In this document: piece after piece, positions 1 to 64,000 of the stretch | Position numbering within the stretch: the stretch's first letter is position 1 | Layout of the letters: each line of letters begins with the position of its first letter | NCBI RefSeq assembly: GCF_013122565.1 | Contig: NZ_CP053258.1 | Length of the DNA stretch: 64,000 nt | Source: Escherichia coli | GTDB taxonomy: Bacteria; Pseudomonadota; Gammaproteobacteria; Enterobacterales; Enterobacteriaceae | Reading direction: 5' to 3' (one strand) | Position numbers and translations under genes: made by a program | Notes under the pieces: model-generated | Databases searched by the model: none | Seen by the model: only the letters and a program-made list of their open reading frames with translations | What the model was told of the DNA's origin: nothing

Positions 1-138
1 AGCCAGCTAGGTTACAGCGAACCGTTGATGATTACCCTGTTAACCAACTTTCTTACAGCTTCATCGATTGTTGGTGCGTTATCCATCGGTCTTTCCATTC
101 CTGGATTATGGTTGTACCGCAAGCGCCCTCGCGTATAA
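1..138 (+). CDS. yjjB: 3-prime end of upstream membrane protein gene (YjjB-like), partial at window edge
   Basis: Open frame from position 1 ending ...[12 protein letters not shown]-stop (TAA 136-138); hydrophobic C-terminus; position upstream of dnaT matches K-12 synteny (recalled). Confidence 0.5.
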
Positions 139-245
139 AATTGCCTCGCTTAAAGCACGCGGATGAGAGACAGCCTCCTCTCCTCCGTGTGTTACTATAA
201 AAGTTATCTCCCTTCTCGTTCATCGTTCCATATTTGAGAAACAGT

Positions 246-785
246 ATGTCTTCCAGAGTTTTGACCCCGGACGTCGTTGGTATTGACGCCTTGGTACACG
301 ATCACCAAACCGTTCTGGCAAAAGCTGAAGGCGGTGTGGTTGCCGTATTTGCTAACAATGCCCCGGCGTTTTATGCCGTCACGCCTGCACGCCTGGCTGA
401 ACTGCTGGCGCTGGAAGAAAAGCTGGCGCGTCCGGGAAGCGATGTCGCTCTGGACGATCAACTCTATCAGGAACCGCAAGCTGCTCCCGTTGCTGTACCC
501 ATGGGGAAATTCGCCATGTATCCGGACTGGCAACCCGATGCCGACTTTATCCGCCTGGCGGCGCTATGGGGCGTGGCACTAAGAGAGCCGGTGACCCCCG
601 AAGAACTGGCCTCATTCATTGCCTACTGGCAGGCGGAAGGTAAAGTCTTTCACCATGTACAGTGGCAACAAAAACTGGCGCGCAGCCTGCAAATCGGTCG
701 TGCCAGCAACGGCGGACTGCCGAAACGAGATGTGAATACGGTCAGCGAACCTGACAGCCAAATTCCACCAGGATTCAGAGGGTAA
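246..785 (+). CDS. dnaT: Primosomal protein DnaT
   Basis: Translation [30 protein letters not shown]... recognised as DnaT; stop immediately precedes dnaC start. Confidence 0.93.
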
Positions 786-787
786 CG

Positions 788-1525
788 ATGAAAAACGTTG
801 GCGACCTGATGCAACGCCTGCAAAAAATGATGCCTGCCCATATCAAACCTGCATTCAAAACGGGTGAAGAACTACTGGCCTGGCAGAAAGAACAAGGGGC
901 GATCCGCTCCGCCGCTCTCGAACGTGAAAATCGGGCGATGAAAATGCAGCGCACCTTTAACCGCTCCGGTATTCGTCCACTGCATCAGAACTGCTCCTTT
1001 GAGAACTATCGCGTTGAGTGTGAAGGGCAGATGAATGCGTTAAGCAAAGCGCGCCAGTATGTCGAAGAGTTTGACGGCAACATCGCCAGCTTCATCTTTT
1101 CTGGTAAGCCAGGAACCGGCAAAAACCATCTGGCGGCGGCAATCTGCAACGCGCTGCTGCTACGCGGTAAATCCGTATTGATTATCACCGTGGCCGATAT
1201 TATGTCGGCGATGAAAGATACCTTCAGGAATAGCGGTACCAGCGAAGAACAACTGCTTAACGATCTGAGCAATGTTGATCTGCTGGTGATCGATGAGATC
1301 GGCGTGCAAACCGAATCGAAATACGAAAAAGTGATCATTAACCAGATCGTCGATCGCCGCTCTTCTTCCAAACGCCCAACCGGGATGCTGACCAACAGTA
1401 ATATGGAAGAGATGACCAAGTTGCTGGGCGAACGCGTGATGGACCGTATGCGCCTGGGTAACAGTTTGTGGGTGATCTTCAACTGGGATAGCTACCGTAG
1501 CCGGGTAACGGGTAAAGAGTATTAA
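788..1525 (+). CDS. dnaC: Helicase loader DnaC
   Basis: 245 aa, Walker A GKPGTGKNHLAAA, Walker B LLVIDEIG; sequence recognised as DnaC. Confidence 0.95.
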   Translation: MKNVGDLMQRLQKMMPAHIKPAFKTGEELLAWQKEQGAIRSAALERENRAMKMQRTFNRSGIRPLHQNCSFENYRVECEGQMNALSKARQYVEEFDGNIASFIFSGKPGTGKNHLAAAICNALLLRGKSVLIITVADIMSAMKDTFRNSGTSEEQLLNDLSNVDLLVIDEIGVQTESKYEKVIINQIVDRRSSSKRPTGMLTNSNMEEMTKLLGERVMDRMRLGNSLWVIFNWDSYRSRVTGKEY

Positions 1526-1570
1526 TCCCCGTTTCTGGCGGTATACTGCGACACAATTCCACCTTGAGTA

Positions 1571-2068
1571 ATGATGATGAAAACTATTAAACATCTTCTG
1601 TGCTGTGCCATTGCCGCCAGTGCATTAATTTCTACCGGGGTGCATGCTGCGTCCTGGAAAGATGCGCTCTCCAGCGCCGCCGGCGAACTTAGCAACCAAA
1701 ACAGCACGACACAGGAAGGCGGTTGGTCGCTCGCGTCATTAACTAACTTGCTTAGCAGCGGAAACCAGGCCTTAAGCGCAGATAACATGAACAATGCCGC
1801 AGGCATTCTGCAATACTGCGCGAAGCAAAAGCTGGCGTCGGTAACCGATGCCGAAAACATCAAGAATCAGGTGCTGGAAAAGCTGGGCCTGAACAGTGAA
1901 GAGCAAAAAGAGGACACCAACTACCTGGACGGCATTCAGGGTTTGCTGAAAACCAAAGATGGTCAGCAACTCAATCTGGATAACATCGGAACGACTCCGC
2001 TGGCAGAAAAGGTGAAAACCAAAGCCTGCGATCTGGTGTTAAAGCAGGGGCTGAACTTCATTTCCTGA
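1571..2068 (+). CDS. yjjA: Secreted/periplasmic protein YjjA (DUF2501-like)
   Basis: N-terminal signal peptide MKTIKHLLCCAIAASALISTGVHA; synteny dnaC-yjjA-opgB; start may be one of three tandem ATGs. Confidence 0.85.
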   Translation: MMMKTIKHLLCCAIAASALISTGVHAASWKDALSSAAGELSNQNSTTQEGGWSLASLTNLLSSGNQALSADNMNNAAGILQYCAKQKLASVTDAENIKNQVLEKLGLNSEEQKEDTNYLDGIQGLLKTKDGQQLNLDNIGTTPLAEKVKTKACDLVLKQGLNFIS

Positions 2069-2321
2069 ACCGTTAAACGCCGCGTTTTAGCTGTTACCCG
2101 GCTGACGCGGCTCTCTCCTGCCCTTTTCCCTGCTCGTGGACGGTTTTACCCCTGTTACACGGGAAGCGACCGCGATCAAAAAAGTCTGTTTATAAACTAA
2201 TTCCTAACAACATCGCATTTTTTTGACACTAGAATTGCAGCAATATAGCGACGCCATTACATTGTGCTTCTCAAAAAGCTTAAACGTTGGCTAAACGGCC
2301 CGGTTTAGTGAGGATCGCCCG

Positions 2322-4613
2322 TTGTCAGAACTACTCTCTTTCGCCCTTTTTCTCGCCTCTGTGCTGATTTACGCATGGAAAGCGGGACGTAACACCTGGT
2401 GGTTTGCAGCCACGTTAACGGTGCTTGGGCTATTTGTCGTTTTAAATATCACCCTGTTTGCCAGCGACTATTTTACTGGCGATGGTATTAACGACGCGGT
2501 TCTCTATACCTTAACCAACAGCCTGACCGGTGCTGGCGTCAGCAAATACATCCTGCCGGGTATCGGCATTGTGCTGGGGCTGACGGCGGTGTTCGGTGCG
2601 CTGGGCTGGATCCTGCGCCGTCGTCGTCATCATCCGCACCATTTTGGTTACAGCCTGCTGGCGCTCTTACTGGCGCTGGGTTCGGTGGACGCCAGCCCGG
2701 CATTTCGTCAGATAACGGAACTGGTGAAATCCCAGTCACGCGACGGCGACCCGGACTTTGCGGCTTATTATAAAGAGCCGTCGAAAACTATCCCTGACCC
2801 GAAACTCAACCTGGTTTATATCTACGGCGAAAGTCTCGAGCGGACCTATTTTGATAACGAGGCTTTCCCGGATCTCACGCCTGAACTGGGCGCGTTGAAA
2901 AATGAAGGCCTGGATTTCAGCCACACGCAGCAGCTGCCAGGAACGGATTACACGATTGCGGGCATGGTGGCTTCTCAGTGCGGCATACCGCTGTTTGCCC
3001 CCTTTGAAGGCAACGCCTCCGCTTCTGTTTCCAGCTTCTTCCCGCAGAACATCTGTCTGGGCGATATCCTGAAAAACTCGGGTTATCAGAACTATTTCGT
3101 GCAGGGCGCGAATCTGCGTTTTGCCGGTAAAGATGTGTTCCTGAAGTCGCATGGCTTCGACCACTTATATGGCTCAGAAGAGCTGAAAAGTGTGGTGGCC
3201 GACCCGCACTATCGCAACGACTGGGGATTCTACGACGATACCGTTCTCGACGAAGCGTGGAAAAAGTTTGAAGAGCTTTCCCGCTCAGGTCAGCGATTCT
3301 CACTGTTTACCCTGACAGTCGATACCCATCACCCGGATGGTTTTATCTCGCGCACCTGTAACCGCAAAAAATATGATTTTGACGGTAAGCCGAATCAGTC
3401 ATTCAGCGCGGTAAGTTGCAGCCAGGAGAATATCGCGGCGTTTATCAACAAAATCAAAGCGTCACCGTGGTTTAAAGATACTGTCATCGTCGTCTCTTCT
3501 GACCATTTAGCGATGAACAACACGGCGTGGAAATACCTCAATAAGCAGGATCGCAATAACCTGTTTTTTGTCATCCGTGGCGACAAGCCGCAGCAAGAGA
3601 CGCTGGCAGTGAAGCGTAATACGATGGATAACGGCGCGACGGTGCTGGACATTCTCGGTGGCGATAACTATCTCGGACTTGGTCGTAGCAGTTTATCCGG
3701 GCAGTCAATGTCGGAAATCTTCCTCAATATCAAAGAGAAAACATTGGCGTGGAAGCCGGATATCATCCGCCTGTGGAAATTCCCTAAAGAGATGAAAGAG
3801 TTCACCATCGACCAGCAGAAAAACATGATTGCCTTCTCGGGTAGCCATTTCCGTTTGCCGCTGCTGTTGCGGGTTTCAGACAAACGCGTGGAACCGCTGC
3901 CGGAAAGCGAATACTCAGCACCGCTGCGTTTCCAGCTGGCCGATTTCGCTCCACGCGACAATTTCGTCTGGGTTGACCGTTGCTATAAGATGGCACAACT
4001 CTGGGCTCCGGAACTGGCACTTTCCACCGACTGGTGTGTCTCGCAAGGGCAGCTTGGCGGTCAGCAAATTGTCCAGCATGTTGACAAAACAACATGGAAG
4101 GGCAAAACGGCATTTAAAGATACGGTCATCGACATGGCGCGTTACAAAGGCAATGTCGATACGCTGAAGATTGTTGATAACGATATTCGCTACAAAGCCG
4201 ACAGTTTCATCTTCAACGTCGCCGGTGCGCCAGAAGAGGTGAAACAGTTTAGCGGGATTTCCCGTCCGGAGTCGTGGGGCCGCTGGTCCAACGCTCAGCT
4301 GGGCGATGAAGTAAAAATCGAGTACAAGCATCCGCTGCCGAAGAAATTTGACCTGGTGATTACCGCCAAAGCATACGGCAATAACGCCAGCCGTCCTATT
4401 CCGGTACGCGTAGGCAATGAAGAACAAACCCTTGTGCTGGGCAATGAAGTGACCACCACCACGCTGCATTTCGATAACCCAACCGATGCCGACACACTGG
4501 TAATTGTGCCGCCGGAACCTGTCTCAACCAACGAAGGGAATATCCTCGGACACTCGCCGCGTAAGCTCGGGATCGGCATGGTGGAAATTAAAGTGGTAGA
4601 ACGTGAAGGGTAA
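2322..4613 (+). CDS. opgB: Phosphoglycerol transferase I (OPG biosynthesis), sulfatase-family membrane enzyme
   Basis: 763 aa with apparent TTG start; N-terminal TM segments then sulfatase-like domain; sequence recognised as OpgB/MdoB. Confidence 0.93.
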
Positions 4614-4625
4614 TTCCTGACTGAT

Positions 4626-4654
4626 GTGTAGGTCGCATAAGGTGCGACCTACAC
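4626..4654. repeat. Perfect 12-bp inverted repeat (gtgtaggtcgca / tgcgacctacac) downstream of opgB; REP-like palindrome or terminator stem
   Basis: Seen directly in sequence; no strong T-run follows, so REP-like element is favoured over intrinsic terminator. Confidence 0.4.
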
Positions 4655-4749
4655 GCCTTCTCCGGCTTACAACACATTATTAAGAAACAAAAAAACAGCG
4701 CCCAACACTTCCCCGGACGCTGCATGGCAACTTTAATAATCTCGCCTTA

Positions 4750-5772
4750 TCAGAAAGTAATTACACCCTTAATCAACTCACGATTGTTAATCACATCGCG
4801 CTCGTAGGTTTCTGCCAGCGTGGCGAACGGGTAGCGATGGGTTAACATCATGTCGGCAGTGATTTTTCCTTCCGCCATCAGTCGACCGACTTTAGCGAAA
4901 TCTTCCGGCGTGGCGTTGCGGCTGCCCATCATCGTCGTTTCTTTTTTATGGAATTCCGGATCGGAGAACTGCAACTCACCTTTAAACAGACCGACAAATA
5001 CCACCGTGCCGCCGTGACGAATCAGATTCACGGTGTTATTCATCGCATGTTGATTACCTGTCGCGTCGATCACTTTCTGCGCCAGCGAACCACCAAACTG
5101 CGCCCGCAGCTGCGCGTCAAAATCTTCGGCTGACGGGTCCAGCACGGGCAACTCCAGACGCGTTGCCACATGTTCACGGCGCGCCGGACTGGTATCCGCC
5201 ACCACCACCTGTGCGCCATCAGCTTTAGCGATTGCCGCCGCGCCCAGACCGATTGGCCCCGCCCCGACCACCAGCACCTGCTCGCCGGGAGCAATGGCTG
5301 CGCGACGCACCGCATGAGCGCTAATAGCGAAAGGTTCAATCAATGCTGCCGCCTGCGGGTCAATACCATCTGCGGGCAAAATGTTCGCCACCGGCACGCT
5401 CAAATACTCACTAAAACCGCCATCCTGATGCACGCCAATGACTGAAATTTTTTCACAGCAATTGGTACGACCGCTTTTACACGCCGGGCATTGCTGACAG
5501 GCAACATAAGGGATCACAGCAACTTGCTGACCATTTTTAAGATCAGCAATATTTTTACCCAGCCCAACAATCTCCCCACATATTTCATGGCCTAAAACAC
5601 GTGGATAACTAAAAAATGGTTGATTTCCACCCCAGGCATGAATATCGGTACCGCAAATCCCGACAGACTTAATTTTTATTAATGCTTCATTGTCACCCGG
5701 AATAGGTATCTCACGTTGTTTCCAGACTAATTCTTTCGGCTGCTGGCAAATTAAAACATTCATTGTAGACAT
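4750..5772 (-). CDS. lgoD: L-galactonate 5-dehydrogenase (Zn-dependent alcohol dehydrogenase family)
   Basis: MSTMNVLICQQP...; GHE and GxGxxG (VVGAGPIGLG) motifs; recognised as LgoD/YjjN. Confidence 0.9.
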   Translation of the reverse strand: MSTMNVLICQQPKELVWKQREIPIPGDNEALIKIKSVGICGTDIHAWGGNQPFFSYPRVLGHEICGEIVGLGKNIADLKNGQQVAVIPYVACQQCPACKSGRTNCCEKISVIGVHQDGGFSEYLSVPVANILPADGIDPQAAALIEPFAISAHAVRRAAIAPGEQVLVVGAGPIGLGAAAIAKADGAQVVVADTSPARREHVATRLELPVLDPSAEDFDAQLRAQFGGSLAQKVIDATGNQHAMNNTVNLIRHGGTVVFVGLFKGELQFSDPEFHKKETTMMGSRNATPEDFAKVGRLMAEGKITADMMLTHRYPFATLAETYERDVINNRELIKGVITF

Positions 5773-5910
5773 GATTCGGCTCTCCATTTTTTGTTGCCTT
5801 AGATATCAATGAAAATGAAAAATGGCAGCGGAACGGAAAATCTGTTTTGTGAAAACACACGCATAAAAATGTTTTAAATCGGGTTTTAATGGACTCACAA
5901 GGAGGAAAAT

Positions 5911-6825
5911 ATGAGTCGTTCACAAAATTTACGCCACAATGTGATTAACCAGGTCATTGATGATATGGCGCGGGGTCATATCCCTTCCCCACTTCCATCG
6001 CAAAGTGCGCTGGCGGAAATGTACAACATCAGCCGCACCACAGTGCGTCATATTCTCAGCCACTTACGCGAATGCGGCGTCTTAACGCAGGTTGGAAACG
6101 ACTATGTTATTGCGCGTAAACCTGACCATGATGACGGTTTCGCCTGTACTACCGCTTCAATGAGTGAACAAAACAAAGTGTTTGAGCAGGCTTTTTTCAC
6201 GATGATAAACCAGCGTCAGTTACGCCCTGGGGAAACTTTTTCTGAACTGCAACTGGCTCGGGCCGCGGGTGTCAGCCCGGTTGTAGTAAGAGAATATCTT
6301 TTAAAATTCGGCCGTTATAATCTTATTCAAAGCGAAAAGCGCGGCCAGTGGAGCATGAAGCAATTCGATCAATCCTACGCCGAGCAGCTGTTTGAGCTAC
6401 GCGAAATGCTCGAAACACATTCACTTCAGCACTTTCTCAACCTGCCTGATCATGATCCCCGCTGGCTGCAGGCGAAAACCATGCTCGAACGTCATCGGCT
6501 ACTGCGTGACAACATCGGCAATAGCTTTCGCATGTTCTCGCAACTTGACAGAGATTTTCACTCCTTACTGCTTTCAGCTGCCGACAATATCTTTTTTGAT
6601 CAATCGCTTGAGATCATCTCAGTCATCTTTCATTTTCACTATCAATGGGACGAAAGCGATCTTAAACAGCGCAATATCATTGCCGTCGATGAGCATATGA
6701 CCATTCTCAGCGCTCTGATTTGCCGCAGTGACCTTGATGCCACCCTTGCGCTCCGTAACCATTTGAATTCAGCTAAACAATCAATGATTCGATCCATTAA
6801 TGAGAACACGCGTTATGCTCATTAA
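5911..6825 (+). CDS. lgoR: GntR-family transcriptional regulator of L-galactonate catabolism
   Basis: 304 aa, N-terminal HTH, C-terminal FCD-like domain; recognised as LgoR/YjjM; divergent from lgoD. Confidence 0.9.
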   Translation: MSRSQNLRHNVINQVIDDMARGHIPSPLPSQSALAEMYNISRTTVRHILSHLRECGVLTQVGNDYVIARKPDHDDGFACTTASMSEQNKVFEQAFFTMINQRQLRPGETFSELQLARAAGVSPVVVREYLLKFGRYNLIQSEKRGQWSMKQFDQSYAEQLFELREMLETHSLQHFLNLPDHDPRWLQAKTMLERHRLLRDNIGNSFRMFSQLDRDFHSLLLSAADNIFFDQSLEIISVIFHFHYQWDESDLKQRNIIAVDEHMTILSALICRSDLDATLALRNHLNSAKQSMIRSINENTRYAH

Positions 6826-7039
6826 GTACGGATTAAAAACAGCAAACTATTAGCGGGTGCACGGTTTTATCAAAAGATAAATACCGGGAAATTCCCGCTT
6901 ACCTATGCTCACAATCAGTCGACTAAAAATGTTTTTGTGAGCGGTAGTAAAGTCCTAAAACTTTAACCTGCCGTTAATGTCAACCTTGCGTAATGCACAA
7001 TTACGTAAACAATTAAAATTATAAATACAGGAGTCCGGC

Positions 7040-8401
7040 GTGGAAAAAGAAAATATCACCCTCGATCCGCGTTCTTCATTTACTCCATCTTCGTCGGCAG
7101 ATATTCCCGTGCCACCAGATGGATTAGTTCAACGCAGTACCCGAATTAAACGCATTCAAACCACCGCCATGTTGTTATTATTTTTTGCGGCGGTAATCAA
7201 TTATCTCGACCGCAGTTCGCTGTCAGTAGCAAATTTAACGATTCGTGAAGAATTGGGATTAAGTGCCACCGAAATCGGCGCTTTGCTCTCCGTGTTTTCA
7301 CTCGCTTACGGGATTGCGCAACTTCCTTGCGGCCCACTATTGGATCGTAAAGGCCCACGCCTGATGCTGGGACTGGGGATGTTCTTCTGGTCACTGTTCC
7401 AGGCAATGTCTGGCATGGTGCACAGCTTTACGCAGTTCGTGTTGGTGCGTATCGGTATGGGGATTGGTGAAGCGCCGATGAACCCATGCGGTGTAAAAGT
7501 CATTAACGACTGGTTCAACATCAAAGAGCGCGGACGCCCGATGGGCTTCTTCAACGCAGCTTCTACCATTGGCGTTGCCGTAAGCCCACCGATTCTGGCG
7601 GCGATGATGCTGGTGATGGGCTGGGGCGGGATGTTTATTACCATTGGTGTACTGGGGATTTTTCTCGCCATCGGCTGGTATATGCTCTATCGCAACCGCG
7701 AGCACGTAGAACTGACTGCCGTTGAACAAGCTTATCTCAATGCAGGTAGCGTCAATGCCCGCCGAGATCCGCTCAGTTTTGCCGAATGGCGCAGCTTGTT
7801 CCGTAACCGCACAATGTGGGGAATGATGCTCGGATTCAGTGGCATCAACTACACTGCGTGGCTGTATCTGGCCTGGCTTCCTGGTTACCTGCAAACAGCC
7901 TATAACCTGGATTTAAAAAGCACAGGGTTGATGGCGGCTATCCCTTTCCTGTTTGGGGCTGCCGGGATGCTGGTCAACGGTTACGTTACTGACTGGCTGG
8001 TCAAAGGGGGAATGGCTCCGATTAAAAGCCGTAAGATCTGCATTATTGCCGGGATGTTCTGTTCTGCCGCCTTTACGCTGATAGTACCACAAGCGACAAC
8101 ATCCATGACGGCGGTTCTGCTGATTGGCATGGCACTGTTCTGTATTCACTTTGCCGGAACATCCTGCTGGGGCTTGATCCACGTCGCAGTTGCTTCTCGC
8201 ATGACTGCGTCGGTGGGCAGTATCCAGAACTTTGCCAGCTTCATCTGCGCCTCTTTCGCGCCGATCATTACTGGTTTTATTGTTGATACCACCCACTCAT
8301 TCCGTCTGGCACTAATCATCTGCGGTTGCGTCACCGCAGCGGGGGCACTGGCATACATCTTCCTGGTTCGTCAGCCGATCAACGACCCACGTAAAGATTA
8401 A
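7040..8401 (+). CDS. lgoT: MFS transporter, L-galactonate:H+ symporter
   Basis: 453 aa, GTG start, 12-TM MFS pattern; recognised as LgoT/YjjL. Confidence 0.9.
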   Translation: MEKENITLDPRSSFTPSSSADIPVPPDGLVQRSTRIKRIQTTAMLLLFFAAVINYLDRSSLSVANLTIREELGLSATEIGALLSVFSLAYGIAQLPCGPLLDRKGPRLMLGLGMFFWSLFQAMSGMVHSFTQFVLVRIGMGIGEAPMNPCGVKVINDWFNIKERGRPMGFFNAASTIGVAVSPPILAAMMLVMGWGGMFITIGVLGIFLAIGWYMLYRNREHVELTAVEQAYLNAGSVNARRDPLSFAEWRSLFRNRTMWGMMLGFSGINYTAWLYLAWLPGYLQTAYNLDLKSTGLMAAIPFLFGAAGMLVNGYVTDWLVKGGMAPIKSRKICIIAGMFCSAAFTLIVPQATTSMTAVLLIGMALFCIHFAGTSCWGLIHVAVASRMTASVGSIQNFASFICASFAPIITGFIVDTTHSFRLALIICGCVTAAGALAYIFLVRQPINDPRKD

Positions 8402-8410
8402 TCTCCTTAT

Positions 8411-8437
8411 GCCCGATAACATTTTGCTTATCGGGCA
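8411..8437. terminator. Stem-loop between convergent lgoT and tsr (gcccgataa ... ttatcgggc)
   Basis: 9-bp perfect stems seen in sequence between the two stop codons; followed by a weak T-rich tract on the + strand. Confidence 0.4.
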
Positions 8438-8449
8438 TTTTCATGGCGA

Positions 8450-10114
8450 TTAAAATGTTTCCCAGTTCTCCTCGCTATCTGCCACGGCCATTTTACGCGG
8501 CGTAGCTGGCGTCACGGTTTTTACTACAGCCGATGTTTCACGCTGCTGTTGCTGCTGTTGCTGAATTCGGAACACTGCCACTGCTTCGGTCAGGCGACTG
8601 GCCTGCTCTTCCAGCGCGGCGGCGGCGGCGGCAGATTCTTCCACCAGCGCGGCGTTCTGTTGAGTTACCCGGTCCATCTCAGCAACCGCTAAGCCAACCT
8701 GATCGATACCACGGCTCTGCTCATCAGAAGCAGAAGCTATTTCGCCCATAATGTCCGTCACGCGGGTCACGGCACTGACAATCTCCGCCATTGTTTCCCC
8801 GGCGCTTTCGACCAGCGTAGAGCCAACATCCACTTTCCCCACCGAGTCTTCAATCAGGCTTTTAATTTCACGAGCCGCCTGGGCGCTGCGCTGGGCCAGA
8901 TTACGCACTTCTCCCGCGACCACCGCAAAACCGCGCCCTTGCTCACCCGCACGCGCAGCCTCAACCGCGGCGTTCAAAGCCAGAATATTGGTCTGGAAGG
9001 CAATGCCGTCAATTACGCTGATAATATCGGCGATTTTCTGCGAACTGGTGGAGATATCGCGCATAGTCTGCACCACGTTATCTACCACTTTGCCGCCGCG
9101 TTGCGCCGTTTCAGAAGCACTTAATGCCAGATGGCTGGCCTGGCGCGCATTCTCGGCGTTCTGTTTCACCGTTGCGGTCAGTTGCTCCATGCTGGCTGCA
9201 GTCTCTTCCAGCGAAGCGGCCTGTTGCTCGGTGCGCGAAGAGAGATCGTTATTGCCGGTAGCGATTTCGCTGGCACCGCTATAGATGGCATTGGCCCCGT
9301 TGCGCACATCACCGACGGTACGCATCAGCTCTCCCTGCATATGGCGCAAACTCTCAGCCAGTTGCCCCATCTCATTAGAGCCATCCACCTCAATCGGTTT
9401 CACCAGATCGCCGCTTGCAATATGACGAATGCTGTCAATCAGGCGATTCATTGGCGCTACCAACGAGGCTTTAATACCGAACCAGACGGCGAAGATGACC
9501 GCCAGTACGGCGATCATCACGCCCACCAGAATCCACATCGCCTGGCTGTAGGAGGCATGGTTATCGCTGACGGCGATATCATAGAGCCGATCGTTTTGCT
9601 CCATGTAAGCCACATACTGCTTCTCGAAACCGTCCTGATATCCCTGGGTCGGCTGATCAAAGAACTCGTTGATTTTGCCTGCACCTAACAGTTGGATCAG
9701 CTCCGCCAGCGCATTGTGATAAATATCGTAATTACGTTTGATCTCTGCCGCTGCGGCGGTGCTCTGACGCGGGTCACGCGGCAACGCTTCGTAATCCGCC
9801 CAGTTTTTTTCCGCCTGTTTCAGCGAAATACTGGCACTCTGCATCAGCTCAGCAACGGTTGAACCGCTACCAATATTGTTCTGATCCATCATGTAGCGGA
9901 TACCCGCGCGGTTGAGGGTGTTACGCGTCTGCAACAACGCGACCCAGCTGCCATTCAGCGTGGATTGCTGCTGGCGAATGGTTTGTAAAACAGTGAAATT
10001 TTCTTTGTCATTCTTTAAGGCATTAAAGAACAGACCGCCTGATGTCAGTTGTAAAAGGCCAAAAACGGCCAAAACCAGCAGTAAGCTGGTCACGATCTTG
10101 ATACGTTTTAACAT
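8450..10114 (-). CDS. tsr: Methyl-accepting chemotaxis protein I (serine chemoreceptor)
   Basis: 554 aa; HAMP, methyl-accepting signalling domain, C-terminal NWETF pentapeptide; recognised as Tsr. Confidence 0.95.
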
Positions 10115-10144
10115 GGTTTCTCTTTCCTGTGGACCGATGCAAGA

Positions 10145-10171
10145 TTTTCGGCCTGAAATGAGAAAACTTTA
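10145..10171 (-). promoter_or_regulatory. Putative sigma-28 (FliA) promoter of tsr
   Basis: Minus-strand reading TAAAGTTT-N11-GCCGAAAA matches the class III flagellar consensus TAAAGTTT-N11-GCCGATAA with one mismatch, about 30 nt upstream of the tsr start. Confidence 0.55.
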
Positions 10172-10341
10172 TAGGTAGCGACTTGAAACTGGTTAATTTT
10201 ACCTCACTTTTTTAATTTTTGTTCAAAAATACAATAACCACTTATTGATACATTTTCTTTTCTTATTTTTTTCACACGAATTGTATCTATTTTGAACGAA
10301 ATATTTTATAGAGTGTGGAATTTTAAGAAAGGACATCTGAA

Positions 10342-10884
10342 ATGTTAAACCGTGACTTCGATCATCTCTCAACGCTATTACATCTCTTTTTTGAACGTGA
10401 GGATATTTGCCAAAAGCTTAATATTATTGACCAAAACAATATCACCGGTTGGGAAGTGTGGTTCCAGGTAGAGTTTGCTAATATGCTCTGCTCAACAGAC
10501 CATGAATGGTGGCGTGAACAAGCACTTTCCTGTGATATGCGCAAAAAACCTGAGCGCCCGACACTACGCACAGATTTCTTACTACGTAAAAAAGGCTGGG
10601 CACAAGATAGCTATATCGCGCTTGAAATAAAACAAAACAGAGACGCGACCAGTTGTGTTAAAAATATGATCGCAGACTTAGAAAAAAGCGCAAAAATAAA
10701 ACGTTCCGAACTCGATTTACGCAGTTTCTGGACCTTGGGTATCACCCCTATGATAGACAGGGAAAGGCTGGACTCTCTCATCGATTGCTATTTAGATGAG
10801 AAATTTTATCTTACTAAATCTCGTAAAAAACACGTTTTACTTAAAGAAATAAATAACACACCATATTGCTATATTGTTATTTAA
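10342..10884 (+). CDS. Hypothetical 180-aa protein in an AT-rich islet (possible PD-(D/E)xK-like fold)
   Basis: ORF with Shine-Dalgarno (aagaaagga) about 8 nt upstream; flanks strongly AT-rich; I do not recall this gene between tsr and btsT in K-12; motif TDFLL...IALEIK is compatible with a nuclease-like core (weak). Confidence 0.55.
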   Translation: MLNRDFDHLSTLLHLFFEREDICQKLNIIDQNNITGWEVWFQVEFANMLCSTDHEWWREQALSCDMRKKPERPTLRTDFLLRKKGWAQDSYIALEIKQNRDATSCVKNMIADLEKSAKIKRSELDLRSFWTLGITPMIDRERLDSLIDCYLDEKFYLTKSRKKHVLLKEINNTPYCYIVI

Positions 10885-11176
10885 TATTTATAGCATGAAT
10901 ATAATTTTTAAATGAGTTACACAACCGAGGGCTAAAAATCGCTTCGGTTGTGATCATCATCACATAAATAACCTTCATAAACCTTGCTCAAAACCGCTCA
11001 ACCGCAAAACTGACCGCTTACGTCCCTAAAATAACCACTCAGTTATTTACCTTACTTTACGCGCGCGTAACTCTGGCAACATCACTGCAGGATAGCGGTC
11101 AATTTACCTCCTCAAACGCAACGCAAACCTAGAACGGCTTCGGCCAACTATTAATCAATACATGCCAGGTTTTACT

Positions 11177-20819: not shown

Positions 20820-22240
20820 TGGCAGGGTTAAATAAATATCAGGCGTATCCGGAGTATAGGGATTCTGGGGTGGAGTGGTTGGGGGAGATACCCTCACACT
20901 GGAGCGTTAGCAAGCCCCGTTATATGTTTAATTTCGGCAAAGGGCTTACAATTACCAAAGAGAATCTCCAGGACGACGGGATACCTTGCATTAACTACGG
21001 TGAAATCCATTCAAAATATGGTTTTGAAGTATCCCCCAAAATTCACCCATTGAAATGCGTTGATGAGAAGTATATAAAAGATAATTCAGGCTCATTACTT
21101 TTAAAAGGAGACATTATTTTTGCAGACACATCTGAAGATATTGATGGTTCCGGTAATTTCTCACAACTAATCAGCGATAATATTTCATTCGCTGGTTATC
21201 ATACAATTATTGCCAAACCACTTAATAGAAGAAATTGGCGATTTTATGCTTATCTTCTTGATTGCAAAGAGTTGCGAACCCAAGTTAGACATGCAGTTAA
21301 GGGAGTAAAGGTATTTAGCATTACACAAGCTATTTTACGCGGCCTTTCTATTTGGCTCCCTACGGATGATGAACAGAGTAAAATAGCTGATTTCCTCGAC
21401 CACGAAACTGTAAAAATCGACAACCTAATCAAGAAACAACAACAACTCATTGAACTACTGAAAGAAAAACGTCAGGCAGTGATTAGCCATGCGGTGACCA
21501 AAGGGCTAAATCCTGATGTGCCGATGAAAGATTCTGGGGTTGCGTGGTTGGGGAAAATACCAAAACATTGGGAAATGAGTAAACTACGCTACATGTTTCG
21601 CTTCGGAAAAGGTCTAACAATTACAAAAGAACATCTGCACGATGAGGGGGTTCCATGTGTTAACTATGGCGAAATACATTCTAAATTTGGTTTCGAAATC
21701 GACCCTCAAATTCACAAATTAAAATGTGTTGATGAATCGTACATTCTAAATAACCCCGACTCATTGATCTATAAAGGAGATATTATATTTGCAGATACAT
21801 CTGAAGACATTGACGGCGCTGGTAATTTTACACAATTGATTAGCGATAACCAAATATTTGCCGGTTATCACACTATTATATTACGCCCTCTTAATAGAGA
21901 GTCCTTAAGGTTTTATGCATATATATTTGATAGCAAAGCACTACGGGCACAAATTAGTAATGCAGTGAAAGGCGTGAAAGTATTTAGTATTACTCAAGCC
22001 ATTCTTCGAAGTACATCGATATGGTTTCCACCATTATCAGAACGAGAACGTATTGTTGCATTTCTCGATAACCAAACAATAAAAATCGATACCCTAATTG
22101 AGAAACAACTCCACCAAATAGCTCTCCTAAAAGAACGCCGCACCGCCCTTATCTCCGCTGCCGTCACCGGAAAAATCGACCTACGCAACTGGACCGCCCC
22201 CATCCCCGAAGCGGAAACACCCACGGAGGCCAGCGCATGA
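20819..22240 (+). CDS. hsdS: Type I R-M specificity subunit with two near-identical target-recognition halves
   Basis: 473 aa; aa 16-228 and aa 239-452 are clearly homologous; each half ends in a conserved coiled-coil-like region (LIKKQQQLIELLKEKRQA / LIEKQLHQIALLKERRTA). Confidence 0.85.
   Translation: MAGLNKYQAYPEYRDSGVEWLGEIPSHWSVSKPRYMFNFGKGLTITKENLQDDGIPCINYGEIHSKYGFEVSPKIHPLKCVDEKYIKDNSGSLLLKGDIIFADTSEDIDGSGNFSQLISDNISFAGYHTIIAKPLNRRNWRFYAYLLDCKELRTQVRHAVKGVKVFSITQAILRGLSIWLPTDDEQSKIADFLDHETVKIDNLIKKQQQLIELLKEKRQAVISHAVTKGLNPDVPMKDSGVAWLGKIPKHWEMSKLRYMFRFGKGLTITKEHLHDEGVPCVNYGEIHSKFGFEIDPQIHKLKCVDESYILNNPDSLIYKGDIIFADTSEDIDGAGNFTQLISDNQIFAGYHTIILRPLNRESLRFYAYIFDSKALRAQISNAVKGVKVFSITQAILRSTSIWFPPLSERERIVAFLDNQTIKIDTLIEKQLHQIALLKERRTALISAAVTGKIDLRNWTAPIPEAETPTEASA
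20864..22175 (+). repeat. Internal tandem duplication (about 670-bp unit, 2 copies) within hsdS
   Basis: Direct comparison of the two halves of the translated ORF and underlying DNA (e.g. ggggtggagtggttggggga vs ggggttgcgtggttggggaa). Confidence 0.7.
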
Positions 22241-25200
22241 ACCACGACATTACAAAAGAGGTTAACCTGCAAAACGACATTATCGCGCAGATGGTGGAAA
22301 AAGGCTGGATTGTCGGCAAAGGTGACGGCTACGACCGGGAACGTGCGCTATACGCACAAGACACCTTAAACTTCGTAAAAACCACCCAACCGCAGGAGTG
22401 GGAGAAATTCGCACGCGTTTATCCCAACGACACCGAGCGCCATTTCCTCGACGCGCTGGTCGCGCAGCTTAAAAAAGCCGACAGCAACGCCACTGATATT
22501 CAGTCGCGCACCTGGGGTACGCTCGGCGTACTTCGCCACGGCCTGAAAATTCGCAATGCCCGTTTTTCGCTGTGCCAGTTTAAACCGGAACATAATCTCA
22601 ACCCGGAAACGCTGGCGCGCTATCAGCAGAATATCTGCCGTATTGTGCCGGAACTGGTCTACAGCCCGTATGCCTCAAATAGCGTCTTTGCAGAAACGGG
22701 CGTGAAAGCCAAAAAATGGCGTATCGATCTGGTGCTGTTTATCAACGGCCTGCCGGTTGCCACGCTGGAGCTAAAATCCGAATTTAAACAGGCGGTGCAG
22801 AACGCCATTGCCCAGTACAAAAAGACCCGCCTGCCGAAAGATCCCGCGACCAATAAACCTGAACCGCTGCTGACCTTTAAGCGCGGCGCGCTGGTACATT
22901 TTGCCGTCAGCCAGTATGACGTCTTTATGACCACCAAACTCGCCGGTGACAGCACCTTCTTCCTGCCGTTTAACAAAGGCACCAAAGACGGCGGCGCAGG
23001 CAACGAGATCCCCGAAGATACTCGCCGCTACGCCACAGATTATCTGTGGAATGAAGTGCTGCTGCCGGACAACTTATTAAAAATCCTCGCCAGTTTTGTC
23101 CATTTGCAGATTGAAGAAAAAGAGGACTGGAACGGGCTGAAAGCGAAGAAAGAGAGCCTGATTTTCCCGCGCTATCACCAGTGGGATGTGGTCAATAAAC
23201 TGCTGGAGGCCGCGACGATTGAAGGCACCGGCCACAAATACCTGATTCAGCACAGCGCCGGTTCCGGTAAATCGAACTCCATTGCCTGGACCGCCCACCA
23301 GCTTTCTCGTCTATACGACGTTAACGGGGAAAAACTGTTCCACTCCGTTATCGTGGTGACGGACCGTACGGTGCTGGACGACCAGCTTCAGGACACCATC
23401 TGGCAGTTCGAACATGCCGACGGCGTGGTCGGGCGCATCAATAACAGAGAGGGCGACGGCTCCAAATCGGAAAAGCTCGCCAGCGCGCTGGAAAACTCGC
23501 AGCCGATAATCATCGTCACCATCCAGACATTCCCGTTCGTACTGAAAGCTATCGAAAACAGCATCAGCCTGAAGCAGCGTAAATATGCGGTGATTGCCGA
23601 CGAAGCGCACTCATCGCAGAGCGGTTCCACCGCCCGTCAGCTTAAAGAAGTGCTGATGAGCGAAGAGATGGATGATGACGTGGTGCTGTCGTCAGAAGAT
23701 ATTCTGGATGCGACCATTGCCGCCCGGAAAGGCAGCAGTAACCTGAACTACTACGCCTTTACCGCCACGCCAAAATCCAAAACCCTGGAACTCTTTGGTC
23801 GCTGTCCGCGTCCCGATGAACCGGCCTCAAAAACCAATAAACCTGAGGCCTTCCACGTCTACTCCATGCGCCAGGCAATCGAAGAAGGCTTTATCCTCGA
23901 CGTGCTGAAAAACTACACCAACTACAAAGTGGCGTATCAGTTGCTGCAAAAGCTGGAAGATGAAAACCGCGAAGTCGATAGCAAACGGGCGAAGGTAAAA
24001 CTCAATCAGTGGGTGACGCTGCACGACCACAATATCTCGCAGAAGGTGAAGGTGATTGTGGAGCACTTCCGCAAACATGTGATGCATCTGCTTGGCGGCC
24101 AGGCTAAAGCGATGGTGGTCACCAGTTCACGCAAAGCCGCCGTGCGCTACAAGCTGGCGTTTGATAAATACATTAGCGAGAACAATTACCAGAAAATCAG
24201 CGCGATGGTGGCGTTTTCCGGGGAAGTTGAATTCCGGGAAGGCGACCATAACAGCCTGGCATTGTTAAACCAGAAATTTACTGAAATAAACATGAACCCC
24301 GGCCTGAAAGGGCGGGATATGCGCAAAGCCTTCGACAGCGATGATTATCAGGTCATGCTGGTTGCCAATAAATTCCAGACCGGTTTTGACCAGCCGAAGC
24401 TGTGCGCGATGTACGTGGATAAACCCCTCGGTGGCGTCGAGTGCGTGCAGACACTCTCCCGCCTGAACCGCACCTATCCGGGCAAAGCGGAATCAGGCAC
24501 TTTTGTCCTCGATTTTTATAACGATCCAGACGAGATCCTCGGCGCATTCCAGCCCTATTTCCAGACGGCGGAACTGACCGATGTCAGCGATCCGCAGCAG
24601 GTGTTCGATCTGTTTGAAAAACTGCGCGCCACGCAGATTTTCCAGTGGCATGAAGTCGAGCAGTTCTGCGAGGCATACTTCATCAAAAATAAATCGAATG
24701 CGGCGATCAGTAATATCTGCAAACCGGCGGTCGAACGCTGGAAAAAGCGTTATCTGATGGCGATAGACGCCTATTTGACCGCCAAAGAGATGTTCGAGCG
24801 CACCAAAAAAACGGGCGATACAGTATTAATCACCAATGCGGAAAACAGCTTTAAAGCCTGTAAGCAGGAGAAAGATCGTCTGGAGATTTTCAAGAAAGAT
24901 CTCGGCAGCTTTGTTCGTTTTTATGAATTTATGTCGCAGATCGTTGAATACGATGACAAGGATCTGGAAAAGCTAAGCCTGTTTGCTCGTCATCTGCGTC
25001 CGCTGCTGCATGAGCAACGTCTGGAAGAGGATGAAATTGATCTCAGTAATGTGGAGATGAGTCACTATCGTTTATCGAAAATCCATGAGCAAGATTTACG
25101 CTTACAGGAAGAAACGCCTGACTATACGCTGGATGCAAGTAATAATATTGGTACGGCAAAAGCGAAAGATAAAAAAGAGGAGTTTTTATCGCAGGTGCTT

Positions 25201-25500
25201 TCTCGGATGAATGAATTATTCATTAGCGACCATTTGACCGACAAAGATATGATCAGCAATGCTTTTGCGGTGTATAACAAAATAACTGAAAATGAAAATG
25301 TTATGACACAAATTAAAAACAATCCCCCAGAACAAGCGATTCTTGGTGATTTCCTCCAGGCAGTTGATAATGCTGTAATGGACAGTAATGACGCTCGGCA
25401 AGAATTTATGTTGCAATATTTATCCGATCCAGCTCGGGCAAAGGGCTTTGCTTATCTGATGTTTGATATGCTAACGGGGAAAATTGCTTTACCAACATAA
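22237..25500 (+). CDS. hsdR: Type I restriction enzyme R subunit (endonuclease/helicase)
   Basis: 1087 aa; N-terminal PD-(D/E)xK-like DLVLFINGLPVATLELK; SF2 motifs GSGKS and IADEAHSS (nt 23596-23610); ATGA overlap with hsdS stop. Confidence 0.88.
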   Translation: MNHDITKEVNLQNDIIAQMVEKGWIVGKGDGYDRERALYAQDTLNFVKTTQPQEWEKFARVYPNDTERHFLDALVAQLKKADSNATDIQSRTWGTLGVLRHGLKIRNARFSLCQFKPEHNLNPETLARYQQNICRIVPELVYSPYASNSVFAETGVKAKKWRIDLVLFINGLPVATLELKSEFKQAVQNAIAQYKKTRLPKDPATNKPEPLLTFKRGALVHFAVSQYDVFMTTKLAGDSTFFLPFNKGTKDGGAGNEIPEDTRRYATDYLWNEVLLPDNLLKILASFVHLQIEEKEDWNGLKAKKESLIFPRYHQWDVVNKLLEAATIEGTGHKYLIQHSAGSGKSNSIAWTAHQLSRLYDVNGEKLFHSVIVVTDRTVLDDQLQDTIWQFEHADGVVGRINNREGDGSKSEKLASALENSQPIIIVTIQTFPFVLKAIENSISLKQRKYAVIADEAHSSQSGSTARQLKEVLMSEEMDDDVVLSSEDILDATIAARKGSSNLNYYAFTATPKSKTLELFGRCPRPDEPASKTNKPEAFHVYSMRQAIEEGFILDVLKNYTNYKVAYQLLQKLEDENREVDSKRAKVKLNQWVTLHDHNISQKVKVIVEHFRKHVMHLLGGQAKAMVVTSSRKAAVRYKLAFDKYISENNYQKISAMVAFSGEVEFREGDHNSLALLNQKFTEINMNPGLKGRDMRKAFDSDDYQVMLVANKFQTGFDQPKLCAMYVDKPLGGVECVQTLSRLNRTYPGKAESGTFVLDFYNDPDEILGAFQPYFQTAELTDVSDPQQVFDLFEKLRATQIFQWHEVEQFCEAYFIKNKSNAAISNICKPAVERWKKRYLMAIDAYLTAKEMFERTKKTGDTVLITNAENSFKACKQEKDRLEIFKKDLGSFVRFYEFMSQIVEYDDKDLEKLSLFARHLRPLLHEQRLEEDEIDLSNVEMSHYRLSKIHEQDLRLQEETPDYTLDASNNIGTAKAKDKKEEFLSQVLSRMNELFISDHLTDKDMISNAFAVYNKITENENVMTQIKNNPPEQAILGDFLQAVDNAVMDSNDARQEFMLQYLSDPARAKGFAYLMFDMLTGKIALPT

Positions 25501-25513
25501 AAATACGTTGATA

Positions 25514-25539
25514 GCCGGGGTCGCACTTTCTACCCCGGC
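25514..25539 (+). terminator. Hairpin downstream of hsdR (gccggggt ... accccggc)
   Basis: 8-bp perfect stems, 10-nt loop, followed by an AT-rich tract; weak T-run. Confidence 0.4.
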
Positions 25540-25565
25540 CATATTATTTACAATAAGGAATAGCT

Positions 25566-26279
25566 ATGCTGAAGATGATTAAAGATTTTAAATTCAAAAA
25601 ATACATTAAAAAATTACGTGAAGAAGGTTTGTTATTTTATGTTTCTTTCGGGTTTATATTTACATTGTTAATGGAAGTTGATGATCGATTACCGTACTAT
25701 CTTCAACAAGACTTCTTTTTTGATACACTTATAGGATTTATGCCAATCAATATATTCTTTGTTTTGATTTGCACATATATATTTTTCAATGCCGTCCATG
25801 CGCTTATTTCACCCTATAAATTTCAAAGAATTGGTGAGAAATTCCTCTCTGAACTTGATAAAAGAACACAACAAATTGGCTTTATTATTTCATTCATATG
25901 TTTTGGCATGACTTTGTTTTGTGCACTGGTGTGGTTGCTGTTTTTTGATATGAATACTGAAAGTTACTACGCAAAATATACATTAAATTTTTTAGCTGCT
26001 TTTATCATTATGATTATAATTTCTTCAGTAGTTAATCCAGTAATGAACAGAACATTCCAAAAAATGAAGGAATCGGACTCACATGGAAATTCAAAAATAA
26101 TTCTTATAATTATAATCATTATATTATTACTATTATTACCAATTGCGTGCATTATCAATAAAAATAAAACAATTGAAATCAACATTAAGAAAGAAACTTA
26201 TCAGCAAATAAAAGAAAAAACAAAGATGAAACCTGAAGATTATATCAAAAAATTGATTGCTGATATTAAATTCAACTAA
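25566..26279 (+). CDS. Hypothetical AT-rich membrane protein
   Basis: 237-aa ORF with good Shine-Dalgarno (aagga, 7 nt spacing); several hydrophobic segments including a poly-Ile/Leu stretch; very low GC; not recalled at this position in K-12. Confidence 0.5.
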   Translation: MLKMIKDFKFKKYIKKLREEGLLFYVSFGFIFTLLMEVDDRLPYYLQQDFFFDTLIGFMPINIFFVLICTYIFFNAVHALISPYKFQRIGEKFLSELDKRTQQIGFIISFICFGMTLFCALVWLLFFDMNTESYYAKYTLNFLAAFIIMIIISSVVNPVMNRTFQKMKESDSHGNSKIILIIIIIILLLLLPIACIINKNKTIEINIKKETYQQIKEKTKMKPEDYIKKLIADIKFN

Positions 26280-26283
26280 TATC

Positions 26284-26318
26284 TATATGTACCCTGGTTT
26301 CTTCCAGGGTACATATAA
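26284..26318. repeat. Perfect 14-bp inverted repeat (tatatgtaccctgg / ccagggtacatata) with 7-nt loop
   Basis: Seen in sequence between the AT-rich ORF and yjiS; lies at the distal edge of the variable block. Confidence 0.5.
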
Positions 26319-26354
26319 AAAGTTAATACCCTGATTTATACTCAACATCCCCCC

Positions 26355-26519
26355 TCACTCCACATCCTCCCTGCGTAACCCGATATCCCTCAAGCGCTCA
26401 TCACTCATCTGCTGTAACACCCGTCGGGTCTGCATTTGCCGCCGCCAACGCCTCACCGCCTGCCAGAGTTGCACAAGTCTGATAAACGGCGTTTTGGCTT
26501 TGTTTTCGTGAAATTCCAT
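26355..26519 (-). CDS. yjiS: Small DUF1127 protein YjiS (54 aa)
   Basis: Manual minus-strand translation MEFHENKAKTPFIRLVQLWQAVRRWRRQMQTRRVLQQMSDERLRDIGLRREDVE; below the 60-aa cutoff of the supplied ORF track. Confidence 0.8.
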   Translation of the reverse strand: MEFHENKAKTPFIRLVQLWQAVRRWRRQMQTRRVLQQMSDERLRDIGLRREDVE

Positions 26520-26695
26520 CTGCTGCCTCCTCATCTTTCAGAGGCTTCATCATCCGTCTTCTGGCAGTTCACAATACAGATGCAAATATTAGTTTTATTT
26601 AACATACAGACAGGTTAAAACAGCATCTGCATCCGGTTTTTTAGCCTCATCTGTACCGGTTTTTCTCTCTGTATGGTCCACATAAGGAATACAGC

Positions 26696-28108
26696 ATGAC
26701 GCGTTATCAACATCTGGCGACTCTACTTGCCGAGCGGATTGAGCAGGGGTTGTATCGTCACGGGGAGAAATTGCCGTCGGTGCGCAGCTTAAGTCAGGAG
26801 CACGGCGTCAGCATCAGCACCGTGCAGCAGGCGTATCAGACGCTGGAGACGATGAAGCTCATCACCCCGCAGCCGCGTTCGGGTTATTTTGTCGCACAAC
26901 GGAAAGCCCAGCCGCCTGTACCGCCGATGACGCGTCCGGTGCAGCGCCCGGTGGAAATTACCCAGTGGGATCAGGTACTGGATATGCTGGAGGCGCATAG
27001 CGACAGTTCCATTGTTCCGTTAAGCAAAAGCACGCCGGATGTCGAAATGCCCAGCCTGAAACCGCTCTGGCGGGAGCTAAGCCGGGTGGTACAGCATAAT
27101 CTGCAAACCGTTCTCGGTTATGACTTGCTAGCCGGTCAGCGGGTGTTGCGAGAGCAGATTGCCCGCCTGATGCTCGACAGCGGCTCGGTGGTCACCGCCG
27201 ATGACATCATCATCACCAGCGGCTGCCATAACTCGATGTCGCTGGCGTTAATGGCGGTGTGTAAACCGGGCGATATTGTCGCGGTCGAATCTCCCTGTTA
27301 TTACGGTTCGATGCAGATGCTGCGCGGTATGGGCGTGAAAGTGATTGAAATCCCAACCGATCCAGAAACAGGCATCAGCGTTGAAGCGCTGGAACTGGCG
27401 CTGGAACAGTGGCCGATTAAAGGCATCATTCTGGTACCAAACTGTAATAATCCGCTGGGATTTATTATGCCGGACGCGCGCAAACGGGCCGTTCTCTCTC
27501 TCGCTCAGCGTCATGATATTGTGATTTTTGAAGATGATGTCTACGGCGAACTGGCAACGGAGTATCCGCGCCCGCGGACCATTCATTCATGGGATATCGA
27601 CGGGCGAGTGCTGTTGTGCAGCTCGTTCAGTAAAAGTATTGCTCCAGGCCTGCGCGTGGGTTGGGTCGCACCGGGACGTTATCACGATAAACTGATGCAT
27701 ATGAAATACGCCATCAGCAGCTTTAATGTATTGTCCACGCAAATGGCGGCGGCAACGTTTGTGCTGGAAGGTCACTATCATCGCCATATCCGGCGGATGC
27801 GGCAGATCTATCAGCGCAATTTGGCGCTTTATACCAGCTGGATACGGGAATATTTTCCCTGCGAAATCTGTATTACGCGCCCGAAAGGCGGATTTTTACT
27901 GTGGATAGAATTGCCTGAACAGGTCGATATGGTCTGCGTCGCGCGGCAGCTGTGCCGCATGAAAATCCAGGTGGCGGCAGGCTCGATTTTCTCGGCTTCC
28001 GGTAAATACCGTAATTGTCTGCGTATCAACTGCGCTTTGCCGCTCAGCGAAACCTATCGCGAAGCACTGAAGCAAATTGGCGAGGCCGTGTATCGGGCAA
28101 TAGAATGA
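26696..28108 (+). CDS. yjiR: MocR/GntR-family PLP-dependent transcriptional regulator
   Basis: 470 aa; N-terminal GntR HTH, C-terminal aminotransferase-like domain; recognised as YjiR. Confidence 0.9.
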   Translation: MTRYQHLATLLAERIEQGLYRHGEKLPSVRSLSQEHGVSISTVQQAYQTLETMKLITPQPRSGYFVAQRKAQPPVPPMTRPVQRPVEITQWDQVLDMLEAHSDSSIVPLSKSTPDVEMPSLKPLWRELSRVVQHNLQTVLGYDLLAGQRVLREQIARLMLDSGSVVTADDIIITSGCHNSMSLALMAVCKPGDIVAVESPCYYGSMQMLRGMGVKVIEIPTDPETGISVEALELALEQWPIKGIILVPNCNNPLGFIMPDARKRAVLSLAQRHDIVIFEDDVYGELATEYPRPRTIHSWDIDGRVLLCSSFSKSIAPGLRVGWVAPGRYHDKLMHMKYAISSFNVLSTQMAAATFVLEGHYHRHIRRMRQIYQRNLALYTSWIREYFPCEICITRPKGGFLLWIELPEQVDMVCVARQLCRMKIQVAAGSIFSASGKYRNCLRINCALPLSETYREALKQIGEAVYRAIE

Positions 28109-28225
28109 ATTCGAATTAGTGGCGAAGCACCTGATTTCCTCTCACGAATAGCGTGTGACTCGTTTTATCTTTGCAGGGGCATCGCCACGTTCCGGCATAG
28201 CTTAGGCAAAGCGCACTTTGTTCAT

Positions 28226-28323
28226 GCCGGATGCGGCGCAAACGCCTTATCCGGCCTACAAACCGCGCAAATTCAATAGATTGCAGAGGTAATGTAGGTC
28301 TGATAAGCGTAGCGCACCAGGCA
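28226..28323. repeat. Pair of REP elements (BIME-like) downstream of yjiR
   Basis: gccggatgcggcgcaaacgccttatccggcctaca, and an inverted copy tgtaggtctgataagcgtagcgcaccaggc; classical E. coli REP consensus. Confidence 0.7.
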
Positions 28324-28349
28324 GCTTTGCGTTTGTCATCAGTCTCTGA

Positions 28350-29270
28350 TTAGTACTCAAGCCATAAATCGTGCTCACGGTCAGGCAAGGGCTGCTCTAA
28401 TGCCTGTATTTGCTCTGCCGAAAGTCCGGTAATCTTTTGTATCCATTCAGGATCTACACCATTCTGCAAAAATAATCGAAGAATGCGCTGTTCCCCTTTT
28501 ATACATCCATCATTATGAATTCGCTCTGCAATCGTCATTATTCGCTCCCTGTGTTGTGGCATTCGACGGGTTAGTTCGCTGATAAACTTCTTAAAACGCG
28601 CTTCATCGCCAGTCAGTAAAATGTAATTTAACAGCGCAGTTATCTGGCTGTCATTAGCACACTCTGTAACCAGTAATACTACCAGTTGATCAATAAGCTC
28701 CATCAGATCGCGCTGGCTAATATGCTTTTGGATCAACTCCAACAGGGCGACTCTGCGATGCTGCACAATCTCGTCGTCTGGCACGACAGTGACATCCACC
28801 AGCGGGAACGCTGCAGTATAAAGTTTCCGTGCAGTAGTCGGGTCGGCAAATTCGTCCAGCCAGCACAGGGACCAGGGGTAAGGACTACGGCTACCGTGAT
28901 AAAACAGCATCGGGATGACCAGCGGTAGCTGCCGGCGTTTATCATGCTCGATATGGCGCTGCATCACTGCCATGGAATATCGCATCAGGCGAAAGGCCAT
29001 ATGAATGTCCTCGCGGCTCTGATGTTCAATCACCACATAAATATAACCATCGCCTTCGCGGGTCTTTACCGACCACAGAATATCGGAATGTAGCGCCCGC
29101 AATTTTTCATCGACAAAGCTGGCGGATTCCAGTTTTAAGCTGTCGAGATCGCACAGTTCACGTAAATCTTTAGGTAAGTGGATCTCCATAAAATCCCGCG
29201 CGGTATCCGGATGCGTGAGAAAAGATTTAAACAATGCGTCATGCGGCGTGCTGGTTGTGAAGTTTGTCAT
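28350..29270 (-). CDS. rpnD: Rpn-family recombination-promoting nuclease (YhgA-like, PD-(D/E)xK)
   Basis: 306 aa; N-terminal HDALFKSF...; C-terminal conserved Rpn tail; appears intact here. Confidence 0.85.
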
Positions 29271-29736
29271 GGCGATCCGTCACCTGTAGATAAGATGGCC
29301 CGACTGTAGCGACTAACAAAACCATTCTCACCCGGCAATTTCTCGTTCCCCGAGGCGCTTTCCAGGCTATTTGTGTTCCTCTGCAAACGATACATTTTTC
29401 CGGAAACAGGCTCGCGTTTTACATTTCCTGTACCCGGCAGATATTCCCCTTTCCACCGCGCTCTTTTGATTAACCGCAAATTTTAATTACACTTAAGGTG
29501 TATATTTTCTATGCAACCCATCAATTAAAGAGGTGTAATGTGCTGATGACTATTTGTAATCGTTATACATTCTGACCTGGAGTCAGAAGGTATTTCTCTG
29601 TCTGTGTGTTCACAGGCAGTGTGGTTGATTACATGAAATTCAGTACATTTGTCCTTCTCGCCTGCCTTTCGTCATTACCGACGGTATTGAATTTCGTTTT
29701 CCCCGTTGGGGTTCTCCGGACAAGGAGTTGTTTGTT

Positions 29737-30969
29737 ATGCCACGTTTTTTTGCCCGCCATGCCGCCACGCTGTTTTTCCCGATAGCGTTGATTTTGTATG
29801 ACTTTGCCGCCTATCTTTCGACGGACCTGATCCAGCCTGGGATCATTAATGTGGTCCGTGATTTTAATGCCGATGTCAGTCTGGCTCCGGCTGCCGTCAG
29901 TCTCTATCTCGCGGGCGGTATGGCGTTACTGTGGCTGCTGGGGCCGCTTTCCGACAGGATTGGCCGCAGGCCGGTGCTGATTACCGGGGCGCTAATATTT
30001 ACCCTTGCCTGCGCTGCGACAATGTTCACAACGTCTATGACACAGTTTCTTATCGCGCGTGCAATTCAGGGCACCAGTATCTGTTTTATTGCTACCGTTG
30101 GTTATGTCACGGTGCAGGAGGCGTTCGGACAGACAAAAGGGATCAAGTTGATGGCGATTATCACCTCCATCGTACTGATTGCGCCGATTATTGGCCCGCT
30201 TTCCGGCGCAGCTCTGATGCACTTTGTGCACTGGAAAGTCCTTTTTGCCATCATTGCGGTTATGGGTTTTATCTCATTTGTTGGCTTACTGCTGGCGATG
30301 CCAGAGACGGTGAAGCGCGGCGCGGTTCCATTTAGCGCCAAAAGCGTCTTGCGCGATTTTCGTAATGTCTTTTGCAACCGACTGTTCCTCTTTGGCGCAG
30401 CAACCATCTCTTTAAGCTATATCCCGATGATGAGTTGGGTGGCTGTCTCGCCGGTGATCCTGATTGACGCTGGCGGCTTAACAACTTCGCAGTTCGCCTG
30501 GACACAGGTTCCGGTGTTCGGCGCGGTGATTGTCGCGAATGCCATCGTGGCGCGTTTCGTTAAAGATCCAACCGAACCGCGCTTTATCTGGCGTGCCGTA
30601 CCCATTCAACTGGTCGGCCTCGCGCTGTTGATTATCGGCAATTTACTGTCGCCGCACGTCTGGCTGTGGTCGGTGCTGGGCACCAGTCTGTATGCTTTCG
30701 GGATTGGTTTGATCTTCCCGACCTTATTCCGCTTTACGCTTTTTTCCAATAACTTACCGAAAGGGACCGTCTCCGCATCGCTGAATATGGTGATCCTGAT
30801 GGTGATGTCTGTCTCGGTCGAAATCGGTCGCTGGCTGTGGTTTAACGGCGGTCGCTTGCCGTTTCATCTATTAGCCGTCGTGGCGGGCGTTATCGTCGTT
30901 TTCACCCTGGCGGGATTGCTTAATCGCGTGCGCCAACATCAGGCTGCCGAGCTGGCGGAGGAGCGGTGA
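29737..30969 (+). CDS. mdtM: MFS multidrug efflux transporter MdtM
   Basis: [30 protein letters not shown]...; 12-TM MFS; recognised as MdtM/YjiO. Confidence 0.92.
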
Positions 30970-31009
30970 TTTTTGCGCGTTCCTGCCGTCAGGCTCTATT
31001 CTTAACGTT

Positions 31010-42600: not shown

Positions 42601-44877
42601 TCCATGACCGGGAACTTCACGCTAAGTAGTGAAACCGCCCGCACCGATGCAAACGGTGATGCCGTGGTCACATTGCGAGGCACAAAAGCGGGTGAGTTTA
42701 CAGTTACGGCGACGCTGACCAGAAATAACACCGTTGCTCATCAGCAAGTCACTTTTATTGGGGATACAAACAGTGCGCAGCTCCAGCCGCTGACTGCCTC
42801 ATTAAATACCATTGTTGCGGGTAACAGTACGGGGAGTACCCTGACGGCAACGATCCTGGACGCTTACCAAAATCCGCTTAAAGACCAGCAGGTCACATTC
42901 CAGAGTAACGATGTCACTCTAAGTGGAACAGAAGTCACCACCAATACGCTGGGTCAGGCGACGGTAACAATGACCAGCAATATTGCCGGACAACATAACG
43001 TCGTGGTGAGCCGGAAAGCGCAAGCCTCCGATAATAAAACGTTTAGTTTATCAGTGCTGCCGGATGAAAGTTCGGCGAAGGTAATAAGTATAACCGGAGC
43101 CGAAAAAACGATAACGGTGGGCGAAAACATCACGCTACGGATACTCGTCCAGGACGCGTTTAACAATGTAATAGCGGGTCAACGCGTCAGATTAAGTGCG
43201 CAGCCAACAGCTAACATTACGATAGGCGATACGGCTTACACCGATAATAACGGTTATGCGTACGTTAACCTTATTAGCACCCAGCCTGGGGTTTATCAGG
43301 TGACGGCAACGCTGGACAATAACAGTAGTAGTAAGGTTGACGTGAATGTGGCAAATGGCAAACTCGAGTTAACATCATCGAAGCCAGAAACCACGGTCCA
43401 TAATAGTGAAGGTATTACGCTTACCGCAACGGCGAGAAATGCTCGGGATGAATTGATGCCTGGGCAAATTATCACCTTTAGCGTAACGCCTGAAGGTGCA
43501 ACGCTAAGCAATACAGGGGAAATCCTTACTGACCAGTCTGGTCAGGCCAAAGTGACGCTGACCAGTGACAAAGTGAATATCTATACCGTTACGGCCACAA
43601 TGGGCAAAGATGTTCCCGTTCAGAGCCAGGTAACGGTTGCGGTTAAGGCAGATGCTAAAACGGCACATGTTGTGAGCGTCGTGGCTTCTCCTGACACCAT
43701 AACCGCCGACGGCGTTGATAGCAGCACCATCACTTCACGAGTAGAAGATGATTACGGATTCCCGGTTGAAGGTGTCGATGTTAGTTATGCCTTAGACACC
43801 AAAGGCAGCCCGGTAGTTAATATTCCAACTACGCGTACCGATCAGTCCGGGCAAGTCACGGCGACAATAACCAGTACATTGGCAGAAACCTTAACAGTCA
43901 ATGTGCAAGTTCCTGGTACAGCCAACCAATCCGCAACCATTACATTGGTTGCCGGCACGGCCGATGAAAGTAAGTCAATTTTGAAATCCGACGTTGACAC
44001 TCTGAAGGCTGACTACCAGCAGAGCGCAAAACTTACGCTAACATTGCAAGACAAGTACGGTAACCCGATAGTGACGTCTGATCATCTGGAATTTGTCCAG
44101 TCAGGCCCCTTCGTGAACTTTCTCAAGTTGAGCGATATTGATTACAGCCAAAGAAATTATGGCGAGTACACCGTGACTGTCACTGGCGGAAAAGAGGGAA
44201 CAGCGACCCTCATTCCCATGCTGAACGGGGTTCATCAGGCAAACTTAAGCATATCGCTGAATCTCATCCACTCGATAAAAGAAATGTCCGGTCATGTCAC
44301 TGCAAACAACCATACCTTCTCAACGGCTAAATTCCCGAGCGAAGGTTTTGCAGGAGCGTATTACACACTCAACAATGATAACTTTGAAGCGGGTAAAACC
44401 GTTGATGATTATATGTTTTCAAGTTCACAGAGTTGGGTGTCTGTCGATGCTTCAGGTAAGGTTTCTTTCGCAAATATCGGCGATCAAACGTCAGTCACAA
44501 TAAGCGCTGTTCCCCGACAAGGAGGTACAACCTACCAGACCTTAATTAAGCTGAAAGGCTGGTGGGTGAATAATGGAAATCATACCAATATCTGGCTAGC
44601 TGCCAATGCGCTCTGTCATGCTAAAAATGATGGATATAATCTTCCTGGCATCACACATTTGACGTCTGGCGAAAACAAACGCACGCAGGGATCGCTGTAT
44701 GGTGAATGGGGGAACGTTGGAGCGTTTTCCAGTAATTCGCAATTTACACCGGGAGCTTACTGGACAAGTGAATCTGATGATTACAGTCGGCACTACTATG
44801 TGCAGATGCTAACCGGTATGACCGGAAGCGACGCTGATTCCAGCCCCCAACTGACCGCCTGCCGTAAATCACTTTAA
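39637..44877 (+). CDS. Inverse autotransporter adhesin (intimin/invasin family) with LysM, beta-barrel, about 12 Big domains and C-terminal lectin-like domain
   Basis: 1746 aa; LysM (YTLGALESAQSVADRFGISLEELRRLNQ); intimin/invasin barrel region (GLGWRHF...GWDLRAEGWLPAWPQLGGKLVYEQYYGDEVALF); repeated Big-like units (e.g. TLTVTAHDSDGTPVPG, TLTAIITDFHNNPLKD); Cys-containing C-terminal domain. Confidence 0.8.
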   Translation: MASTNAHQIKNNVQNSLCGLGDKIRRLTAGVCLFTQIFFPVMATAQNVVHAKPQTTVSSAPPLLENNTVPYTLGALESAQSVADRFGISLEELRRLNQFRTFARGFDNVRQGEELDVPATTSQKSHEQQNAVPPANGENTLENQIASTSQRVSTLLSQDMNSEQASGMARGWASSEASGAMTDWLNNFGTARISLGVDEDFSLKNSQFDFLHPWYDTPDYLLFSQHTLHRTDDRTQINTGLGWRHFTSSWMSGINLFFDHDLSRYHSRAGLGAEYWRDYLKLSSNAYIGLTGWRSAPELDNDFEARPANGWDLRAEGWLPAWPQLGGKLVYEQYYGDEVALFDKNDRQSNPHAITAGLNYTPFPLMTLSAEQRQGKQGENDTRFAVDLTWQPSSSMQKQLNPDEVAGRRSLAGSRYDLIDRNNNIVLEYRKKELIRLSLLDPVKGKSGEIKPLVSSLQTKYALKGYHIEAAALEAAGGKVSTSGKDITVTLPGYRFTNTPETDNTWSIDVTAEDVKGNLSRHEQSMVVIQAPTLSQKDSLLSVNPLTVAADKKSTTTLTVTAHDSDGTPVPGLELQTRSEGVQDITLSDWTDNGDGSYTQMLTAGTTSGSVTLTPQINGESAVKESIVVNIVPVVSSRDHSSITIDNVSYYAGDDIKVRVELKDDSNQPVAYQKEELVKAVTVENSKPGATIVWHEEQPGVYAANYPAHKQGTALRAQLNLHNWNAPLQSHIYNIEANQNKARVATLSATNNDVYADKKTFNTLTINVTDESDNPLTNHQVTFKNEKGSAEFVEPPQQNTDGYGVATINMVSQVAEENTISATLPNGFSQRIIAKFVSDSSTPKFKQLVADPDTIIAGNSQGSTLTAIITDFHNNPLKDMKVNFVAPGGSQLDNTTATTDQSGIVRVHLTSSKAGSYSVDASLEADKNIHQSVTITVVPNREQSVMTLNAGSGSAIANNTNTVILTASVKDVYGHPLPDEDVKFTLPASMTGNFTLSSETARTDANGDAVVTLRGTKAGEFTVTATLTRNNTVAHQQVTFIGDTNSAQLQPLTASLNTIVAGNSTGSTLTATILDAYQNPLKDQQVTFQSNDVTLSGTEVTTNTLGQATVTMTSNIAGQHNVVVSRKAQASDNKTFSLSVLPDESSAKVISITGAEKTITVGENITLRILVQDAFNNVIAGQRVRLSAQPTANITIGDTAYTDNNGYAYVNLISTQPGVYQVTATLDNNSSSKVDVNVANGKLELTSSKPETTVHNSEGITLTATARNARDELMPGQIITFSVTPEGATLSNTGEILTDQSGQAKVTLTSDKVNIYTVTATMGKDVPVQSQVTVAVKADAKTAHVVSVVASPDTITADGVDSSTITSRVEDDYGFPVEGVDVSYALDTKGSPVVNIPTTRTDQSGQVTATITSTLAETLTVNVQVPGTANQSATITLVAGTADESKSILKSDVDTLKADYQQSAKLTLTLQDKYGNPIVTSDHLEFVQSGPFVNFLKLSDIDYSQRNYGEYTVTVTGGKEGTATLIPMLNGVHQANLSISLNLIHSIKEMSGHVTANNHTFSTAKFPSEGFAGAYYTLNNDNFEAGKTVDDYMFSSSQSWVSVDASGKVSFANIGDQTSVTISAVPRQGGTTYQTLIKLKGWWVNNGNHTNIWLAANALCHAKNDGYNLPGITHLTSGENKRTQGSLYGEWGNVGAFSSNSQFTPGAYWTSESDDYSRHYYVQMLTGMTGSDADSSPQLTACRKSL

Positions 44878-44948
44878 TTTCAGCAGTTGTTATTAAAGGA
44901 TACCCTTTTACGAGGGTGTCCTTTCAGACTGATAACAAACGCTACATT

Positions 44949-44977
44949 GCCGGATGTGCTGCGCTTATCAGGCCTAT
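44949..44977. repeat. REP-like palindromic element
   Basis: gccggatgtgctgcgcttatcaggcctat resembles the REP consensus. Confidence 0.5.
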
Positions 44978-45000
44978 ATAACCCCTGCAATATATTGAAT

Positions 45001-45585
45001 TTATTGTTTTTGTACCCCAGCAGGCATGAACGGCCACTCAAGAAACTCAACAGCAACCGTTGATGTCAGCCAGACCCCGTTTTCCGCTTGCCAGAAAGGG
45101 AGGCCTCGTTTCGCCATTTCCTGTGCTTTGACGGTTAAAATAACCGGCGATCCGTGTCTTGCTCCCACTTTGCGTGCCGTTGCTTCATCAGCAGAGAGAT
45201 GTACGTAGTGACGCTCACCTGCAATCAGCCCCTGTTTTTTTATCTCGTCAAGGAAACGGCTTGCCGTACCGTGGTAGAGAAACTGTGGCGGTGTTTTTTC
45301 GGCAAAGGAAATAGCGACCTGCGAAGTCGAATGCCCCTGAACCGCGCGGATGCACCTACCATCACTGGAATAACTAAAACGCTTTTTATCGCTGGTGGCG
45401 ACCACGGTATCCAGCAATGCACGGGTTAACCGCTTGCCCGCTTTTTGGGCACAAAGTATGAGCTTATCGATATCCGCCCATCCTTCACGGTCCAGTACGA
45501 TACCTATCGCCTCCGGTTTGTGTCGGAGGACAAAACTTAAAAACTTGCTCGTATCCGCCAGCTCTTTTTCGTTGTACTTTGCCAT
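45001..45585 (-). CDS. kptA: RNA 2-prime-phosphotransferase (Tpt1/KptA)
   Basis: [25 protein letters not shown]...; recognised as KptA; start chosen by recognition, the ORF extends further upstream. Confidence 0.85.
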
Positions 45586-45834
45586 CTCGTTTTCGACCCT
45601 GGATTTTCTGTTTTTATTTACTGATGTCATTGTCACTGGGTTTATGAATTTTCTGCAACTCAATCCTGCGCAGAACCTTTTCCACACAGCGTAATTTTTC
45701 CGCTATGCAAAAAACGCATAGCCAGAAACATACTTGCATTTTCCCCATACCCACATGGCTGATAAGGTTTTTCAGCTCCAGGAATTTTCCTGGCTCAAGC
45801 AACACACAAACACAAAAAAACAATGGGGATTGTT

Positions 45835-46518
45835 ATGACACAACAAGGGGATGCTGTAGCCGGGGAGCTGGCGACAGAAAAAGTAGGCATTAAAGGATAT
45901 CTGGCTTTTTTTCTTACCATAATCTTTTTTTCCGGTGTTTTTTCCGGAACAGACAGTTGGTGGCGCGTTTTTGATTTTTCCGTGCTGAACGGATCGTTTG
46001 GGCAGTTACCTGGTGCGAATGGAGCCACCACCTCATTTCGCGGGGCGGGTGGCGCGGGGGCTAAAGATGGCTTTCTCTTTGCGCTGGAGCTGGCACCGTC
46101 AGTCATTCTCTCTCTGGGGATTATTTCAATTACCGATGGTCTTGGTGGATTACGCGCCGCGCAGCAGTTAATGACGCCTGTGCTAAAACCGTTGTTGGGC
46201 ATTCCAGGGATCTGCTCGCTGGCGCTGATCGCTAACCTGCAAAACACTGATGCCGCCGCCGGTATGACCAAAGAGCTGGCGCAGGAAGGGGAAATTACCG
46301 AACGCGATAAAGTGATTTTCGCCGCATATCAAACCAGCGGTAGCGCCATTATCACCAACTACTTTTCTTCCGGCGTCGCGGTGTTTGCCTTTCTGGGCAC
46401 GTCCGTAATCGTACCTTTAGCCGTCATCCTGGTGTTTAAATTTGTCGGAGCCAACATTTTGCGCGTCTGGCTTAACTTCGAAGAACGTCGCAACCCAACG
46501 CAAGGAGCACAAGCATGA
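45835..46518 (+). CDS. yjiH: Nucleoside-recognition-domain inner-membrane protein YjiH
   Basis: MTQQGDAVAGELATEKVGIKGYLAFF...; ggggA Shine-Dalgarno; ATGA overlap with yjiG. Confidence 0.88.
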   Translation: MTQQGDAVAGELATEKVGIKGYLAFFLTIIFFSGVFSGTDSWWRVFDFSVLNGSFGQLPGANGATTSFRGAGGAGAKDGFLFALELAPSVILSLGIISITDGLGGLRAAQQLMTPVLKPLLGIPGICSLALIANLQNTDAAAGMTKELAQEGEITERDKVIFAAYQTSGSAIITNYFSSGVAVFAFLGTSVIVPLAVILVFKFVGANILRVWLNFEERRNPTQGAQA

Positions 46519-46976
46519 CAACTCAGGTCCGCAAAAACGTCATGGATATGTTTATCGATGGCGCGCGCCGTGGCTTTACTATCGCCACGACCAACCTGCT
46601 GCCAAACGTGGTGATGGCGTTTGTCATCATTCAGGCGCTGAAAATTACCGGCCTGCTCGACTGGGTGGGGCATATCTGTGAACCCGTAATGGCGCTGTGG
46701 GGATTACCCGGTGAAGCGGCAACCGTCCTTTTAGCCGCATTGATGAGTATGGGCGGCGCAGTCGGTGTTGCCGCCAGTCTGGCAACCGCTGGCGCATTAA
46801 CCGGTCACGATGTCACCGTTTTACTGCCCGCGATGTATTTAATGGGCAACCCGGTGCAAAATGTCGGTCGCTGCCTGGGGACAGCCGAAGTGAATGCCAA
46901 ATATTACCCGCACATCATTGCCGTCGGGGTGATTAACGCATTGCTGTCGATCTGGGTTATGCAGATTATTGTTTAA
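46515..46976 (+). CDS. yjiG: SpmB-like inner-membrane protein YjiG
   Basis: 153 aa; translationally coupled to yjiH; recognised as YjiG. Confidence 0.9.
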   Translation: MTTQVRKNVMDMFIDGARRGFTIATTNLLPNVVMAFVIIQALKITGLLDWVGHICEPVMALWGLPGEAATVLLAALMSMGGAVGVAASLATAGALTGHDVTVLLPAMYLMGNPVQNVGRCLGTAEVNAKYYPHIIAVGVINALLSIWVMQIIV

Positions 46977-46988
46977 CAAGGAGTTACC

Positions 46989-48161
46989 ATGATTGATTAT
47001 ACCGCAGCCGGTTTTACCCTGCTGCAGGGAGCGCATTTGTATGCGCCGGAAGATCGGGGAATTTGCGATGTCCTCGTCGCTAACGGCAAAATTATCGCCG
47101 TTGCCAGTAATATCCCTTCTGACATTGTACCGGACTGCACGGTTGTCGATCTCAGCGGGCAGATCCTCTGCCCAGGTTTTATTGATCAACACGTCCATTT
47201 GATTGGCGGTGGCGGCGAAGCAGGTCCCACGACGCGCACGCCGGAAGTGGCGCTAAGTCGCCTGACGGAAGCGGGCGTCACGTCAGTGGTTGGTCTGCTG
47301 GGCACCGACTCTATCTCTCGCCACCCGGAATCCCTGCTCGCCAAGACCCGTGCGCTCAATGAAGAAGGCATCAGCGCCTGGATGCTGACCGGCGCTTATC
47401 ATGTCCCTTCCCGCACTATTACGGGTTCCGTGGAAAAAGACGTGGCGATTATCGATCGCGTGATTGGTGTGAAATGCGCCATCTCCGATCACCGTTCTGC
47501 CGCACCGGACGTATATCACCTGGCTAATATGGCGGCAGAATCCCGCGTTGGCGGTTTGCTCGGCGGTAAACCTGGCGTCACCGTGTTCCACATGGGCGAC
47601 AGTAAAAAGGCGTTACAGCCTATTTATGACCTGCTGGAAAACTGCGATGTGCCGATCAGCAAGTTGCTGCCGACCCACGTTAACCGCAACGTACCGTTGT
47701 TTGAGCAGGCGCTGGAGTTCGCGCGCAAAGGCGGCACCATCGACATCACCAGCAGCATTGACGAACCGGTCGCTCCTGCCGAAGGTATTGCCCGCGCCGT
47801 TCAGGCGGGTATTCCGCTGGCACGCGTCACCCTCAGCTCCGACGGCAACGGTAGCCAGCCGTTCTTCGATGACGAAGGGAATTTAACCCATATCGGCGTT
47901 GCAGGTTTTGAAACGTTGCTGGAAACCGTGCAGGTGCTGGTCAAAGACTATGATTTCAGTATCAGCGATGCCCTGCGCCCGCTCACCAGTAGCGTAGCCG
48001 GTTTCCTTAACCTGAGCGGGAAAGGCGAAATTCTGCCAGGCAATGACGCAGACTTACTGGTCATGACGCCAGAATTGCGCATTGAGCAGGTATACGCTCG
48101 CGGCAAACTGATGGTCAAAGACGGCAAAGCCTGCGTGAAAGGAACGTTTGAAACGGTATAA
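46989..48161 (+). CDS. iadA: Isoaspartyl dipeptidase
   Basis: 390 aa; amidohydrolase HxH motif (DQHVHLIGGGGE); recognised as IadA. Confidence 0.93.
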   Translation: MIDYTAAGFTLLQGAHLYAPEDRGICDVLVANGKIIAVASNIPSDIVPDCTVVDLSGQILCPGFIDQHVHLIGGGGEAGPTTRTPEVALSRLTEAGVTSVVGLLGTDSISRHPESLLAKTRALNEEGISAWMLTGAYHVPSRTITGSVEKDVAIIDRVIGVKCAISDHRSAAPDVYHLANMAAESRVGGLLGGKPGVTVFHMGDSKKALQPIYDLLENCDVPISKLLPTHVNRNVPLFEQALEFARKGGTIDITSSIDEPVAPAEGIARAVQAGIPLARVTLSSDGNGSQPFFDDEGNLTHIGVAGFETLLETVQVLVKDYDFSISDALRPLTSSVAGFLNLSGKGEILPGNDADLLVMTPELRIEQVYARGKLMVKDGKACVKGTFETV

Positions 48162-48225
48162 ACGGTTGTCAGCCGCCCGAATGGACGTAGAATGCCCGCA
48201 AGGGCGGCTGACAGAGTAAAACGTA

Positions 48226-49137
48226 ATGGATGACTGTGGTGCGGTTTTGCATAATATTGAAACCAAATGGCTTTATGATTTTCTGACCCTGGGAAAATGC
48301 CGCAATTTTTCCCAGGCGGCAGTCAGTCGCAACGTCTCGCAACCGGCATTCAGCCGCCGCATCCGTGCACTGGAACAGGCGATTGGCGTTGAATTGTTTA
48401 ACCGCCAGGTGACGCCGCTGCAACTCTCGGAACAAGGGAAAATCTTCCATTCGCAGATCCGCCATCTGTTGCAACAGTTAGAAAGCAACCTTGCAGAGCT
48501 GCGTGGCGGCAGCGATTACGCGCAACGTAAAATCAAGATAGCCGCTGCACACTCTCTTTCCCTCGGTCTGTTACCGTCCATTATCAGCCAGATGCCGCCA
48601 CTCTTTACCTGGGCAATTGAAGCTATTGATGTTGATGAAGCGGTCGATAAACTGCGTGAAGGGCAAAGTGACTGTATTTTTTCCTTTCACGACGAAGATT
48701 TGCTGGAAGCGCCGTTTGACCACATTCGCTTATTTGAATCTCAATTGTTCCCCGTTTGCGCCAGTGACGAACACGGAGAAGCACTTTTTAACCTCGCGCA
48801 GCCACACTTTCCGTTACTGAATTACAGCCGCAACTCCTACATGGGGCGATTGATTAATCGCACCCTGACGCGCCACAGCGAGTTAAGTTTCAGCACCTTT
48901 TTTGTCTCTTCGATGAGCGAGCTATTAAAGCAGGTTGCCCTCGACGGCTGTGGGATTGCCTGGCTGCCGGAGTACGCCATCCAACAAGAAATTCGCAGCG
49001 GGCAGCTCGTTGTTCTGAATCGGGACGAACTGGTGATCCCGATTCAGGCCTACGCATACAGGATGAACACCCGTATGAATCCCGTTGCCGAACGCTTCTG
49101 GCGTGAACTGCGCGAGCTGGAGATTGTACTTAGCTGA
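48226..49137 (+). CDS. hypT: LysR-type hypochlorite-responsive regulator HypT
   Basis: 303 aa; N-terminal LysR HTH; recognised as HypT/YjiE. Confidence 0.92.
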
Positions 49138-49522
49138 CATTCTCCAGCGTCGCACTACACCAACCGCCATTATCCCAGACCAGATCAAACGTTAGCGGTT
49201 CATCGTCGTGGTACAGCATTATCTCAAGGCTGATCGCCAGCGTGTGGCTGTACGCTTCTTTCAGATTAACCTGCAACGCCGCAATCCGTGGCTCATGAAA
49301 TAACAGTGCAGAACGCAGCTGACGGCAATACCAGCTCTGGAGATGTTTGTCGCTCTGGTTATGCAGTTGCCACTCGGGCATGCCTGAAACAAGTAATGAC
49401 GGTAATGCCGAATGAGGAGAATTAAAAAGAGTGAGGAGATCGCTGCATACCGATTTACGCAGCGATGACGTTTTATTGCCTGAAATTTCAGGTAAAACAG
49501 CCTGAAGTGATTGGCGCATCAT
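49130..49522 (-). CDS. iraD: Anti-adapter protein IraD (RpoS stabiliser)
   Basis: [25 protein letters not shown]...; recognised as IraD/YjiD; convergent 8-bp overlap with the hypT stop. Confidence 0.9.
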
Positions 49523-50193
49523 TTTGCGCACTCCTGACGTTTAGCAACATATGCGGCTTGCCCTGAACACCGGGCACCACTGTATTGATGCTCATTTTCC
49601 ATAGCCATTCCCTTTTGTTCATTACATCCATGTCAGTCTGAGACAGGCCTGAATCCTGTCAGCAAAGTATAAAACCTTACTTGCCTATGAATATCTACTG
49701 ACTTTTCAGGAAAAAAGTCATGATTTGATAAAAATCATCAAACTCAAAAAAAAACCGCTAGTATATTCTGAATATTCCGAATAGTTACGTAGATGAAAAT
49801 ACTTGTCACCGCTGCTACTTAATTCCGGTGGGAAATTATTTATTTCCGCATAATCATCCATGTATTATTTGAAACAATTAGTTTGTAAATAATATAAATT
49901 GATAACATATCAAATACATCAAAAATACCATTTACAGGCATTATTAATATAGACCTCAATATAGCAACATCAAATTCCAATTAGTAATAAGATATGCTTT
50001 TAAATTGCATGTAAATAATTTTAAATGAGCGTTTTTTGATACTTTAGAGTGTTTCCTACCCTTTAATATCACCGTGTAGAGTTGATATCACTACAACAGA
50101 AACATGCATGTCATTTTTTTACTTCTTTTTTACTACAGAAAAATTTATCTATTTTTCTAAACATCAGTGAAATACTCATAAAAGGTAACTATT

Positions 50194-51024
50194 ATGTCTA
50201 TGCCATTAAGCAATGTCCTTCAGAGTCAAATTATTACAGATAATCACTTCCTTCATCACCCAAAAGTCGACAATGAGTTAACACGTAAATATGAACGTGC
50301 ACGCCTGGATACGGAAAATATCTATCTTCTGCCTCTTGCTCGTGGCAATAACCATAATTACGATGGAAAAAGCGTTGTCGAAATTAGAAAACTTGATATT
50401 AGTAAAGAGTCCTGGCCATTTAATTATGTGACAGAAGCATGCAGAGAATCCGATGGTATTACAACAACAGGACGTATGCTCTATCGAAACTTGAAAATCA
50501 CCTCAGCTTTAGACGAAATATATGGTGGTATATGTAAAAAGGCGCATGCTGCTACAGAATTAGCAGAAGGTTTACGGCTAAATTTATTTATGAAGAGCCC
50601 TTTCGATCCTGTTGAGGACTATACAGTTCATGAAATAACATTAGGCCCTGGTTGCAATGTTCCTGGTTATGCCGGAACCACGATAGGATATATTTCAACC
50701 CTTCCAGCTTCTCAGGCAAAAAGATGGACCAATGAGCAGCCAAGAATTGATATCTATATTGATCAGATAATAACTGTCTCAGGGGTAGCAAATTCTTCCG
50801 GATTCGCCCTTGCCGCATTACTTAATGCTAATATTGAGATGGGAAATGACCCAATCATTGGTATAGAAGCCTATCCCGGTACCGCGGAGATCCATGCAAA
50901 AATGGGATATAAAGTTATCCCCGGTGATGAAGATGCGCCACTCAAACGCATGACTCTGCAACCGTCATCTCTTCCAGAACTGTTTGAATTAAAAAATGGT
51001 GAATGGAATTATATTGGTAAATAA
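50194..51024 (+). CDS. yjiC: Uncharacterised protein YjiC
   Basis: 276 aa; AT-rich; long AT-rich upstream region; recognised as YjiC. Confidence 0.88.
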   Translation: MSMPLSNVLQSQIITDNHFLHHPKVDNELTRKYERARLDTENIYLLPLARGNNHNYDGKSVVEIRKLDISKESWPFNYVTEACRESDGITTTGRMLYRNLKITSALDEIYGGICKKAHAATELAEGLRLNLFMKSPFDPVEDYTVHEITLGPGCNVPGYAGTTIGYISTLPASQAKRWTNEQPRIDIYIDQIITVSGVANSSGFALAALLNANIEMGNDPIIGIEAYPGTAEIHAKMGYKVIPGDEDAPLKRMTLQPSSLPELFELKNGEWNYIGK

Positions 51025-51125
51025 CTACCAGGAACAATGAGTACTAATATTCAGGTTATACAGATATTTAAACAATACCCTGCAATTTACAAAATAATAC
51101 TCATTGCGACTTCTTAATTTAAGAA

Positions 51126-51152
51126 AGCGCAAGGAACGTTTACCCTTGCGCT
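51126..51152. terminator. Hairpin between convergent yjiC and uxuR (agcgcaagg ... ccttgcgct)
   Basis: 9-bp perfect stems followed by tattat. Confidence 0.45.
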
Positions 51153-51164
51153 TATTATAATAAG

Positions 51165-51938
51165 TCAGGCGTCGACTTTATCCAGCGGCCATGAATCAAA
51201 CAGATAGCCGTCAAAATAAATATCGTCAACGTTCGAGAATTCCAGCAGACGTTGCTTAACGTTTTCCAGATGCTGCCACATTGCCAGCTTCGCCGCTCGG
51301 GCATCTTTTTTGATTAACGCGGCGAGGATCTGTTTGTGATCGCCCAACCACTCTTTGCGATACAGGCTGTCATCCAGATGGCTGTGCAACTGGATCCACA
51401 TTGGATTGTTTTCCCGCCACTGCCAGGACTGACGGAATAACTCCACCAGCATGCTGTTATGCGTTGCTTCAGCAATGGCGAGATGGAACTGCATGTCACC
51501 GCTTTCGCTGCTACCCGGCGCGCTGGAAGCCAGTTCACGCTCTTCCAGTTGCAATGCCTGACGCATTTTGACGATATCTTCGCGGGTAGCCTGCAGGGCG
51601 GCAAACTCGGCGATGTTACTTTCCAGTAACTGACGCGCCTGTAACAGCTCAAAAGGACCCGCATCATTGCAGACGTTGGCATCCGGACTGTCTGTGTTGT
51701 GGCTGCCTGAGCTATCAAGAACATAGATACCGGCACCCCGGCGCACTTCCACCAGCCCTTTGATCTCCAGCATGATCAGCGCTTCACGTACCACCGTCCG
51801 CGTGACATCAAGCATTTCTGCAATTTCACGCTCCGGCGGCAGCCGTTCGCCAGGATTGTACGGCGTCTTTATGATCAGATCGCGGATCATCGCCCCGACT
51901 TCCTGGTAAGGTCTTTGCGCAGAGGTGGCAGATTTCAT
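51165..51938 (-). CDS. uxuR: GntR-family repressor of the fructuronate/glucuronate regulon
   Basis: 257 aa; HTH then FCD domain; recognised as UxuR. Confidence 0.93.
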   Translation of the reverse strand: MKSATSAQRPYQEVGAMIRDLIIKTPYNPGERLPPEREIAEMLDVTRTVVREALIMLEIKGLVEVRRGAGIYVLDSSGSHNTDSPDANVCNDAGPFELLQARQLLESNIAEFAALQATREDIVKMRQALQLEERELASSAPGSSESGDMQFHLAIAEATHNSMLVELFRQSWQWRENNPMWIQLHSHLDDSLYRKEWLGDHKQILAALIKKDARAAKLAMWQHLENVKQRLLEFSNVDDIYFDGYLFDSWPLDKVDA

Positions 51939-51975
51939 GGTGTTGTGTCCGTTAGGTGCGGTTAATCAAATTTTT

Positions 51976-52010
51976 GCCGGATGCGGCGTGAACGCCTTAT
52001 CCGGCCTACA
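51976..52010. repeat. REP element
   Basis: gccggatgcggcgtgaacgccttatccggcctaca. Confidence 0.7.
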
Positions 52011-52094
52011 ACGGGCAATTTTACGGCCCCCGTTAATCTCAAACTATACCATTAGCACTGGAAGTTGGCACGTACAGGTGGGCAAAAAAACGAA

Positions 52095-52110
52095 AACTGG
52101 TCAACCAAAT
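52095..52110. promoter_or_regulatory. Candidate UxuR/ExuR operator (TGGT-N2-ACCA palindrome) in the uxuR upstream region
   Basis: aactggtcaaccaaat; FadR-subfamily GntR regulators bind TGGTnnACCA-type palindromes (established knowledge); placement consistent with autoregulation. Confidence 0.4.
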
Positions 52111-52152
52111 ATCAGTTTGATTGACCAGTAAGTCTGTAGGGTAATCAGTTAG

Positions 52153-53613
52153 TTACAGCGCAGCCACACACTCGCGCGCACCGCGTTCGCACAGCTGCTG
52201 ATATGCCGCCGTCACCGCGCCAACAAAGTCGGCATTTTGCGGCAGATCATCGGCAAAAATACCGCTCAGGCCCAGCAGCGCTTTCACGCGGTCTGCGCCC
52301 TGATACTGCGCGTTAATCTTCTGGAACTCGGCCAGCATCGGGTCGACCACGTCAATGGCATTACCCTGCTCATCCACGCCCTGGGTGTAACGCATCCAGC
52401 CAGCCACGCCCAGCGCCAGGTGACGCCAGCTGCCGCCGTTTTGCAGGTGCAGACGCACCGGATCCAACAGACGCTGCGGTAACTTCTGGCTGCCGTCCAT
52501 CGCAATCTGCCAGGTACGGTGACGCAGAGACGGGTTGCTGAAACGCTCGATCAGCAGCGTCGCATAGGCGTTCAGGTCCGTACCTTCCGGCATCGACAGC
52601 GTTGGCGCTTGTTCCTGCATCATCAGGGCAAAGGCCGCTTTGCGATAATCCGGGTTAGTCATGGTGTCGGCAATGGTTTCATAGCCGCCGAGGTAACCGA
52701 GGTATGCCAGGAAAGAGTGGCTGCCGTTCAGCATACGCAGCTTCATCATTTCGAACGGCACAACGTCTGCAACGAACTGTGCGCCCACTTTATCCCAGTC
52801 CGGACGACCATTAACGAAGTTATCTTCAATCACCCACTGACGGAACGGTTCGCAGGCAATGGCGCACGGGTCGTAAACACCCAGCTGGTCAGCAATTTCC
52901 TGTAAGGTTTCTGGCGTCGCCGCCGGAACGATGCGGTCAACCATGGTGCACGGGAAGGTGACGTTCTCTTCAATCCATGCCGCCAGCTGCGGATCGCGTG
53001 CCTGAGCCAGCCCCAGAACCGCGACCTTTGCCACATGACCGTTTTCGCGTACGTTGTCGCAAGACATCACCGTAAACGCTTTCAACCCTTTTTCACGACG
53101 CAGGCGCAAGGCTTCGACGATGTAACCAATTGCAGACTTCGGCGCAGTCGGGTTTTCCAGATCGTGCTTGATCAGCGGGTTATTGAGATCCAGCTGACCG
53201 CTTGCCGCATCAGCGCAGTAGCCTTTTTCCGTGACCGTCAGGGAGACAATCGCCGTTTGCGGACGCGCCATCGCGTTGAGAATACCTTCGCAGCCGTCGA
53301 TTTCCGGATGCAGCGCTTCTTTCATCGAACCGATAATTTTCAGCTCGGTGCTTTCTGCGCCTTTTTCCGCTACGGTGTACAGCAGTTGCTGTTTTTTCAG
53401 GTTTTCGATCAGCACGCGGTCGTTGCCTGGCATCAGGTTAACTTCGCAGATGCCCCAGTCGCTGTCGGTGCTTTCCAGCAGATGATGGGTATACAGCGCC
53501 TGGTGCGCGCGGTGAAACGCCCCGCAACCGAGATGCACAATGCGTGATTCCAGACGAGAATGATCCCATGACGGGCGGGCAACCGGCAGATTGCTGTCAA
53601 CAATAGTAGTCAT
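52153..53613 (-). CDS. uxuB: D-mannonate oxidoreductase
   Basis: 486 aa; Rossmann motif HLGCGAFHRAHQ; recognised as UxuB. Confidence 0.95.
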   Translation of the reverse strand: MTTIVDSNLPVARPSWDHSRLESRIVHLGCGAFHRAHQALYTHHLLESTDSDWGICEVNLMPGNDRVLIENLKKQQLLYTVAEKGAESTELKIIGSMKEALHPEIDGCEGILNAMARPQTAIVSLTVTEKGYCADAASGQLDLNNPLIKHDLENPTAPKSAIGYIVEALRLRREKGLKAFTVMSCDNVRENGHVAKVAVLGLAQARDPQLAAWIEENVTFPCTMVDRIVPAATPETLQEIADQLGVYDPCAIACEPFRQWVIEDNFVNGRPDWDKVGAQFVADVVPFEMMKLRMLNGSHSFLAYLGYLGGYETIADTMTNPDYRKAAFALMMQEQAPTLSMPEGTDLNAYATLLIERFSNPSLRHRTWQIAMDGSQKLPQRLLDPVRLHLQNGGSWRHLALGVAGWMRYTQGVDEQGNAIDVVDPMLAEFQKINAQYQGADRVKALLGLSGIFADDLPQNADFVGAVTAAYQQLCERGARECVAAL

Positions 53614-53693
53614 CGTAAACTCCAGAATCCGTCTTCAGAGAGTGACGGCAAGGAAGAAGGAACCGGCACGGCGCGCAGCCATGCCGGTGGATA

Positions 53694-54878
53694 TTAACGG
53701 CTAAAGAAAGCGCGCTGGATCGCCAGTTCGACACCGCGAACTTCGGCCAGGCCTTTCAGACGACCAATTGCGGAGTAACCTGGGTTGGTTTTCTTCTTCA
53801 GGTCGTCCAGCATCTGATGACCGTGGTCCGGACGCATCGGGATCAGGTCTTCTTTGCCTTCCGCTTTACGACGGTGTTCTTCTTCAACAATCGCTTTCAC
53901 CACTTCGTACATATCAACGTCACCGTTCAGGTGCGCCGCTTCGTGGAAGGTTTTCGGGTTATCTTCACGCATGGTGGAGCGCAGATGGGTGAAGTAAATA
54001 CGCGGACCGAACTGCTTGATCATATCAACCAGATCGTTGTCAGCACGCACGCCGTAGGAACCGGTGCACATGGTGAAACCGTTCGCCATGCTGTTTACGG
54101 TATCAACCATCCACTGCATATCTTCAATGGTGGAAACAATGCGCGGCAGGCCAAGGATCGGGCGCGGCGGATCGTCCGGGTGAACCGCCATACGGACGCC
54201 AACTTCTTCAGCAACTGGAATAATCGCTTTCAGGAAGACGGCAAAGTTTTCGCGCAGCTTCGCTTTATCGATATCTTTGTACAGCTCCAGGTGCTTACGG
54301 AACTGGTCGAGGGTATACCCTTCTTCCGCGCCCGGCAGACCGGCAATGATGTTACGCGTCAGACGCGCTTTGTCTTCGTCGCTCATAGTGGCGAAGCGTT
54401 CAGCTGCCTGAGCAATTTCTTCTTCGGTGTAATCCGCTTCCGCGCCTGGACGTTTCAGGATATGCATTTCGAATGCAGCGAATTCGATCTGGTCGAAGCG
54501 CAGAGCTTTGGAGCCGTCTGGCAGCACGTATTCGAGGTCAGTACGGGTCCAGTCGAGCACCGGCATGAAGTTGTAGCACACGGTGCGAATGCCGCACTGC
54601 GCCAGGTTGCGCAGAGTCTGCTGATAGTTAGCGATCCACTGCTCATAGTTGCCAGTGTGGGTTTTGATATCTTCGTGAATTGGTACGCTTTCTACGACAG
54701 ACCACACCAGGCCTGCGTCTTCAACGATCGCCTTGCGTTTGAGGATCTCTTCTACGGACCATACTTCGCCGTTCGGGATATGGTGCAGCGCGGTAACCAC
54801 GCCAGTTGCGCCCGCCTGACGGACATCAGCTAAAGAAACCGGATCGTTTGGGCCGTACCAGCGCCAGGTCTGTTCCAT
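53694..54878 (-). CDS. uxuA: Mannonate dehydratase
   Basis: [35 protein letters not shown]...; recognised as UxuA. Confidence 0.93.
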
Positions 54879-55040
54879 GATTTTTCCTCTTTCACATAGT
54901 GGGTTCCACAGCAAAGAGACGCGGAACCCTGGAGTTGTTTAGGTATCCGGATGAACAACCAGACCGCAGCCGTGGCGTTGCATCGGATGAGATGGCGTAT
55001 AAGTTCTACCTTTTGGTAAGACATGTCAACCCGAATTCTA

Positions 55041-55057
55041 AAATTGGTTAACCACAT
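55041..55057. promoter_or_regulatory. Candidate UxuR/ExuR operator upstream of uxuA
   Basis: aaattggttaaccacat contains TGGT-TA-ACCA; about 165 bp upstream of the uxuA start. Confidence 0.45.
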
Positions 55058-55148
55058 CACAAGAATTTCACTCTCATGGTTGTTGATGCAAATTGCAGCA
55101 AAGGGTAATCGATGGTTATTGATCAGAGGATGTGACATTCATAGCAAC

Positions 55149-55164
55149 AATGGTTGACCAATTT
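55149..55164. promoter_or_regulatory. Second candidate UxuR/ExuR-type palindrome
   Basis: aatggttgaccaattt contains TGGT-TG-ACCA. Confidence 0.3.
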
Positions 55165-55736
55165 ACATAACATGTCGCCCAAAATAACAATGGATTAACC
55201 TGGAGAGATAAAACGTTATTAGTTTCTCGCAGACTACGGTGGTGATTGCGCTCATGCTGTTCTACACCTCGCGGTCACGATTGGTGAGATCGTGACCGAA
55301 ACATCGCAAGAAGATTTTTACACACCAGTGTCTGATTATTTAACGACGGCCGCCCGGCGGGGTTATACGCAAGTAGTGGTGAAACCCTACTCAACCACGG
55401 CGTCGAGGTGACCAGCGTTCTGAAGCTGCCCAAAATACAATCCTCTTGCAGAGACTATCCTCTGATCGCCTATTTAAAAATGAATGTTGAACAATTAGGA
55501 AAAGGAAATGTGATTTATTACAATAACTACGGTGACTATTCTAATAATATGACTTGTGAATAAAACTAAATGATCAATGGCAATTTACTACAGATAAAAT
55601 GCCTGACGAGATTCAATCATTATATGTTTAACTTGCCAGACATTTATTTTATAATAAAGAAAAATGCACATTCGTCGATTAATATTCAACGCGTAGACGT
55701 CATATCAGATATGCTATTTAAAAGGAATTAACTCTA

Positions 55737-55886
55737 ATGGCACACAGTATAAAGCAATGTTTCCATGCGGTTGGAAAAGGTACTCTTTATACCGGACAGA
55801 TAAAAAACATGTCTAACAACAGGCTTTTTCGTGCCAGCTATATTTGTCCAGTGTGTCACCCCATCCAAAAATTATCCACATCCTGA
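55737..55886 (+). CDS. Possible small Cys/His-containing protein (49 aa)
   Basis: Manual translation MAHSIKQCFHAVGKGTLYTGQIKNMSNNRLFRASYICPVCHPIQKLSTS; aagga Shine-Dalgarno about 11 nt upstream; AT-rich island spacer; could be spurious. Confidence 0.25.
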   Translation: MAHSIKQCFHAVGKGTLYTGQIKNMSNNRLFRASYICPVCHPIQKLSTS

Positions 55887-56068
55887 CGTTACGTTAGATA
55901 TAGAGAAAAGAGGTTGTACTGTGCAATATGCAAACCGCATAAGCGAATATAATTTCTAAGTTGATATTGTCTGGCTGTTGGGAGCTAAGCAATATAAATA
56001 TCACCAGTTGTCAGAACGGTTATATAGACCAGGAGCGTTTCGGCTCCTGGTCTGTTTCGGACATATTA

Positions 56069-58183
56069 TCAGTCAGCCACTAATAGCGGGCTAGGGATAC
56101 CAGATGATGAAACAAACAGCCCTTTTACGGCACGGGTTGCAGCCACATGCAGTAACGCGCGCTCATTAAATAATGCATCACGCTGTTCAACGGGATCATC
56201 GGATGCTAATGCTTTTATTTCCGGCACAACGCCTTCGTTAATTCCCACCAGGAACACATACTGGAACTCAAGCCCTTTAATACGGTGCATCGTTGCAACC
56301 CGCACGCCAGGGCGTGCATCGCTGTCACCGCTATCATTGCCTAAATTAAATGTCTCAATTCCGGCGTCATTCAGTGCTGATGCGTAGCGGTCACAAGCAT
56401 GTTTAGTACGCGCAGTAATGCAGATATCCTGAGAACGAACCTGATTCGCCAGCAATGCCTGAATTTGCTTGACGAGCGTTGCAGCCTCTTCTTTGAAATC
56501 TGCCGCATGCGTAATCATGGGCTTTTCCCCGTGCAGTAATGACAAATAATCATTACTGGTATCCGCTTCGCCATCGAGGTTATCAACCTTCACACCAGTT
56601 AACAGCCCAACAGCAAATTGACGCGTCTCTTCTGTGGTCCGATAGTTAATCTTCAATTTTTTACTGCGACGACCACGGACGTTAATACCACACTGACCAA
56701 GAACGACCTTATTGCGATAAATACGCTGATGCCCATCCCCGACAATAAACAGATCGTTGGGCGACTCGGGAACCAGGCTGCGAATAAGAGTAAATGCCGG
56801 GGCACCGATATCTTGAGCTTCATCGACCACAATACTGCTATAAGGTAGTTGAACCTGTTTTTCTTTAAACAGAACAATAGCCTCATGCATGGCATCGCCC
56901 ATTTCGCGCAGTTTGGCACGCGCCATTTGTGCTCTGAATTCTTCAAAGACTGGCCAGATTTTCGCCCGTTGAATACGGGATAACGCTGTACCACGTCCAA
57001 CCCGGCTGACTTTGAGGTATTCCTCCCGGGTGTAAACCGCATTTGGCTGGACAACGCGTTGCCACTCTTCAGCATAGAAATTGTCAGGTAGCCCCAGTTC
57101 GGCAGGTGCCTGCTGCAAGGCATAGTTCCAGCATTTGCGTCGCCCTTCATCGCTGTCGTATACCACGCGGAAATCATAACCGTGGCGTTTTAGTTGGTCG
57201 CTCATCCAGGCATCAATGTTAACGACGTCAATACGCGCCATCTCTTCTCGCGTACACAACCGCTGGAGATTAGCGCGAATATCTGCCGCCAGGTTACGCG
57301 TAAATGTCGTGAAAAGTACCTTCTTACCGGGTTTATCTGCCAGACGCTGAGATAACCACCGCGCACGGTGCATCGCAACAACCGTTTTCCCTGTACCTGC
57401 ACCACCCAGTACTCGTACCGGACCATTAGCGGGCGACTCCACCAGTTTTCGCTGGCTCGGATGCAGAAATACACGCCATTTTTCTAAAGGCGCATTAAGC
57501 ATCTGCAACAGCTCCTGTTCATTTTCAACGACATGGAAGCGACGTTTACTTCGTTCAATCGCCTCCATAAAGTCGTTGGTATCAACAGGCTCATCACGAT
57601 GATCGTTAAACTCTTCCAGCACTTCCTGGTAATCCAGCCCTTCTGCCAGCCAGTGCAGAGGTTCCCAGGCTTCTGCTGGCATTATGCTTTCAAGTTGATT
57701 AAGCCCGGCTTCATCGGTAAGCGCCATCACCTGATCAATAAAGACAGGCGGCACACCCAGGGCCAGAATCTGTTCCGCGCTGTAAGCTGCGAAGAGTTTC
57801 GGTTTATCAACCACCGTTTCCGCTGCCGGTTTGATATAGCTAATATCAATGACCTGAATCGCGCCGGTAACCGGGTGAATCGAACAATCATGCCGCCGCG
57901 CCCAGTCGTATGCTTCGTCGTGTTTATCCACCCACATCAGCATATACAGGGCACCCTGTTCAGGTTTCAGAACAATGCCGCGATAAGTTTGATCGATTCG
58001 CACCGAATGGACATTTTTACTGCGCGCATCGTGGATCTTTTCATAGTTAAGTCCATTACTGGTCGGGTCCTGACGGAATTTGGAGATGAATTCCTGCACC
58101 TTTTTTTGCTGTGCTTTTGGGATCCGCGCGAATGCGCCCAGAAAACCATCAGAAAGTGCCACCTTGGGCGTTTGCACCGTCAT
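56069..58183 (-). CDS. UvrD/PcrA-like SF1 helicase with about 220-aa N-terminal domain of unknown function
   Basis: 704 aa; Walker A VLGGAGTGKT; VVDEAQD; FIVGDGHQRIY; C-terminal RIKGLEFQYVFLVG; start overlaps the stop of the upstream giant gene (ATGA). Confidence 0.8.
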   Translation of the reverse strand: MTVQTPKVALSDGFLGAFARIPKAQQKKVQEFISKFRQDPTSNGLNYEKIHDARSKNVHSVRIDQTYRGIVLKPEQGALYMLMWVDKHDEAYDWARRHDCSIHPVTGAIQVIDISYIKPAAETVVDKPKLFAAYSAEQILALGVPPVFIDQVMALTDEAGLNQLESIMPAEAWEPLHWLAEGLDYQEVLEEFNDHRDEPVDTNDFMEAIERSKRRFHVVENEQELLQMLNAPLEKWRVFLHPSQRKLVESPANGPVRVLGGAGTGKTVVAMHRARWLSQRLADKPGKKVLFTTFTRNLAADIRANLQRLCTREEMARIDVVNIDAWMSDQLKRHGYDFRVVYDSDEGRRKCWNYALQQAPAELGLPDNFYAEEWQRVVQPNAVYTREEYLKVSRVGRGTALSRIQRAKIWPVFEEFRAQMARAKLREMGDAMHEAIVLFKEKQVQLPYSSIVVDEAQDIGAPAFTLIRSLVPESPNDLFIVGDGHQRIYRNKVVLGQCGINVRGRRSKKLKINYRTTEETRQFAVGLLTGVKVDNLDGEADTSNDYLSLLHGEKPMITHAADFKEEAATLVKQIQALLANQVRSQDICITARTKHACDRYASALNDAGIETFNLGNDSGDSDARPGVRVATMHRIKGLEFQYVFLVGINEGVVPEIKALASDDPVEQRDALFNERALLHVAATRAVKGLFVSSSGIPSPLLVAD

Positions 58184-61100
58184 TTGTCACCTCCGGACAG
58201 ATGTTGCAATGTATTTTCGTCAATTGGCCCGAATGCAACGTGCCAACCTCTGGTTGTGAATAATGGAATAAATTCTTGATTATCAATAATCAATGCCCAT
58301 TTTTGTGATGGCCAGGCGAGATCGGCTTCTGCAATAATTTCACCCTCATCATTTTGCAATTCGTAGCCGAGAGTCGGCGCAGAGAGAGAATGAGACTGAA
58401 GCAACGCGATCTCTTCAGCGCTTAATAAGCCAAACTCAATAATCTCAGCCCAACTTTCATCAGTCTCTGGTACTGCCTCTGGCGTTGCCGAAACTTTAGT
58501 GTCAACGCTTTCCTGCGGTAAATGCACGGCTTTACGGCTGGTAAAGGTCATATCCGGCAGGAACTGTAACAGGTTTACCAGTCGCCAGAAGCCATTGAGT
58601 CCCGCTTCATAACCGTCATCCTGCGTATAGCGATCGTCAAAACAGATATGCAAACGCAGCCAGCTGCGCATTTGTGCGACGCTGGTCGTCGGTTTAATGG
58701 CTTGTTGTGGTAACACCGAAGCCAGTTCAATAAATTGCTGCGATGAGTTACAGCTATCGAGTAAACCACCAAAGACAAACGGTTCGTCTGGCAAAAGCTC
58801 TGCTAGCCGCCAGGCTGGCGCGTTTTCCTGCATTTCATAGGCATACTTTTGTTTCGTTCCCGCGTCCTGTGACTTCTTCACATCCAACCACACCCAGGCA
58901 TGTGCAGCAGCCATTCTCTGCCATAACTGCGTTCTTCCGCCCGGATCGGCGAGATAATCCAGCAGCAGTGCAAAACTGTTACGTTCCCGGAACGACGCTT
59001 CAAGGGCCGCAAAGTTGGTATCGTGAAACAGGTTATAAAACTTAGGCTGTTTCATATCCGGGTTATGCCCAAGTCCCAGGACATCCTGAACATGTTTAAG
59101 CCCAGGCTCTTTGAGATCGGCCCACGTGACTGTCCACACCCAGAAATTACCGCTATCCCGAATCGCCTGGCGTTTTTGCACATCCTCTGCGACGCTATTT
59201 TTGTGGAACGCAAAGCCATCAAGGAAAATAGCCACCGGTTTAATGGCATCAGACTGCATAAGCGGATATAGCACGTAATCCGGGCGACAAGGGATCCCCA
59301 CCGCCTCTTTAGCGCCTAAATCCACCTGAGCTTTAAGATGCCAGCTCATCATCGGTTCGCTGCGGGTGTTAATAATCCACCCAGCGCCCTGATGCGCGTA
59401 ACTGCGACTGACAATCAGGTTTTTATTTTCTTGCAGGCAGCTAATAAACCGTTTTTCCAGCTCACTGCCCATCATGGCTTCGAGGGAAATGTTTTTGATG
59501 GAATCAATTACCCGTATCGAATCTCTTGCCTGCAAAATTTTCGCCAGCAAGAGACGCGCCTGATCGCGGGAGACATACTTCATGCGCCCACGGTCACGGT
59601 AAGCGTAAACGCAACGATAACAACCATCTTTATGCGTATCATTGTTGCAACTGCATTCCACTATTGCCTGATAGGCCAGTTCAAGTAATTTCAGCAAATT
59701 GTCGGGAGTGCGCATCAGCTCTTTAAGAGAACCAGTTCCCCCCGGGACGGTATCGTAAATCACCAGATACTGCCGCCAGGATTCGCCTTCATTTTCCGGC
59801 TCGCGGTACACAACGCCTTTCAGGTGATCGACATTCCCCTTGAAGTAATGCTTAAGGCCGAGCTGGATCGCCGCCCCAAGAGAAGCCTCCACGACACGGT
59901 CATTACTGTAACTGCTTACCGGGAGCAGAATACGCAACGCTTCTGACTCCAGCTGGCGATAGAGGTAGAGATAATCTTCGAACTTCGCCTTTTCCGGTTC
60001 CGTGCGATATTTGCAGCTCAAATCATGACGTGGTTCATGATCGCGAGGACGCTGCACCATGCCGCACCCGAGGCAAACTTTAAACCCGGTTCGCTTCTTC
60101 GCTTCTCCGGCAATCATCAACTCATTGGCATCATCCGCCATTTTGCCGAAGTTGATATCCCGCAGGGTGACTTTGCTTAAAAATTCAAAACCAAACGGAA
60201 CTTCGCCTTCCTCAATCGCGTATGCCGCCGATACATCTTCTTTTTCGAAACTAACCAATAGCTGACGCTGGAAGAAAGCAGGTTCACGGCTGTCGCTCTC
60301 GTCGCTGATCTGGCTATCACGTGCGCTGGCGCGGGCATAAACCTGGCGAAGTTTCAGCAGCGTGGTTTTTTGTCCGGCATCGGCCCACCCCGGTGTGCCA
60401 CATTTCGGGCAATATTTATGCTGGTCGCCCGTCTGGTCGATATTTTCGCTGTAGTTACAGTGGCTACAGATACGCCAGTTCTCCGGCTCAGAGACCTTCA
60501 GGTCTATCTGCTCAATTTCAACTTTATGCCCACCGGCATAGAAATTATTCAGCGGAGCCAGCTCAGCCAGCGCCGTTGATGCCGGGCGTTCATATTCGAA
60601 AGTGGTGTTTTGATATTCACGCGCTTCCCCGCCTTCTTTACGCCGCCAGAGCACAGAACGTAACGTAATACCGGCTTCCGGGAAGGCGTAGTTAGGCAGC
60701 AGCCCTTCATCCGTGAGGAAATTCAGCGTTTGCTTATTGTTGATTTGATTGACCAGCGCCATCAGCGCCTGTCGTTCTGAAGTTAACTCGCGCATATCGC
60801 TATCAAAGTTTTGATCGCGCGGCGCGTTCTCCAGTTTATCGATACTGCGCTTGAGCTTATCGATGCGTGAGCGCAAAGATTTGCGATCTTCCACCAGCAG
60901 TTTTAACGCTTCTTCGATACGCTGCACCAGCGAGCGTTGTCCTGGCGCGCCCTGAAGATAAGACAACAGCTGTTGGCGAGTTTCTGCGGCAAGATCGGGG
61001 AAGATCGCCGTAAATTGTGCAGCAATCTCCGCATGATGCTGTTCGATATATCGCAGTAAGTTATACGGAAAACCCGATTTACGCCCGAACTCCAGCTCAT

Positions 61101-64000: not shown

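Follow-up and report, generated by a model that had tools for sequence, protein, structure and literature searches.

A nine-base-pair in-frame tandem repeat with one to four copies at the start of the C-terminal tether of the Escherichia coli serine chemoreceptor Tsr

Introduction

Does the short glutamine run at the beginning of the C-terminal linker of the E. coli serine chemoreceptor Tsr differ in length between strains and, if so, by what steps does it change and what could those changes mean for the adaptation enzymes that are tethered there? The Tsr gene, its tether and its terminal pentapeptide are textbook subjects, and polymorphic tandem repeats that keep the reading frame are known from other coding sequences. 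Tsr is also among the best-quantified signalling proteins, and the length of its tether feeds into physical models of adaptation through the tethered-particle motion of CheR.

The pentapeptide NWETF binds CheR (~2 µM) and phosphorylated CheB at the end of an unstructured arm of ~30-35 residues, and both methylation and chemotaxis suffer when the pentapeptide is removed or the linker truncated (PMC7390727, PMC8609364, PMC10561060). In K-12, the NWETF of Tsr and Tar enhances both methylation and demethylation (PMC7390727, PMC8609364). Work on the tethers of Tar and Tsr (Bartelli & Hazelbauer 2011; Li & Hazelbauer 2006, both as cited in PMC7390727 and PMC10561060) deals with the same gene and the same element as the present study, and the glutamine tract forms the first part of the ~30-35-residue arm. 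In the literature, however, the Tsr tether is a fixed 30-residue K-12 sequence, whereas a natural series of 30, 33, 36 and 39 residues is described here. No paper on a Gln-tract or VNTR polymorphism of tsr was found in the literature searched, where the sole match to the linker sequence was the K-12 form in PMC10561060.

Results

The tract was analysed in a window of 64,000 nucleotides, which is the whole stretch of E. coli DNA under study, where it lies within an open reading frame of 554 codons plus a stop on the minus strand (8450..10114). A first-pass annotation had assigned this frame to tsr, coding for the serine chemoreceptor or methyl-accepting chemotaxis protein I, and the assignment was borne out by a full-length match to the NCBIfam Tsr equivalog NF011615 (1222.5 bits against a cut-off of 947, with residues 1-554 on profile positions 1-554) and by the Pfam domain order of TarH (PF02203, 1-176), HAMP (PF00672, 217-263) and MCPsignal (PF00015, 327-484). 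The gene lies between lgoT and btsT, as at the E. coli tsr locus, and the 8-kb region is collinear (98.9%, best match) with E. coli chromosomes annotated btsT / tsr / lgoT / yjiA. The last 251 nt of tsr have a best match of 98.8% among complete E. coli genomes, and tsr is annotated in 5,345 genomes of the species. From its 99% identity to the characterised E. coli Tsr, the protein of the window would be expected to sense serine.

Translation places the C-terminal linker, or tether, at I517-E549 (33 residues; 8468..8566, minus strand), bounded by the tether point R516 and the pentapeptide NWETF (8453..8467, minus strand). The latter, located by translation and ortholog alignment, fits the pattern xZxxZ, and in the alignment of 31 orthologs its N, W, E and T were invariant and its F was present in at least 90%. 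Residues 2-8 of the linker, the first seven after I517, are the glutamine tract Q518-Q524 (8543..8563, minus strand). The plus strand reads ctgctgttgctgctgttgctg at 8543-8563, and the reverse complement, CAG CAA CAG CAG CAA CAG CAG, is translated as QQQQQQQ. Both the coordinates and this reading had been given exactly by the first-pass annotation, which also had the run at the start of the Tsr C-terminal linker, ahead of NWETF, in agreement with the translation. The tract directly follows the last helix residues F515-R516-I517 (...AVAVFRI), at the point where the tether that ends in NWETF begins.

According to the sequence itself, Tandem Repeats Finder (TRF) and the alignment with K-12, the tract is made of two copies of CAGCAACAG and a trailing CAG. 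TRF reported positions 8542-8563 as a repeat of period 9 with 2.4 copies, 100% matches and a score of 44, and the same tract reached 78% matches and a score of 30 at period 3. With base 8542 included, the seven-glutamine (Q7) tract gives a 13-nt self-match of period 9. Mononucleotide shuffles predict 0.18 exact 9-nt tandem pairs in 64 kb, and the tract gives 5 registers; it is real and beyond chance expectation, though short. No open frame of the window with 100 aa or more has another Gln run of five or more residues. One other homo-amino-acid run of at least five residues occurs in a real gene of the window, an Ala6 run that is also in tsr.

Tract lengths across the species were read with probes carrying tracts of varied length between 45-nt K-12 flanks, which were searched against 5,426 complete E. 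coli genomes, and gap-free full-length matches alone were counted by means of strict E-value limits. The locus was detected in 5,342 of the 5,426 genomes searched, and 5,338 of these have one of four lengths, Q4, Q7, Q10 or Q13. The allele of the window, Q7 (21 nt), is the predominant one and was found in 4,056 genomes (76%), including O157:H7, CFT073, Nissle 1917, IAI1, ATCC 8739 and ST131, followed by the K-12 form Q4 (12 nt) in 1,211 genomes (23%), including K-12 MG1655, C600, DH5a, MC4100 and an ATCC 11775 assembly. Q10 (30 nt) was present in 68 genomes, such as HS, LF82 and NRG 857C, and Q13 (39 nt) in 3 genomes (RM14723, A13 and Z1323HEC0355). The Q4, Q7, Q10 and Q13 proteins have 551, 554, 557 and 560 aa, all full-length and in frame, with tethers of 30, 33, 36 and 39 aa, respectively. 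All four variants are already public in protein databases, and the PDB mixes alleles, with 6S1K carrying Q4 and the 3ZX6 chimera Q7.

The first-pass annotation had described the tract as a triplet repeat that could vary in length between strains. The predicted variation is found in the four lengths seen among the 5,338 genomes, and the alignment of tsr alleles that had been proposed as a check likewise gave different lengths rather than a single length in all strains. The triplet description, on the other hand, did not hold. The period-3 fit stops at 78%, and no gap-free match to Q5, Q6 or Q8 was obtained in the 5,426 genomes, where these probes gave Q7 or Q4 with a 3-nt gap only, although the probes could miss a single-codon variant whose flanks had a rare haplotype with at least four SNPs relative to them. 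A pure (CAG)n trinucleotide repeat is excluded by these two results, and the unit is instead the 9-bp CAGCAACAG. When the window is aligned with K-12 and five further strains, K-12 proves to be shorter by exactly 9 nt, or one unit, inside the tract; its tract is CAGCAACAG-CAG (Q4), while that of the window, O157 and the others is CAGCAACAG-CAGCAACAG-CAG (Q7). The 24 fully extracted alleles fit the form (CAGCAACAG)n+CAG, with the exception of one CAG>CAT change (His) in strain 06-00048. A probe with a single glutamine (Q1) had no match at E<=1e-20 in the 5,426 genomes, a cut-off that gapped half-length matches would fail. What varies is the copy number, one to four, of a 9-bp in-frame tandem repeat, and the protein changes in steps of three residues. 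E. coli Tsr proteins of 553, 555 and 570 aa in the protein collection, considered as candidates for Q6 or Q8, all proved to be Q7 with indels elsewhere in the protein.

Low-complexity stretches raise the question of whether the lengths could come from sequencing or assembly errors. Short repeats can be mis-assembled, and some singleton Tsr variants elsewhere in the protein (poly-Ala runs of 5 or 7) may be errors of this sort. Against this, the 5,338 finished genomes come from many laboratories and platforms and show just four discrete lengths, the tract of 12-39 nt is far below read length, and the length classes co-vary with flanking haplotypes. Separate assemblies of one strain also agree (four of HS, two of LF82, and the K-12 derivatives), and on the concordance of these replicate assemblies we rejected an artefactual origin, to which we would attach practically no probability.

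The distribution of the lengths was examined on a tree of the single gene tsr, built from 24 alleles chosen for diversity and with the tract removed. The length classes are interspersed (polyphyletic) on this tree, and Fitch parsimony requires at least 11 changes. Alleles of different length can be very close in the rest of the gene: of 1,644 sites, 2 distinguish ZJ3920 (Q4) from PKF4 (Q7), and the Q13 alleles are 5 differences away from Q10 alleles. One SNP haplotype of ±60 nt around the tract bears both Q4 (CT01) and Q10 (HS, KSC64), another spanning -150/+93 nt bears both Q10 and Q13, Q4 lies on at least three distinct downstream haplotypes, and the gene downstream of Q10 is either lgoT (HS) or that of a TRAP transporter (LF82). 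Since flanking haplotypes are shared by alleles of different length, the copy number appears to have changed repeatedly. The data thus support several independent copy-number changes, and intragenic recombination could account for part of the scatter.

Within lineages the length is constant. The listed K-12 derivatives are all Q4, the four HS assemblies and the two of LF82 are Q10, and the sampled O157:H7 genomes are Q7, which means that the locus is stable on laboratory and epidemic time scales. This stability and the preservation of the frame by a 9-bp unit led us to reject a phase-variable contingency locus. The broader proposal to which such a locus belongs is that copy number is selected by lineage or niche for the kinetics of serine adaptation, or that fast switching provides heterogeneity. 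Some observations would fit it, since independent copy-number changes recur on different haplotypes, Q10 and Q13 cluster on an LF82-like (TRAP-transporter) background, and the per-unit effect modelled below is not negligible. Nevertheless, an in-frame unit permits no on/off switching, a low mutation rate is expected from only one to four copies, and the K-12 derivatives, the HS and LF82 assemblies and the sampled O157:H7 genomes show no variation within lineages. We consider adaptive tuning or contingency in this sense quite improbable.

As for the mechanism of change, the most likely one is that the copy number (n=1-4) shifts by whole units through replication slippage or unequal exchange between direct repeats. 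The substrate for either process would be the 13-nt period-9 match of Q7, which is longer in Q10 and Q13. Q4 keeps a match of 4 nt only (CAGC...CAGC) and, judging from its sequence, may be a relatively stable end state that has been reached repeatedly by deletion. Slippage by a single codon would be blocked by the CAA interruptions, as suggested by the missing Q5, Q6 and Q8.

To place the E. coli series among its relatives, the tract was compared with that of orthologs from other genera. The best 120 matches of the protein homolog search were E. coli-level variants only, and the comparison draws on ~30 Enterobacterales genomes among the matches listed, a haphazard sample in which Salmonella, E. 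albertii and E. fergusonii do not appear by name. In these ~30 listed genomes the linkers have 32-43 aa, are unrelated in sequence after FRI and all end in NWETF. Among the listed matches from close genera, the linker has an interrupted start, FRIQQ[D/E/S/A]QQ[K/R], with never more than two consecutive Gln, in proteins of 553-555 aa. Linkers of 32-34 aa were found in the listed Leclercia, Enterobacter, Citrobacter, Kluyvera, Superficieibacter and a divergent Escherichia, and the linker has exactly 33 aa in 7 of the ~13 close relatives among the matches listed (Leclercia, two Enterobacter species, a Citrobacter, Kluyvera, Superficieibacter and Enterobacter sp. Ag1). In the divergent Escherichia (88.8% nucleotide identity; 554 aa), the linker starts I-QQAQQRQ-HE, with the codons CAG CAA GCG CAA CAG CGT CAG, and this Q-rich segment of seven residues is collinear with the Q7 of the window. 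Within this sample of ~30 genomes, the perfect repeat is confined to E. coli, and Q7 would represent the ancestral length. The 30-residue tether of K-12 is the shortest seen among the sampled alleles and orthologs, and Q10 (36 aa) and Q13 (39 aa) fall inside the natural range of linkers.

These comparisons bear on whether the length matters at all. Under pure neutrality, tethers of 30-39 residues would be tolerated with no measurable change in chemotaxis, and the allele frequencies would reflect mutation bias together with drift or hitch-hiking. Tsr of K-12, with its Q4 tract, has been fully functional over decades of laboratory work, lineages keep their alleles fixed and give no hint of rapid switching, and the ortholog linkers among the matches listed are unconserved in their 32-43 residues. 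Linkers of Pectobacterium receptors similarly range over 29-39 aa and have no conserved sequence (bioRxiv 10.1101/2024.03.07.583918). However, the close genera among the matches listed cluster at 33 aa and 76% of E. coli do likewise, a hint of weak stabilising selection on length. Strict neutrality is also weakened by a measurement on Tar, in which a change of 5 residues (34 to 29) already causes a measurable shift of the fitted CheR distribution (PMC10561060). We would put pure neutrality at somewhat less than an even chance.

The same study provides the quantitative basis for estimating what one repeat unit could do. With Tar tethers of 22, 29, 34 and 46 aa, the CheR peak moves linearly by 0.128 ± 0.048 nm per residue, or by 0.233 ± 0.100 nm per residue in an alternative fit, and in K-12 Tsr the tether point is taken to be R516 and the tether to start at I517 and measure 30 aa (PMC10561060). 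We applied the equation of that paper, with the distances of the Tsr sites, to 30, 33, 36 and 39 residues. In this extrapolation, which is one-dimensional and fitted to Tar-only cells, the CheR density modelled at a receptor's own sites falls by ~25% per added unit, and by ~60% with the alternative fit. Each unit would add three residues to the arm that bears NWETF, and a longer arm would, by extrapolation from Tar, modestly relocate tethered CheR (and CheB-P) relative to the methylation sites and quantitatively alter adaptation kinetics. In mixed wild-type arrays, assistance neighbourhoods buffer the effects of tether length, as argued in the discussion of PMC10561060. It is plausible, as the first-pass annotation had suggested, that the length alleles alter CheR/CheB tethering.

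Whether the predicted effect is a decrease or an increase turns on the conformation of the tract, coil or helix. The glutamine run could prolong the C-terminal helix, more so when it is longer, instead of adding flexible chain, and each unit would then shift the anchor by ~0.45 nm toward the HAMP domain and the membrane, while the exit point would rotate; with the anchor farther from the methylation sites, the model gives these sites a higher CheR density, not a lower one. AlphaFold2 (AF2) models give some reason to consider this. With Q7, the helix ends at 512 and a separate low-confidence helix spans 519-527 (pLDDT ~44, and below 50 from residue 521), while with Q13 a continuous helix of residues 435-534 runs through the tract at a pLDDT of 56-62. 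Poly-Gln that follows a stable helix also tends to gain helicity with length. Yet both models have low pLDDT at the tract, the one for Q13 is of poor quality as a whole (mean pLDDT 69, with a broken hairpin), the experimentally derived array model 8C5V in the PDB ends at residue 516, and charged or Ala residues interrupt the motif in the orthologs among the matches listed. In addition, the entire C-terminal segment of Tar is described as unstructured from EPR (work cited in PMC7390727 and PMC10561060). Helix extension appears unlikely to us, although less so than adaptive tuning.

Discussion

In the glutamine tract of Tsr, a known gene has a small coding repeat polymorphism of an ordinary kind. 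Taking the evidence together, we think that it is probably best described as a unit-step repeat at the junction of helix and tether which would shift CheR modestly, is nearly neutral or weakly constrained, and does not act as a switch.

Comparison with better known repeat systems helps to delimit this description. The in-frame coding VNTRs used in MLVA typing share with the tsr repeat the exact head-to-tail units of a length divisible by three, the polymorphism between strains and the recurrent change. They differ from it in that the tsr repeat has one to four copies, is stable within lineages and has low discriminatory power, and in that it encodes a Gln run in the tether of a signalling protein rather than a repeat of a surface protein. 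A slippage-prone repeat in a coding region is also what the contingency loci of Haemophilus, Neisseria and Campylobacter have in common with tsr, but the tsr unit is a multiple of three and always keeps the frame, and its short tract shows no switching within lineages. Eukaryotic CAG/poly-Gln tracts likewise consist of glutamines coded by CAG and CAA, in which CAA is expected to suppress slippage by single triplets; in contrast to them, the tsr tract changes in 9-bp steps only, is far below the lengths associated with aggregation or instability, and belongs to the tether of a bacterial receptor.

A more specific proposal would be that the series of 30, 33, 36 and 39 residues is under selection and sets the speed and precision of serine adaptation by lineage, for example in the Q10 and Q13 strains of LF82-like background. 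We regard this as doubtful, though perhaps a little less so than the tuning or switching discussed above. If it were true, the K-12 tether would be atypically short and models of Tsr adaptation would have been calibrated on a minority allele.

The K-12 reference is a minority form and the shortest one, with most E. coli and related genera at 33 residues, and past residue 517 both the numbering of Tsr and the length of its tether diverge between K-12 and most isolates. At the same time, a natural four-step series of tethers that differ by added glutamines alone offers a testable natural experiment for tethered-enzyme models of receptor adaptation.

Natural variation in Tsr

Variation in the serine chemoreceptor gene tsr of E. 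coli extends beyond the number of Gln codons in its tract (Q518-Q524, window 8543-8563, minus strand). Across the 24 alleles examined, the sole point substitution within the tract was found in strain 06-00048, in which the final codon is CAT and the run therefore reads QQQQQQH. Different natural Tsr alleles have also been used among the solved or modelled structures of the receptor (PDB 3ZX6 versus 6S1K and 8C5V). The 3ZX6 chimera carries seven Gln residues and ends ...ADSGENWETF, whereas 6S1K carries the four Gln residues of K-12, so that numbering past residue 517 is shifted by 3 between these two entries.

A second homopolymeric run, AAAAAA (Ala495-Ala500, window 8616-8632, minus strand), sits in the C-terminal methylation helix of Tsr and is encoded by GCG/GCC triplets (period 3, 5.7 copies, 100% in TRF). 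Two protein variants, P0087 and P0114, have 5 or 7 Ala at this run; such variants are rare in the database, and because they are singletons they may represent errors or deleterious register shifts. The same helix is shortened by about 11 residues in E. coli 3PT (NZ_CM137004.1), whose tsr contains a 33-nt in-frame deletion flanked by CGCCGCGCTGG direct repeats (columns 47-79 of the tsr alignment, equivalent to approximately 8622-8654 of the window). Two further variants, P0069 and P0071, are altered inside the HAMP domain, one by a 16-residue tandem duplication (x2) and the other by one additional His, and each of them comes from one contig only.

Genomic surroundings of tsr and other repeats

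Genes flanking tsr varied by strain among the 23 E. coli genomes whose loci were compared (L007-L029): the downstream side is occupied by lgoT-lgoR in some strains and by a TRAP transporter operon in others, and hpaR lies upstream of tsr in part of them. Tsr, LgoT and LgoR of one ATCC 11775 assembly are identical to the K-12 proteins. In the window, tsr and btsT flank a 180-aa ORF (10342-10884, plus strand). Its sole family match was a sub-threshold one, to the Pfam TnsA-like endonuclease N-terminal family (E 0.068), and annotations of E. coli genomes list it as a 'hypothetical protein'. The 8-kb region that includes this ORF was covered to at least 80% in 2,511 of the 5,426 complete genomes searched.

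Larger coding repeats are found in a 720-aa ORF (34909-37071, plus strand) that is rich in AT and whose sequence resembles pentapeptide repeats. Its two in-frame tandem repeats, both much larger than the tsr tract, are a 6-bp unit present in 6.3 copies and encoding KDKDKDKDKD (35271-35308), and a 9-bp unit present in 21 copies and encoding three-residue units, ATP/ATS/...IPETPQ (36417-36606). For repeat variation from strain to strain, this ORF is probably a better candidate than the tsr tract.

Follow-up and report, generated by a model that had tools for sequence, protein, structure and literature searches.

The stretch of DNA between tsr and btsT in the Escherichia coli genome analysed here raises the question of what a lone gene of foreign-looking composition does between two core genes, and how its history relates to theirs. 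By the window we mean the whole stretch of 64,000 nucleotides that was analysed. The original prediction had described an AT-rich islet with a 180-aa open reading frame in a tsr-btsT spacer enlarged to about 1 kb of low-GC DNA. Both statements proved correct: the ORF is present exactly as described, and the spacer between the starts of tsr (10114) and btsT (11177) measures 1062 bp in the window versus 377 bp in K-12, its GC content being 28-44% over 10100-11000 as against 50-60% in the flanks. The span originally proposed, 10140-11160, corresponds roughly to the intergenic region; the islet proper is narrower. The locus contains the following elements:

7040-8401, plus strand: lgoT
8450-10114, minus strand: tsr
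10145-10171, minus strand: sigma-28-type promoter of tsr, predicted by consensus, TAAAGTTT-N11-GCCGAAAA
about 10175-10948: single-gene low-GC islet, delimited by alignment with K-12 and comparison with other alleles
10175-10341, plus strand: 5′ region of the islet, about 28-30% GC, presumed promoter region of the nuclease gene
10330-10333, plus strand: Shine-Dalgarno-like AGGA, 8 nt 5′ of the ATG of the islet ORF, as read from the sequence
10342-10884, plus strand: islet ORF, a 180-aa CDS (RefSeq WP_000934391.1, 'hypothetical protein')
10920-10952, plus strand: stable hairpin just 3′ of the stop codon of the islet ORF (-19.8 kcal/mol, z -3.9)
10949-10964: CRP-like palindrome TGTGATCATCATCACA at the right islet edge, part of the btsT control region
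10993-11000 and 11013-11020, plus strand: two direct ACCGCT(C/T)A boxes, kept in K-12 and lying outside the islet
11177 (RefSeq start) to 13327, plus strand: btsT, followed by yjiX and yjiA

The product of the islet ORF has 180 amino acids and the N-terminus MLNRDFDHLSTLLHLFFERED. GC content and GC3 are 38.5 and 38% in this ORF, 54 and 61% in tsr, and 56 and 69% in btsT.

The left edge of the islet lies directly upstream of the sigma-28-type promoter of tsr, which is kept in K-12, in Citrobacter and in a further family locus (L013); by its consensus we take this site to be a FliA (sigma-28) promoter. At the right edge the CRP-like palindrome is kept in the K-12, BL21 and Citrobacter alleles. 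The ACCGCT(C/T)A boxes are presumably the BtsR/YehT operator of btsT. The gene btsT (yjiY) was described as being under YehT/BtsR and cAMP-CRP control (PMC5431176), with which the sites at this edge agree. With the control sites of tsr and btsT intact, the islet fills a neutral centre between divergent control regions, disturbing neither. The hairpin behind the nuclease gene, whose 3′ arm adjoins the CRP-like site, has counterparts of other sequence at the same place in Citrobacter and in strain GF43, and is probably a 3′-end or terminator element without a U-tract.

The 5′ region of the islet could not be aligned among E. coli, GF43, Citrobacter and L013. A simple scan of its plus strand revealed no strong sigma-70 consensus, and promoter-like sites in the islet were no commoner than in shuffled sequence. 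Two sigma-70-like matches were seen on the minus strand of this region (10320-10348 and 10196-10225; TTAACA-17-TAAAAT, 10/12); both face tsr, antisense to the nuclease leader, and their number does not exceed the shuffled expectation. The islet is not marked by terminal inverted repeats, a target-site duplication, a tRNA or an Rfam element. A transposon-like organization was considered on account of the direct repeats D2 and D6, which occur in swapped order in AT-rich DNA, and was rejected, the repeats being judged a chance occurrence.

Comparison of the interval with K-12 agreed with the expectation that the ORF is absent there: the 377-bp spacer holds no ORF, and K-12 shares only the outer 22% of the tsr-btsT interval. 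In local alignments with four islet alleles the 91-bp filler of K-12 scored at the shuffled mean and so cannot be recognised as the scar of a deletion. In BL21 the hpa gene cluster adjoins btsT in place of the islet, which makes the tsr-btsT spacer a multi-allelic site. At least three non-homologous alleles were observed, namely the 91-bp filler (K-12), the nuclease islet and the hpa (4-hydroxyphenylacetate) cluster (BL21); the CRP-like site and the control region of btsT are common to all three.

Among 5426 complete E. coli genomes, 362 (about 7%) carry the islet, always as one chromosomal copy. The carriers comprise the O157:H7/O55:H7 lineage and scattered other E. coli. Identity to the islet of the window was at least 99% in 355 genomes, 95-99% in four and 80-90% in three. 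Representative carriers compare with the window as follows:

O157, APEC37 and SCU-316: 0-2 differences in about 770 bp of islet, flanks about 1.3-1.9% diverged
EC6622: mosaic islet, 5′ half identical and 3′ half about 4% diverged, flanks like those of other carriers
GF43: about 13% diverged exactly between about 10156 and about 10945, flanks about 1% diverged

The tract of identity reaches about 250 bp into tsr. The mismatch between islet and flank divergence indicates that the history of the islet is decoupled from that of its flanks; judged from these alignments, islet alleles have been swapped or kept without regard to the core genes around them. In APEC37 the ORF is interrupted by an internal stop codon. 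In GF43 a Na+/H+ antiporter and a TRAP transporter replace lgoT between lgoR and tsr (GF43 4986-10095), an arrangement also found in Citrobacter braakii. Taken together with the 13%-diverged islet, the GF43 neighbourhood suggests that the whole neighbourhood is a mosaic with other Enterobacteriaceae.

A word-indexed search found 39 relatives of the islet protein, most of them 180 aa long, in Citrobacter, Serratia, Enterobacter and Pseudomonas, with full-length similarity down to 38% identity. An exhaustive profile search against 1.84 billion representatives yielded 321 clusters (50% identity) at E≤1e-3 and 196 at E≤1e-10, nearly all of 175-195 aa. The gene has the same tsr-btsT position and orientation in four species of Citrobacter, in Phytobacter and in another Enterobacterales genome. 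Divergence from the Citrobacter orthologues was as follows:

islet ORF (same locus): pN 0.107, pS 0.845 (saturated), ratio about 0.13
tsr: pS 0.63
btsT: pS 0.38

The homologues down to 38% identity, the 321 clusters and the pN and pS values of 0.107 and 0.845 show that the islet ORF is no chance reading frame but a genuine gene on which purifying selection acts. By the same comparison, the E. coli and Citrobacter copies are at least as old as the divergence of the flanking genes, with no recent exchange between the genera. The family, which occurs mainly in Gammaproteobacteria, had not been described before. Three longer relatives, considered as fusions that could give a functional clue, were artefacts (miscalled starts or read-through in two of them); the N-terminus of the third resembles, by eye, a REP-associated transposase fragment.

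An AlphaFold2 model (pLDDT 86.4, pTM 0.85) was calculated from an input of 22 sequences. In the model two N-terminal helices precede a helix (residues 38-50), three strands (54-64, 74-83 and 91-98), a second helix (102-116) and a final strand (126-136), an arrangement that contains the alpha-beta-beta-beta-alpha-beta core of the PD-(D/E)xK superfamily. The catalytic signature is complete, with Glu44 in the first core helix, Asp78 in strand 2 and Glu95-x-Lys97 in strand 3. Across 89 aligned members, which share 20-80% identity, Glu44 and Asp112 were invariant, and Glu38, Trp40, Gln42, Glu59, Asp78, Glu95, Lys97, Cys105, Lys115 and Gly133 were at least 90% conserved; the pattern D-x(10-22)-E-x-K occurred in most representatives scanned. 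The small PD-(D/E)xK-like fold of the original prediction was thus borne out, by the core of the model and by the conservation of the signature among the 89 members. Glu44, Asp78, Glu95 and Lys97 form the putative active site, their clustering following from the topology of the model. By its signature and predicted fold the islet protein belongs to the PD-(D/E)xK superfamily, in which it makes up a family of its own, and it appears to be catalytically intact.

Core fold and signature are what the islet protein has in common with the superfamily; at the sequence level it fits none of the described families. Features peculiar to it are two additional helices at the N-terminus (residues 2-31) and the invariant Asp112 together with Lys115, both on the helix that follows strand 3. 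No significant match was found in Pfam (query and 89 members), NCBIfam, PHROG, PADLOC or Rfam, nor among PDB sequences with profiles from two alignments (A2 and A4). Foldseek comparison with AFDB50 returned only uncharacterised members of the family (Pectobacterium, Vibrio, Pseudomonas, Acinetobacter, Haemophilus, Neisseria, Sulfurimonas). Against the PDB it returned no match at E≤1e-3, the best ones being again PD-(D/E)xK nucleases. The structural neighbours, all 8-15% identical to the islet protein, are given with their comparison values:

CinB nuclease domain: 8.1
CidB: 7.3
SwaI: 6.8
BglII: 6.7
OkrAI: 6.7
BstYI: 6.4
NucC: 6.4
BamHI: 5.9

A PADLOC match to oMTase (query E 9e-4, 66 residues) was not repeated below E 0.01 in 10 other members and was therefore dismissed as chance; PADLOC-DB v2.0.0 gave no significant, reproducible match to a defence model with the query and these 10 members.

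The genomic context of the family was assessed in 61 loci, whose 1017 ORFs were clustered all-against-all. The set consists of 51 genome loci fetched with alignment A2, which are biased to closer relatives since A2 was used in place of the broader A4, and of loci collected earlier. No neighbour family recurred beyond local synteny. The gene is solitary, with intergenic gaps of 50-600 bp on either side, and its position is conserved within genera, and the intergenic sites used differ in other genera. About eight family copies are split or truncated. Most genes directly beside the family gene have housekeeping or regulatory roles, for example those of an acyl-CoA synthetase, Lrp/AsnC, FucU, a sigma-54 activator, UbiD, RtcB, TetR, a CRP/FNR regulator, Gnd, MFS transporters and, in several Acinetobacter, PrpC/AcnD. 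Defence or mobile neighbours were few. In Serratia fonticola the gene lies by an integrase island with HsdR, in Marinospirillum by a retron-type reverse transcriptase, and in Vibrio qingdaonensis by IS110 and a UvrD/GajB-like helicase. A phage or plasmid origin was rejected after tblastn searches gave zero matches in either collection, and no copy of the family gene came from a phage, plasmid, intron or intein.

Two local arrangements were observed. At least eight Acinetobacter genomes have their family gene directly 3′ of prpC/acnD (methylcitrate cycle) and in the same orientation, at a distance of 50-178 bp in seven of eight and of 638 bp in the remaining one (L057); the short same-strand gaps make co-transcription with the metabolic operon possible. 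In four Xenorhabdus genomes a convergent gene lies just downstream of the nuclease gene, and its 238-aa product contains an S24 LexA/UmuD-like peptidase domain; no other recurring neighbour has a possible link to DNA damage.

Within the window, a hypervariable restriction cluster lies beside yjiA (14580-26300), 3.4 kb from the islet. Its ORFs are:

15312-16046, minus strand
16090-18189, minus strand
18465-20819, plus strand
20819-22240, plus strand
22237-25500, plus strand
25566-26279, plus strand

According to comparison with a 96.7%-identical genome, the cluster encodes BrnT/BrnA, a 244-aa hypothetical protein and a 699-aa GmrSD-type enzyme, and also holds a type I M-S-R system and a 237-aa hypothetical gene. 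The best match to this stretch among the complete genomes in the collection was about 97%. The content of the cluster was different in every islet-bearing strain examined; elsewhere the position is occupied by Mrr/EcoKI (K-12) or by HNH/DUF262 with an EcoAI-type system (O157). Because the cluster differs among carriers, it contains no fixed partner gene of the nuclease. Another PD-(D/E)xK protein, an Rpn-family recombination-promoting nuclease, is encoded between yjiR and mdtM (28350-29270, minus strand), as identified by similarity to the annotated SCU-316 and PapRG-06-5 genomes.

Several known systems with related nucleases served for comparison. The small orthodox Type IIP enzymes BglII, BamHI, OkrAI, BstYI and SwaI are only 8-13% identical to the islet protein. 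In Type II restriction-modification the cognate methyltransferase gene is adjacent, whereas no methyltransferase gene stands beside the family gene in the 61 loci. The nuclease domain of Wolbachia CinB (PDB 7esz) is 9% identical; CinB is a 659-aa two-domain cytoplasmic-incompatibility factor paired with CinA, and neither a CinA-like partner nor the CinB architecture is present in the islet system. The features of a CBASS NucC-type effector, an adjoining CD-NTase and cyclic-oligonucleotide binding, were likewise absent. Type IV enzymes such as Mrr share with it the PD-(D/E)xK catalytic domain and the stand-alone state without a methyltransferase; both Mrr-like enzymes and the islet gene are accessory and lie by the same E. 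coli restriction hot spot. However, Type IV enzymes have either a separate domain that reads DNA or its modification, or a partner NTPase, whereas the islet protein consists of one 180-aa domain; it matched neither Mrr_cat nor any other Pfam model, and showed neither a reader domain nor a partner.

Our leading guess, held tentatively, is that the islet protein is a stand-alone exclusion nuclease acting against foreign, incoming or modified DNA. The protein itself is probably an active nuclease that cleaves phosphodiester bonds of nucleic acid, most probably DNA, in a metal-dependent reaction using Asp78, Glu95 and Lys97 with Glu44, and that acts without a partner protein. Its mode could be that of a solitary, methyltransferase-less (Type IV-like) restriction enzyme on DNA unlike that of the host, with the AT-rich promoter region probably holding expression low. 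Since the host tolerates the gene without a methyltransferase, the substrate would be absent from normal host DNA, or else the enzyme would be silent or latent; a target differing from host DNA would account for this tolerance. The presence/absence polymorphism, the deeply diverged alleles at one site, the foreign-looking composition, the frequent decay and the restriction enzymes among the best structural neighbours are in line with an exclusion nuclease, whereas the within-genus synteny and the lack of defence-island enrichment, of copies on mobile elements and of a sensing domain speak against it. An alternative is a structure-specific or repair/recombination nuclease working on branched, nicked or damaged host DNA rather than foreign DNA, as a dispensable accessory housekeeping enzyme, a role for which the small PD-(D/E)xK enzymes Hjc, RecU, Vsr and T7 endonuclease I are models. 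We consider this role unlikely, although the small single domain, the strong purifying selection, the mostly core metabolic or regulatory neighbours, the position kept within genera and the purely chromosomal occurrence agree with it, and a structure-specific substrate would also explain tolerance without a methyltransferase.

The allele pattern admits a further explanation, to which we give a small probability. PD-(D/E)xK homing endonucleases exist (I-Ssp6803I), and a free-standing enzyme of this type could cut the empty, K-12-type tsr-btsT spacer, whereupon repair from the filled allele would copy the islet in. Such a process would suit an islet of one gene without any other mobility gene, set precisely between two promoters and present or absent at one site where the empty allele holds the non-homologous 91-bp filler. 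It would also suit the 0-2 differences in 770 bp of islet between strains with flanks about 1.4% apart, the 13%-diverged allele bounded exactly by the islet edges, and the use of other intergenic sites in other genera. However, the pattern in E. coli follows just as well from ordinary homologous recombination in the flanking DNA; identity continues for about 250 bp into tsr, the islet is infrequent in E. coli, and there are no phage, plasmid, intron or intein copies. In addition, synonymous divergence from the same-site Citrobacter orthologue is saturated (pS 0.85) and above that of the flanks, indicating long residence rather than recent inter-genus invasion. A toxin or abortive-infection effector (DNase or RNase), silent until triggered and controlled from elsewhere or by a cis RNA, is a long shot: no conserved adjacent small ORF or antitoxin family lies nearby, Rfam gave no match, promoter-like sites occur at shuffled frequency, and the protein is without a sensor domain. 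The partner gene in operon that is typical of Type II toxin-antitoxin systems was not seen (gaps of 50-600 bp, no conserved adjacent ORF). Overall, the interpretation originally offered is partly supported. Largely refuted, and very improbable, is a Tn7-like transposon remnant, in which a TnsA-type endonuclease domain would have been left alone. The notion came from a weak profile similarity to the TnsA N-terminal domain (PF08722) over residues 56-108, the D...ExK region, and from UniRef, which labels two relatives accordingly. This Tn7_TnsA-like_N signal, the only one in Pfam, had an E-value of 0.11 with the query and reached E≤0.1 in 7 and E≤1e-3 in none of the 89 members. The islet protein thus falls outside the TnsA family profile (PF08722/PF08721); the TnsA C-terminal domain is absent, no tnsB/C/D-like neighbours or other Tn7-element context occur in the 61 loci, and the islet has no terminal repeats or target duplication.

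The novelty of these findings is modest, because the ORF has been public since the O157:H7 sequences and a few relatives already bear automatic 'PD-(D/E)XK' labels; new are an uncharacterised family inside a well-known superfamily and the description of a one-gene islet and its behaviour in the population. A 'hypothetical protein' of O157:H7 and O55:H7 gains a testable biochemical identity, that of a predicted restriction-fold nuclease; its family, with several hundred sequence clusters, is missing from every current protein-family library. How the cell tolerates a restriction-like nuclease without a partner is a question with practical implications. If the enzyme acts in repair, it would simply be a new accessory nuclease. 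If the gene spreads itself, gene conversion would carry a one-gene islet through the species with no need of a transposase, integrase, phage or plasmid, which would be an uncommon way for a gene to move among bacterial chromosomes. If the enzyme restricts phage or other incoming DNA, the gene would count as a minimal defence gene of one domain, relevant to the phage susceptibility and the genetic manipulation of O157 strains.

Follow-up and report, generated by a model that had tools for sequence, protein, structure and literature searches.

[quoted passage not shown] We read this gene as an intact Type I hsdS that is a mosaic of X-family TRDs, that probably belongs to a Type ID system and that is predicted to specify a palindromic or quasi-palindromic site, and we assign this explanation as a whole a probability of about 0.78. 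All positions refer to the window, the whole stretch of 64,000 nucleotides of Escherichia coli DNA that was analysed.

The hsdM-hsdS-hsdR operon and its locus

The hsdS ORF of 1,422 nt encodes a protein of 473 aa. A preliminary description of this DNA had taken the product for HsdS, which was borne out by two Pfam Methylase_S (PF01420) domains at residues 25-211 and 248-433, by a match to PADLOC Specificity_I (E=5e-128) and by the position of the gene between hsdM (18465..20819, plus strand) and hsdR (22237..25500, plus strand). HsdM, the Type I methyltransferase subunit of 784 aa, carries the Pfam domains HsdM_N and N6_Mtase at residues 12-458 and matches PADLOC MTase_I PDLC03029 over its full length (E=1.5e-279). 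It is unusually long, and its C-terminal ~325 aa (residues ~460-784) have no Pfam domain; the full-length match to PDLC03029 indicates that this part is kept family-wide. The 1087-aa HsdR, the helicase-nuclease subunit, was recognized by TIGR00348 hsdR (E=6e-53) and PADLOC REase_I, and its orthologues contain the Pfam domains HSDR_N, ResIII, SWI2_SNF2 and T1R_D3-like. The stop codon of hsdM overlaps the start codon of hsdS (TGATG) and the stop codon of hsdS overlaps the start codon of hsdR (ATGA), indicating translational coupling, and hsdS is the intact middle gene of a Type I restriction-modification operon of three genes, hsdM-hsdS-hsdR. An E. coli HsdS with the identical sequence has been recorded (WP_171459876.1/QJU25683.1), and another E. 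coli assembly (L005) carries an hsdS gene 100% identical in nucleotide sequence. The HsdS of EcoKI is only a distant relative; a profile built from TRD and conserved region aligns full-length to the HsdS of EcoKI and of M. jannaschii, and its alignment to the T. tengcongensis HsdS is confined to the helical region.

The surrounding 17 kb is collinear with the yjiA-yjiR region of E. coli 32F4 (L001) at 96-97% identity. Upstream and divergent from the operon lies a GmrSD-type Type IV restriction gene (16090..18189, minus strand, 699 aa), assigned with PADLOC and by the way RefSeq annotates the collinear locus of E. coli, whose orthologues carry the Pfam domains GmrSD_N and GmrSD_C. Together, yjiA/yjiR and GmrSD place the operon in the E. 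coli immigration control region, where only Type IA, IB and ID systems have been found, with Type ID and GmrSD at 12% each (EcoSal Plus 2025, PMC12707154). The hsdM gene matched only 116 of 5,426 complete E. coli genomes, a rarity from which we read the common IA and IB alleles as excluded, and with its place in the enteric immigration control region, where it stands in for Type IA/IB hsd genes, the operon has the location that characterizes Type ID. The window system is therefore probably Type ID (the StySBLI/EcoR9I/KpnAI family), an assignment made by elimination and locus context.

Several neighbours of the operon were also recorded. Upstream, the minus-strand segments 14581-15027 and 15312-18189 hold an ORF at a BrnA/BrnT-type toxin-antitoxin position, a Fic-family gene and the GmrSD-type gene; this defence-island set is the one reported for the immigration control region and is 97% identical to that of E. 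coli 32F4. Directly downstream of hsdR, a 237-aa ORF (25566-26279, plus strand) had no match in NCBIfam or PADLOC. It accompanies the Type I system in both E. coli loci L001 and L005, and a SymE toxin gene takes its place in L002 and in the Pseudocitrobacter locus L003.

Relatedness and origin of the two TRDs

Each TRD of the window hsdS has a conserved block of 42 nt (x) on one side and a helical region (y) on the other, which gives the architecture x-TRD1-y-x-TRD2-y, all on the plus strand. TRD1 starts with the family-wide conserved block x1 (20861..20902, DSGVEWLGEIPSHW), continues with the core cassette X1 (20903..21379) and is followed by the central conserved (coiled-coil) region CR1 (21389..21529), which includes y1 (21392-21466) and aligns to the helical region of EcoKI HsdS. 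TRD2 starts with the conserved block x2 (21530..21571, DSGVAWLGKIPKHW), continues with the core cassette X2 (21572..22057) and is followed by the distal conserved region CR2 (22058..22198), which includes y2 (22061-22135) and precedes a unique 13-aa tail. The two x blocks are identical at 34 of 42 nt and the two y regions at 55 of 75 nt. Both repeats are conserved in other alleles, as x1 is 92.9% identical to the equivalent block of E. coli 32F4 and CR1 is 94-96% nt-identical to its counterparts. The GC content of hsdM and hsdR is 50-52% and that of the window as a whole 49%, but both TRD segments (20861-21388 and 21530-22057) reach only 37-39%; the low value of the TRDs is consistent with horizontal circulation of TRD cassettes among genera.

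A repeat search of hsdS returned three direct-repeat blocks, all spaced 669 nt and 71-74% identical. In an ungapped comparison at an offset of 223 codons, residues 15-237 and 238-460 were identical at 148 of 223 positions (66%), with 71% identity between the TRDs (15-190 against 238-413) and 49% between the helical conserved regions (191-237 against 414-460). BLASTP of one half against the other gave 69% identity over 213 aa (E=1e-114), and the DNA of the halves is 66% identical over the whole half and about 72% identical over the TRDs (BLASTN). The repeated part had been placed at 20864-22175 in the preliminary description, and this stretch does lie inside the ORF and cover the repeat, with the peptides quoted from it present. 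Its view of two near-identical halves held in so far as the halves are homologous and in register, but at 66% amino acid and ~66-72% nucleotide identity they are far from near-identical. In other alleles, the two halves are mostly 21-34% identical (best 120 homologues), and self-comparison of the DNA of L001 and L002 gave 38-39% nucleotide identity, which is the noise level. The homology between the window TRDs is real, unusual and far above the family background. If the halves resembled each other merely through the HsdS framework of x blocks and helical regions common to the family, the resemblance would draw on the first 14 aa of each TRD and on the helical regions, which are indeed conserved in both halves of all alleles. 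However, neither the low values between the halves of other alleles nor their noise-level DNA self-similarity fits this explanation, and the identity within the window protein peaks in the TRD and falls in the helical regions; we give a framework resemblance virtually no weight.

The preliminary description further explained the halves by an internal tandem duplication. A recent in-gene duplication of TRD plus conserved region, leaving near-identical 670-bp repeats that recombine readily, agrees with the exact register of the halves, 669 nt apart and free of indels, and true recent duplications of the X TRD exist elsewhere (see below). The divergence of the window halves, in contrast, is that of old sequences: Nei-Gojobori pS between them is 0.78-0.79 (saturated) with pN of 0.18-0.22, identity by codon position is 73/80/44%, and exact in-register matches are at most 11 nt long. 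Moreover, for each TRD a copy with 97-98% nt identity exists in some other allele, where the accompanying TRD is unrelated, and TRD1 and TRD2 are never each other's nearest neighbours. A recent duplication within this gene is thus very improbable.

These close copies reveal the composition of the gene. The TRD1 segment (20861-21388) shares 97.2% of its nucleotides with the TRD1 of L002 (P0006), which stands next to an unrelated TRD2; the TRD2 segment (21530-22057) shares 97.9% with its counterpart in Pseudocitrobacter L003/L004 (P0004), which follows an unrelated TRD1. Compared with the hsdS of E. coli 32F4, the window gene has other sequence in the two TRD cores alone: it is collinear up to 20902, again over 21380-21561 and again from 22075, and X1, bounded by the collinearity breaks at 20902 and 21380, is absent from that allele. 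Since each TRD has its closest DNA relative in another allele and only the cores are replaced, the gene is read as a mosaic of two cassettes and not as the product of an in-gene duplication. No observation spoke against this mosaic origin or against the identity of the gene.

The same pattern was seen at the protein level, where the N- and C-terminal TRDs were split and compared for the best 120 of thousands of homologues. X1, at 90-97% amino acid identity, is the N-terminal TRD in alleles of E. coli, Salmonella salamae and Citrobacter with unrelated TRD2, and X2, at 95-98%, is the C-terminal TRD in alleles such as Pseudocitrobacter P0004 with unrelated TRD1. X1-like TRDs are N-terminal in P0006, P0009, P0010, P0012 and others and C-terminal in the Citrobacter proteins P0022, P0047 and P0076 (85-89%), which indicates that the cassettes move between positions. 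Among the 5,426 complete E. coli genomes, megablast with the window hsdS matched conserved parts only, and sensitive blastn with either TRD matched nothing beyond the 42-nt x block, so these genomes tied the allele to no well-studied strain that has a methylome. We infer that the window allele was put together as TRD cassettes were exchanged or moved between alleles that circulate in Enterobacterales. The direction of exchange could also be the reverse, with the window allele as donor and the others as the replacements.

Pairing of two X-type TRDs is not confined to the window protein. It was found in 27 of the best 120 homologues, in 11 of which the two TRDs are mutual nearest neighbours with 72-100% identity. 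In a query-unbiased sample, in which a single-TRD query was run against 50%-identity representatives and the halves were compared directly, 4 of 128 full-length proteins were symmetric. Two metagenomic loci, L006 (hsdS 5001-6431) and L008 (hsdS 3235-4617), have hsdS genes in which TRD1 and TRD2 match without a single nucleotide difference (100%) over 580 and 529 nt, respectively; these are true recent intragenic TRD duplications, and duplication of this kind therefore recurs in the X family. The operon layouts of the two loci differ, with a GmrSD gene between hsdS and hsdR in L008. The identities of the pairs in these relatives span 53% to 100%, and combined with methylomes they could calibrate TRD divergence against half-site specificity.

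The repeats, roughly 670 bp long, had also been put forward as a substrate for deletion of one half and, by that route, for a change of specificity. RecA-dependent recombination in E. coli requires roughly 20-30 bp of perfect homology. With a longest exact match of 11 nt at ~70% identity, the repeats are therefore a poor recombination substrate, and this proposal was not supported. The argument for a change of specificity also works partly against itself: if both TRDs recognise one and the same half-site, loss of one half would give a homodimer with an essentially unchanged site and not a new specificity. No half-size deletion derivative of the window allele was seen among the homologues. P0015 (309 aa) was considered as such a derivative and rejected, as it is a 5′-truncated ORF that belongs to an allele whose TRD1 is another one. 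Another short homologue, P0182 (247 aa, L007 48-791, on a 1-kb contig), has one X-type TRD, one helical region and a C-terminus like that of a normal HsdS; from this composition it is a candidate natural half-size HsdS, which would dimerise on a palindromic site.

Symmetry of the predicted recognition site

HsdS has rotational symmetry, with the two TRDs inverted on an antiparallel coiled coil so that each recognises its own half-site and brings one HsdM into position (Loenen 2014, PMC3874165). In the window system one HsdS would hold two HsdM (and two HsdR), and each TRD would read one half-site and present one adenine per strand for methylation. Since the two TRDs are homologous and held in inverted orientation, related half-sites arranged as inverted repeats are predicted, in line with the symmetric or palindromic site expected in the preliminary description. 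The site would then be bipartite with identical or closely related inverted half-sites, and a Type ID system would give it the form ...A(N6)T..., as the target adenines are 6 bp apart in that family.

To what extent X1 and X2 agree was judged from the conservation of the family. Of the 176 TRD columns, 86 reach at least 80% conservation in a set of 68 non-redundant X TRDs. X1 and X2 agree exactly in 80 of these 86 and differ by conservative changes in five of the other six. The sixth is Arg157 in TRD1 (codon 157, about 21287-21289), which is Ser in TRD2 (codon 380, about 21956-21958) in a column that is 82% Arg. As the sole non-conservative change in a column of at least 80% conservation, R157S is a candidate specificity-modifying position. 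The 51 differences between X1 and X2 cluster in the most variable segments of the family (aa 26-34, 84-95, 121-123, 133-140 and 146-158). In the PacII M1M2S-DNA structure, protruding TRD loops make the base contacts (PMC9613975), and by rough position in the domain these contacts may coincide with the variable segments of the X family. Among DNA-bound HsdS structures, no homologue was close enough to map contact residues.

We put the chance that the window HsdS has a palindromic site, or one degenerate at a single position, at about even on this sequence comparison. Clearly different half-sites, with TRDs that have diverged in specificity, an ordinary asymmetric bipartite site and a resemblance between the halves that reflects shared ancestry alone, are a serious prospect at somewhat below even odds. 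Such divergence would accord with the mere 71% identity of X1 and X2, with the concentration of their differences in hypervariable segments that are maybe DNA-reading loops, with the charge-changing differences NRRNW versus NRESL and R157S, and with the circulation of X1-like and X2-like TRDs as separate clades with different partners. On the other hand, the conserved TRD core is almost wholly common to X1 and X2, a shared target sequence is possible for TRDs with far less identity (about 36%; Cooper 2017, PMC5399793), and the TRDs of S.BstXI are similar and non-identical, yet its site is symmetric. A partly degenerate site, as in Eco851I, GTCA(N6)TGAY, would be intermediate between both readings.

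A symmetric or nearly symmetric site would allow a further reading, which we offer tentatively and at odds clearly short of even: the window enzyme may be a natural, covalently linked 'homodimer-like' classical Type I enzyme with a palindromic or one-position-degenerate site, its X TRD being repeatedly self-paired in full-length HsdS subunits of Type ID-like systems across Gammaproteobacteria, from the two independent 100% nt-identical duplications to old pairs such as that of the window. If this is true, the family would provide a natural series for how many TRD substitutions are tolerated before the half-site changes. The V. breoganii homologue P0078 comes from another strain than the methylome strain 1C-10, so neither VbrI nor VbrII can be tied to an X TRD.

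Comparison with known systems

The window HsdS is, like S.BstXI, a single chain with two similar, non-identical TRDs, in which the homology of the TRDs (71%) stands well above the 21-34% of the family background. Both TRDs of S.BstXI read CCA, and the site is CCAN6TGG (PMC3874165). The likeness is one of description, and the context differs, as BstXI modification is part of a Type II system without HsdR, whereas the window encodes a complete hsdMSR set.

Palindromic sites are also known from half-size or truncated HsdS proteins that act as homodimers, namely EcoR124I(delta50)/EcoR124I-NT, EcoDXXI::Tn5, NgoAV and the half-S of S. aureus CC398. There one TRD is used twice in inverted orientation, which results in sites such as GAAN7TTC, TCAN8TGA, GCAN8TGC and ACCN5GGT. 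These homodimers consist of two separate polypeptides with identical TRDs and are mostly Type IC or engineered; in the window HsdS, by contrast, the TRDs are covalently linked and 29% different.

The origin of the window gene has its counterpart in the domain movement (DoMo) described for hsdS genes of H. pylori, S. pyogenes and M. agalactiae, which share the architecture x-TRD1-y-x-TRD2-y (Furuta et al. 2011, PMC3077401). In those genes a TRD family can occur at either position, with occasional alleles that carry the same TRD twice and with one- and three-TRD derivatives (PMC3077401). Except for the three-TRD form, all of these features were seen in the enterobacterial family of the window gene, including the same flanking repeats around each TRD and one TRD family at both positions among alleles. 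The DoMo cases differ in organism and in Type I family. In addition, the flanking repeats of the window gene are only 73-81% identical, so intragenic TRD movement should be rare.

Type ID systems resemble that of the window as enteric Type I systems at the immigration control region, and their known sites include CGA N6 TACC (StySBLI), AGCA N6 TGA (EcoR9I) and GGCA N6 TTC (KpnAI). The site of the E. coli enzyme Eco851I, GTCA N6 TGAY, has the same 6-bp adenine spacing with near-identical inverted half-sites (GTCA/RTCA), which by analogy is, hypothetically, the kind of site that two 71%-identical TRDs would give. In the literature, 'TCANNNNNNTGA' or Eco851I was found only in the original enzyme lists, which give no gene sequence; as a hypothesis, the window enzyme could even be Eco851I.

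A single-chain S subunit with related TRDs (S.BstXI), the palindromic sites of half-S dimers and the movement and duplication of TRDs have all been described already, and the window gene is a rare new E. coli example of a described type that involves no new mechanism. Its predicted m6A motif class, palindrome-like and bipartite, bears on transformation barriers and on how methylomes are annotated in those few E. coli lineages that have the allele. Beside the systems above, the gene is a further, enterobacterial case of two known ideas, the movement of TRD cassettes between hsdS positions and the pairing of two related TRDs in a single-chain S subunit.

Follow-up and report, generated by a model that had tools for sequence, protein, structure and literature searches.

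ToxR, TcpP and CadC are held at the inner membrane as DNA-binding proteins; each has an N-terminal winged-helix domain, one transmembrane (TM) helix and a periplasmic sensor domain. Ribbon-helix-helix (RHH) domains act as β-ribbon dimers which bind DNA or a partner, and antitoxins typically carry RHH modules. Known examples are either small soluble dimers or soluble proteins which have the module at the N-terminus. RexB, SieB and the Abi/CAAX family are small polytopic membrane effectors of abortive infection and exclusion, encoded in defence islands. Among enterobacterial defence islands the Immigration Control Region (ICR) is the classic case; its content has so far been described as restriction enzymes and toxin-antitoxin pairs. 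Only types IA, IB and ID have been reported among its type I families, with ID and GmrSD both at 12% (2025 review, PMC12707154).

The window, a 64,000-nucleotide stretch of E. coli DNA, carries at one border of the ICR an open reading frame (ORF) which resembles these systems in part. The features discussed below are as follows.

22237-25500, + strand: hsdR, last gene of the hsdM-hsdS-hsdR type I operon (18465-25500); assigned by Pfam and NCBIfam.
25514-25539, + strand: hairpin GCCGGGGT-N10-ACCCCGGC, then T-rich CATATTATTT; in the gap from hsdR to the ORF.
25555-25559, + strand: Shine-Dalgarno-like AAGGA, 6 nt 5' of the ATG; read from the sequence.
25566-26279, + strand: STM4522-like ORF, ATG start, 237 aa; membrane domain and charged C-terminal tail.
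25629-26156, + strand: five conserved hydrophobic helices and their loops, from hydropathy; same segments in 15/15 aligned family members.
26157-26276, + strand: C-terminal tail, aa 198-237; strand-helix-helix pattern, probable diverged RHH module.
26284-26297 and 26304-26317, no strand assigned: arms of a perfect inverted repeat (14 bp, 6-nt loop), where the ORF and yjiS converge.
26344-26355, no strand assigned: boundary between cassette and core chromosome, at the yjiS stop codon.
26355-26519, - strand: yjiS (DUF1127; PF06568, E 2e-13), convergent with the ORF; core boundary gene.

The likeness to ToxR, TcpP and CadC is one of working principle only: TM helices would keep a DNA-binding module on the cytoplasmic side of the inner membrane. 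The window protein differs in that its RHH-like module is C-terminal, it lacks a periplasmic domain and its helices number four or five; no sequence similarity to the three was found. RexB, SieB and the Abi effectors share its size, its polytopic form and its setting; unlike them, it is matched by no PADLOC, PHROGs or Pfam HMM and has no partner gene. By reading of the alignment, the CAAX/Abi motifs EExxxR, FxxxH and HxxxN are not conserved in its family. A weak SieB match, below the cut-off at E 0.001, falls on a hydrophobic part of one relative (P0030). The reading preferred here, at a probability of roughly 0.4, is a selected, membrane-anchored RHH protein that is independent of the restriction enzyme. 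That the ORF is a membrane-protein gene independent of restriction-modification (R-M) is, taken by itself, highly probable.

The ORF is a real gene under purifying selection. Its GC content is 26.3% (GC3 26.9%), against 50.0% for hsdR (GC3 61%), 52% for hsdM and 49% for the full window. An earlier note, made from the letters of this DNA, had described an AT-rich membrane-protein ORF with much lower GC than its neighbours, and the description is borne out (26% against 50% for hsdR, with five hydrophobic segments). At the composition of the ORF the probability of a stop is 0.086 per codon, and that of 237 stop-free codons is ~6e-10; the longest stop-free run in 5000 shuffles was 153 codons, against 237 in the ORF. 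The stop-free length far exceeds chance at 26% GC, and the ORF is therefore no chance product. The AAGGA is unchanged in 11/11 Escherichia alleles; the Salmonella alleles shown have GAAGGGAAACC or GAAGGAAAA at that position. Across three lineages dN/dS is 0.12-0.32 and significantly below 1: 0.17-0.32 among E. coli alleles (Fisher p 1e-7 to 5e-4), 0.28 among Salmonella alleles (p 8e-6), and 0.12, with dS saturated, in the lineage of contig L018, where no hsd gene is visible (p 2e-27). In 59/60 sampled E. coli genomes (~98%) the annotation gives the ORF as one CDS. A sigma-70 promoter scan directly 5' of the ORF gave no convincing site, and promoter-like sites were fewer than in shuffled sequence. 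Frameshifted alleles are present in E. coli, Salmonella and S. diarizonae, which makes the gene dispensable. Truncated Escherichia entries (P0005, P0006 and P0008) also occur among the homologues.

The frameshifts, the extreme AT content and the relaxation of selection relative to hsdR (dN/dS 0.2-0.4 against 0.05-0.1) could be those of a functionless hitch-hiker, a decaying H-NS-silenced remnant kept by the recombination flank of the cassette. Such a remnant is very improbable here, given dN/dS significantly below 1 in three lineages, single-CDS annotation in nearly all sampled E. coli carriers, and the maintenance of frame, length and motifs among relatives which are only 14-40% identical. 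The earlier note had offered an island-junction remnant as one possibility; the gene does mark the junction, but it is intact and selected.

By sequence similarity, the product is a member of a small, uncharacterised gammaproteobacterial family which includes STM4522, and the word 'orphan', used of it previously, does not fit. Homologues are found in Salmonella (STM4522), E. fergusonii, Pseudocitrobacter and the enteric lineage of contig L018; remote relatives of equal length are found in Enterobacter, Vibrio and Alishewanella. An exhaustive HMMER search of 1.84e9 proteins returned 18 matches, all full-length at 222-259 aa, with profile E-values from 7e-67 to 6e-4 and the same five hydrophobic segments. 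The remote relatives, which are hydrophobic proteins, are assigned to the family on E-values of 4e-7 to 6e-4. In tblastn against Salmonella, identity was 37.7% over 93% of the query (E 8e-27). STM4522 of S. Typhimurium LT2, annotated 'inner membrane protein', is 37% identical to the window protein along its full length; it has the same five hydrophobic segments, the tail motif and a similar AT-richness (29% GC), and it also adjoins yjiS at the ICR edge. The two differ in what lies upstream: STM4522 follows symE beside a type IA-like hsdRMS and mrr, whereas the window ORF is accompanied by an M-S-R operon and GmrSD. STM4522 is mentioned nowhere in the searched literature.

Searches of Pfam, NCBIfam, PADLOC and PHROGs with the window protein gave only sub-threshold, composition-driven matches to the hydrophobic segments. 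No PADLOC family matched the window protein at E<=1, or the relatives P0030, P0033 and P0060 at E<=0.1; no PHROGs family was matched, and no Pfam family at cut-off. None of 72,556 plasmids has a homologue, nor has any genuine phage record. The lone match in the phage collection is a misfiled 501-kb Salmonella chromosome contig; it led to the Salmonella homologue. When the E. coli, Salmonella and L018 alleles were compared by distant blastn with every complete E. coli genome, no additional diverged copy emerged. Four entries (P0018 and P0024-P0026) were considered as a separate lineage and rejected; they are frameshifted Salmonella alleles.

The gene is present in 114/5426 E. coli genomes, always in the order hsdR-ORF-yjiS. 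This link to hsdR is perfect within E. coli (114/114) and would also fit a functional tie. E. fergusonii has the same order. In Salmonella the order is symE-ORF-yjiS, beside the type IA-like hsdRMS and mrr; in Pseudocitrobacter it is symE-ORF-Aldedh, beside a type IA-like system and without yjiS. On contig L018 it is mrr 3' stump-ORF-Aldedh, the stump being the only restriction remnant upstream; the L010/L018 lineage also has the ORF without yjiS. S. diarizonae has AraC-LysE-symE-ORF (frameshifted)-yjiS, and hsd genes are entirely absent. L014 was rejected as a further example of the gene without R-M genes, as the gap is a run of Ns. Among the remote relatives, that of Vibrio shares its island with VspR and a Multi_ubiq/ThiF/BubE operon, and there a neighbouring ORF has a weak HEPN_AbiU2 match (E 7e-4, below the cut-off). 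The Alishewanella relative lies between Mrr_cat and HNH genes, and two relatives are in ordinary metabolic surroundings. Alishewanella/Rheinheimera DNA has a tight cluster of four genes (L022 5142-8696); if conserved, it may be the full system from which the enteric gene alone survives. The upstream neighbour is variously hsdR, symE, an mrr stump, GFA, an unknown 277-aa protein or an unknown 176-aa protein, and no partner (sensor) gene is conserved across the homologous loci.

Syntenic homologues exist, and the refuting outcome named in the earlier note, a lack of homologues with conserved synteny, did not arise. In enteric bacteria the gene is a constant feature of the yjiS/aldehyde-dehydrogenase edge of the ICR, whichever restriction system adjoins it, or none. 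At this edge, 3739 E. coli genomes match the query only from its positions 145-156 onward, and 114 match across the boundary. Homology to cassette-less genomes resumes at 26344-26355, so the ORF and the hairpin which follows it belong to the variable cassette; the earlier placement at the distal edge of the island is confirmed. In at least four enteric genera the gene recurs, unannotated, at one ICR border, and it is selected even where the restriction genes are gone.

The window hsdR is only distantly similar to EcoR124I HsdR; the system does not resemble type IA, and its likeness to type IC is distant. Since the ICR range given in the 2025 review is IA, IB and ID (PMC12707154), the operon is probably type ID. 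The ORF starts 65 nt after the hsdR stop (25500). It could be an accessory or regulator of this type I cassette, acting for example in restriction alleviation or on hsdR expression and co-transcribed by read-through from hsdR; its strand, its lack of a convincing promoter of its own, its closeness to hsdR and its one-to-one co-occurrence with this hsdR in E. coli all suit such a role. However, obligate co-occurrence with one hsd family fails outside E. coli: the hsd genes are different in Salmonella and Pseudocitrobacter, and there are none in L018 or S. diarizonae. The homologues beside another type I family, or beside none, are still under purifying selection, and the GC content and dN/dS of the ORF are sharply unlike those of hsdR. 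A hairpin also stands between the two genes. Its folding energy is -16.8 kcal/mol (z -2.2), the E. coli alleles retain it, in E. fergusonii it has decayed, and it is likely to function as a (leaky) hsdR terminator. The gene stays with an M-S-R system, with a type IA-like system and symE, or with nothing, so it is not a type I subunit or accessory; the accessory role is hardly credible. The position 'immediately downstream of hsdR', as first noted, is correct for the window and incidental in the family, where homologues follow symE or an mrr stump or have no hsd genes at all. Even if the tail discussed below is not RHH, a 'hypothetical protein' adjacent to hsdR should not be taken as a type I part or an Abi effector.

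The product is rich in Ile (15.6%), Leu (11%), Phe (11%) and Lys (10.5%). Hydropathy gives five hydrophobic segments, at aa ~22-38, 53-79, 104-127, 138-158 and 177-197; the poly-Ile/Leu run is the fifth. All five look membrane-spanning in the E. coli protein. AF2 runs on 6 and on 12 sequences reached pLDDT 48.7 and 56.9, respectively; the second model places helices at low confidence at 10-38, 44-81, 88-125, 134-169 and 174-197; full-model confidence is low (pLDDT 57, pTM 0.41). Foldseek of this model against the PDB returned no match below E = 4. The sole phmmer matches to PDB sequences were TM stretches of AcrB/MexB (E >= 0.004), which were treated as compositional. The label 'MFS transporter', occasionally given to the product by PGAP, is unfounded. 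The distribution of Lys and Arg favours a cytoplasmic tail in 15/15 family members. Probably four of the five conserved helices span the membrane and, as judged from charge, the C-terminal tail probably faces the cytoplasm. Five true spans would place the tail in the periplasm, which would make DNA binding impossible.

The tail is the least variable region within E. coli, with variation at 2/40 positions. It is also the best-predicted part of the AF2 model: an extended stretch (198-208) is followed by helices at 209-219 and 223-232, with pLDDT 80-84. This matches the strand-helix-helix pattern over ~40 residues of the RHH superfamily (Arc/MetJ/CopG). An RHH strand in the tail can form only in a dimer. 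A profile of 12 family tails, compared with solved RHH structures, matched 1x93 (HP0222) at E 3.4e-7 and 2k1o (HP0564) at E 0.001, and likewise ParG and AvtR; 1x93 and 2k1o are RHH folds (PMC6269979). In HP0222, HP0564 and ParG, the strand, helix A and helix B are in register with the C-terminal 35-40 residues of the family. The tails of three remote members each gave sub-threshold Pfam matches to RHH-type families (NikA-like, RHH_7 and RHH_1; TacA1; DUF6290). With a profile of enteric tails only, HP0222 was not detected by hmmsearch or phmmer; hhalign of the enteric tails against a hand-made RHH alignment gave a probability of 4.8%, and Pfam returned nothing on the tail of the window protein. 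The RHH signal stems mainly from the remote members, and it gained support once the exhaustive search had supplied them. The enteric tails also differ from RHH proteins in being very Lys-rich and in having K-P-E in place of the usual G-x-S/T turn. At family level, the profile matches indicate RHH similarity; the tail of the window protein itself would probably adopt the fold, and its identification as an RHH module is rather more likely than its being something else.

The product is an inner-membrane protein with five conserved hydrophobic helices, four of them probably spanning, and its 40-residue Lys-rich tail would then be a diverged RHH module at the cytoplasmic face. The protein would dimerise through the RHH β-ribbon, and the membrane-anchored dimer may be a regulator in the style of one-component systems, perhaps of its own gene, or may tether DNA to the membrane. 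Anchoring of such an RHH dimer in the membrane appears the likeliest mechanism because RHH domains act as β-ribbon dimers on DNA or a partner; the cytoplasmic location of the tail, its dimerisation and its binding of DNA are inferred. The narrower proposal of a membrane-anchored DNA-binding regulator is tentative. A working RHH tail would mean a previously undescribed architecture, a polytopic membrane domain with a C-terminal RHH in place of the soluble or N-terminal arrangement of known proteins; the protein would then be a candidate for regulation or DNA handling at the membrane. One could go further and imagine a new class of membrane-anchored RHH proteins of defence islands. Inner-membrane dimers would bind DNA at the cytoplasmic face and either tether or sense incoming DNA, for exclusion or defence, or switch symE, hsd and yjiS on an envelope signal. 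Such a class would explain why the gene is retained at the ICR border whatever cassette is inside, but the proposal is speculative and quite unlikely to hold in full.

Slightly less unlikely than such a class, and still well short of probable, is a membrane-acting defence module of abortive-infection or superinfection-exclusion type. A phage cue would lead the protein to permeabilise or depolarise the inner membrane, or to block DNA entry; in a variant, the protein might be a membrane toxin to which an antitoxin-type module, the RHH-like tail, is fused for autoinhibition or autoregulation. The gene is always in variable, defence-rich DNA, being at the ICR in four enteric genera and in the Vibrio and Alishewanella sites described above. 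It is AT-rich, patchy and often lost, as accessory genes are; RHH modules are typical of antitoxins, and there is the weak TacA1 match in the family. Against this, two relatives are in ordinary metabolic neighbourhoods, the neighbours differ in every lineage and include no conserved sensor or partner, and PADLOC, PHROGs and Pfam gave no match for the window protein or its relatives. Absence from plasmids and phages, and a mere 18 representatives in the protein search, are also unlike mobile defence genes. The suggestion in the earlier note of an abortive-infection effector lacks direct support: there is no database match and no conserved partner, and the tail is RHH-like rather than a pore former. 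The defence-island context is the sole argument for that suggestion.

The inverted repeat reported earlier after the ORF is present and perfect. As RNA it folds at -23.4 kcal/mol on the + strand and -24.6 kcal/mol on the - strand (z ~-6), and 0/200 shuffles were as good. The stem has 6 G-C pairs and is flagged as terminator-like on the - strand; it is followed by AAAAAG on the + strand and by the only moderately U-rich GAUAUUAGUU on the - strand. Rfam gave nothing over the whole window. No second copy of the repeat arm, with up to 2 mismatches, was found in the 64-kb window besides 26284-26317, nor was a matching repeat found within 13000-27000. The repeat is not a mobile-element end, since it has no copy elsewhere; mobile-element end and att site were both rejected. 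It is found in all Escherichia alleles, some with uncompensated mismatches, and in every other lineage a different, unrelated hairpin occupies this position. Most simply, the repeat is a transcript-end hairpin common to the ORF and yjiS.

YjiS is reported to be peripheral on the cytoplasmic face of the inner membrane, where integral-membrane partners retain it; high salt frees it from membranes, and inner-membrane proteins co-purify with it (PMC11707872). The ORF product could then be such a partner, an anchor that provides a docking site for YjiS, and the convergent adjacency of the genes and their common hairpin in Escherichia and Salmonella would agree. The window protein is not among the YjiS interactors listed in the sections of that paper covered here. 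Moreover, yjiS is in 3739 E. coli genomes and the ORF in 114, and the ORF is found without yjiS in Pseudocitrobacter and the L010/L018 lineage; an anchor of this kind is improbable, and in the lineages that have both genes they meet tail to tail at the ICR edge.

The AT-rich open reading frame (ORF) between hsdR and yjiS is a genuine gene. It lies between two hairpins:

25514-25539, + strand: hairpin after the hsdR stop (-16.8 kcal/mol)
25566-26279, + strand: the ORF, encoding 237 aa
26284-26297 and 26304-26317, either strand: arms of an inverted repeat with a 6-nt loop, between the convergent ORF and yjiS

At the composition of the ORF, one stop per 12 codons is expected and a stretch of 237 codons free of stops has a probability near 6e-10; stop-free runs in 5000 shuffles reached 153 codons at most. 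The sequence AAGGA lies 6 nt 5' of the ATG and is unchanged across 11 Escherichia alleles. E. coli alleles diverge by at most 7% at the DNA level, with 28, 19 and 53 variable sites at codon positions 1, 2 and 3 respectively. Purifying selection clearly acts on the ORF (dN/dS 0.17-0.32; Fisher p 1e-7 to 5e-4), though it is weaker than on hsdR (0.05-0.11). The ratio is 0.28 in the Salmonella homologue (2 alleles, p 8e-6) and 0.12 in a third lineage (2 members, p 2e-27), where synonymous sites are saturated. A single CDS is annotated over the region in 59 of 60 E. coli carriers, a spread sample from 114; a few alleles have frameshifts in homopolymer runs. That the gene is a hitch-hiker without function is highly improbable. 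The split or unannotated alleles (E. coli KE50, L009 4087-4799; strain A20, NZ_CP028755.1; strain Q5, NZ_CP127255.1) could reflect true decay or homopolymer sequencing errors; in KE50, a 1-nt deletion shifts the frame right after '...WLLF' (aa ~126). Salmonella, too, has truncated or frameshifted alleles (P0018, P0024-P0026).

The GC content of the ORF is 26.3% (GC3 26.9%), compared with 50% in hsdR (GC3 61%) and 49% in the window. AT-richness is found in every lineage of the gene (GC 26-32%, GC3 23-36%), next to genes with a GC3 of 56-63%. Within one lineage synonymous sites have diverged to saturation, so there has been no drift of composition toward that of the host. The AT content may be preserved, by low expression or H-NS binding for instance, or alleles may circulate with cassettes.

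The window is chromosomal DNA of E. coli type. Its ORFs are the same set as in the closest complete genome (L001), which is annotated in the order yjiA, BrnA/BrnT, Fic, GmrSD-type enzyme, hsdM, hsdS, hsdR, 'hypothetical protein', yjiS, yjiR, rpn, mdtM, yjiN. In 3739 E. coli genomes yjiS is present but the cassette is absent, and the match to them begins only at 26344-26355; the ORF and the 14-bp hairpin are therefore the final elements of the variable cassette. This bears out the earlier note, which placed an AT-rich gene for a hydrophobic membrane protein at the distal edge of the island, followed by a perfect 14-bp inverted repeat. Divergence from Salmonella climbs steeply approaching the border: identity is 90% for YjiN, 87% for MdtM, 54% for YjiS and 37% for the ORF product. 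YjiS (window 26355-26519, Salmonella locus L012 14741-14905) is just 54% identical, whereas YjiN and MdtM, encoded a few kb off, have the identity typical of orthologues.

The gene is present in 114 of 5426 complete E. coli genomes. Each of the 114 matches runs from the hsdR 3' end through the ORF and across the edge of the cassette; that hsdR 3' end is likewise found in exactly 114 genomes. Sensitive blastn detected no diverged copies elsewhere in complete E. coli genomes, and there was no match among 72,556 plasmids. E. fergusonii has the same arrangement (hsdR-ORF-yjiS). The gene is not an orphan, as had been supposed; it has homologues in other enterics and in remote gammaproteobacteria. 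In S. Typhimurium LT2 the homologue is STM4522 (233 aa, 37% identical, 29% GC), found by tblastn via a misfiled Salmonella contig. It directly adjoins yjiS, after symE, a type IA-like hsdR-hsdM-hsdS and mrr. In Pseudocitrobacter faecalis the order is mrr-hsdRMS-symE-ORF, and the ORF is convergent with an aldehyde dehydrogenase gene which in Salmonella stands past yjiS. A further lineage is represented by two metagenomic contigs (64% mutual identity), in both of which the ORF is convergent with the same dehydrogenase gene; the longer-reaching contig (L018) has nothing upstream but the 3' stump of an mrr gene, whose 49 residues share 80% identity with Salmonella Mrr (E 1e-26). The Immigration Control Region (ICR) of the S. 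enterica subsp. diarizonae type strain CCUG 30040T (L017 7698-10692) contains an AraC-family regulator, a LysE exporter, symE, a frameshifted pseudogene copy of the ORF and yjiS, and no hsd genes.

Given these varied upstream systems, the position of the gene is fixed relative to the island border and not to any restriction system. The conserved synteny proposed as a check thus holds for the border but not for the R-M operons. Homologues lie beside different hsd systems or none, and in one lineage where no hsd gene can be seen upstream the ORF remains under selection; this speaks against a functional tie to hsdR. It is very unlikely that the ORF encodes a subunit or accessory of a type I enzyme, and a role as accessory of the R-M cassette in the window, which it adjoins in all E. 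coli carriers, is scarcely credible. The earlier reading is partly supported: this is a real membrane gene at the border, and we put the probability that its product is a genuine membrane protein acting independently of R-M at roughly 85%.

The product has a Lys-rich N-terminus, hydrophobic segments at aa 22-38, 53-79, 104-127, 138-158 and 177-197, all five of which look membrane-competent, and a 40-residue charged tail. The tail (aa 198-237) is the least variable part among E. coli alleles (2 of 40 positions). AF2, whose model is otherwise poor (pLDDT 57 overall), predicts the tail better than any other part, with an extended stretch followed by helices at 209-219 and 223-232 (pLDDT 80-84). 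Its pattern of alternating hydrophobic strand, helix, K-P-E turn and helix suggested a ribbon-helix-helix (RHH) fold. Enteric tails alone reached no RHH match by Pfam, hhalign or profile search. Three remote relatives have independent sub-threshold Pfam matches to RHH-type families, placed exactly on the tail (NikA-like 0.0019, RHH_7 0.041, RHH_1 0.13; TacA1 0.012; DUF6290 0.016). A profile of 12 tails, including remote relatives, matches H. pylori HP0222 (1x93, E 3.4e-7) and HP0564 (2k1o, E 0.001), then ParG and AvtR. Both H. pylori proteins have an RHH fold and belong to the Arc/MetJ family (PMC6269979). At the family level there is good support for the predicted RHH assignment; in the window protein, a tail of the same fold is favoured by transitive homology and by an alignment that stays in register. 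A five-span model gives near-equal K+R counts on the two sides, while any four-span model with a cytoplasmic tail makes the positive-inside bias strong for 15 of 15 members (24 vs 5 in the window protein). This bias agrees with a cytoplasmic RHH, short of proof.

RHH modules (Arc/MetJ/CopG superfamily) are beta-ribbon dimers whose ligand is DNA or, in antitoxins, a partner. The simplest model is hence that the product would form a dimer anchored in the membrane with an RHH tail, and might serve as a one-component-style regulator or autoregulator, or as a membrane DNA tether. This mechanism is a tentative candidate. Docking of YjiS, which is bound peripherally to the membrane (PMC11707872), is improbable: the majority of genomes with yjiS do not have the ORF, and at some loci the ORF occurs without yjiS.

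An exhaustive HMMER search found only 18 proteins among 1.84 billion representatives, enteric lineages and fragments included. Full-length remote relatives (222-259 aa) occur in Enterobacter wuhouensis, E. bugandensis, Vibrio parahaemolyticus, Alishewanella, Rheinheimera and several metagenomes; all full-length members keep the five hydrophobic segments and the charged tail. The Pseudocitrobacter protein bridges the groups, as it matches the E. coli profile (E 8e-32) and has a Q-x-C-S-P-A-F-F motif in common with the Vibrio protein. In V. parahaemolyticus (L020; L021 1-12400) the gene shares its island with VspR, an ImmA/IrrE-type peptidase paired with an HTH protein, and a Multi_ubiq / DUF6791-ThiF / BubE operon; immediately upstream, a 176-aa ORF has a weak HEPN_AbiU2 match (E 7e-4, under the cut-off). 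In Alishewanella sp. BS5-314 (L022 5142-8696; also L023) the relative is the last of a tight co-directional four-gene cluster (395, 277, 277 and 231 aa), flanked by a Mrr_cat/Zn-ribbon gene and an HNH gene. None of the four has Pfam or PADLOC matches; the cluster may be a complete uncharacterised system, of which the enteric gene is the solo member. Two other remote members have ordinary metabolic neighbourhoods. No family member searched matched PADLOC or PHROGs, and the abortive-infection effector proposed earlier finds no evidence here. It is rather unlikely that the product is an effector of defence or exclusion at the membrane, perhaps with an RHH of antitoxin type.

The inverted repeat is very stable as RNA of either strand (-23 to -25 kcal/mol, z ~ -6) and has no further copies in the 64-kb window. 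Its alleles show uncompensated mismatches, and a clean U-tract is absent beside it on both strands. Every other lineage has its own unrelated hairpin in the same spot, such as CCAGATGGC...GCCATCTGG, and AAGGGCATAGTA...TACTATTGCCCTT in Salmonella. A transcript-end or stabilising hairpin common to the ORF and yjiS is the best description of the inverted repeat; a junction or mobile-element feature was rejected. The promoter scan found no convincing promoter between the hairpin after hsdR and the ORF; expression may rely on read-through or on a weak AT-rich promoter.

Databases label the gene 'hypothetical protein', 'inner membrane protein' or 'MFS transporter' in many genomes. Among the RefSeq E. 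coli hits, 'MFS transporter' occurs in NZ_AP046539.1 (H27), NZ_AP046542.1 (H165/H223) and NZ_CM183654.1 (H224), and the remainder have 'hypothetical protein'. The transporter label is wrong and has no Pfam support. The literature searched mentions neither the gene nor STM4522, and no curated family covers it. By sequence the nearest known kind is the RHH superfamily; by working principle it is the ToxR/CadC-type membrane-anchored transcription factors, of which the product is not a member. As far as the libraries searched show, the pairing of a polytopic membrane domain with an RHH at the C-terminus has not been described before. At the border of a classic defence island the gene is a consistent, though uncharacterised, resident, for which an RHH at the membrane is a plausible and testable model.

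Other features of the window concern the neighbouring genes. hsdS, which is AT-rich (40% GC) relative to hsdM and hsdR, has an internal direct duplication (20861-21160 and 21530-21829; 300 nt, 74% identity, spacing 669 nt); the close relationship that this implies between its two target-recognition halves points to a recognition sequence with full or near symmetry. Divergent from hsdM is a GmrSD-type type IV restriction enzyme (16090-18189, - strand; 699 aa) with GmrSD_N, GmrSD_C and an extra C-terminal DUF5655; its pairing with hsd also occurs in E. fergusonii (L011). Type ID and GmrSD systems have equal ICR frequencies, 12% each (2025 review, PMC12707154), so the hsd operon is probably type ID. 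Between yjiA and GmrSD, the ORFs at 14581-16046 (- strand) occupy the BrnA/BrnT (toxin-antitoxin) and Fic-family positions, named from the closest E. coli genome. Some 8 kb downstream (34600-35000) comes another sharp AT-rich trough (GC ~35%), close to where a gene begins that is annotated in that genome as encoding a pentapeptide-repeat protein.

Follow-up and report, generated by a model that had tools for sequence, protein, structure and literature searches.

Three palindromes with the core TGGT-N2-ACCA, found in the 64-kb stretch of DNA analysed here (the window), are very probably the natural operators of UxuR, a GntR repressor of the FadR subfamily, in the E. coli gntP-uxuAB-uxuR locus. 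Judging from sequence identity with K-12 and from secondary sources, they are the already known UxuR sites of the uxu locus; the finding is right but ordinary, and its significance beyond annotation is small. It draws on direct observations of sequence fit, position, conservation and the co-occurrence of box type with uxuR, as well as on a hairpin at one of the sites. In the proposed mechanism, a UxuR dimer would bind each 18-bp palindrome (the TGGT-N2-ACCA core with its A/T-rich flanks) without inducer, and D-fructuronate or glucuronate would free UxuR from the operators. The genes and palindromes of the cluster are:

51165-51938, minus strand: uxuR, gene of the cognate repressor (257 aa, GntR HTH and FCD domains), named from the uxuR annotation in matching genomes
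52153-53613, minus strand: uxuB, fructuronate reductase, with 2 substitutions relative to K-12
53694-54878, minus strand: uxuA, mannonate dehydratase, with 1 substitution relative to K-12
52094-52111, no strand: site 1, 18-bp UxuR-type operator AAACTGGTCAACCAAATA, exact core at 52098-52107, 13/16 consensus positions
55041-55058, no strand: site 2, proximal uxuA operator AAATTGGTTAACCACATC of the same type, exact core at 55045-55054, 13/16 consensus positions
55147-55164, no strand: site 3, ACAATGGTTGACCAATTT, core at 55151-55160, 14/16 consensus positions, the best consensus match in the window

The gene assignment of the initial annotation is right, and uxuR, uxuB and uxuA all lie on the minus strand. 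The repressor gene is present and intact: its product matches the Pfam families GntR (3.3e-23) and FCD (1.7e-22) and differs from K-12 UxuR by two substitutions, S76N and H80Q.

The TGGT-N2-ACCA palindromes of the uxu locus

Across both strands of the window, TGGTNNACCA has just three exact matches (52098-52107, 55045-55054 and 55151-55160). The palindromes to which the initial annotation had drawn attention are therefore real and are exactly these three, and its strings are found at 52095-52110 (aactggtcaaccaaat), 55041-55057 (aaattggttaaccacat) and 55149-55164 (aatggttgaccaattt). The expected count in 64 kb, taken from dinucleotide-preserving shuffles of the window, is 0.64, and at least three matches occurred in 1 of 100 such shuffles. 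When up to one mismatch is allowed, there are 28 matches against 20.4 expected, and enrichment over the whole window is not clear. All three exact boxes (3/3) lie inside the ~550 bp of non-coding DNA of the uxu cluster. An independently published 18-bp UxuR consensus, AAATTGGTATACCAATTT (PMC8092373), was also used as a scan pattern, with its central 2 nt left out to give 16 scored positions. The three boxes are its best matches in the window (14/16 for site 3, 13/16 for each of sites 1 and 2). A fourth match at 25481, also 13/16, has a mismatch in the core, lies within the coding sequence of a type I restriction R subunit and is probably due to chance. Rfam has no family match within 50500-56200, and a full-text literature search for the 10-mers found no paper listing the sites.

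The positions of the boxes in the uxu locus are identical between the window and K-12, where the cores are found at 4551354-4551363, 4551460-4551469 and 4554407-4554416 of NC_000913.3, and other genera have kept the boxes at the orthologous places. Between the window and K-12, the uxuB-uxuR spacer shows 100% identity; in the gntP-uxuA spacer the boxes are unchanged, with 3 SNPs between them and a diverged 48-bp tract at the junction. The same core is present upstream of K-12 uidR (AAATTGGTTAACCAAT) and, with 1 mismatch, upstream of uidA. A survey of 60 Enterobacterales loci gives a 43-fold enrichment of the exact box within 300 bp upstream of uxuA (0.91 vs 0.021 per kb), and in the non-Escherichia loci TGGT-N2-ACCA ranks second most enriched among 1280 palindrome patterns. 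In K-12 genomic SELEX, the gntP/uxuA spacer is the one target that purified UxuR picks out; the operon holds two of its binding sites, and glucuronate weakens the peak at gntP/uxuA (PMC5934670). UxuR has been reported to repress both its own gene and uxuAB, and deletion of uxuR derepresses a uxuAB-lacZ fusion in K-12 (PMC9369180).

By their sequence, the three boxes are of the UxuR type and not of the ExuR type, which matches the published spacing rule that UxuR sites have the form GT-N2-AC and ExuR sites the form GT-N3-AC (PMC4494728). The two uxu spacers contain no N3-type box, even with one mismatch allowed, and the window as a whole contains no exact one. In a co-occurrence test drawn from the 60 Enterobacterales uxuA loci, N2 boxes are found in all four loci with a linked uxuR (4/4) and in none of those without (0/24), whereas 16 of these 24 carry TGGTAnAACA boxes instead; the ExuR-regulon genes exuR and uxaB of K-12 also carry TGGTAnAACA. 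The split between N2 and N3 boxes across Enterobacterales thus provides a usable rule for assigning uxuA loci to UxuR or ExuR. It also narrows the half-site pattern that the initial annotation had attributed to UxuR/ExuR: the UxuR consensus does fit, but the mention of ExuR was too broad, as the N2 spacing defines the UxuR class.

Short patterns with 8 specified bases do arise randomly, as the single shuffle with three boxes illustrates, but the idea that the palindromes are products of chance without function has next to no probability. All three fall within a minute fraction of the 64 kb, the uxu non-coding DNA; their flanks too agree with the 18-bp consensus; they are kept across genera and enriched upstream of uxuA; and the uxu locus is a documented target of UxuR binding. 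Conservation and enrichment in particular effectively refute it. It is also quite improbable that ExuR, or a heterodimer of ExuR and UxuR, is the main protein on the boxes in place of UxuR homodimers. The half-sites of the two paralogs are similar, and classical genetics cited in PMC9369180 has the uxu operon repressed by the products of both exuR and uxuR, with heterodimers proposed. However, the GT-N2-AC spacing is that of UxuR, the TGGTAnAACA boxes of K-12 exuR and uxaB have no N3-type counterpart in the uxu spacers, N2 boxes are found only at loci with a linked uxuR, and purified UxuR alone is able to pick out the uxu locus.

Sites 2 and 3 and the junction with the helicase island

The gntP-uxuA spacer contains, besides sites 2 and 3, the following elements:

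55024-55029, minus strand: TTGACA, likely uxuAB -35 hexamer (GGTTGACATGT is invariant in the Escherichia/Citrobacter footprint alignment)
55046-55061, minus strand: putative CRP-like site TGTGAtgtggtTAACC, which overlaps site 2 (centres 4 bp apart) and has an invariant GTGA half
55131-55146, plus strand: gntP-side putative CRP-like site TGTGAcattcaTAGCA, located 17 bp from the site 3 centre
55172-55219 (48 bp), no strand: diverged spacer tail, in which 7 of 32 positions differ from K-12 in the alignment

Site 2 has its centre 171.5 bp upstream of the uxuA ATG, and 20.5 bp separate that centre from the conserved TTGACA downstream of it. Nine Escherichia and Citrobacter sequences share GTGAT.TGGTTAACCAATTT without any change, whereas the DNA around it is not conserved; in the Escherichia/Citrobacter footprint, the conserved islands are box 2 with its GTGA half, box 3 with its CRP-like site, and TTGACA. 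Each of the CRP-like sites near sites 2 and 3 has one perfect half and one 3/5 half relative to TGTGA-N6-TCACA, and halves of both are conserved in Escherichia and Citrobacter; in the gntP-side site, the window has a T where K-12 and two other strains have a G (TCGCA). Site 2 (55045-55054) is positioned just upstream of the likely uxuAB -35 element, overlapping a conserved CRP-like half-site, and we infer that it represses uxuAB mainly by blocking CRP-dependent activation. Another uxuA promoter, TTGTGA-16-TAGAAT, would place site 2 between its -35 and -10 elements; it was rejected as the main promoter, as Citrobacter has not kept its -10 element, which in K-12 reads CAGAAT.

The estimated operator positions are ~-55 for uxuAB and ~-66 for uxuR. 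Both operators would sit further upstream than the core promoter, an unusual arrangement for simple steric repression.

Site 3 is centred 277.5 bp upstream of uxuA and 62.5 bp before the would-be gntP ATG (using the K-12 gntP start as reference). Escherichia and Citrobacter have kept both this box and the CRP-like site next to it. Site 3 most likely serves as operator for the divergent gntP promoter, and its core (55151-55160) would be located in the core of that promoter, whose candidate geometry is either TAACAT at 55168-73 or TTTACA-18-AACAAT at 55162-91. Both boxes of this spacer had been described as lying upstream of uxuA; both do, but the distal one is better assigned, on this evidence, to the gntP promoter.

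The gntP gene itself is missing, and tblastn with GntP finds no remnant of it in the window. The megablast match to typical E. coli stops at query position 4220, which is 55219 of the window; after the diverged tail, a 9-bp deletion has taken out the gntP ATG, and the island junction comes next, at 55219/55220. Because of a few apparently alignable bases, a decayed gntP was considered beyond 55220; it was rejected when tblastn with K-12 GntP and sensitive blastn gave nothing past the first 70 bp. The earlier statement that the uxuA regulatory region is intact up to the junction is borne out, since the whole gntP-uxuA spacer is retained to 55219/55220, although its last 48 bp have diverged. Because gntP has been replaced by the helicase island, site 3 is orphaned in this strain. 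The orphaned site may still aid in the repression of uxuAB, any role ascribed to it after the loss of gntP being presumptive.

Site 1, the uxuR promoter and the hairpin after uxuB

Three further elements are found at or near site 1:

52043-52071, minus strand: candidate uxuR promoter from a promoter scan, GTGCCA, 17-nt spacer, TATAGT preceded by TG (extended -10)
52083-52129, minus strand: terminator-like element from a terminator scan and an inverted-repeat search, starting 24 nt past the uxuB stop codon
52118-52127, no strand: degenerate second box TGATTGACCA, with 1 mismatch, 20 bp from site 1, forming the 5' arm of the hairpin

Site 1 is centred 164.5 bp upstream of the uxuR ATG; with the uxuR start predicted from the position of the conserved extended -10 element, the centre would be an estimated ~66 bp upstream of that start. 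E. albertii, C. youngae and K. oxytoca share the TGnTATAGT of the candidate promoter, and the uxuR orthologs of E. albertii, Citrobacter, Klebsiella, Aeromonas, Budvicia and Photobacterium have a conserved TTGGTTGACC(A/C) box upstream. Site 1 (52098-52107) would serve in uxuR autoregulation, as an operator located upstream of the promoter of that gene. The degenerate box (52118-52127) was rejected as a second uxuR operator: it decays as a box in Citrobacter and Klebsiella (GGGTCAATCA, GGGTCAACTG) and yet keeps its pairing, so it appears to act as a stem arm instead.

The hairpin has a 14-bp stem (52129-52116 paired with 52109-96), a 6-nt loop and a T-run, TTTTCGTTTTTTT, and its 3' arm is site 1. 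Its folding energy alone is -18.3 kcal/mol, with z = -3.1 in a 91-nt context. Over an alignment of only 5 sequences, 70 of 70 pair cells are paired, but 54 of 500 shuffles are equally good; these same 5 sequences hold one compensatory change, U-A to G-C (Citrobacter and Klebsiella), and three one-sided changes in which pairing is retained. The T-run is weak and not clean in K. oxytoca. Among the genera that have the hairpin, drift affects the 5' arm and leaves the 3' arm nearly invariant, which argues for an extra constraint on the 3' arm. Positioned directly after uxuB, the hairpin and T-run look like the uxuAB terminator. The 14 nt of site 1 would then also encode the descending arm of an intrinsic uxuAB terminator, and we infer such a dual use of site 1 as operator and terminator arm. 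No description of an operator-within-terminator overlap was found in the accessible literature. If true, the arrangement is a small, testable curiosity, in which one compact element would control both the read-through of uxuAB transcription into uxuR and the start of transcription from the uxuR promoter.

A combined proposal, in which 52096-52109 is dual-purpose (as DNA, a UxuR operator for uxuR autoregulation; as RNA, the descending arm of the uxuAB terminator) and a loop through in-phase operators has been kept after the loss of gntP, is possible but tentative. Site 1 could instead be nothing but the 3' arm of the uxuAB terminator, with its box-like look coming from a self-complementary GGT/ACC-rich arm and with no functional operator. 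The strong hairpin and T-run directly 3' of uxuB fit this, as do the compensatory change in Citrobacter and Klebsiella, which saves the pairing and breaks the perfect palindrome (TGGTTGACCC), and the ~66 bp to the likely uxuR start, which is distant for a repressor. It is nevertheless very improbable: a TTGGTTGACCA box stands upstream of uxuR in Aeromonas, Budvicia and Photobacterium, all of which are without an E. coli-type terminator, the 3' arm is nearly invariant against a drifting 5' arm, SELEX gives two UxuR sites in the operon, and UxuR is a reported autorepressor. As for looping, sites 2 and 3 could be paired, with repressors 106 bp apart on the same helix face looping the spacer and with site 3 needed for full repression of uxuAB, which is unlikely though not without support. 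In gntP-uxuA-type loci the centre-to-centre spacings of the two sites are 104, 104, 104, 105, 106, 106, 138 and 159 bp, equivalent to 9.9-10.1, 13.1 and 15.1 helical turns, with the sequence in between not conserved; the two boxes have been kept in each of two distinct arrangements without gntP (the window and locus L049), and the operators lie outside the core uxuAB promoter. However, these are just three independent spacing classes, for which the chance of all being near-integral is ~0.03, and the constant spacing may merely reflect two back-to-back CRP-dependent promoters. In addition, repressors of the FadR type are described as dimers, with no report of higher UxuR oligomers found in the accessible literature, and the loss of gntP is perhaps too recent for site 3 to have decayed.

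The locus in this strain and comparison with known systems

Taken together, the reading of the palindromes as UxuR operators describes a uxuAB-uxuR regulatory module that is intact in a strain where a helicase island has taken the place of the neighbouring gntP and of anything that lay beyond it. Consequently, uxuAB should remain repressed by UxuR and inducible by fructuronate or glucuronate. Since the strain is without the fructuronate transporter GntP, growth on external fructuronate is expected to be lost; growth on glucuronate via ExuT should remain.

The closest comparison is with the UxuR operators of K-12 at gntP/uxuAB and uxuR, which we take to be those curated in RegulonDB and RegPrecise and which were reportedly the subject of work by Rodionov in 2000, Bates Utz in 2004 and Suvorova in 2011. 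Locus, positions and box sequences are the same, and the cognate UxuR is present with 2 substitutions. In contrast to K-12, gntP, the target of the distal operator, has been deleted in this strain, the helicase island abuts the spacer, and the spacer has 3 SNPs, none within a box and one within the CRP-like half-site on the gntP side. ExuR operators (those of exuT, uxaCA, uxaB and exuR in E. coli, and of uxuA in Enterobacter, Serratia and others) likewise serve a paralogous repressor of hexuronate catabolism and are A/T-flanked palindromes with a TGGT half-site, but they have the form TGGTAnAACA (GT-N3-AC) and not the TGGT-N2-ACCA seen here, and none is found in the uxu spacers of the window. 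Operators of the FadR subfamily of GntR regulators (winged-HTH dimers) share the palindromic TKGT/ACMA pattern, the A/T-rich flanks and the release of the repressor by a carboxylate effector (PMC4494728); the 2-nt central spacer places the uxu boxes in a minority class, as most members have 3 nt. Finally, the element after uxuB resembles intrinsic (Rho-independent) terminators in having a stem-loop and then a T-run right behind the stop codon that ends an operon's last gene, but it differs from them in that just 5 of the 14 pairs of its stem are G-C and in that its 3' arm would double as a repressor site for the next gene.

Three palindromes around the uxu genes

The initial annotation had placed three TGGT-N2-ACCA palindromes around the uxu genes, and its three strings are indeed present at the coordinates it gave. 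They are the only exact matches to TGGTNNACCA on either strand of the 64-kb window:

52098-52107, core of site 1, TGGTCAACCA, exact match
55045-55054, core of site 2, TGGTTAACCA, exact match
55151-55160, core of site 3, TGGTTGACCA, exact match

By chance, 0.64 exact matches would be expected per window, and three or more were seen in one of 100 dinucleotide-preserving shuffles; all three boxes fall within the non-coding DNA of the uxu cluster, which totals ~550 bp. When up to one mismatch is allowed, the whole window yields 28 matches versus 20.4 expected, which is no clear enrichment; thus, what stands out is the exact boxes and their location. In a scan with the 18-bp UxuR site from a published biosensor, AAATTGGTATACCAATTT (PMC8092373), in which two central bases were skipped and 16 positions were scored, the three sites took the top three ranks (14, 13, and 13 of 16). 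One further 13/16 match, at 25481, has a mismatch in the core and lies within a type I restriction R-subunit gene.

The genes flanked by these boxes are:

51165-51938, minus strand, uxuR
52153-53613, minus strand, uxuB
53694-54878, minus strand, uxuA

UxuR contains a GntR HTH and an FCD domain and has two amino acid differences from its K-12 counterpart. The uxuB-uxuR spacer, which holds site 1, has 100% identity to that of K-12 MG1655, and the gntP-uxuA spacer, which holds sites 2 and 3, is nearly identical to its K-12 counterpart, with three SNPs that all lie outside the boxes. The final 48 bp of the latter (55172-55219) are ~22% diverged from K-12 (7/32 aligned positions); the remainder is <1% diverged.

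Site 1 and the uxuR leader

On the gene strand, site 1 forms the 3' arm of a 14-bp hairpin, ACUGGUCAAUCAAA-CUGAUA-UUUGGUUGACCAGU followed by UUUUCGUUUUUUU, which starts 24 nt past the uxuB stop codon. With a folding energy of -18.3 kcal/mol alone and a z of -3.1 in its 91-nt context, the hairpin is a predicted terminator-like element for uxuAB. A compensatory change in Citrobacter youngae and Klebsiella oxytoca (ACUGG...CCAGU to ACGGG...CCCGU) keeps the stem, and in K. oxytoca the 5' arm carries three further one-sided changes that leave pairing intact. Across five sequences 70/70 pair cells are standard, a result equaled by 54/500 shuffles, so the sample is too small for significance. The 3' arm hardly varies while the 5' arm drifts, and a TTGGTTGACCA box is present upstream of uxuR in Aeromonas, Budvicia, and Photobacterium, all of which lack this terminator. 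Together, the near-invariance and the box in terminator-less genera argue that the 3' arm may serve both as operator and as stem. Within the 5' arm, a degenerate box (52118-52127) was rejected as an operator, since its behavior is that of a stem arm alone.

A conserved extended -10, TGnTATAGT, at 52043-52051 likely marks the uxuR promoter, so that site 1 would lie near -66. Between this likely promoter and the start codon, the uxuR leader contains a REP-type palindrome (GCCGGATGCGGCGT / ACGCCTTATCCGGC, 51976-52005). In E. albertii (L016) and in the divergent Escherichia genome SCPM-O-B-8794 (L049), the uxuB-uxuR spacer carries ~54 extra bp.

The gntP-uxuA spacer and the adjoining island

An alignment of nine Escherichia plus Citrobacter sequences reveals three conserved islands amid unconserved DNA within the gntP-uxuA spacer. 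One is box 3 with an adjoining CRP-like site (TGCGAT...TCACA); another, GTGAT.TGGTTAACCAATTT, consists of box 2 and a CRP-like half-site that it overlaps; and the third, GGTTGACATGT, contains a TTGACA, 15 nt after box 2, that is likely the uxuAB -35 hexamer. Site 2 is centered 171.5 bp from the uxuA ATG and 20.5 bp from this likely -35 hexamer, upstream of both, and UxuR bound there would be expected to block CRP-dependent activation. A promoter-like match that has site 2 between its -35 and -10 is not conserved and was rejected.

Site 3 had also been placed upstream of uxuA, where it does lie; it is centered 62.5 bp before the position of the former gntP ATG, within a candidate gntP core promoter. 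Bates Utz 2004 reportedly described a UxuR operator that overlaps the gntP promoter, with CRP being required. Given this position and this report, site 3 is best read as a gntP operator whose gene is absent in the window. The centers of boxes 2 and 3 are 106 bp apart, and spacings in related gntP-uxuA-type loci are 104-106, 138, and 159 bp, all near whole helical turns; such phasing is a hint of cooperation or looping between the two sites, but comprises only three independent spacing classes.

At 55143 the window has T, versus G in K-12, ABW_A19, and the island-bearing MB06022, which weakens the gntP-side CRP-like half-site (TCGCA to TAGCA); selection on the site may have relaxed once gntP was lost, or the change may be noise. 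Site 3 and the gntP-side CRP-like site are flanked by an imperfect 19-nt inverted repeat (55102-55120 / 55183-55201; 84% complementary, arms 62 nt apart), which may be due to chance.

As had been proposed, the regulatory region of uxuA remains intact as far as the island junction: the spacer matches typical E. coli up to 55219/55220, precisely where gntP would begin, and a 9-bp deletion has taken out the gntP start codon. Beyond this junction, no remnant of gntP was found in the window. In place of gntP, and whatever lay beyond it, stands an island (55220-64000) with two helicase ORFs:

56069-58183, minus strand, UvrD/GajB-like helicase (PADLOC GajB, 2.5e-36)
58180-63984, minus strand, DruE-like giant helicase (Druantia DruE, 4.7e-76, plus an MrfA Zn-binding (MZB) domain); >1934 aa, running off the window end

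The pair resembles a two-gene defence-like module, and the same arrangement occurs in only 9/5426 complete E. coli genomes. Within 55172-55219, the window shares variant GGTTAATCCATTG with L049, which also lacks gntP. The diverged tract and this shared variant suggest that a distant lineage donated the island through homologous recombination and that the crossover fell just past site 3. The gntP-less arrangement in L049 is a second, different one, having other genes upstream of uxuA; it keeps the spacer in full, CRP-like sites and both boxes included, and breaks off ~18 bp before the gntP start. Recurrent breakpoints at the gntP start may point to selection to retain the uxuA control region.

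Box type across uxuA loci and in K-12

Operators of the FadR subfamily of GntR regulators, to which UxuR belongs, are A/T-rich palindromes with TKGT/ACMA boxes, and the gap from GT to AC is 2 nt in UxuR sites and 3 nt in ExuR sites (PMC4494728). The boxes had been said to fit UxuR/ExuR half-sites; the UxuR part of this holds, since all three have N2 spacing, and including ExuR is too broad by sequence. Judged by spacing, the boxes belong specifically to the UxuR type.

A degenerate pattern for the UxuA N-terminus found 120 loci, one genome per species. In the 60 Enterobacterales loci, the exact box has a density of 0.91/kb in the 300 bp upstream of uxuA versus 0.021/kb elsewhere, and the 1-mismatch box one of 4.4/kb versus 0.52/kb; 47/60 have at least one box. 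With Escherichia excluded, TGGT-N2-ACCA is the second most enriched of 1280 palindromes of the form 4-N(0-4)-4, after an AT-only pattern. N2 and TGGTAnAACA boxes never occur together among the 60 loci. Where at least 4 kb of downstream sequence was available (28 loci), N2 boxes are present in 4/4 that have a linked UxuR ortholog and in 0/24 without one, while 16/24 of the latter have an ExuR-type box. The pattern is clear, though the p-values overstate independence, as the loci are related by descent. Two other conserved motifs were seen upstream of uxuA:

130-172 bp upstream, (G/A)ATTTGGTGAACCAGAAG, at a constant distance in Flavobacteriia, other Bacteroidota, and some MAGs (L010, L033, L037, L073, L087, L092, L094, L114, L118, L120)
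326-414 bp upstream, AAGGTGTTAGACCACTTT, a third box variant (TGTTAGACCA) common to Edwardsiella, Hafnia, and Yersinia (L038, L042, L050, L071, L072)

The former resembles TGGT-N2-ACCA in a phylum where UxuR/ExuR are not expected, and an unrelated GntR-type regulator may use it as its operator.

In K-12, purified UxuR had the gntP/uxuA spacer as its sole target in genomic SELEX; the operon has two binding sites, and glucuronate lowers its binding there (PMC5934670); UxuR also represses the uxuAB promoter and itself (PMC9369180). As the boxes do not differ from those of K-12, the same results apply directly to the window. The reading of the three palindromes is upheld by sequence fit, position, and identity to K-12, and as predicted from sequence they are UxuR operators already known. 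K-12 also has the N2 core upstream of uidR (AAATTGGTTAACCAAT) and a one-mismatch version of it upstream of uidA. In contrast, the ExuR-regulon genes exuR and uxaB of K-12 have TGGTATAACA and TGGTAGAACA rather than the N2 core, an N3 type that is absent from both uxu spacers of the window.

Follow-up and report, generated by a model that had tools for sequence, protein, structure and literature searches.

Decayed genes on the armD side of an ARMADA type II island adjoining uxuA in Escherichia coli

We examined the AT-rich spacer that separates uxuA regulatory DNA from a helicase cassette in a 64,000-nucleotide stretch of Escherichia coli contig NZ_CP053258.1 (hereafter, the window). The spacer is very probably the decayed, non-functional armD-side edge of an ARMADA type II (OI-172-like) defense island that is joined directly to the uxuA upstream region. 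E. coli backbone runs to position 55219 and is followed by 51 unassigned nt, a dead gene of the uracil-DNA glycosylase (UDG) superfamily, and the upstream region plus the first 86 nt of a metallo-β-lactamase (MBL)-fold gene; beyond a 1,043-bp deletion come the last 137 nt of the MBL gene, out of frame, then a conserved hairpin and the convergent armD gene. From the homologies, junction coordinates, reading frames, and lack of conservation described below, we infer that none of the features that drew attention to the spacer, namely an inverted repeat, a 49-codon open reading frame (ORF) with a Shine-Dalgarno sequence, and low GC content, is a functional unit. What remains is ordinary gene decay at the edge of an already known anti-phage island.

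The spacer borders an ARMADA type II operon

The gene at the right edge of the spacer is armD (56069-58183, minus strand), which closes the ARMADA type II operon and encodes a UvrD/GajB-like helicase (Pfam UvrD-helicase and UvrD_C; PADLOC GajB). It is followed by armC, which extends from 58180 to beyond 63984. Using PADLOC and Pfam on four proteins of a near-identical locus (L003) and on the window, we recovered the ARMADA II gene order: an SNF2/BrxHII-like helicase, a PglX-like methyltransferase, a YprA-like helicase with DUF1998, and a GajB-like UvrD helicase. PMC12458937 names WP_000937974.1, the ArmC protein of the O157 locus L007, as the ARMADA II representative.

Two reports describe the ARMADA type II/OI-172 island as carrying armABCD with Druantia III and Zorya II, and the islands of O157 and ATCC 8739 as active in defense (PMC12458937; bioRxiv 10.1101/2025.09.22.677730). 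The passages of these reports considered here make no mention of the region downstream of armD or of the two decayed genes. The window shares with this island the neighbors armD and armC and the conserved armD flank. In contrast, its island tail abuts uxuA, whereas the tail abuts nanS in O157 and SMS-3-5 and a tRNA-Phe integrase in ATCC 8739 and PSJ-36.

The E. coli backbone ends within the gntP start codon

Positions 54879-55219 correspond to the uxuA-gntP intergenic and regulatory region and were 95%–99% identical in 5,404 of 5,426 complete E. coli genomes. This segment contains operator-like palindromes at 55041-55054 (AAATTGGTTAACCA) and 55151-55164 (TGGTTGACCAATTT). The match stops at 55219, after the first two bases of the gntP start codon; in strain Nissle, gntP begins one base before the end of the backbone match. 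From 55220 onward, blastn with a word size of 7 found no counterpart in K-12 or Nissle. The alignment to the K-12 uxuA-gntP region thus breaks off at 55219 and does not run end to end, bearing out the proposal of a first-pass annotation that the spacer marks an island junction. The junction would most likely have originated by a deletion of ~16 kb spanning gntP-fim-nanCMS. The low GC content noted in that annotation holds for most of the spacer (43% at 55271-55563, 29% at 55564-55736, and 39% at 55737-55959); the GC content of 55220-55270 is 51%.

We also looked for other backbone genes in the spacer. Word-7 blastn and peptide comparisons against the gntP-fim-nan-yjh regions of Nissle and K-12 revealed no gntP remnant past 55219, and the same comparison gave no DNA support for K-12 yjhR as a possible armD remnant.

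The 51 nt directly past the junction (55220-55270) encode, in the frame of the lost gntP start codon, a hydrophobic peptide that includes ALMLFYTS (55248-55271). This string had been put forward as a possible remnant of the displaced gene, an idea not supported in that form: neither DNA nor protein similarity to gntP continues past the start codon, and the gene remnant that is present belongs to the UDG superfamily and is read in other frames. The 51 nt were confined to nine complete genomes and E. marmotae-type loci, all with the same junction, and UDG-profile homology begins only after them, at 55271.

One reading, compatible with our main explanation, holds that a GntP-family permease gene formerly lay behind the uxuA-gntP promoter region and left these 51 nt as its 5′ end. 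Its actual join to the UDG gene would then be at ~55271, at the inverted repeat. The frame set by the lost gntP ATG, which reads ATT in the window, runs for 25 codons without a stop, its product resembles a transmembrane segment, and a GC content of 51% resembles that of core genes more than the 40%–43% of the UDG gene. The E. marmotae-type version of the peptide, IVVA-IALVLFYTTRSRL, resembles the YjhF N terminus, IVVAGIALLLLLTIKIKL (shuffle p about 0.02). However, the similarity to YjhF is weak, falling to p about 0.09 for the version in the window, similarity to the N terminus of GntP itself was at shuffle level (p 0.4–0.5), and hydrophobic N termini easily match one another. Pfam searches of the frame-1 peptides returned no GntP_permease domain and only a sub-threshold PspB match, and no E. 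coli genome beyond the junction carriers contained related DNA. A permease origin of these 51 nt is therefore unlikely, if well short of negligible. A degenerate back-translated pattern, VV[..]IAL[VM]LFYT, had zero matches in the metagenome contigs, in a scan that also missed the pattern-bearing JGI contig L026, so this zero carries no weight.

A UDG-superfamily pseudogene follows the junction

The segment from 55271 to 55563 (plus strand) is a 5′-truncated, frameshifted, and internally deleted gene whose parent is the 216-residue protein WP_001026378.1, intact in SMS-3-5-type islands. Residues 39-67 are encoded at 55274-55360, after which a gap of 13–14 nt shifts the frame; residues 71-109 are encoded at 55357-55473 on the same strand. 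The next 78 codons (residues 110-187), including the GD motif and most of the core, are deleted, and residues 188-216 follow at 55474-55560, ending with TAA at 55561-55563. The remnant was 73%–80% identical to L004:14861-15511 by blastn, gave a joint E value of 5e-15 by tblastn, and matched the family profile by hmmsearch at 1e-7 and 2e-5 in two frames. All three kinds of match fall into three pieces in two frames, placing the remnant in the UDG superfamily. About 100 homologs of the parent, of ~199 residues, carry Pfam PF03167; WP_001026378.1 itself scored 18.1 bits against this model, below the 24.3-bit cut-off. The remnant has no intact ORF with the family-invariant INEVV, GD, and NLLIEK motifs, and INEVV reads IGEIV.

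WP_001026378.1, annotated in SMS-3-5-type E. coli as "uracil-DNA glycosylase family protein" or "hypothetical," adjoins the same cassette, and its gene shares position and orientation relative to armD with the remnant in the window. The window pieces are 48%–62% identical to it in protein and 73%–80% in DNA; the window carries a divergent, decayed allele of a gene that is intact elsewhere. In O157:H7, a separate deletion of 661 bp has removed the entire UDG ORF. A word-indexed protein search with the conceptual remnant retrieved two fragment proteins only, one of which traces to an IS1-interrupted contig.

A 1,043-bp deletion removed the core of an MBL-fold gene

From 55564 to 55959, the spacer derives from a second gene, and from 55960 onward it is the conserved flank of armD. 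Positions 55564-55736 (plus strand) are 92% identical to the AT-rich region upstream of an intact 421-codon gene in two E. marmotae-type loci (L009 and L014). The first 86 nt of that gene (28 codons plus 2 nt) lie at 55737-55822, 93% identical to L009:6478-6563, and the last 137 nt lie at 55823-55959, 96%–97% identical to L009:7607-7743. At the junction between them (55822/55823), 1,043 bp corresponding to L009:6564-7606 are missing, a length that is not a multiple of three. The true frame of the 3′ piece (55831-55959) encodes PAIFVQCVTPSKNYPHPDVTLDIEKRGCTVQYANRISEYNF and stops at a TAA at 55957-55959; by tblastn, residues 378-421 of the 421-residue protein align to it. Escherichia sp. E1V33 and E13S3 contain the same uxuA junction as the window together with the intact 421-codon ORF, in which the first 26 residues are those of the 49-codon ORF and the last 42 are those of the window ORF at 55831-55959.

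Both the upstream region and the N-terminal segment, with its family consensus VxQxFHAVGxGTFxTG, are homologous to those of the MBL family. The deleted stretch contains the metal-binding SHFDDDH, GD, and VPHHGS motifs, which are invariant in the family, and what is left of the gene has no full-length ORF with SHFDxDH, GD, and PHHGS. An AlphaFold2 model of the 421-residue parent (pLDDT 82, pTM 0.86) gave as top Foldseek matches the ComEC β-lactamase-like domain 9ic4 (E 4e-10), Pce, ElaC-like proteins, and phosphodiesterases. Profile searches matched ComEC as well, and the single-sequence Pfam match was under the cut-off. By this modeling, the parent is predicted to have a ComEC-like MBL fold.

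Relative to the cluster of WP_130221726.1, a 421-residue "hypothetical protein" of E. marmotae and unclassified Escherichia whose fold is nearest to 9ic4, the window retains the upstream region, the Shine-Dalgarno sequence, the first 28 codons, and the last 44–45 codons, in the same position and convergent with armD. It differs in having lost 1,043 internal bp. Since this deletion leaves the two ends out of frame, the window copy is a pseudogene without a product.

Intact copies of the gene are named E. marmotae or unclassified Escherichia, and what E. coli contributes to the cluster are fragments of 59–69 residues. At least 80% of the gene was present in 0 of 5,426 complete E. coli genomes. 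The form of the scar found in the window occurs in nine of these genomes. In 486 genomes, only the last 176–181 nt are kept, the product of a different deletion that leaves residues 364/365-421; O157:H7, SMS-3-5, and ATCC 8739 have a deletion of this gene different from that in the window. Searches of plasmids with the MBL protein gave four distant partial matches only.

This distribution, in which E. marmotae alone has the gene intact and every E. coli carrier has lost it through two or more independent deletions, could also be read as selection. The ComEC-like MBL gene would then once have served the ARMADA/OI-172 island as a nuclease accessory and be counter-selected in E. coli. The retained promoter and ribosome-binding site would keep the scar active, with either the chimeric 49-residue peptide, whose C terminus arose de novo by frameshift, or a convergent transcript modulating armD or ARMADA activity. 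We give this scenario a small chance of being correct and favor plain decay of the gene.

The inverted repeat lies within dead coding sequence

A perfect inverted repeat reported near the junction is indeed present, each arm being one base longer than described: CGGTCACGAT at 55272-55281 and ATCGTGACCG at 55289-55298 form 10-nt arms around a 7-nt loop. The repeat lies inside the UDG pseudogene, where it encodes AVTIGEIVT, the decayed form of the INEVV motif.

We considered whether the repeat is a functional site, either an operator for an island or gntP/uxuA regulator or a recombination or cleavage site behind the junction. It sits where UDG homology first becomes detectable, 53 nt beyond the end of the backbone. 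When the 929-bp region was simulated with a first-order Markov model, ~2% of the simulations contained a perfect repeat of at least 10 nt with a loop of 3–20 nt, and as RNA the repeat forms a stable hairpin (−18.3 kcal/mol, z = −3.2). On the scale of a 64-kb window, however, chance alone gives ~1 such repeat, and the window contains eight distinct ones, most of them at gene ends. The closest relatives with the same junction, the E. marmotae-type loci L009 and L014, match in only 8 of 10 positions with changes that are non-compensatory, contain an in-frame stop codon, and fold more weakly (z = −2.0), and no similar repeat occurs elsewhere in the spacer. A role for the repeat as a site is very unlikely; it is a lineage-specific coincidence inside a dead UDG gene. 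The start of the repeat at 55272 coincides with the start of UDG homology at 55271, a possible tie to the rearrangement that created the junction.

A conserved hairpin separates the MBL remnant from armD

Between the convergent stop codons of the MBL remnant and armD is a GC-rich hairpin with an 11-bp perfect stem and a 6-nt loop (56026-56053), with predicted folding energies of −26.5 kcal/mol on the plus strand and −21.4 kcal/mol on the minus strand (z about −6). The 246 bp downstream of armD (55823-56068) were 95%–99% identical in 533 genomes, including O157:H7, O145, SMS-3-5, and ATCC 8739. The hairpin resembles Rho-independent bidirectional terminators in being stable, conserved, GC-rich, and midway between convergent stops. 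It differs from them in that its tail has too few T residues to form a canonical U-tract on either strand, and a terminator scan made no call. With its strong, conserved stem, it would probably be a terminator or a stabilizer of 3′ ends.

The best promoter-like site in the spacer is TTAACT-16-TATAAT (55628-55655), upstream of the MBL start codon. With this site, the Shine-Dalgarno sequence, and the start codon retained, expression of the chimeric peptide is possible: the old promoter and ribosome-binding site may still yield a short transcript, ending at the hairpin, and a junk peptide.

A stronger proposal is that the promoter of the dead MBL gene drives a non-coding transcript of ~390 nt to the hairpin, convergent to armD, that modulates the 3′ end of the ARMADA operon. 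A near-identical σ70-like site in L009 and the conservation of the strong hairpin are consistent with such a transcript. Yet promoter-like sites occur in the spacer only at chance frequency (5 found versus 4.0 ± 1.7 expected), and a search of 54800-56300 on both strands with Rfam 15 gave no match up to E = 1. Moreover, the AT-rich segment that the O157 and SMS-3-5-type islands have here is a different one and does not align, and the O157 and ATCC 8739 islands are among those reported to be defense-active. PMC12458937 also reports that armABCD suffices on its own for protection. We regard the existence of such a regulatory transcript as highly improbable.

The 49-codon ORF is a scar of the deletion

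The first-pass annotation had also pointed to a 49-codon ORF (55737-55886, plus strand), translated as MAHSIKQCFHAVGKGTLYTGQIKNMSNNRLFRASYICPVCHPIQKLSTS, as a possible Zn-binding mini-protein, regulator, or accessory factor. The ORF exists, as does a Shine-Dalgarno sequence, AAGGA, at 55722-55726, 10 nt before the ATG. On its own, such an ORF is unremarkable, as 12 kb contain 112 ORFs of at least 30 codons. It is a chimera, in which 28 genuine N-terminal codons of the MBL gene are fused to 21 codons in the −1 frame (RLFRASYICPVCHPIQKLSTS), giving the C-terminal sequence RASYICPVCHPIQK. The string C...H...CPVCH is likewise present, but not as a Zn-binding arrangement: C8 and H10 belong to the genuine, β-strand-forming MBL N terminus (family consensus Q-x-F-H-A-V-G), while CPVCH results when the FVQCVTP codons are read in the −1 frame.

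Related islands do not preserve the ORF, contrary to what the mini-protein proposal predicts. In ~486 other E. coli islands, including SMS-3-5 and O157-type ones, its start codon and first 29 codons are absent and Tyr replaces the His of CPVCH (His41); the SMS-3-5 frame lacks an ATG and encodes CPVCY. Two metagenome contigs (L027 and L028) have the same deletion junction minus one base (C55824), which produces an in-frame 73-codon ORF without CPVCH. The window-type scar goes back to a single deletion event in all its carriers, so its conservation within this group carries little weight in either direction.

Similarly, the ORF matched nothing meaningful in Pfam, NCBIfam, PHROG, and PADLOC searches of the small ORFs, and the RefSeq annotation of the region contains no feature. 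When the 49-residue sequence was used to query 1.84 billion representatives, the other significant matches were long repetitive proteins (three inspected). A genuine zinc-binding accessory of the helicase cassette would use C8/H10 and C37/C40/H41 as its metal ligands. In favor of it, besides the real ORF, Shine-Dalgarno sequence, and ATG, is the likeness of YICPVCH to the initial knuckle in the repeated WICPVCH...CPYC zinc-ribbon units of P0250. Like zinc-ribbon or CxxC-knuckle mini-proteins, the ORF is short and has a ribosome-binding site and one CPVC(H) knuckle-like motif. Unlike them, with their four ligands in CxxC...CxxC-type spacing, it contains a single CxxC (C37 and C40) and lacks a second CxxC pair to form the other knuckle of a zinc ribbon, its motif is out of frame and not conserved, and it belongs to no family. 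The two substitutions seen among carriers (V12I and L46S) are both non-synonymous. With the C-terminal 21 residues explained by the 3′ end of a known gene and eliminated by a 1-nt indel in L027 and L028, a zinc-binding protein is hardly credible. As judged from sequence comparison, the ORF is a scar of the 1,043-bp deletion.

Discussion

In annotation, the 49-codon ORF does not merit a gene call, and two pseudogene features describe the spacer better, with the island boundary at 55219/55220. Different Escherichia lineages have repeatedly lost the UDG-superfamily and ComEC-like MBL genes of the armD tail, each time independently. The repeated loss of these two tail genes fits reports that armABCD alone suffices for defense (PMC12458937).

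Seven homolog contexts showed no constant partner, which speaks against UDG plus MBL as a conserved two-gene module and against MBL and an SF1 helicase as a pair. A Brig1-like glycosylase was considered as the product of the UDG gene; comparison with PDB sequences gave only a marginal match to a family-5 UDG (E 0.18). The MBL-fold family counts at least 392 clusters and occurs on its own in variable and defense islands; its candidacy as a defense gene is a lead rather than a finding on the spacer itself.

A defence island joined to the uxuA-gntP intergenic region

The uxuB (52153-53613) and uxuA (53694-54878) genes, both on the minus strand, are followed by the spacer region and then by two large minus-strand helicase genes. 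Of 5,426 complete E. coli genomes, 5,404 contain nucleotides 54880-55219 at 95-99% identity, and in all matching genomes except nine the match stops at 55219, which in Nissle 1917 falls on the second base of the annotated gntP start codon. No match beyond 55219 emerged when sensitive blastn was used to compare 55101-56100 with the Nissle uxuA-gntP-fimH locus or 55000-64000 with the K-12 fec-yjh-sgc-nan-fim-gntP-uxuA region. These alignments place the island junction, to the base, at 55219/55220, with no detectable gntP remnant. An island boundary was one of the readings offered by the first-pass annotation, and this reading is correct.

Only nine complete E. coli genomes carry the whole 849-bp spacer (55220-56068), within which RefSeq annotates no feature, and these nine share one uxuA junction. 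In SMS-3-5 and O157:H7, the cassette is located past gntP, the fim operon, and nanCMS; in ATCC 8739 and PSJ-36, it adjoins a tRNA-Phe integrase. Compared to the SMS-3-5 arrangement, in which ~16 kb separate the gntP start codon from the island tail, the window lineage lacks this DNA. This direct-junction lineage consists of the nine genomes, a JGI metagenome contig, and the Escherichia marmotae-type Escherichia sp. E1V33 and E13S3. Where uxuA is fused straight to the island tail (L001, L003, L009, L014, and L026), gntP, fimB-fimH, and nanC/M/S are missing from their usual place.

The conserved intergenic region contains long-range palindromic pairs (AAATTGGTTAACCA / TGGTTGACCAATTT; 55041-55054 / 55151-55164 and 54951-54961 / 55077-55087), which resemble the UxuR/ExuR operator sites of this divergent promoter region. 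In the window, the gntP-side promoter now points at a pseudogene. Across the spacer (55220-56068) and its surroundings, identity between the window and the E1V33 and E13S3 loci (L009 and L014) is uneven, at 97-98% in uxuA, 86-92% in intergenic and remnant DNA, and 99% in armD, which suggests a more recent exchange of the cassette than of its flank.

The small ORF is a deletion scar

A 49-codon ORF (55737-55886) containing a CPVCH motif, an AAGGA Shine-Dalgarno sequence (55722-55726), and low-GC DNA (29% in 55564-55736) are present where first reported, and had been read as a possible zinc-binding mini-protein, regulator, or accessory factor. ORFs this short are abundant in the window. By scanning one genome per species, we found E1V33, and a protein look-up yielded E13S3. 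Both have the window's uxuA junction and uracil-DNA glycosylase (UDG) remnant and, between this remnant and armD, an intact 421-codon ORF convergent with armD (L009:6478-7743; L014:8001-9266). It starts with MAHSIKQCFHAVGKGTLYTGQIKNMS, which matches residues 1-26 of the small ORF exactly, and it finishes with ...PAIFVQCVTPSKNHPHPDVTLDIEKTGCTVQYANRISEYNF, the sequence of the window's ORF 55831-55959 in the other frame. The window is colinear with L009 to 55822 (L009:6563) and resumes at 55823 (L009:7607), leaving a gap of 1,043 bp, a length that does not divide by three. With this out-of-frame gap, the 49-codon ORF comprises 28 genuine codons and 21 codons in the -1 frame, and CPVCH is what the FVQCVTP codons give when read out of frame. 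The Shine-Dalgarno sequence and AT-rich upstream DNA are signals that belong to the parent gene and match L009 and L014 at 92% identity.

In 533 genomes, among them O157:H7, O145, SMS-3-5, and ATCC 8739, the last 246 bp of the spacer (55823-56068) are present at 95-99% identity, with homology beginning at 55823 every time. In SMS-3-5, the frame opens just 11 codons ahead of the shared part, lacks an ATG, and reads CPVCY. With the 49-aa sequence as query, a search of 1.84 billion representative proteins yielded one true relative, a 73-aa protein; other matches were long repetitive proteins (three inspected). DNA for the relative came from two metagenome contigs with the same junction, both lacking C55824; loss of this base brings back the true frame and abolishes CPVCH. 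The two other differences among carriers, V12I and L46S, are non-synonymous. The first-pass annotation had named lack of conservation in related islands as grounds for rejection, and on that criterion its readings of the ORF as a mini-protein, a regulator, or an accessory factor are refuted. The spacer holds nothing more unusual than decaying genes at the end of a defence island that has been described before.

The parent gene encodes a ComEC-like protein

The 421-codon parent is a real gene. Its product has homologs in at least 392 clusters from Gamma- and Betaproteobacteria, with invariant SHFDxDH, GD, and PHHGS motifs. A confident AlphaFold2 model (pLDDT 82, pTM 0.86) best matched the ComEC beta-lactamase-like domain (9ic4, E 4e-10), followed by other metallo-beta-lactamase (MBL)-fold phosphodiesterases, and a sequence profile likewise reached ComEC. 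PADLOC returned only weak, partial matches to MBL-type defence proteins. The homologs occur singly in variable or defence islands, and no partner gene recurs beside them.

Full-length members of the protein's 90% cluster are named E. marmotae or unclassified Escherichia, whereas the members from E. coli are 59-69-aa fragments. At least 80% of the gene was found in no complete E. coli genome: 486 genomes retain only its last 176-181 nt after a different deletion that left residues 364/365-421, and nine retain the window's form. Only E. marmotae and unclassified Escherichia have the gene intact; all E. coli carriers have lost it, by at least two different deletions.

The inverted repeat lies within a UDG-superfamily pseudogene

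SMS-3-5-type islands carry, upstream of the armD flank and convergent with armD, a 216-aa gene (WP_001026378.1) annotated as "uracil-DNA glycosylase family protein" or "hypothetical protein." Three segments of the window align with this gene: 55274-55360 (residues 39-67, one frame); 55357-55473 (residues 71-109, another frame, after a 13-14-nt gap); and 55474-55560 (residues 188-216, then a stop codon). Residues 110-187 are absent. A profile of 22 UDG family members detected homology from 55271 on; members of the family other than WP_001026378.1 are ~199-aa proteins with Pfam PF03167 from gut Bacteroidales and Clostridia.

The inverted repeat noted earlier is present and slightly longer than first described (CGGTCACGAT-N7-ATCGTGACCG, 55272-55298). 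It sits within the pseudogene, on IGEIV, the decayed form of the family-invariant INEVV. When the 929-bp region was simulated with a Markov model, a perfect repeat of this size arose in ~2% of runs, and ~1 per 64 kb is expected by chance. In E1V33 and E13S3, pairing is 8/10 with non-compensatory changes and weaker folding, and a stop codon lies within the loop in the UDG reading frame.

The UDG-like ORF is intact in SMS-3-5-type genomes (93 complete genomes). O157:H7 lacks it entirely through a clean ~661-bp deletion between very short repeats (L007:8735-8748 versus L004:14861-15528, the SMS-3-5-type island). In one E. coli draft (L006, GCA_003982765.1, contig end), an IS1 end inside the remnant, equivalent to window ~55540, results in a different 65-aa "hypothetical protein" call. 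A modest by-product worth noting is that two genes at the island tail, this UDG-like gene and the unannotated gene with the ComEC-like MBL fold, were lost independently in different lineages.

The 51 nt after the junction

Nucleotides 55220-55270 are neither backbone nor detectably UDG gene, and have a core-like GC content of 51%. Read in the frame that the lost gntP ATG would set, they give the hydrophobic peptide that had been proposed as a possible remnant of the displaced gene. This proposal is not supported for gntP: there is no blastn similarity past 55219, and neither the window nor the E. marmotae-type peptide resembles GntP. The latter shows a weak likeness to the N terminus of the GntP-family paralogue YjhF (shuffle p ~0.02), weaker for the window peptide (p ~0.09). 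A Pfam search with the peptide gave no match, and a degenerate pattern scan of metagenomes found none, but it overlooked even a contig in which the pattern is present, so this negative carries no weight. That these 51 nt derive from some permease gene is unlikely.

The neighboring cassette is ARMADA type II

The minus-strand gene at 56069-58183 encodes a 704-aa UvrD/GajB-like helicase. We read the genes beyond it in the near-identical locus of strain Res13-Lact-ER02-39 (L003); they encode a 2,113-aa DUF1998 (YprA/DruE-like) helicase, a 1,637-aa PglX/DrmMI-like methyltransferase, and a 952-aa DrmD/BrxHII-like helicase. WP_000937974.1, ArmC of the O157:H7 locus, is the ARMADA II representative named in PMC12458937. 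The two cassette genes in the window are armD and armC (58180 to past the window end, minus strand) of this anti-phage system, and the spacer is therefore DNA 3′ of armD. In related genomes, armB, armA, and then Druantia III druE lie beyond armC, and the order armD-armC-armB-armA-druE agrees with the published OI-172 island (PMC12458937; bioRxiv 10.1101/2025.09.22.677730). In Res13 strains (L003:18784-26908), annotation gives the druE-like helicase gene upstream of armA as a pseudogene that is truncated at its N terminus and adjoins an IS66 element. The fec operon comes after it, so the Res13 island is eroded further on its other side.

Between the convergent stops at 55959 and 56069, within the block conserved in 533 genomes, lies a hairpin with an 11-bp perfect stem (56026-56053; -26.5 kcal/mol on the plus strand, -21.4 on the minus strand, z ~ -6). 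No canonical U-tract follows it; it may be a terminator or 3′-end stabilizer for armD and the former MBL gene. Some E. coli plasmids (H30, L016; H148) also carry the hairpin region and the last ~29 nt of armD (56019-56097), 94-96% identical to the window and adjoining a "terminase" gene and an IS1-truncated armD fragment annotated "3′-5′ exonuclease."

What the first reader, a model, noticed from the sequence alone, without database searches (positions are those of the whole stretch)
58180..64000. Domain architecture of the giant helicase: split SF2 core, DUF1998-like motif, Vsr-like nuclease
Helicase motif III (about aa 92 of the visible ORF) and motifs V/VI (aa 850-886) are separated by about 750 aa containing two CxxC Zn-ribbon-like pairs, an unusually large insertion. 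Downstream, LVIYDTVPGGTGSL followed by CSCNNDTHKDGCYRCVYAYRD fits what I recall as the DUF1998 signature (nt about 59590-59990). Further on, CRPDYVLYPLMQSDAIKPVAIFLDGFAFH...RDSGNFWVWTVTW (nt about 59110-59310) resembles the Vsr/DUF559 endonuclease core. Combining helicase, DUF1998 and a Vsr-like nuclease in one polypeptide would make this a candidate self-contained translocase-nuclease effector.
Basis: partly seen in the sequence, partly recalled or inferred. Interest (0 to 1): 0.7.

Follow-up and report, generated by a model that had tools for sequence, protein, structure and literature searches.

The report
ArmC helicase-nuclease of ARMADA II

Summary
Every motif is at the stated coordinates. 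The ORF (window 58180-64000, minus strand) runs off the window: the true protein has 2113 aa and its first 179 aa lie outside.

All three interpretations hold:
- Split SF2 core: DEAD and Helicase_C Pfam hits lie about 715 aa apart.
- DUF1998 (now Pfam MZB): E 6.6e-13.

The gene is not new. [quoted passage not shown] Bell et al. 2025 (PMC12458937) describe this architecture and showed that the ArmC Walker A and B motifs are needed for defence. The large insertion is typical of the family.

Still untested: nuclease activity of the Vsr domain.

One side observation may be new. ArmC's last ~95 aa are homologous to the unassigned C-terminal extension of the island's ZorE (hhalign probability 97.8%).

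The parts
58180..64000 (-). armC, visible 1939 codons plus the stop. It encodes the YprA-family helicase-nuclease of ARMADA type II. The first 179 codons, including Walker A, lie beyond the window end.
   Evidence: ORF and translation. 99.1-99.2% nucleotide identity to a 2113-aa 'DEAD/DEAH box helicase' present in 525 E. coli genomes. Identified as ArmC from the literature.
63688..63951 (-). C-terminal part of RecA1, containing motif II DELH (63811-63822) and motif III GTSAT (63703-63717). D55 in window numbering is D234 of the full protein.
   Evidence: Pfam DEAD E 8.2e-6. Motif positions. D234N abolishes defence (Bell et al.).
62713..63027 (-). Eight-cysteine zinc-binding module (four CxxC: C320/323, C377/380, C391/394, C421/424). 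It sits in the insertion between RecA1 and RecA2.
   Evidence: Positions. 93-100% conserved in 46 full-length homologues. Described as a beta-barrel zinc-binding module by Bell et al. and as ZBM_L in the DruE cryo-EM structure.
61612..61695 (-). Third cysteine cluster of the insertion (C764, C767, C786, C791), at the end of the domain that Bell et al. call MarR-like and the DruE cryo-EM paper calls the Cap.
   Evidence: 89-96% conserved. Domain naming taken; I did not model this region here.
61324..61545 (-). RecA2 core with motifs V (LLSATPTLEMGIDVG) and VI (QRIGRAGR).
   Evidence: Pfam Helicase_C E 9.2e-11. Motif positions. BLASTP alignment to the neighbouring DruE starts here.
60007..60468 (-). 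Two small Cys clusters inserted in the OB/connector region: C1173/1176/1192/1195 and C1304/1307/1324.
   Evidence: 100% conserved. Bell et al. report two zinc-binding-module inserts in the OB fold of ARMADA type II helicases.
59593..59877 (-). MZB (DUF1998) zinc-binding domain with the four-Cys cluster C1444, C1446, C1455, C1458.
   Evidence: Pfam PF09369 E 6.6e-13. All four Cys are 100% conserved.
59077..59472 (-). Vsr-like nuclease domain of the PD-(D/E)xK superfamily. Predicted catalytic set in window numbering: D1569, D1589, H1594, D1601 (full protein: D1748, D1768, H1773, D1780).
58468..59076 (-). Conserved middle C-terminal domain of unknown fold. It has an invariant Q1807 and near-invariant D1784 and N1804 in the NLLQFLP motif.
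58183..58467 (-). Terminal domain of about 95 aa, homologous to the C-terminal extension of ZorE. Bell et al. call it a second Vsr-like domain, probably inactive.
   Evidence: PADLOC ZorE2 E 5e-9. BLASTP against the island's ZorE: 40% identity, E 2e-8. hhalign probability 97.8%, E 8.6e-13. No profile similarity to the first Vsr domain.
56069..58183 (-). [quoted passage not shown] Its start overlaps the armC stop by 4 nt.
   Evidence: PADLOC GajB E 2.5e-36 with the match starting at residue 240. NCBIfam UvrD/PcrA-type hits. Bell et al. describe the N-terminus as RelE-like.

Best explanation
The ORF is armC, the third gene of an ARMADA type II anti-phage operon (armA-armB-armC-armD). The operon sits on the E. 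coli defence island that also carries Zorya II and Druantia III.

ArmC is a YprA/MrfA-family DExH helicase. Its two RecA-like halves are separated by family-specific inserted domains: a helical domain, an eight-Cys zinc module, and a large cap-like domain with another Cys4 site. After RecA2 come a helical, probably coiled-coil, region and then an OB-connector-MZB (DUF1998) 'canopy' with two more zinc inserts. Three C-terminal domains follow: a Vsr-like PD-(D/E)xK nuclease with an intact Asp/Asp/His/Asp site, a conserved domain of unknown fold, and a small terminal domain shared with ZorE.

Most likely mechanism:
- Inferred from homologues: ArmC loads on single-stranded regions of phage DNA and translocates 3'-to-5' using ATP, as shown for MrfA and for the paralogue DruE. 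This brings the tethered Vsr-like domain to the DNA, which it nicks or cuts in a Mg2+-dependent way.
- Inferred by analogy with DISARM: the ArmB adenine methyltransferase marks host DNA as self.
- Unknown: what the ArmA (Snf2-type) and ArmD (UvrD/GajB-type) motors contribute, although both are required.

Shown by others: the system defends directly, without killing the cell. All four genes are needed, as are ArmC K110 (Walker A) and D234 (the DELH Asp seen in this window).
For: Identity of the gene:
- 99.1-99.2% nucleotide identity to a 2113-aa gene present in 525 of 5426 complete E. coli genomes.
- In strain ABW_A19 the gene order is zorA2-zorB2-zorE | druH-druE | DrmD-like helicase, 1639-aa methyltransferase, this gene, UvrD-like helicase. 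This is the published O-island 172 layout.
- The ArmA accession WP_001041505.1 is the one listed in Bell et al. Table S2.
- Window D55 plus 179 gives D234, the residue mutated to D234N by Bell et al..

Architecture:
- Pfam DEAD, Helicase_C and MZB hits.
- phmmer hits to the DruE structure 9tu7 (E 5e-48) and to YprA 6znp (E 4e-20).
- Six conserved Cys clusters.

Function, from the literature:
- Defence phenotype, requirement for all four genes, helicase and methyltransferase point mutants, and the non-abortive phenotype.
- Native-host deletions in strains ATCC 8739 and EDL933.
- DruE is a 3'-to-5' DNA helicase that binds ssDNA.
Against: - No nuclease activity and no Vsr active-site mutant of ArmC has been reported in any paper I could read.
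- In the paralogue DruE, one preprint found the fused PLD nuclease domains dispensable for defence in its assays. A fused nuclease is therefore not necessarily the effector.
- Translocation polarity, the DNA substrate, and the role of methylation in self/non-self discrimination are extrapolated from MrfA, DruE and DISARM.
- armA and armB lie outside the window. Their presence in this particular strain is inferred from near-identical genomes.
Confidence: 0.85

Rival explanations
1. The Vsr-like domain has the fold but is not the effector nuclease. It would act as a DNA-binding, lesion-sensing or modification-sensing module, or as a structural module. Killing of phage DNA would then come from unwinding and displacement by the three motors, from the RelE-like domain of ArmD, from host nucleases such as RecBCD, or from neighbouring systems such as ZorE or DruE.
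For: - No nuclease mutant or biochemistry exists for ArmC.
- One preprint found the DruE PLD domains dispensable for defence.
- Many structural neighbours with this fold, such as RAP domains, are binding modules rather than nucleases.
- Related Druantia I and II helicases carry Vsr domains predicted to be inactive.
- ARMADA II acts synergistically with Druantia III.
Against: - The full Vsr/DUF559-type set is invariant or near-invariant across homologues of 22-40% identity: D1569 38/38, D1589 38/38, H1594 38/38, D1601 37/38, R1605 38/38. That is the pattern expected of a working active site.
- Bell et al. classify the domain as predicted active.
- ARMADA alone protects in a heterologous host.
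Confidence: 0.2
2. The gene is a Druantia DruE, either a second copy or a new Druantia type, rather than part of a separate system.
For: The best PADLOC hits are DruE profiles: DruE3 347 bits and DruE1 324 bits for the full protein. The gene shares RecA2 through MZB with the neighbouring DruE at 23% identity.
Against: - The DruE profile matches are partial, whereas the real DruE 6 kb upstream scores 1717 bits over the whole profile.
- The C-terminus is Vsr-like, not PLD.
- The operon partners are a DrmD-like helicase, a DrmMI/PglX-like methyltransferase and a UvrD-like helicase, not DruH or DruA-D.
- Phylogeny places ARMADA as a separate clade.
- The PADLOC database of 2023 predates ARMADA.
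Confidence: 0.03
3. The locus is a DISARM class 1 variant in which DrmA and DrmB are fused and the PLD nuclease DrmC is replaced.
For: The operon has a DrmD-like helicase (333 bits), a DrmMI-like methyltransferase (192 bits) and a helicase plus DUF1998. The name ARMADA itself records this relationship.
Against: - DrmA profiles match ArmC only weakly: 46-49 bits, RecA2 only.
- ArmC carries the clade-specific insertions shared with Druantia, which DISARM lacks.
- There is no DrmC/PLD gene, and an extra UvrD-like gene is present.
Confidence: 0.05

Closest known systems
ArmC of ARMADA type II (E. coli NCTC 12900 / EDL933 z5899-z5902 / ATCC 8739; Bell et al. 2025, PMC12458937; Li et al. 2025, doi 10.1101/2025.09.22.677730)
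   Same: It is the same gene. It has the same length (2113 aa) and residue numbering (D234 in DELH). The operon partners and island are the same, as is the published domain list: inserted helical domain, zinc beta-barrel, MarR-like domain, coiled-coil, OB-CON-DUF1998, active Vsr domain, then two further C-terminal domains.
   Different: Only allelic differences. There are 7 aa differences from the ABW_A19 allele over the visible 1934 aa. The window lacks the first 179 codons.
DruE of Druantia type III (cryo-EM structures 9tu7 and 9wae; paralogue about 6 kb upstream on the same island)
   Same: Both are YprA-family helicases with RecA halves split by a helical domain, a two-zinc module and a cap domain. 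Both have the OB-CON-MZB canopy. They share 23% identity from RecA2 through MZB. DruE is a 3'-to-5' ssDNA-loading helicase, which is the basis of the mechanism proposed here.
   Different: DruE ends in two PLD-type domains and works with DruH. ArmC ends in a Vsr-like domain plus two other domains and works with ArmA, ArmB and ArmD.
DrmA+DrmB of DISARM class 1
   Same: Helicase plus OB-CON-DUF1998 module, in an operon with a Snf2-type helicase (DrmD) and an adenine methyltransferase (DrmMI).
   Different: In DISARM the helicase and the DUF1998 module are separate polypeptides, and the nuclease is a separate PLD protein (DrmC). DISARM lacks the insertions shared by ArmC and Druantia, and has no UvrD-type fourth gene.
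Vsr endonuclease (1cw0) and Vsr-like/DUF559-type domains (3hrl, I-Bth0305I 3r3p, RAP domains, BsoBI core)
   Different: Vsr H64 is replaced by Asp (FLDG), as I recall for DUF559 proteins. A three-stranded sheet is inserted after the first helix. The Pfam Vsr and DUF559 HMMs do not reach significance. The domain is fused to a 1.6-kaa motor instead of being a free T/G-mismatch repair enzyme.
MrfA/YprA of Bacillus subtilis (6znp)
   Same: Founding member of the helicase family, with a DExH core plus OB-CON-MZB. phmmer E 3.8e-20.
   Different: MrfA has 751 aa, no insertion between the RecA domains and no fused nuclease. It is a DNA-repair protein, not a defence protein.

Membership tests
YprA/MrfA-family SF2 helicases | DExH-type SF2 core with RecA1 and RecA2 motifs | tested here: met
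   Pfam DEAD E 8e-6 and Helicase_C E 9e-11. DELH, GTSAT and QRIGRAGR motifs. phmmer against YprA 6znp E 3.8e-20. Walker A lies outside the window but is present in the full-length allele (N-terminal DruE3 profile match at residues 79-280).
YprA/MrfA-family SF2 helicases | C-terminal MZB (DUF1998) domain with a four-Cys zinc site | tested here: met
   PF09369 E 6.6e-13. C1444, C1446, C1455 and C1458 are 100% conserved.
YprA/MrfA-family SF2 helicases | OB fold and beta-sheet connector between RecA2 and MZB | not tested
   I did not model this region. The only support is the continuous alignment to DruE and to the DruE1 profile across it, plus Bell et al..
ARMADA type II | Strict gene order: BrxHII/DrmD-like helicase, PglX/DrmMI-like methyltransferase, YprA-like helicase, GajB-like UvrD helicase | tested here: met
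   armD is in the window directly downstream, with a 4-nt overlap. armA and armB are outside the window but sit immediately upstream in genomes 99.1-99.2% identical over this gene.
ARMADA type II | YprA homologue carrying a C-terminal Vsr-type nuclease domain (not PLD), followed by extra C-terminal domains | tested here: met
   [not shown]
ARMADA type II | Confers phage defence that depends on the ArmC ATPase motifs | not testable with these tools
   Shown experimentally for essentially the same allele by Bell et al. (K110A and D234N) and by gene deletions in EDL933.
Vsr-like nucleases (PD-(D/E)xK superfamily) | Restriction-endonuclease-like alpha/beta fold with Vsr topology | tested here: met
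   [not shown]
Vsr-like nucleases (PD-(D/E)xK superfamily) | Conserved catalytic Asp (Vsr D51), His (H69) and Asp (D97) in register | tested here: met
   hhalign aligns RPD-Y and GFAFH to Vsr RPD-F and GCFWH. D1569, D1589 and H1594 are 38/38 conserved and D1601 is 37/38. The D97 equivalence rests on my own motif alignment, not on the hhalign match, which stops at the His.
Vsr-like nucleases (PD-(D/E)xK superfamily) | Significant match to a Vsr (PF03852) or DUF559 sequence profile | tested here: inconclusive
   HMMER against Pfam finds nothing for this protein, and only 2 of 38 homologues weakly hit the related REase family MTES_1575 (E about 0.02). Bell et al. report HHpred E 5.2e-5 to PF03852. 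No HHpred tool was available here.
Vsr-like nucleases (PD-(D/E)xK superfamily) | Mg2+-dependent DNA endonuclease activity | not testable with these tools
   No published assay was found.
Druantia DruE | Full-length match to a DruE profile, a PLD-type (type III) C-terminus, and a DruH or DruA-D partner | tested here: not met
   Only partial matches of 250-350 bits, against 1717 bits for the true DruE next door. No PLD domain. The operon partners are ArmA, ArmB and ArmD.
DISARM class 1 (DrmA/DrmB/DrmC) | Separate DrmA and DrmB genes plus a PLD nuclease DrmC | tested here: not met
   Here it is a single fused polypeptide. DrmA profiles match RecA2 only, at 46-49 bits. There is no PLD gene in the operon.

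The most novel reading that the evidence does not exclude
The terminal ~95-aa domain of ArmC and the C-terminal 'nuclease-like' extension of ZorE may be one shared module. A 2026 preprint found that extension enriched in Druantia-associated ZorE and could not assign it to a family. If so, the module could physically or functionally couple the co-resident systems of the island. For example, it could dock both effectors onto the same DNA intermediate or the same partner. The ZorE extension might then track ARMADA II, or the whole island, rather than Druantia III alone. The homology itself is solid (hhalign probability 97.8%). The coupling role is speculation.
Probability: 0.2. Interest if true: 0.5.

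Novelty: already known. Interest (0 to 1): 0.2.

Why it matters
ARMADA II is the dominant phage-resistance determinant of EHEC O157:H7 and of about 10% of sequenced E. coli, so it bears on phage therapy. ArmC is its presumed effector.

For the scan itself, the result is a validation. A reader working from raw sequence recovered the published domain architecture, including a Vsr-like nuclease that standard Pfam HMMs miss.

The one open point of substance is that the nuclease activity has never been tested. The residues to mutate are now defined: D1748, D1768, H1773 and D1780 in full numbering. The ArmC-ZorE shared domain gives a concrete lead for the reported synergy among the island's systems.

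Tried and rejected
- Plain Pfam HMMER on the C-terminal half, and on 38 homologues one by one, found no Vsr or DUF559 hit.
- An HMM of the C-terminal region against PDB sequences gave only chance-level hits.
- The word-indexed homologue search returned only 13 hits for the C-terminus and 5 for the terminal domain, mostly fragments. The exhaustive representative search was what worked.
- I tested whether the ZorE similarity reflects a recent swap with the co-resident ArmC. It does not: ZorE's C-terminus matches distant ArmC termini as well or better.
- I considered and rejected filing the gene as DruE or as fused DISARM DrmAB (see the rival explanations).
- A PHROGs call failed because I gave wrong frame coordinates, and I did not repeat it.
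- I did not model the insertion between the RecA domains.
Full report
**What is in the sequence**

Window 58180-64000 holds one long open frame on the minus strand. The frame is still open at the window edge, so the Met at 63984 listed by the ORF finder is internal. In a genome 99.1% identical over this stretch, the gene is 6342 nt long and encodes 2113 aa. The visible part starts at residue 175 and the internal Met is residue 180, so window aa plus 179 gives full-length numbering. These are DELH (aa 55-58), GTSAT (90-94), motifs V and VI (846-886), LVIYDTVPGGTGSL (1407-1420), the CSC...CYRC cluster (1444-1464), CRPDYV...FLDGFAFH (1566-1594) and RDSGNFWVWTVTW (1609-1621).

**Identity of the gene**

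The stretch occurs at 95-99% or higher identity in 525 of 5426 complete E. coli genomes, almost always once and on the chromosome. In strain ABW_A19 the neighbourhood is as follows:
- tRNA-Leu, then zorE-zorB2-zorA2;
- a STY4851/ECs_5259-family gene (druH);
- a 2104-aa helicase that matches the PADLOC DruE3 profile end to end (1717 bits);
- a DrmD-like Snf2 helicase (952 aa);
- a DrmMI/type IIG-like methyltransferase (1639 aa);
- this gene;
- a UvrD/GajB-like helicase (704 aa, window 56069-58183) whose start overlaps the stop of this gene by 4 nt.

[quoted passage not shown] The four-gene operon is armABCD, ARMADA type II, named by Bell et al. (bioRxiv 2025, PMC12458937) and studied in EDL933 by Li et al. 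(doi 10.1101/2025.09.22.677730). Two details clinch it. The ArmA accession in ABW_A19 (WP_001041505.1) is the one in Bell et al.'s Table S2. The DELH aspartate seen in the window is residue 234 of the full protein, exactly the ArmC D234N Walker B mutant that abolished defence. The PADLOC database of 2023 predates ARMADA. That explains why this gene gives only partial DruE hits there (255-347 bits).

**Split helicase core**

Pfam finds the end of a DEAD domain at window aa 12-99 and Helicase_C at aa 814-887. The two conserved halves of the motor are therefore about 715 aa apart. The gap is real, but it is a family trait. The DruE profiles have the same split. Bell et al. describe, for the whole ARMADA-BRIGADE-TALON-Druantia clade, a BrxA-like helical domain, a zinc-binding beta-barrel and a MarR-like domain inserted between or into the RecA folds. 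A 2026 cryo-EM study of DruE sees a five-helix domain, a two-zinc module and a 'Cap' domain there.

In a local alignment of 46 full-length homologues, the Cys residues of the insertion are strongly conserved. C320, C323, C377, C380, C391, C394, C421 and C424 are 93-100% conserved. C764, C767, C786 and C791 are 89-96% conserved. Further Cys clusters at 1173-1195 and 1304-1324 (both 100% conserved) sit in the OB/connector region, as Bell et al. describe for type II.

**DUF1998**

Pfam MZB (PF09369, the renamed DUF1998) matches window aa 1370-1459 with E 6.6e-13. Its four Cys (1444, 1446, 1455, 1458) are invariant. This point is settled.

**Vsr-like nuclease**

Sequence-to-profile methods fail here:
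- no Pfam family matches the last 470 aa even at E 10;
- only 2 of 38 homologues weakly touch the related REase family MTES_1575;
- a profile search of PDB sequences finds nothing.

I therefore collected homologues. There are 949 representatives with E <= 1e-3, mostly helicases of about 2100 aa that carry the whole C-terminal region. I aligned 38 of them and modelled the 470-aa region (pLDDT 87.9).

In that register, the equivalents of Vsr D51 and H69 are D1569 and H1594, and both are 38/38 conserved. The H64 position is an invariant Asp (D1589). D1601, which by motif order corresponds to D97, is 37/38 conserved. R1605 is invariant. The region has a restriction-endonuclease-like fold with an intact-looking active site.

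**The rest of the C-terminus**

After the Vsr domain the model shows two more folded units.

The last 95 aa hit the C-terminus of the PADLOC and NCBIfam ZorE models. Against the island's own ZorE, BLASTP gives 40% identity over 57 aa (E 2e-8). hhalign of the ArmC-terminal family against ZorE gives probability 97.8% and E 8.6e-13 over 76 columns, matching ZorE residues 278-353 of 367. ZorE's C-terminus matches distant ArmC termini equally well (best E 3e-16). This is therefore an old shared domain and not a recent local swap.

[quoted passage not shown] Neither that paper nor Bell et al. mention the ArmC link. I could not detect profile similarity between this terminal domain and the first Vsr domain.

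**How it most likely works**

Shown by others:
- ARMADA II cloned from E. coli NCTC 12900 protects against 13 of 80 phages without signs of abortive infection.
- Deleting any one of the four genes abolishes protection.
- ArmC K110A and D234N, ArmA K136A and D236N, ArmD K266A and ArmB N971A abolish it as well.
- Deletions in ATCC 8739 and EDL933 show that ARMADA II is the dominant defence and is synergistic with Druantia III.

Inferred:
- ArmC acts as a 3'-to-5' ssDNA-loading translocase, as measured for the paralogue DruE and for MrfA.
- It carries the Vsr-like domain to phage DNA, which the domain nicks or cleaves using the Asp/Asp/His/Asp site.
- ArmB methylation marks self, by analogy with DISARM.

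The nuclease step is untested. No active-site mutant or cleavage assay appears in any paper I could read. One preprint found the fused PLD domains of DruE dispensable in its assays. I therefore give the non-catalytic rival about 0.2.

**Classification and novelty**

The protein meets the tested criteria for a YprA-family helicase and for ARMADA type II ArmC. It fails those for DruE and for DISARM DrmA/DrmB. Its nuclease domain meets the fold and residue criteria for Vsr-like PD-(D/E)xK enzymes, but not a plain HMM threshold.

It is also already in the literature, in two 2025 preprints and cited by several 2026 ones. The finding is 'already known' and I score its interest low. What remains open is the nuclease activity, the identity of the middle domain, and the meaning of the domain shared with ZorE.

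**Limits**

- armA, armB and the first 179 codons of armC lie outside the window. Their presence in this strain is inferred from near-identical genomes.
- I did not model the RecA insertion or the OB region, so domain names there are taken from the cited papers.
- Domain boundaries in the parts list are approximate, to within about 10 residues.

Noticed in passing
window 58183-58467 (minus strand); L002:7839-8939 (minus strand; ZorE residues 278-353): The last ~95 aa of ArmC are homologous to the C-terminal extension of the same island's ZorE: BLASTP 40% identity over 57 aa, hhalign probability 97.8%, E 8.6e-13. A 2026 preprint calls that ZorE extension nuclease-like, unassignable to a family, and enriched in Druantia-associated ZorE. 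None of the papers I read mentions the link to ArmC.
   Followed up: partly
[not shown]
   Followed up: partly
window 54915-56069: uxuA (53694-54914) and its upstream intergenic region run to about 55219. About 600 bp of AT-rich DNA follow with no match in the three comparison loci. The sequence normally found downstream of armD resumes at about 55823. The gntP-fim-nanCMS block that separates uxuA from the island in strains ABW_A19 and PapRG-04-4 is therefore absent here.
   Followed up: partly
window 56069-58183 (minus strand): armD starts 4 nt before the armC stop (an ATGA overlap), which suggests translational coupling. Its UvrD/GajB-like match begins only at residue 240. The N-terminal extension of about 240 aa is the part Bell et al. 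call a RelE-like RNase domain. I did not test that.
   Followed up: no
window 63984-64000: The ORF finder starts the gene at an internal Met (63984). The frame is open to the window edge and the real start is 179 codons further upstream, so Walker A (K110) is not in the window.
   Followed up: yes
window 39637-44877 (plus strand): A 1746-aa ORF corresponds to the inverse autotransporter IatD. It is followed by kptA, yjiH, yjiG, iadA, hypT, iraD, yjiC, uxuR and uxuB. This is ordinary E. coli backbone at 98.4% identity.
   Followed up: no

Follow-up and report, generated by a model that had tools for sequence, protein, structure and literature searches.

ArmD, the last gene product of an ARMADA type II operon in Escherichia coli, joins a RelE/YoeB-fold domain to a compact SF1A helicase motor

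The question raised by this locus is whether a UvrD-like helicase gene that overlaps the end of a giant helicase gene is a true partner of its neighbor, and what the N-terminal region that precedes its helicase core might be. Within the window, by which is meant the whole 64,000-nucleotide stretch of E. coli DNA that was analyzed, the open reading frame at 56069-58183 opens with the peptide quoted in the original prediction; its translation agreed, and it lies on the minus strand. The product differs at one residue from WP_000218177.1 of E. coli MB06022.

Gene context beyond the end of the window was read from an annotated E. coli genome of 99.1% identity. Co-directional genes found there encode a 1637-residue class I SAM-dependent DNA methyltransferase, a 952-residue DEAD/DEAH helicase, a 2107-residue helicase, and an STY4851-family protein, and past these lie a divergent zorA2-zorB2-zorE set, an integrase, and tRNA-Leu. 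Comparison with PADLOC profiles identified the 2107-residue helicase and the STY4851-family protein as Druantia III (DruE3, 2180 bits; DruH3, 2542 bits). The 952-residue protein, ArmA, is a DrmD/BrxHII-like SNF2 helicase that matched DrmD with 333 bits, and the 1637-residue methyltransferase, ArmB, a large enzyme of the N6-adenine type, matched REase_MTase_IIG with 929 bits and DrmMI with 193 bits. Four co-directional genes in the order armA-armB-armC-armD are the arrangement expected for ARMADA type II; armC and armD form the 3′ half of this operon, most of which lies beyond the window. The operon is an ARMADA type II system in the leuX defence island of E. coli, adjoining Druantia III and Zorya II.

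ArmD is already known, the system having been named and tested in 2025 in two sources, both of them preprints. The first, [quoted passage not shown] (10.1101/2025.09.15.676423), defined ARMADA type II as ArmA, a BrxHII-like helicase; ArmB, a PglX-like methyltransferase; ArmC, a YprA-like helicase whose C terminus is a Vsr-type nuclease; and ArmD. In that study, the plasmid-cloned O157:H7 system of E. coli NCTC 12900 gave non-abortive defence against 13 of 80 phages, deletion of any arm gene led to loss of defence, and the ArmD substitution K266A abolished defence, with D454N causing a partial loss (10.1101/2025.09.15.676423). The second described the same armABCD operon as z5899-z5902 in O-island 172 of EDL933, where deletion of armD sensitized cells to Bas18 to a lesser extent than the other arm mutations and arm mutants showed no growth defect without phage (10.1101/2025.09.22.677730). 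ARMADA II has also been reported as the dominant phage-resistance determinant of enterohemorrhagic E. coli O157:H7, synergistic with Druantia III.

The mutated positions provided a means of matching the present gene to the published one. In the proteins of the window and of a second locus (L002), all eight positions (ArmD Lys-266 and Asp-454, ArmA Lys-136 and Asp-236, ArmC Lys-110 and Asp-234, and ArmB Asn-971 and Gly-605) fell on the expected motifs, namely Walker A, Walker B, NPPW, and SAM-binding motifs. DNA identity with the armD copies of O157:H7 is 99.2%, which, together with the same residue numbering, excludes that the tested O157:H7 armD is a different gene. ArmD of NCTC 12900, of ATCC 8739, and of EDL933 (z5902) is the same gene in length, numbering, operon, and Zorya II and Druantia III neighbors. 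The present gene is almost certainly that of ArmD from ARMADA type II, an allelic variant carried by another E. coli lineage with no difference of substance.

ArmD is a three-part fusion of a RelE/YoeB fold (residues 1-97), a hairpin and helical module (residues 98-240), and a Rep/UvrD-type SF1A motor (residues 241-704). The features of the gene are as follows.

56069..58183, minus strand: armD coding sequence, 704 residues, component D of ARMADA type II (ATG-started open reading frame and translation)
57893..58183, minus strand: predicted RelE/YoeB-fold domain, residues 1-97, topology β-α-α-β-β-β-α
57785..57892, minus strand: conserved β-hairpin, residues 98-115 (T106-G107-x-x-Q110), and variable linker, residues 116-133 (secondary structure and alignment)
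57608..57784, minus strand: small helical subdomain, residues 134-192 (conserved L139, G143, P145, P169, L176, and G182)
57464..57607, minus strand: linker and pre-helicase α/β element, residues 193-240 (alignment)
56072..57463, minus strand: compact SF1A (UvrD/Rep-type) helicase core, residues 241-704 (464 residues)
57383..57406, minus strand: Walker A, motif I, G260-T267 (GGAGTGKT), including K266 (alignment and preprint 10.1101/2025.09.15.676423)
56810..56830, minus strand: Walker B, motif II, residues 452-458 (VVDEAQD), including D454 (alignment and the same preprint)

Structure prediction gave the whole of ArmD as a single compact body (pTM 0.86-0.88). In the middle module, Thr-106, Gly-107, and Gln-110 of the hairpin were near-invariant in the alignment, and the linker of residues 116-133 was variable in length, with a mean pairwise identity of 0.18. 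The helical subdomain (residues 134-192) matched no fold with confidence, and no match emerged for residues 98-240 taken separately. The pre-helicase element, with a mean identity of 0.46 over residues 204-240, ends in an invariant W236-R-V-F-L that is followed by the Q-motif.

The original prediction had placed about 220 residues that match no nameable domain ahead of the helicase core. The additional region is present, with a length of ∼240 residues, and its namelessness held at the level of sequence but not of structure. Pfam gave nothing significant in residues 1-240, and phmmer and profile searches of the PDB, PADLOC, and Pfam returned nothing usable for the N-terminal 236 residues, for which the sole hint from NCBIfam was Txe/YoeB at an E value of 0.06. 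The structural search that had been proposed alongside these did return an answer, in the form of a RelE/YoeB fold. The model revealed a compact β-α-α-β-β-β(-α) arrangement of about 90 residues, as in the RelE/ParE superfamily. By predicted structure, then, the N-terminal domain of ArmD is a RelE/YoeB fold, in agreement with the RelE-like N-terminal domain already stated in the ARMADA preprint (10.1101/2025.09.15.676423) and with the JGI annotation, in which ArmD homologues are named “SF I helicase / RelE.” The fold is recognizable by structure only and not by sequence.

Conservation of the domain was examined among 58 full-length homologues. His-88 was present in all 58, Arg-62 and Arg-68 were each present in 57, and Glu-48 and Asp-89 were each present in 55. 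Mean pairwise identity was 0.44 for the N-terminal domain, 0.48-0.52 for the 1A segments of the motor, and 0.36 for motor 2A, so that by this measure the RelE-like domain is about as conserved as the motor. Weak profile alignments to E. coli YoeB (E values of 0.011-0.06), the sequence of which was checked against PDB 2a6q, paired Glu-48 with YoeB Glu-46, Arg-62 with Arg-59, and Arg-68 with Arg-65; in global mode, His-88 aligned with YoeB His-83. YoeB Tyr-84, however, was paired with Asp-89. The catalytic residues of YoeB are Glu-46, Arg-65, and His-83, together with Tyr-84. Glu-48, Arg-62, Arg-68, His-88, and Asp-89 of ArmD are thus suggestive of a YoeB-like set of catalytic-type residues.

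Classical RelE and YoeB toxins cut mRNA within the ribosomal A site, for which a fusion protein of 704 residues may be a poor fit. Compared with the type II toxins YoeB, RelE, and YafQ (e.g. PDB 2a6q, 2khe, and 4q2u), the N-terminal domain of ArmD has an identity of only 14-18%, is fused to a helicase of 600 residues, lacks an antitoxin gene, and is not toxic when its partners are deleted. No small cognate antitoxin gene is present beside armD, which is flanked upstream by armC, with a 4-nucleotide overlap, and downstream by a hairpin and uxuA; this argues for a RelE/ParE-fold domain that is not part of a toxin-antitoxin module. A general mRNA interferase would also fit poorly with the non-abortive outcome that has been reported, and non-abortive defence and normal growth in the absence of ArmA, ArmB, or ArmC argue against a free-running toxin. 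Another RelE fusion is Cami1, a CARF-RelE protein of type III CRISPR systems (PDB 8phb and 8phj), from which ArmD differs in carrying an SF1A motor in place of CARF. Cyclic oligoadenylate activates Cami1 via CARF, and Cami1 acts on ribosomes. We place the chance that the N-terminal domain of ArmD is a true RNase at a little short of even.

The strongest alternative is that the RelE-fold domain is a catalytically silent adaptor that docks ArmC, another Arm protein, or nucleic acid, in which case ArmD would contribute only an ATP-dependent motor or switch. The marginal sequence similarity to any RelE/ParE family, the compact packing of the domain against the rest of ArmD (pTM 0.86-0.88), the non-abortive defence, and the lack of toxicity in single arm mutants are all consistent with such an adaptor, and the invariant Trp-94 and Trp-236, with further hydrophobic side chains, could lie at an interface. 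However, the invariant Glu-48, Arg-62, Arg-68, His-88, and Asp-89 are polar or charged and typical of RelE/YoeB active sites, and residues that align with YoeB Glu-46, Arg-65, and His-83 would not ordinarily stay fixed across phyla in a domain whose role is structural alone. We regard a silent adaptor as a credible reading, if one that probably does not hold.

The assignment of the remainder of the protein as a UvrD-family helicase with a complete SF1 core was borne out by Pfam matches to UvrD-helicase (PF00580; residues 241-490) and UvrD_C (PF13361; residues 509-693), with all motifs present. In the 58 diverse homologues, invariant or near-invariant columns covered SF1 motifs Q, I, Ia, II, III, IV, V, and VI. 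These included Gly-260, Gly-263, Thr-264, Gly-265, and Lys-266; Asp-454, Glu-455, Gln-457, and Asp-458; and Asp-483 and Gln-486. In the C-terminal half, they included Tyr-514 and Arg-515; Lys-636, Gly-637, Glu-639, and Phe-640; and Thr-683 and Arg-684. The ArmD core comprises 464 residues, compared with about 650 in Rep and UvrD, and its 2A half best matched the C-terminal domain of HelD, which lacks 2B. The large accessory 2B domain of Rep and UvrD therefore appears, from these comparisons, to be reduced or absent in ArmD. The motor is closer to Rep, UvrD1, and HelD than to GajB, although the RNA polymerase-inserting N-terminal arm of HelD is absent from ArmD.

The relationship to GajB bears on a second alternative, in which ArmD would detect the DNA ends that a partner nuclease generates and would consume nucleotides, with abortive infection as the outcome. 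Like GajB of Gabija, ArmD is a UvrD-family SF1A accessory subunit of a defence system. GajB models were its best PADLOC profiles (123 bits, E value of 2.5e-36), both preprints use that label, and ATP binding is essential, given that K266A abolishes defence. The label “GajB-like” is nevertheless loose, since GajB is not the closest relative of ArmD among UvrD-family helicases. GajA, the OLD-family ATPase and TOPRIM nuclease of Gabija, was not found in the ARMADA operon or island, in keeping with the earlier remark that the partner here is a giant helicase and not a TOPRIM ATPase. Cell survival at high multiplicity of infection, which speaks against abortive infection, has in part been reported already. 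A GajB-like mode of action is improbable. Less probable again is a ParE-like N-terminal domain that, on phage DNA, poisons or recruits gyrase or a topoisomerase.

The giant neighbor of armD is represented in the window by the following features.

58180..64000, minus strand: the 3′ 5.8 kb of armC, a gene of 6.3 kb encoding a 2113-residue YprA-family DEAH helicase (annotated at full length in NZ_CM129892.1)
59608..59877, minus strand: MZB (MrfA Zn-binding, formerly DUF1998) domain of ArmC (Pfam PF09369, E value of 7e-13)
58234..58461, minus strand: extreme C-terminal segment of ArmC matching the C-terminal part of ZorE profiles (PADLOC ZorE2, E value of 5e-9; NCBIfam ZorE, E value of 2.7e-4)
58180..58183, minus strand: ATGA overlap of the armD start and the armC stop (sequence)

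The first ∼179 codons of armC lie past the end of the window, and the listed open reading frame of 1934 residues is an internal-ATG artefact of the 2113-residue protein. ArmC matched the PADLOC profiles DruE3 (347 bits) and DruE1 (324 bits), both distantly, and scored 50 bits on DrmA; the DpdJ profile was also matched, and Pfam Helicase_C was found. Both the ATGA overlap and the presence of a DUF1998 domain in a giant upstream partner, as originally predicted, are thereby established. Given the overlap of the two genes, translational coupling of ArmC and ArmD in matched amounts may be inferred.

ArmC can also be placed among known systems. ArmA resembles DrmD and ArmB resembles DrmMI of class 1 DISARM, and ArmC joins the DrmA helicase and the DrmB DUF1998 module in a single fused protein, so that separate DrmA and DrmB genes are absent, as is the PLD-type DrmC. 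ArmC scored best on the DruE profiles of Druantia III, but ARMADA II has no DruH. Canonical DISARM and Druantia contain no ArmD counterpart, although an ArmD-like gene follows DrmA and DrmB in Vibrio ezurae.

If the association with ArmC were accidental, it would not be expected to recur across genomes. In E. coli, armD is an accessory gene: of 5426 complete genomes, 532 (9.8%) carry it with an identity of at least 95%. The N-terminal module constitutes a family of 1813 representative clusters, and when one genome per species was scanned for this module, no fewer than 565, spread over many phyla, proved to carry it; 80 of the loci were fetched. At every fetched locus where the contig permits the check, the helicase core continues in frame from the module. 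Upstream sequence of at least 6.5 kb was available for 57 loci, and an ArmC homologue lay directly upstream on the same strand in 55 of these, again in many phyla. A strict filter, in which the ArmC homologue had to end beside the ArmD start, was passed by 52 of the 57; the other three (L043, L054, and L077) also have ArmC upstream but fell outside the gap or start-codon heuristics. In the strictly filtered set, the gap between armC and armD was −4 nucleotides in 19 of 52 loci and between −17 and +3 nucleotides in 42 of 52.

The two exceptions still adjoin a DUF1998/YprA-family helicase system. In V. ezurae, the ArmD-like gene closes an operon opened by DrmA and DrmB, and in a Holophagaceae metagenome-assembled genome (MAG), it precedes genes for a 1014-residue protein and a DruE-like helicase of 1792 residues. 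The tie to the giant helicase is consequently upheld, and the family is not, as a refutation would have had it, mostly standalone. Fortuitous adjacency, with armD as a UvrD paralogue of housekeeping or repair function that happens to lie beside a giant helicase gene, finds some comfort in generic similarity to UvrD, PcrA, and Rep and nothing more, and it is refuted by the co-occurrence in 55 of 57 loci, mostly with overlap, by the accessory distribution of armD in a tRNA-Leu island, and by the published deletion phenotypes, to the point of being scarcely credible. From gene order and overlap, a physical or functional partnership of ArmC and ArmD is probable.

The best explanation overall, to which we assign a probability of ∼0.85, is that armD is the last gene of the ARMADA II operon and that its product acts as a partner of ArmC, with a RelE-like head that has a local role in RNA. 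The following minimal model can be proposed. Methylation by ArmB would mark host DNA, and ArmA and ArmC would translocate on unmodified phage DNA and cut it. ArmD, made in step with ArmC, would act as its partner, and the ATP-bound SF1A motor of ArmD would engage 3′ single-stranded DNA or nicks left by ArmC. The RelE-like head would then cleave or bind RNA locally, whether nascent phage transcripts, R-loops, or primers, and would not behave as a cell-wide translation toxin. That the D454N phenotype is only partial suggests that ATP binding weighs more than fast hydrolysis and hints that ArmD works as a switch or clamp and not as a processive helicase.

Inspection of the region upstream of armC showed that about 20 loci have no ArmB-like gene within 3.5 kb. 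In that place, zorA2-zorB2-zorE was found at four loci (L010, L011, L019, and L077), and other genes found there were DpdE/ZorD-like SNF2, TmtA-like, PtuA/MAD3-like ATPases, SoFic, Drt3b, and Hsp70-like genes. Five such loci were extended, and in all five an ArmB-like methyltransferase was present further upstream, with a length of about 1620-1680 residues (836 residues at the contig end of L088). An ArmA-like SNF2 helicase was present in all three extended loci that reach far enough (L083, L084, and L087). A two-gene system consisting only of ArmC and ArmD, or a Zorya-ArmCD hybrid, was rejected on the evidence of these five loci, with their ArmA- and ArmB-like genes further upstream and cargo in between. 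The cargo between armB and armC was co-directional in the five extended loci and consisted of the following.

L083, Aliidiomarina: GmrSD and Zorya II
L084, Halomonas: Abi_2, a 557-residue protein, and a second SNF2
L085, gammaproteobacterial MAG: HamA with a helicase, a DUF1016 protein, and an AAA_15/AAA_21/DUF4276 set
L087, Methylomicrobium: a 285-residue protein and a 770-residue UvrD-like protein
L088, Campylobacterales MAG: TIR, an SMC-like ATPase, and Fic

Among the loci examined (80 fetched), no interruption of the junction between armC and armD was observed. Nested cargo goes unmentioned in the main text of the first preprint (10.1101/2025.09.15.676423), and both this nesting and the likeness of the motor to Rep, UvrD1, and HelD go beyond the main text of the preprints. 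The nesting between armB and armC, set against the uninterrupted junction of armC and armD, may help to define functional sub-modules of ARMADA II, a system of importance both to phage therapy and to an understanding of how large defences of the helicase-nuclease kind are assembled.

A more ambitious and distinctly tentative extension of the preferred reading would combine three elements: a RelE-fold head that is a working local RNase, providing an RNA arm beside the DNA nuclease of ArmC with the cell spared; an obligate ArmC-ArmD pair that is never separated; and a landing pad for other systems between armB and armC. Were this so, the landing pad would take Zorya II, Hachiman-like, GmrSD, TIR/Fic, and AAA_15-DUF4276 systems into the operon, and such nesting could be the physical reason why synergy among them has been reported.

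The 3′ end of the operon is marked by one further feature.

56026..56053, minus strand: G+C-rich hairpin of 11 bp, beginning 15 nucleotides past the armD stop codon (RNA folding)

A scan for consensus terminators 3′ of armD made no call, the hairpin being without a U-tract because the T-run is missing. The folding energy was about −22 kcal/mol (z = −4.75), and none of 200 shuffled sequences was equally stable. The operon transcript probably ends at this hairpin. The gene that comes after it downstream of armD is uxuA, which is unrelated.

In other species, the ARMADA II operon (armA-armB-armC-armD) was found to carry unrelated defence genes, co-directional with the operon and nested between armB and armC. 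The five loci concerned are given below; here and in what follows, L-numbers denote armD-carrying loci fetched from other genomes (one per species), with positions counted within each locus.

L083, 26-20398: nested cargo of GmrSD and zorA-zorB-zorE
L084, 1-21782: nested cargo of Abi_2, a 557-aa protein and a second SNF2
L085, 1-21248: nested cargo of HamA with a helicase, a DUF1016 protein and an AAA_15/AAA_21/DUF4276 set
L087, 954-21024: nested cargo of a 285-aa protein and a 770-aa UvrD-like protein
L088, 205-14762: nested cargo of TIR, an SMC-like ATPase and Fic

No case of armC being split from armD was seen among the loci examined. In the ARMADA preprint (bioRxiv 10.1101/2025.09.15.676423), the main text says nothing of such cargo. 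The ATGA junction was retained in Leclercia sp. 29361, in which an intact armD follows a 512-aa C-terminal remnant of armC (L007, 8466-12115) and neither ArmA nor ArmB is visible at the locus, which looks like a decaying system. Among complete E. coli genomes, 22 of the 539 armD matches lie on plasmids, and ARMADA II is therefore also plasmid-borne in this species.

ArmD-like RelE-UvrD proteins were additionally present outside canonical ARMADA II at two loci.

L012 (Vibrio ezurae), 334-12148: DrmA-DrmB (DISARM-type) operon with an ArmD-like gene at its end
L014 (Holophagaceae MAG), 9980-20585: ArmD-like gene, followed by genes for an unknown protein (1014 aa) and a DruE-like helicase (1792 aa)

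Three more genes belong to the Vibrio operon; their products measure 389 aa, 507 aa and 628 aa, the first of these being small and UvrD/HelD-like. The RelE-UvrD module looks like a portable unit that partners DUF1998/YprA helicases generally.

Three conserved genes of ∼460, 638 and 900 aa lie 3′ of armD on the same strand (∼12305-18240, plus strand) in L003-L006, L008 and L009, the carriers being Enterobacterales other than E. coli (Citrobacter, Siccibacter, Mangrovibacter, Enterobacter and Yersinia). This trio is missing from the window, where uxuA comes after armD. The pairing of ARMADA II with Druantia III in E. coli is echoed in distant phyla by Druantia-like genes near armD.

L041 (Paenibacillus validus), 14065-19526: DruE-like genes, split into 899 and 920 aa, downstream of armD
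L060, 17827-19104: DruH-like gene downstream of armD

Two further elements were found at the armC-armD end of the operon in the window.

56026-56053, minus strand: 11-bp hairpin starting 15 nt past the armD stop codon
58234-58461, minus strand: final ∼75 residues of ArmC, matching the C-terminal part of ZorE profiles

The hairpin is strong (about −22 kcal/mol, z −4.75) and lacks a U-tract; it is probably a transcript 3′-end or stabiliser element. The ArmC match (PADLOC ZorE2, E 5e-9; NCBIfam ZorE, E 2.7e-4) indicates a C-terminal element common to ArmC and ZorE, the effector of Zorya II, a system located in the same island.

Elsewhere in the window, two other loci were identified.

39637-44877, plus strand: inverse-autotransporter adhesin (IatC/intimin-like), 1746 aa
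18465-25500, plus strand: type I restriction-modification operon (methyltransferase, 784 aa; specificity subunit, 473 aa; restriction subunit, 1087 aa)

The adhesin gene (NCBIfam Ve_IatC_Nterm, 1127 bits) is flanked by yjiJ and kptA and is missing at the same position in E. coli MB06022, in which kptA directly follows yjiJ. The restriction-modification operon constitutes a second, separate defence locus in the window.
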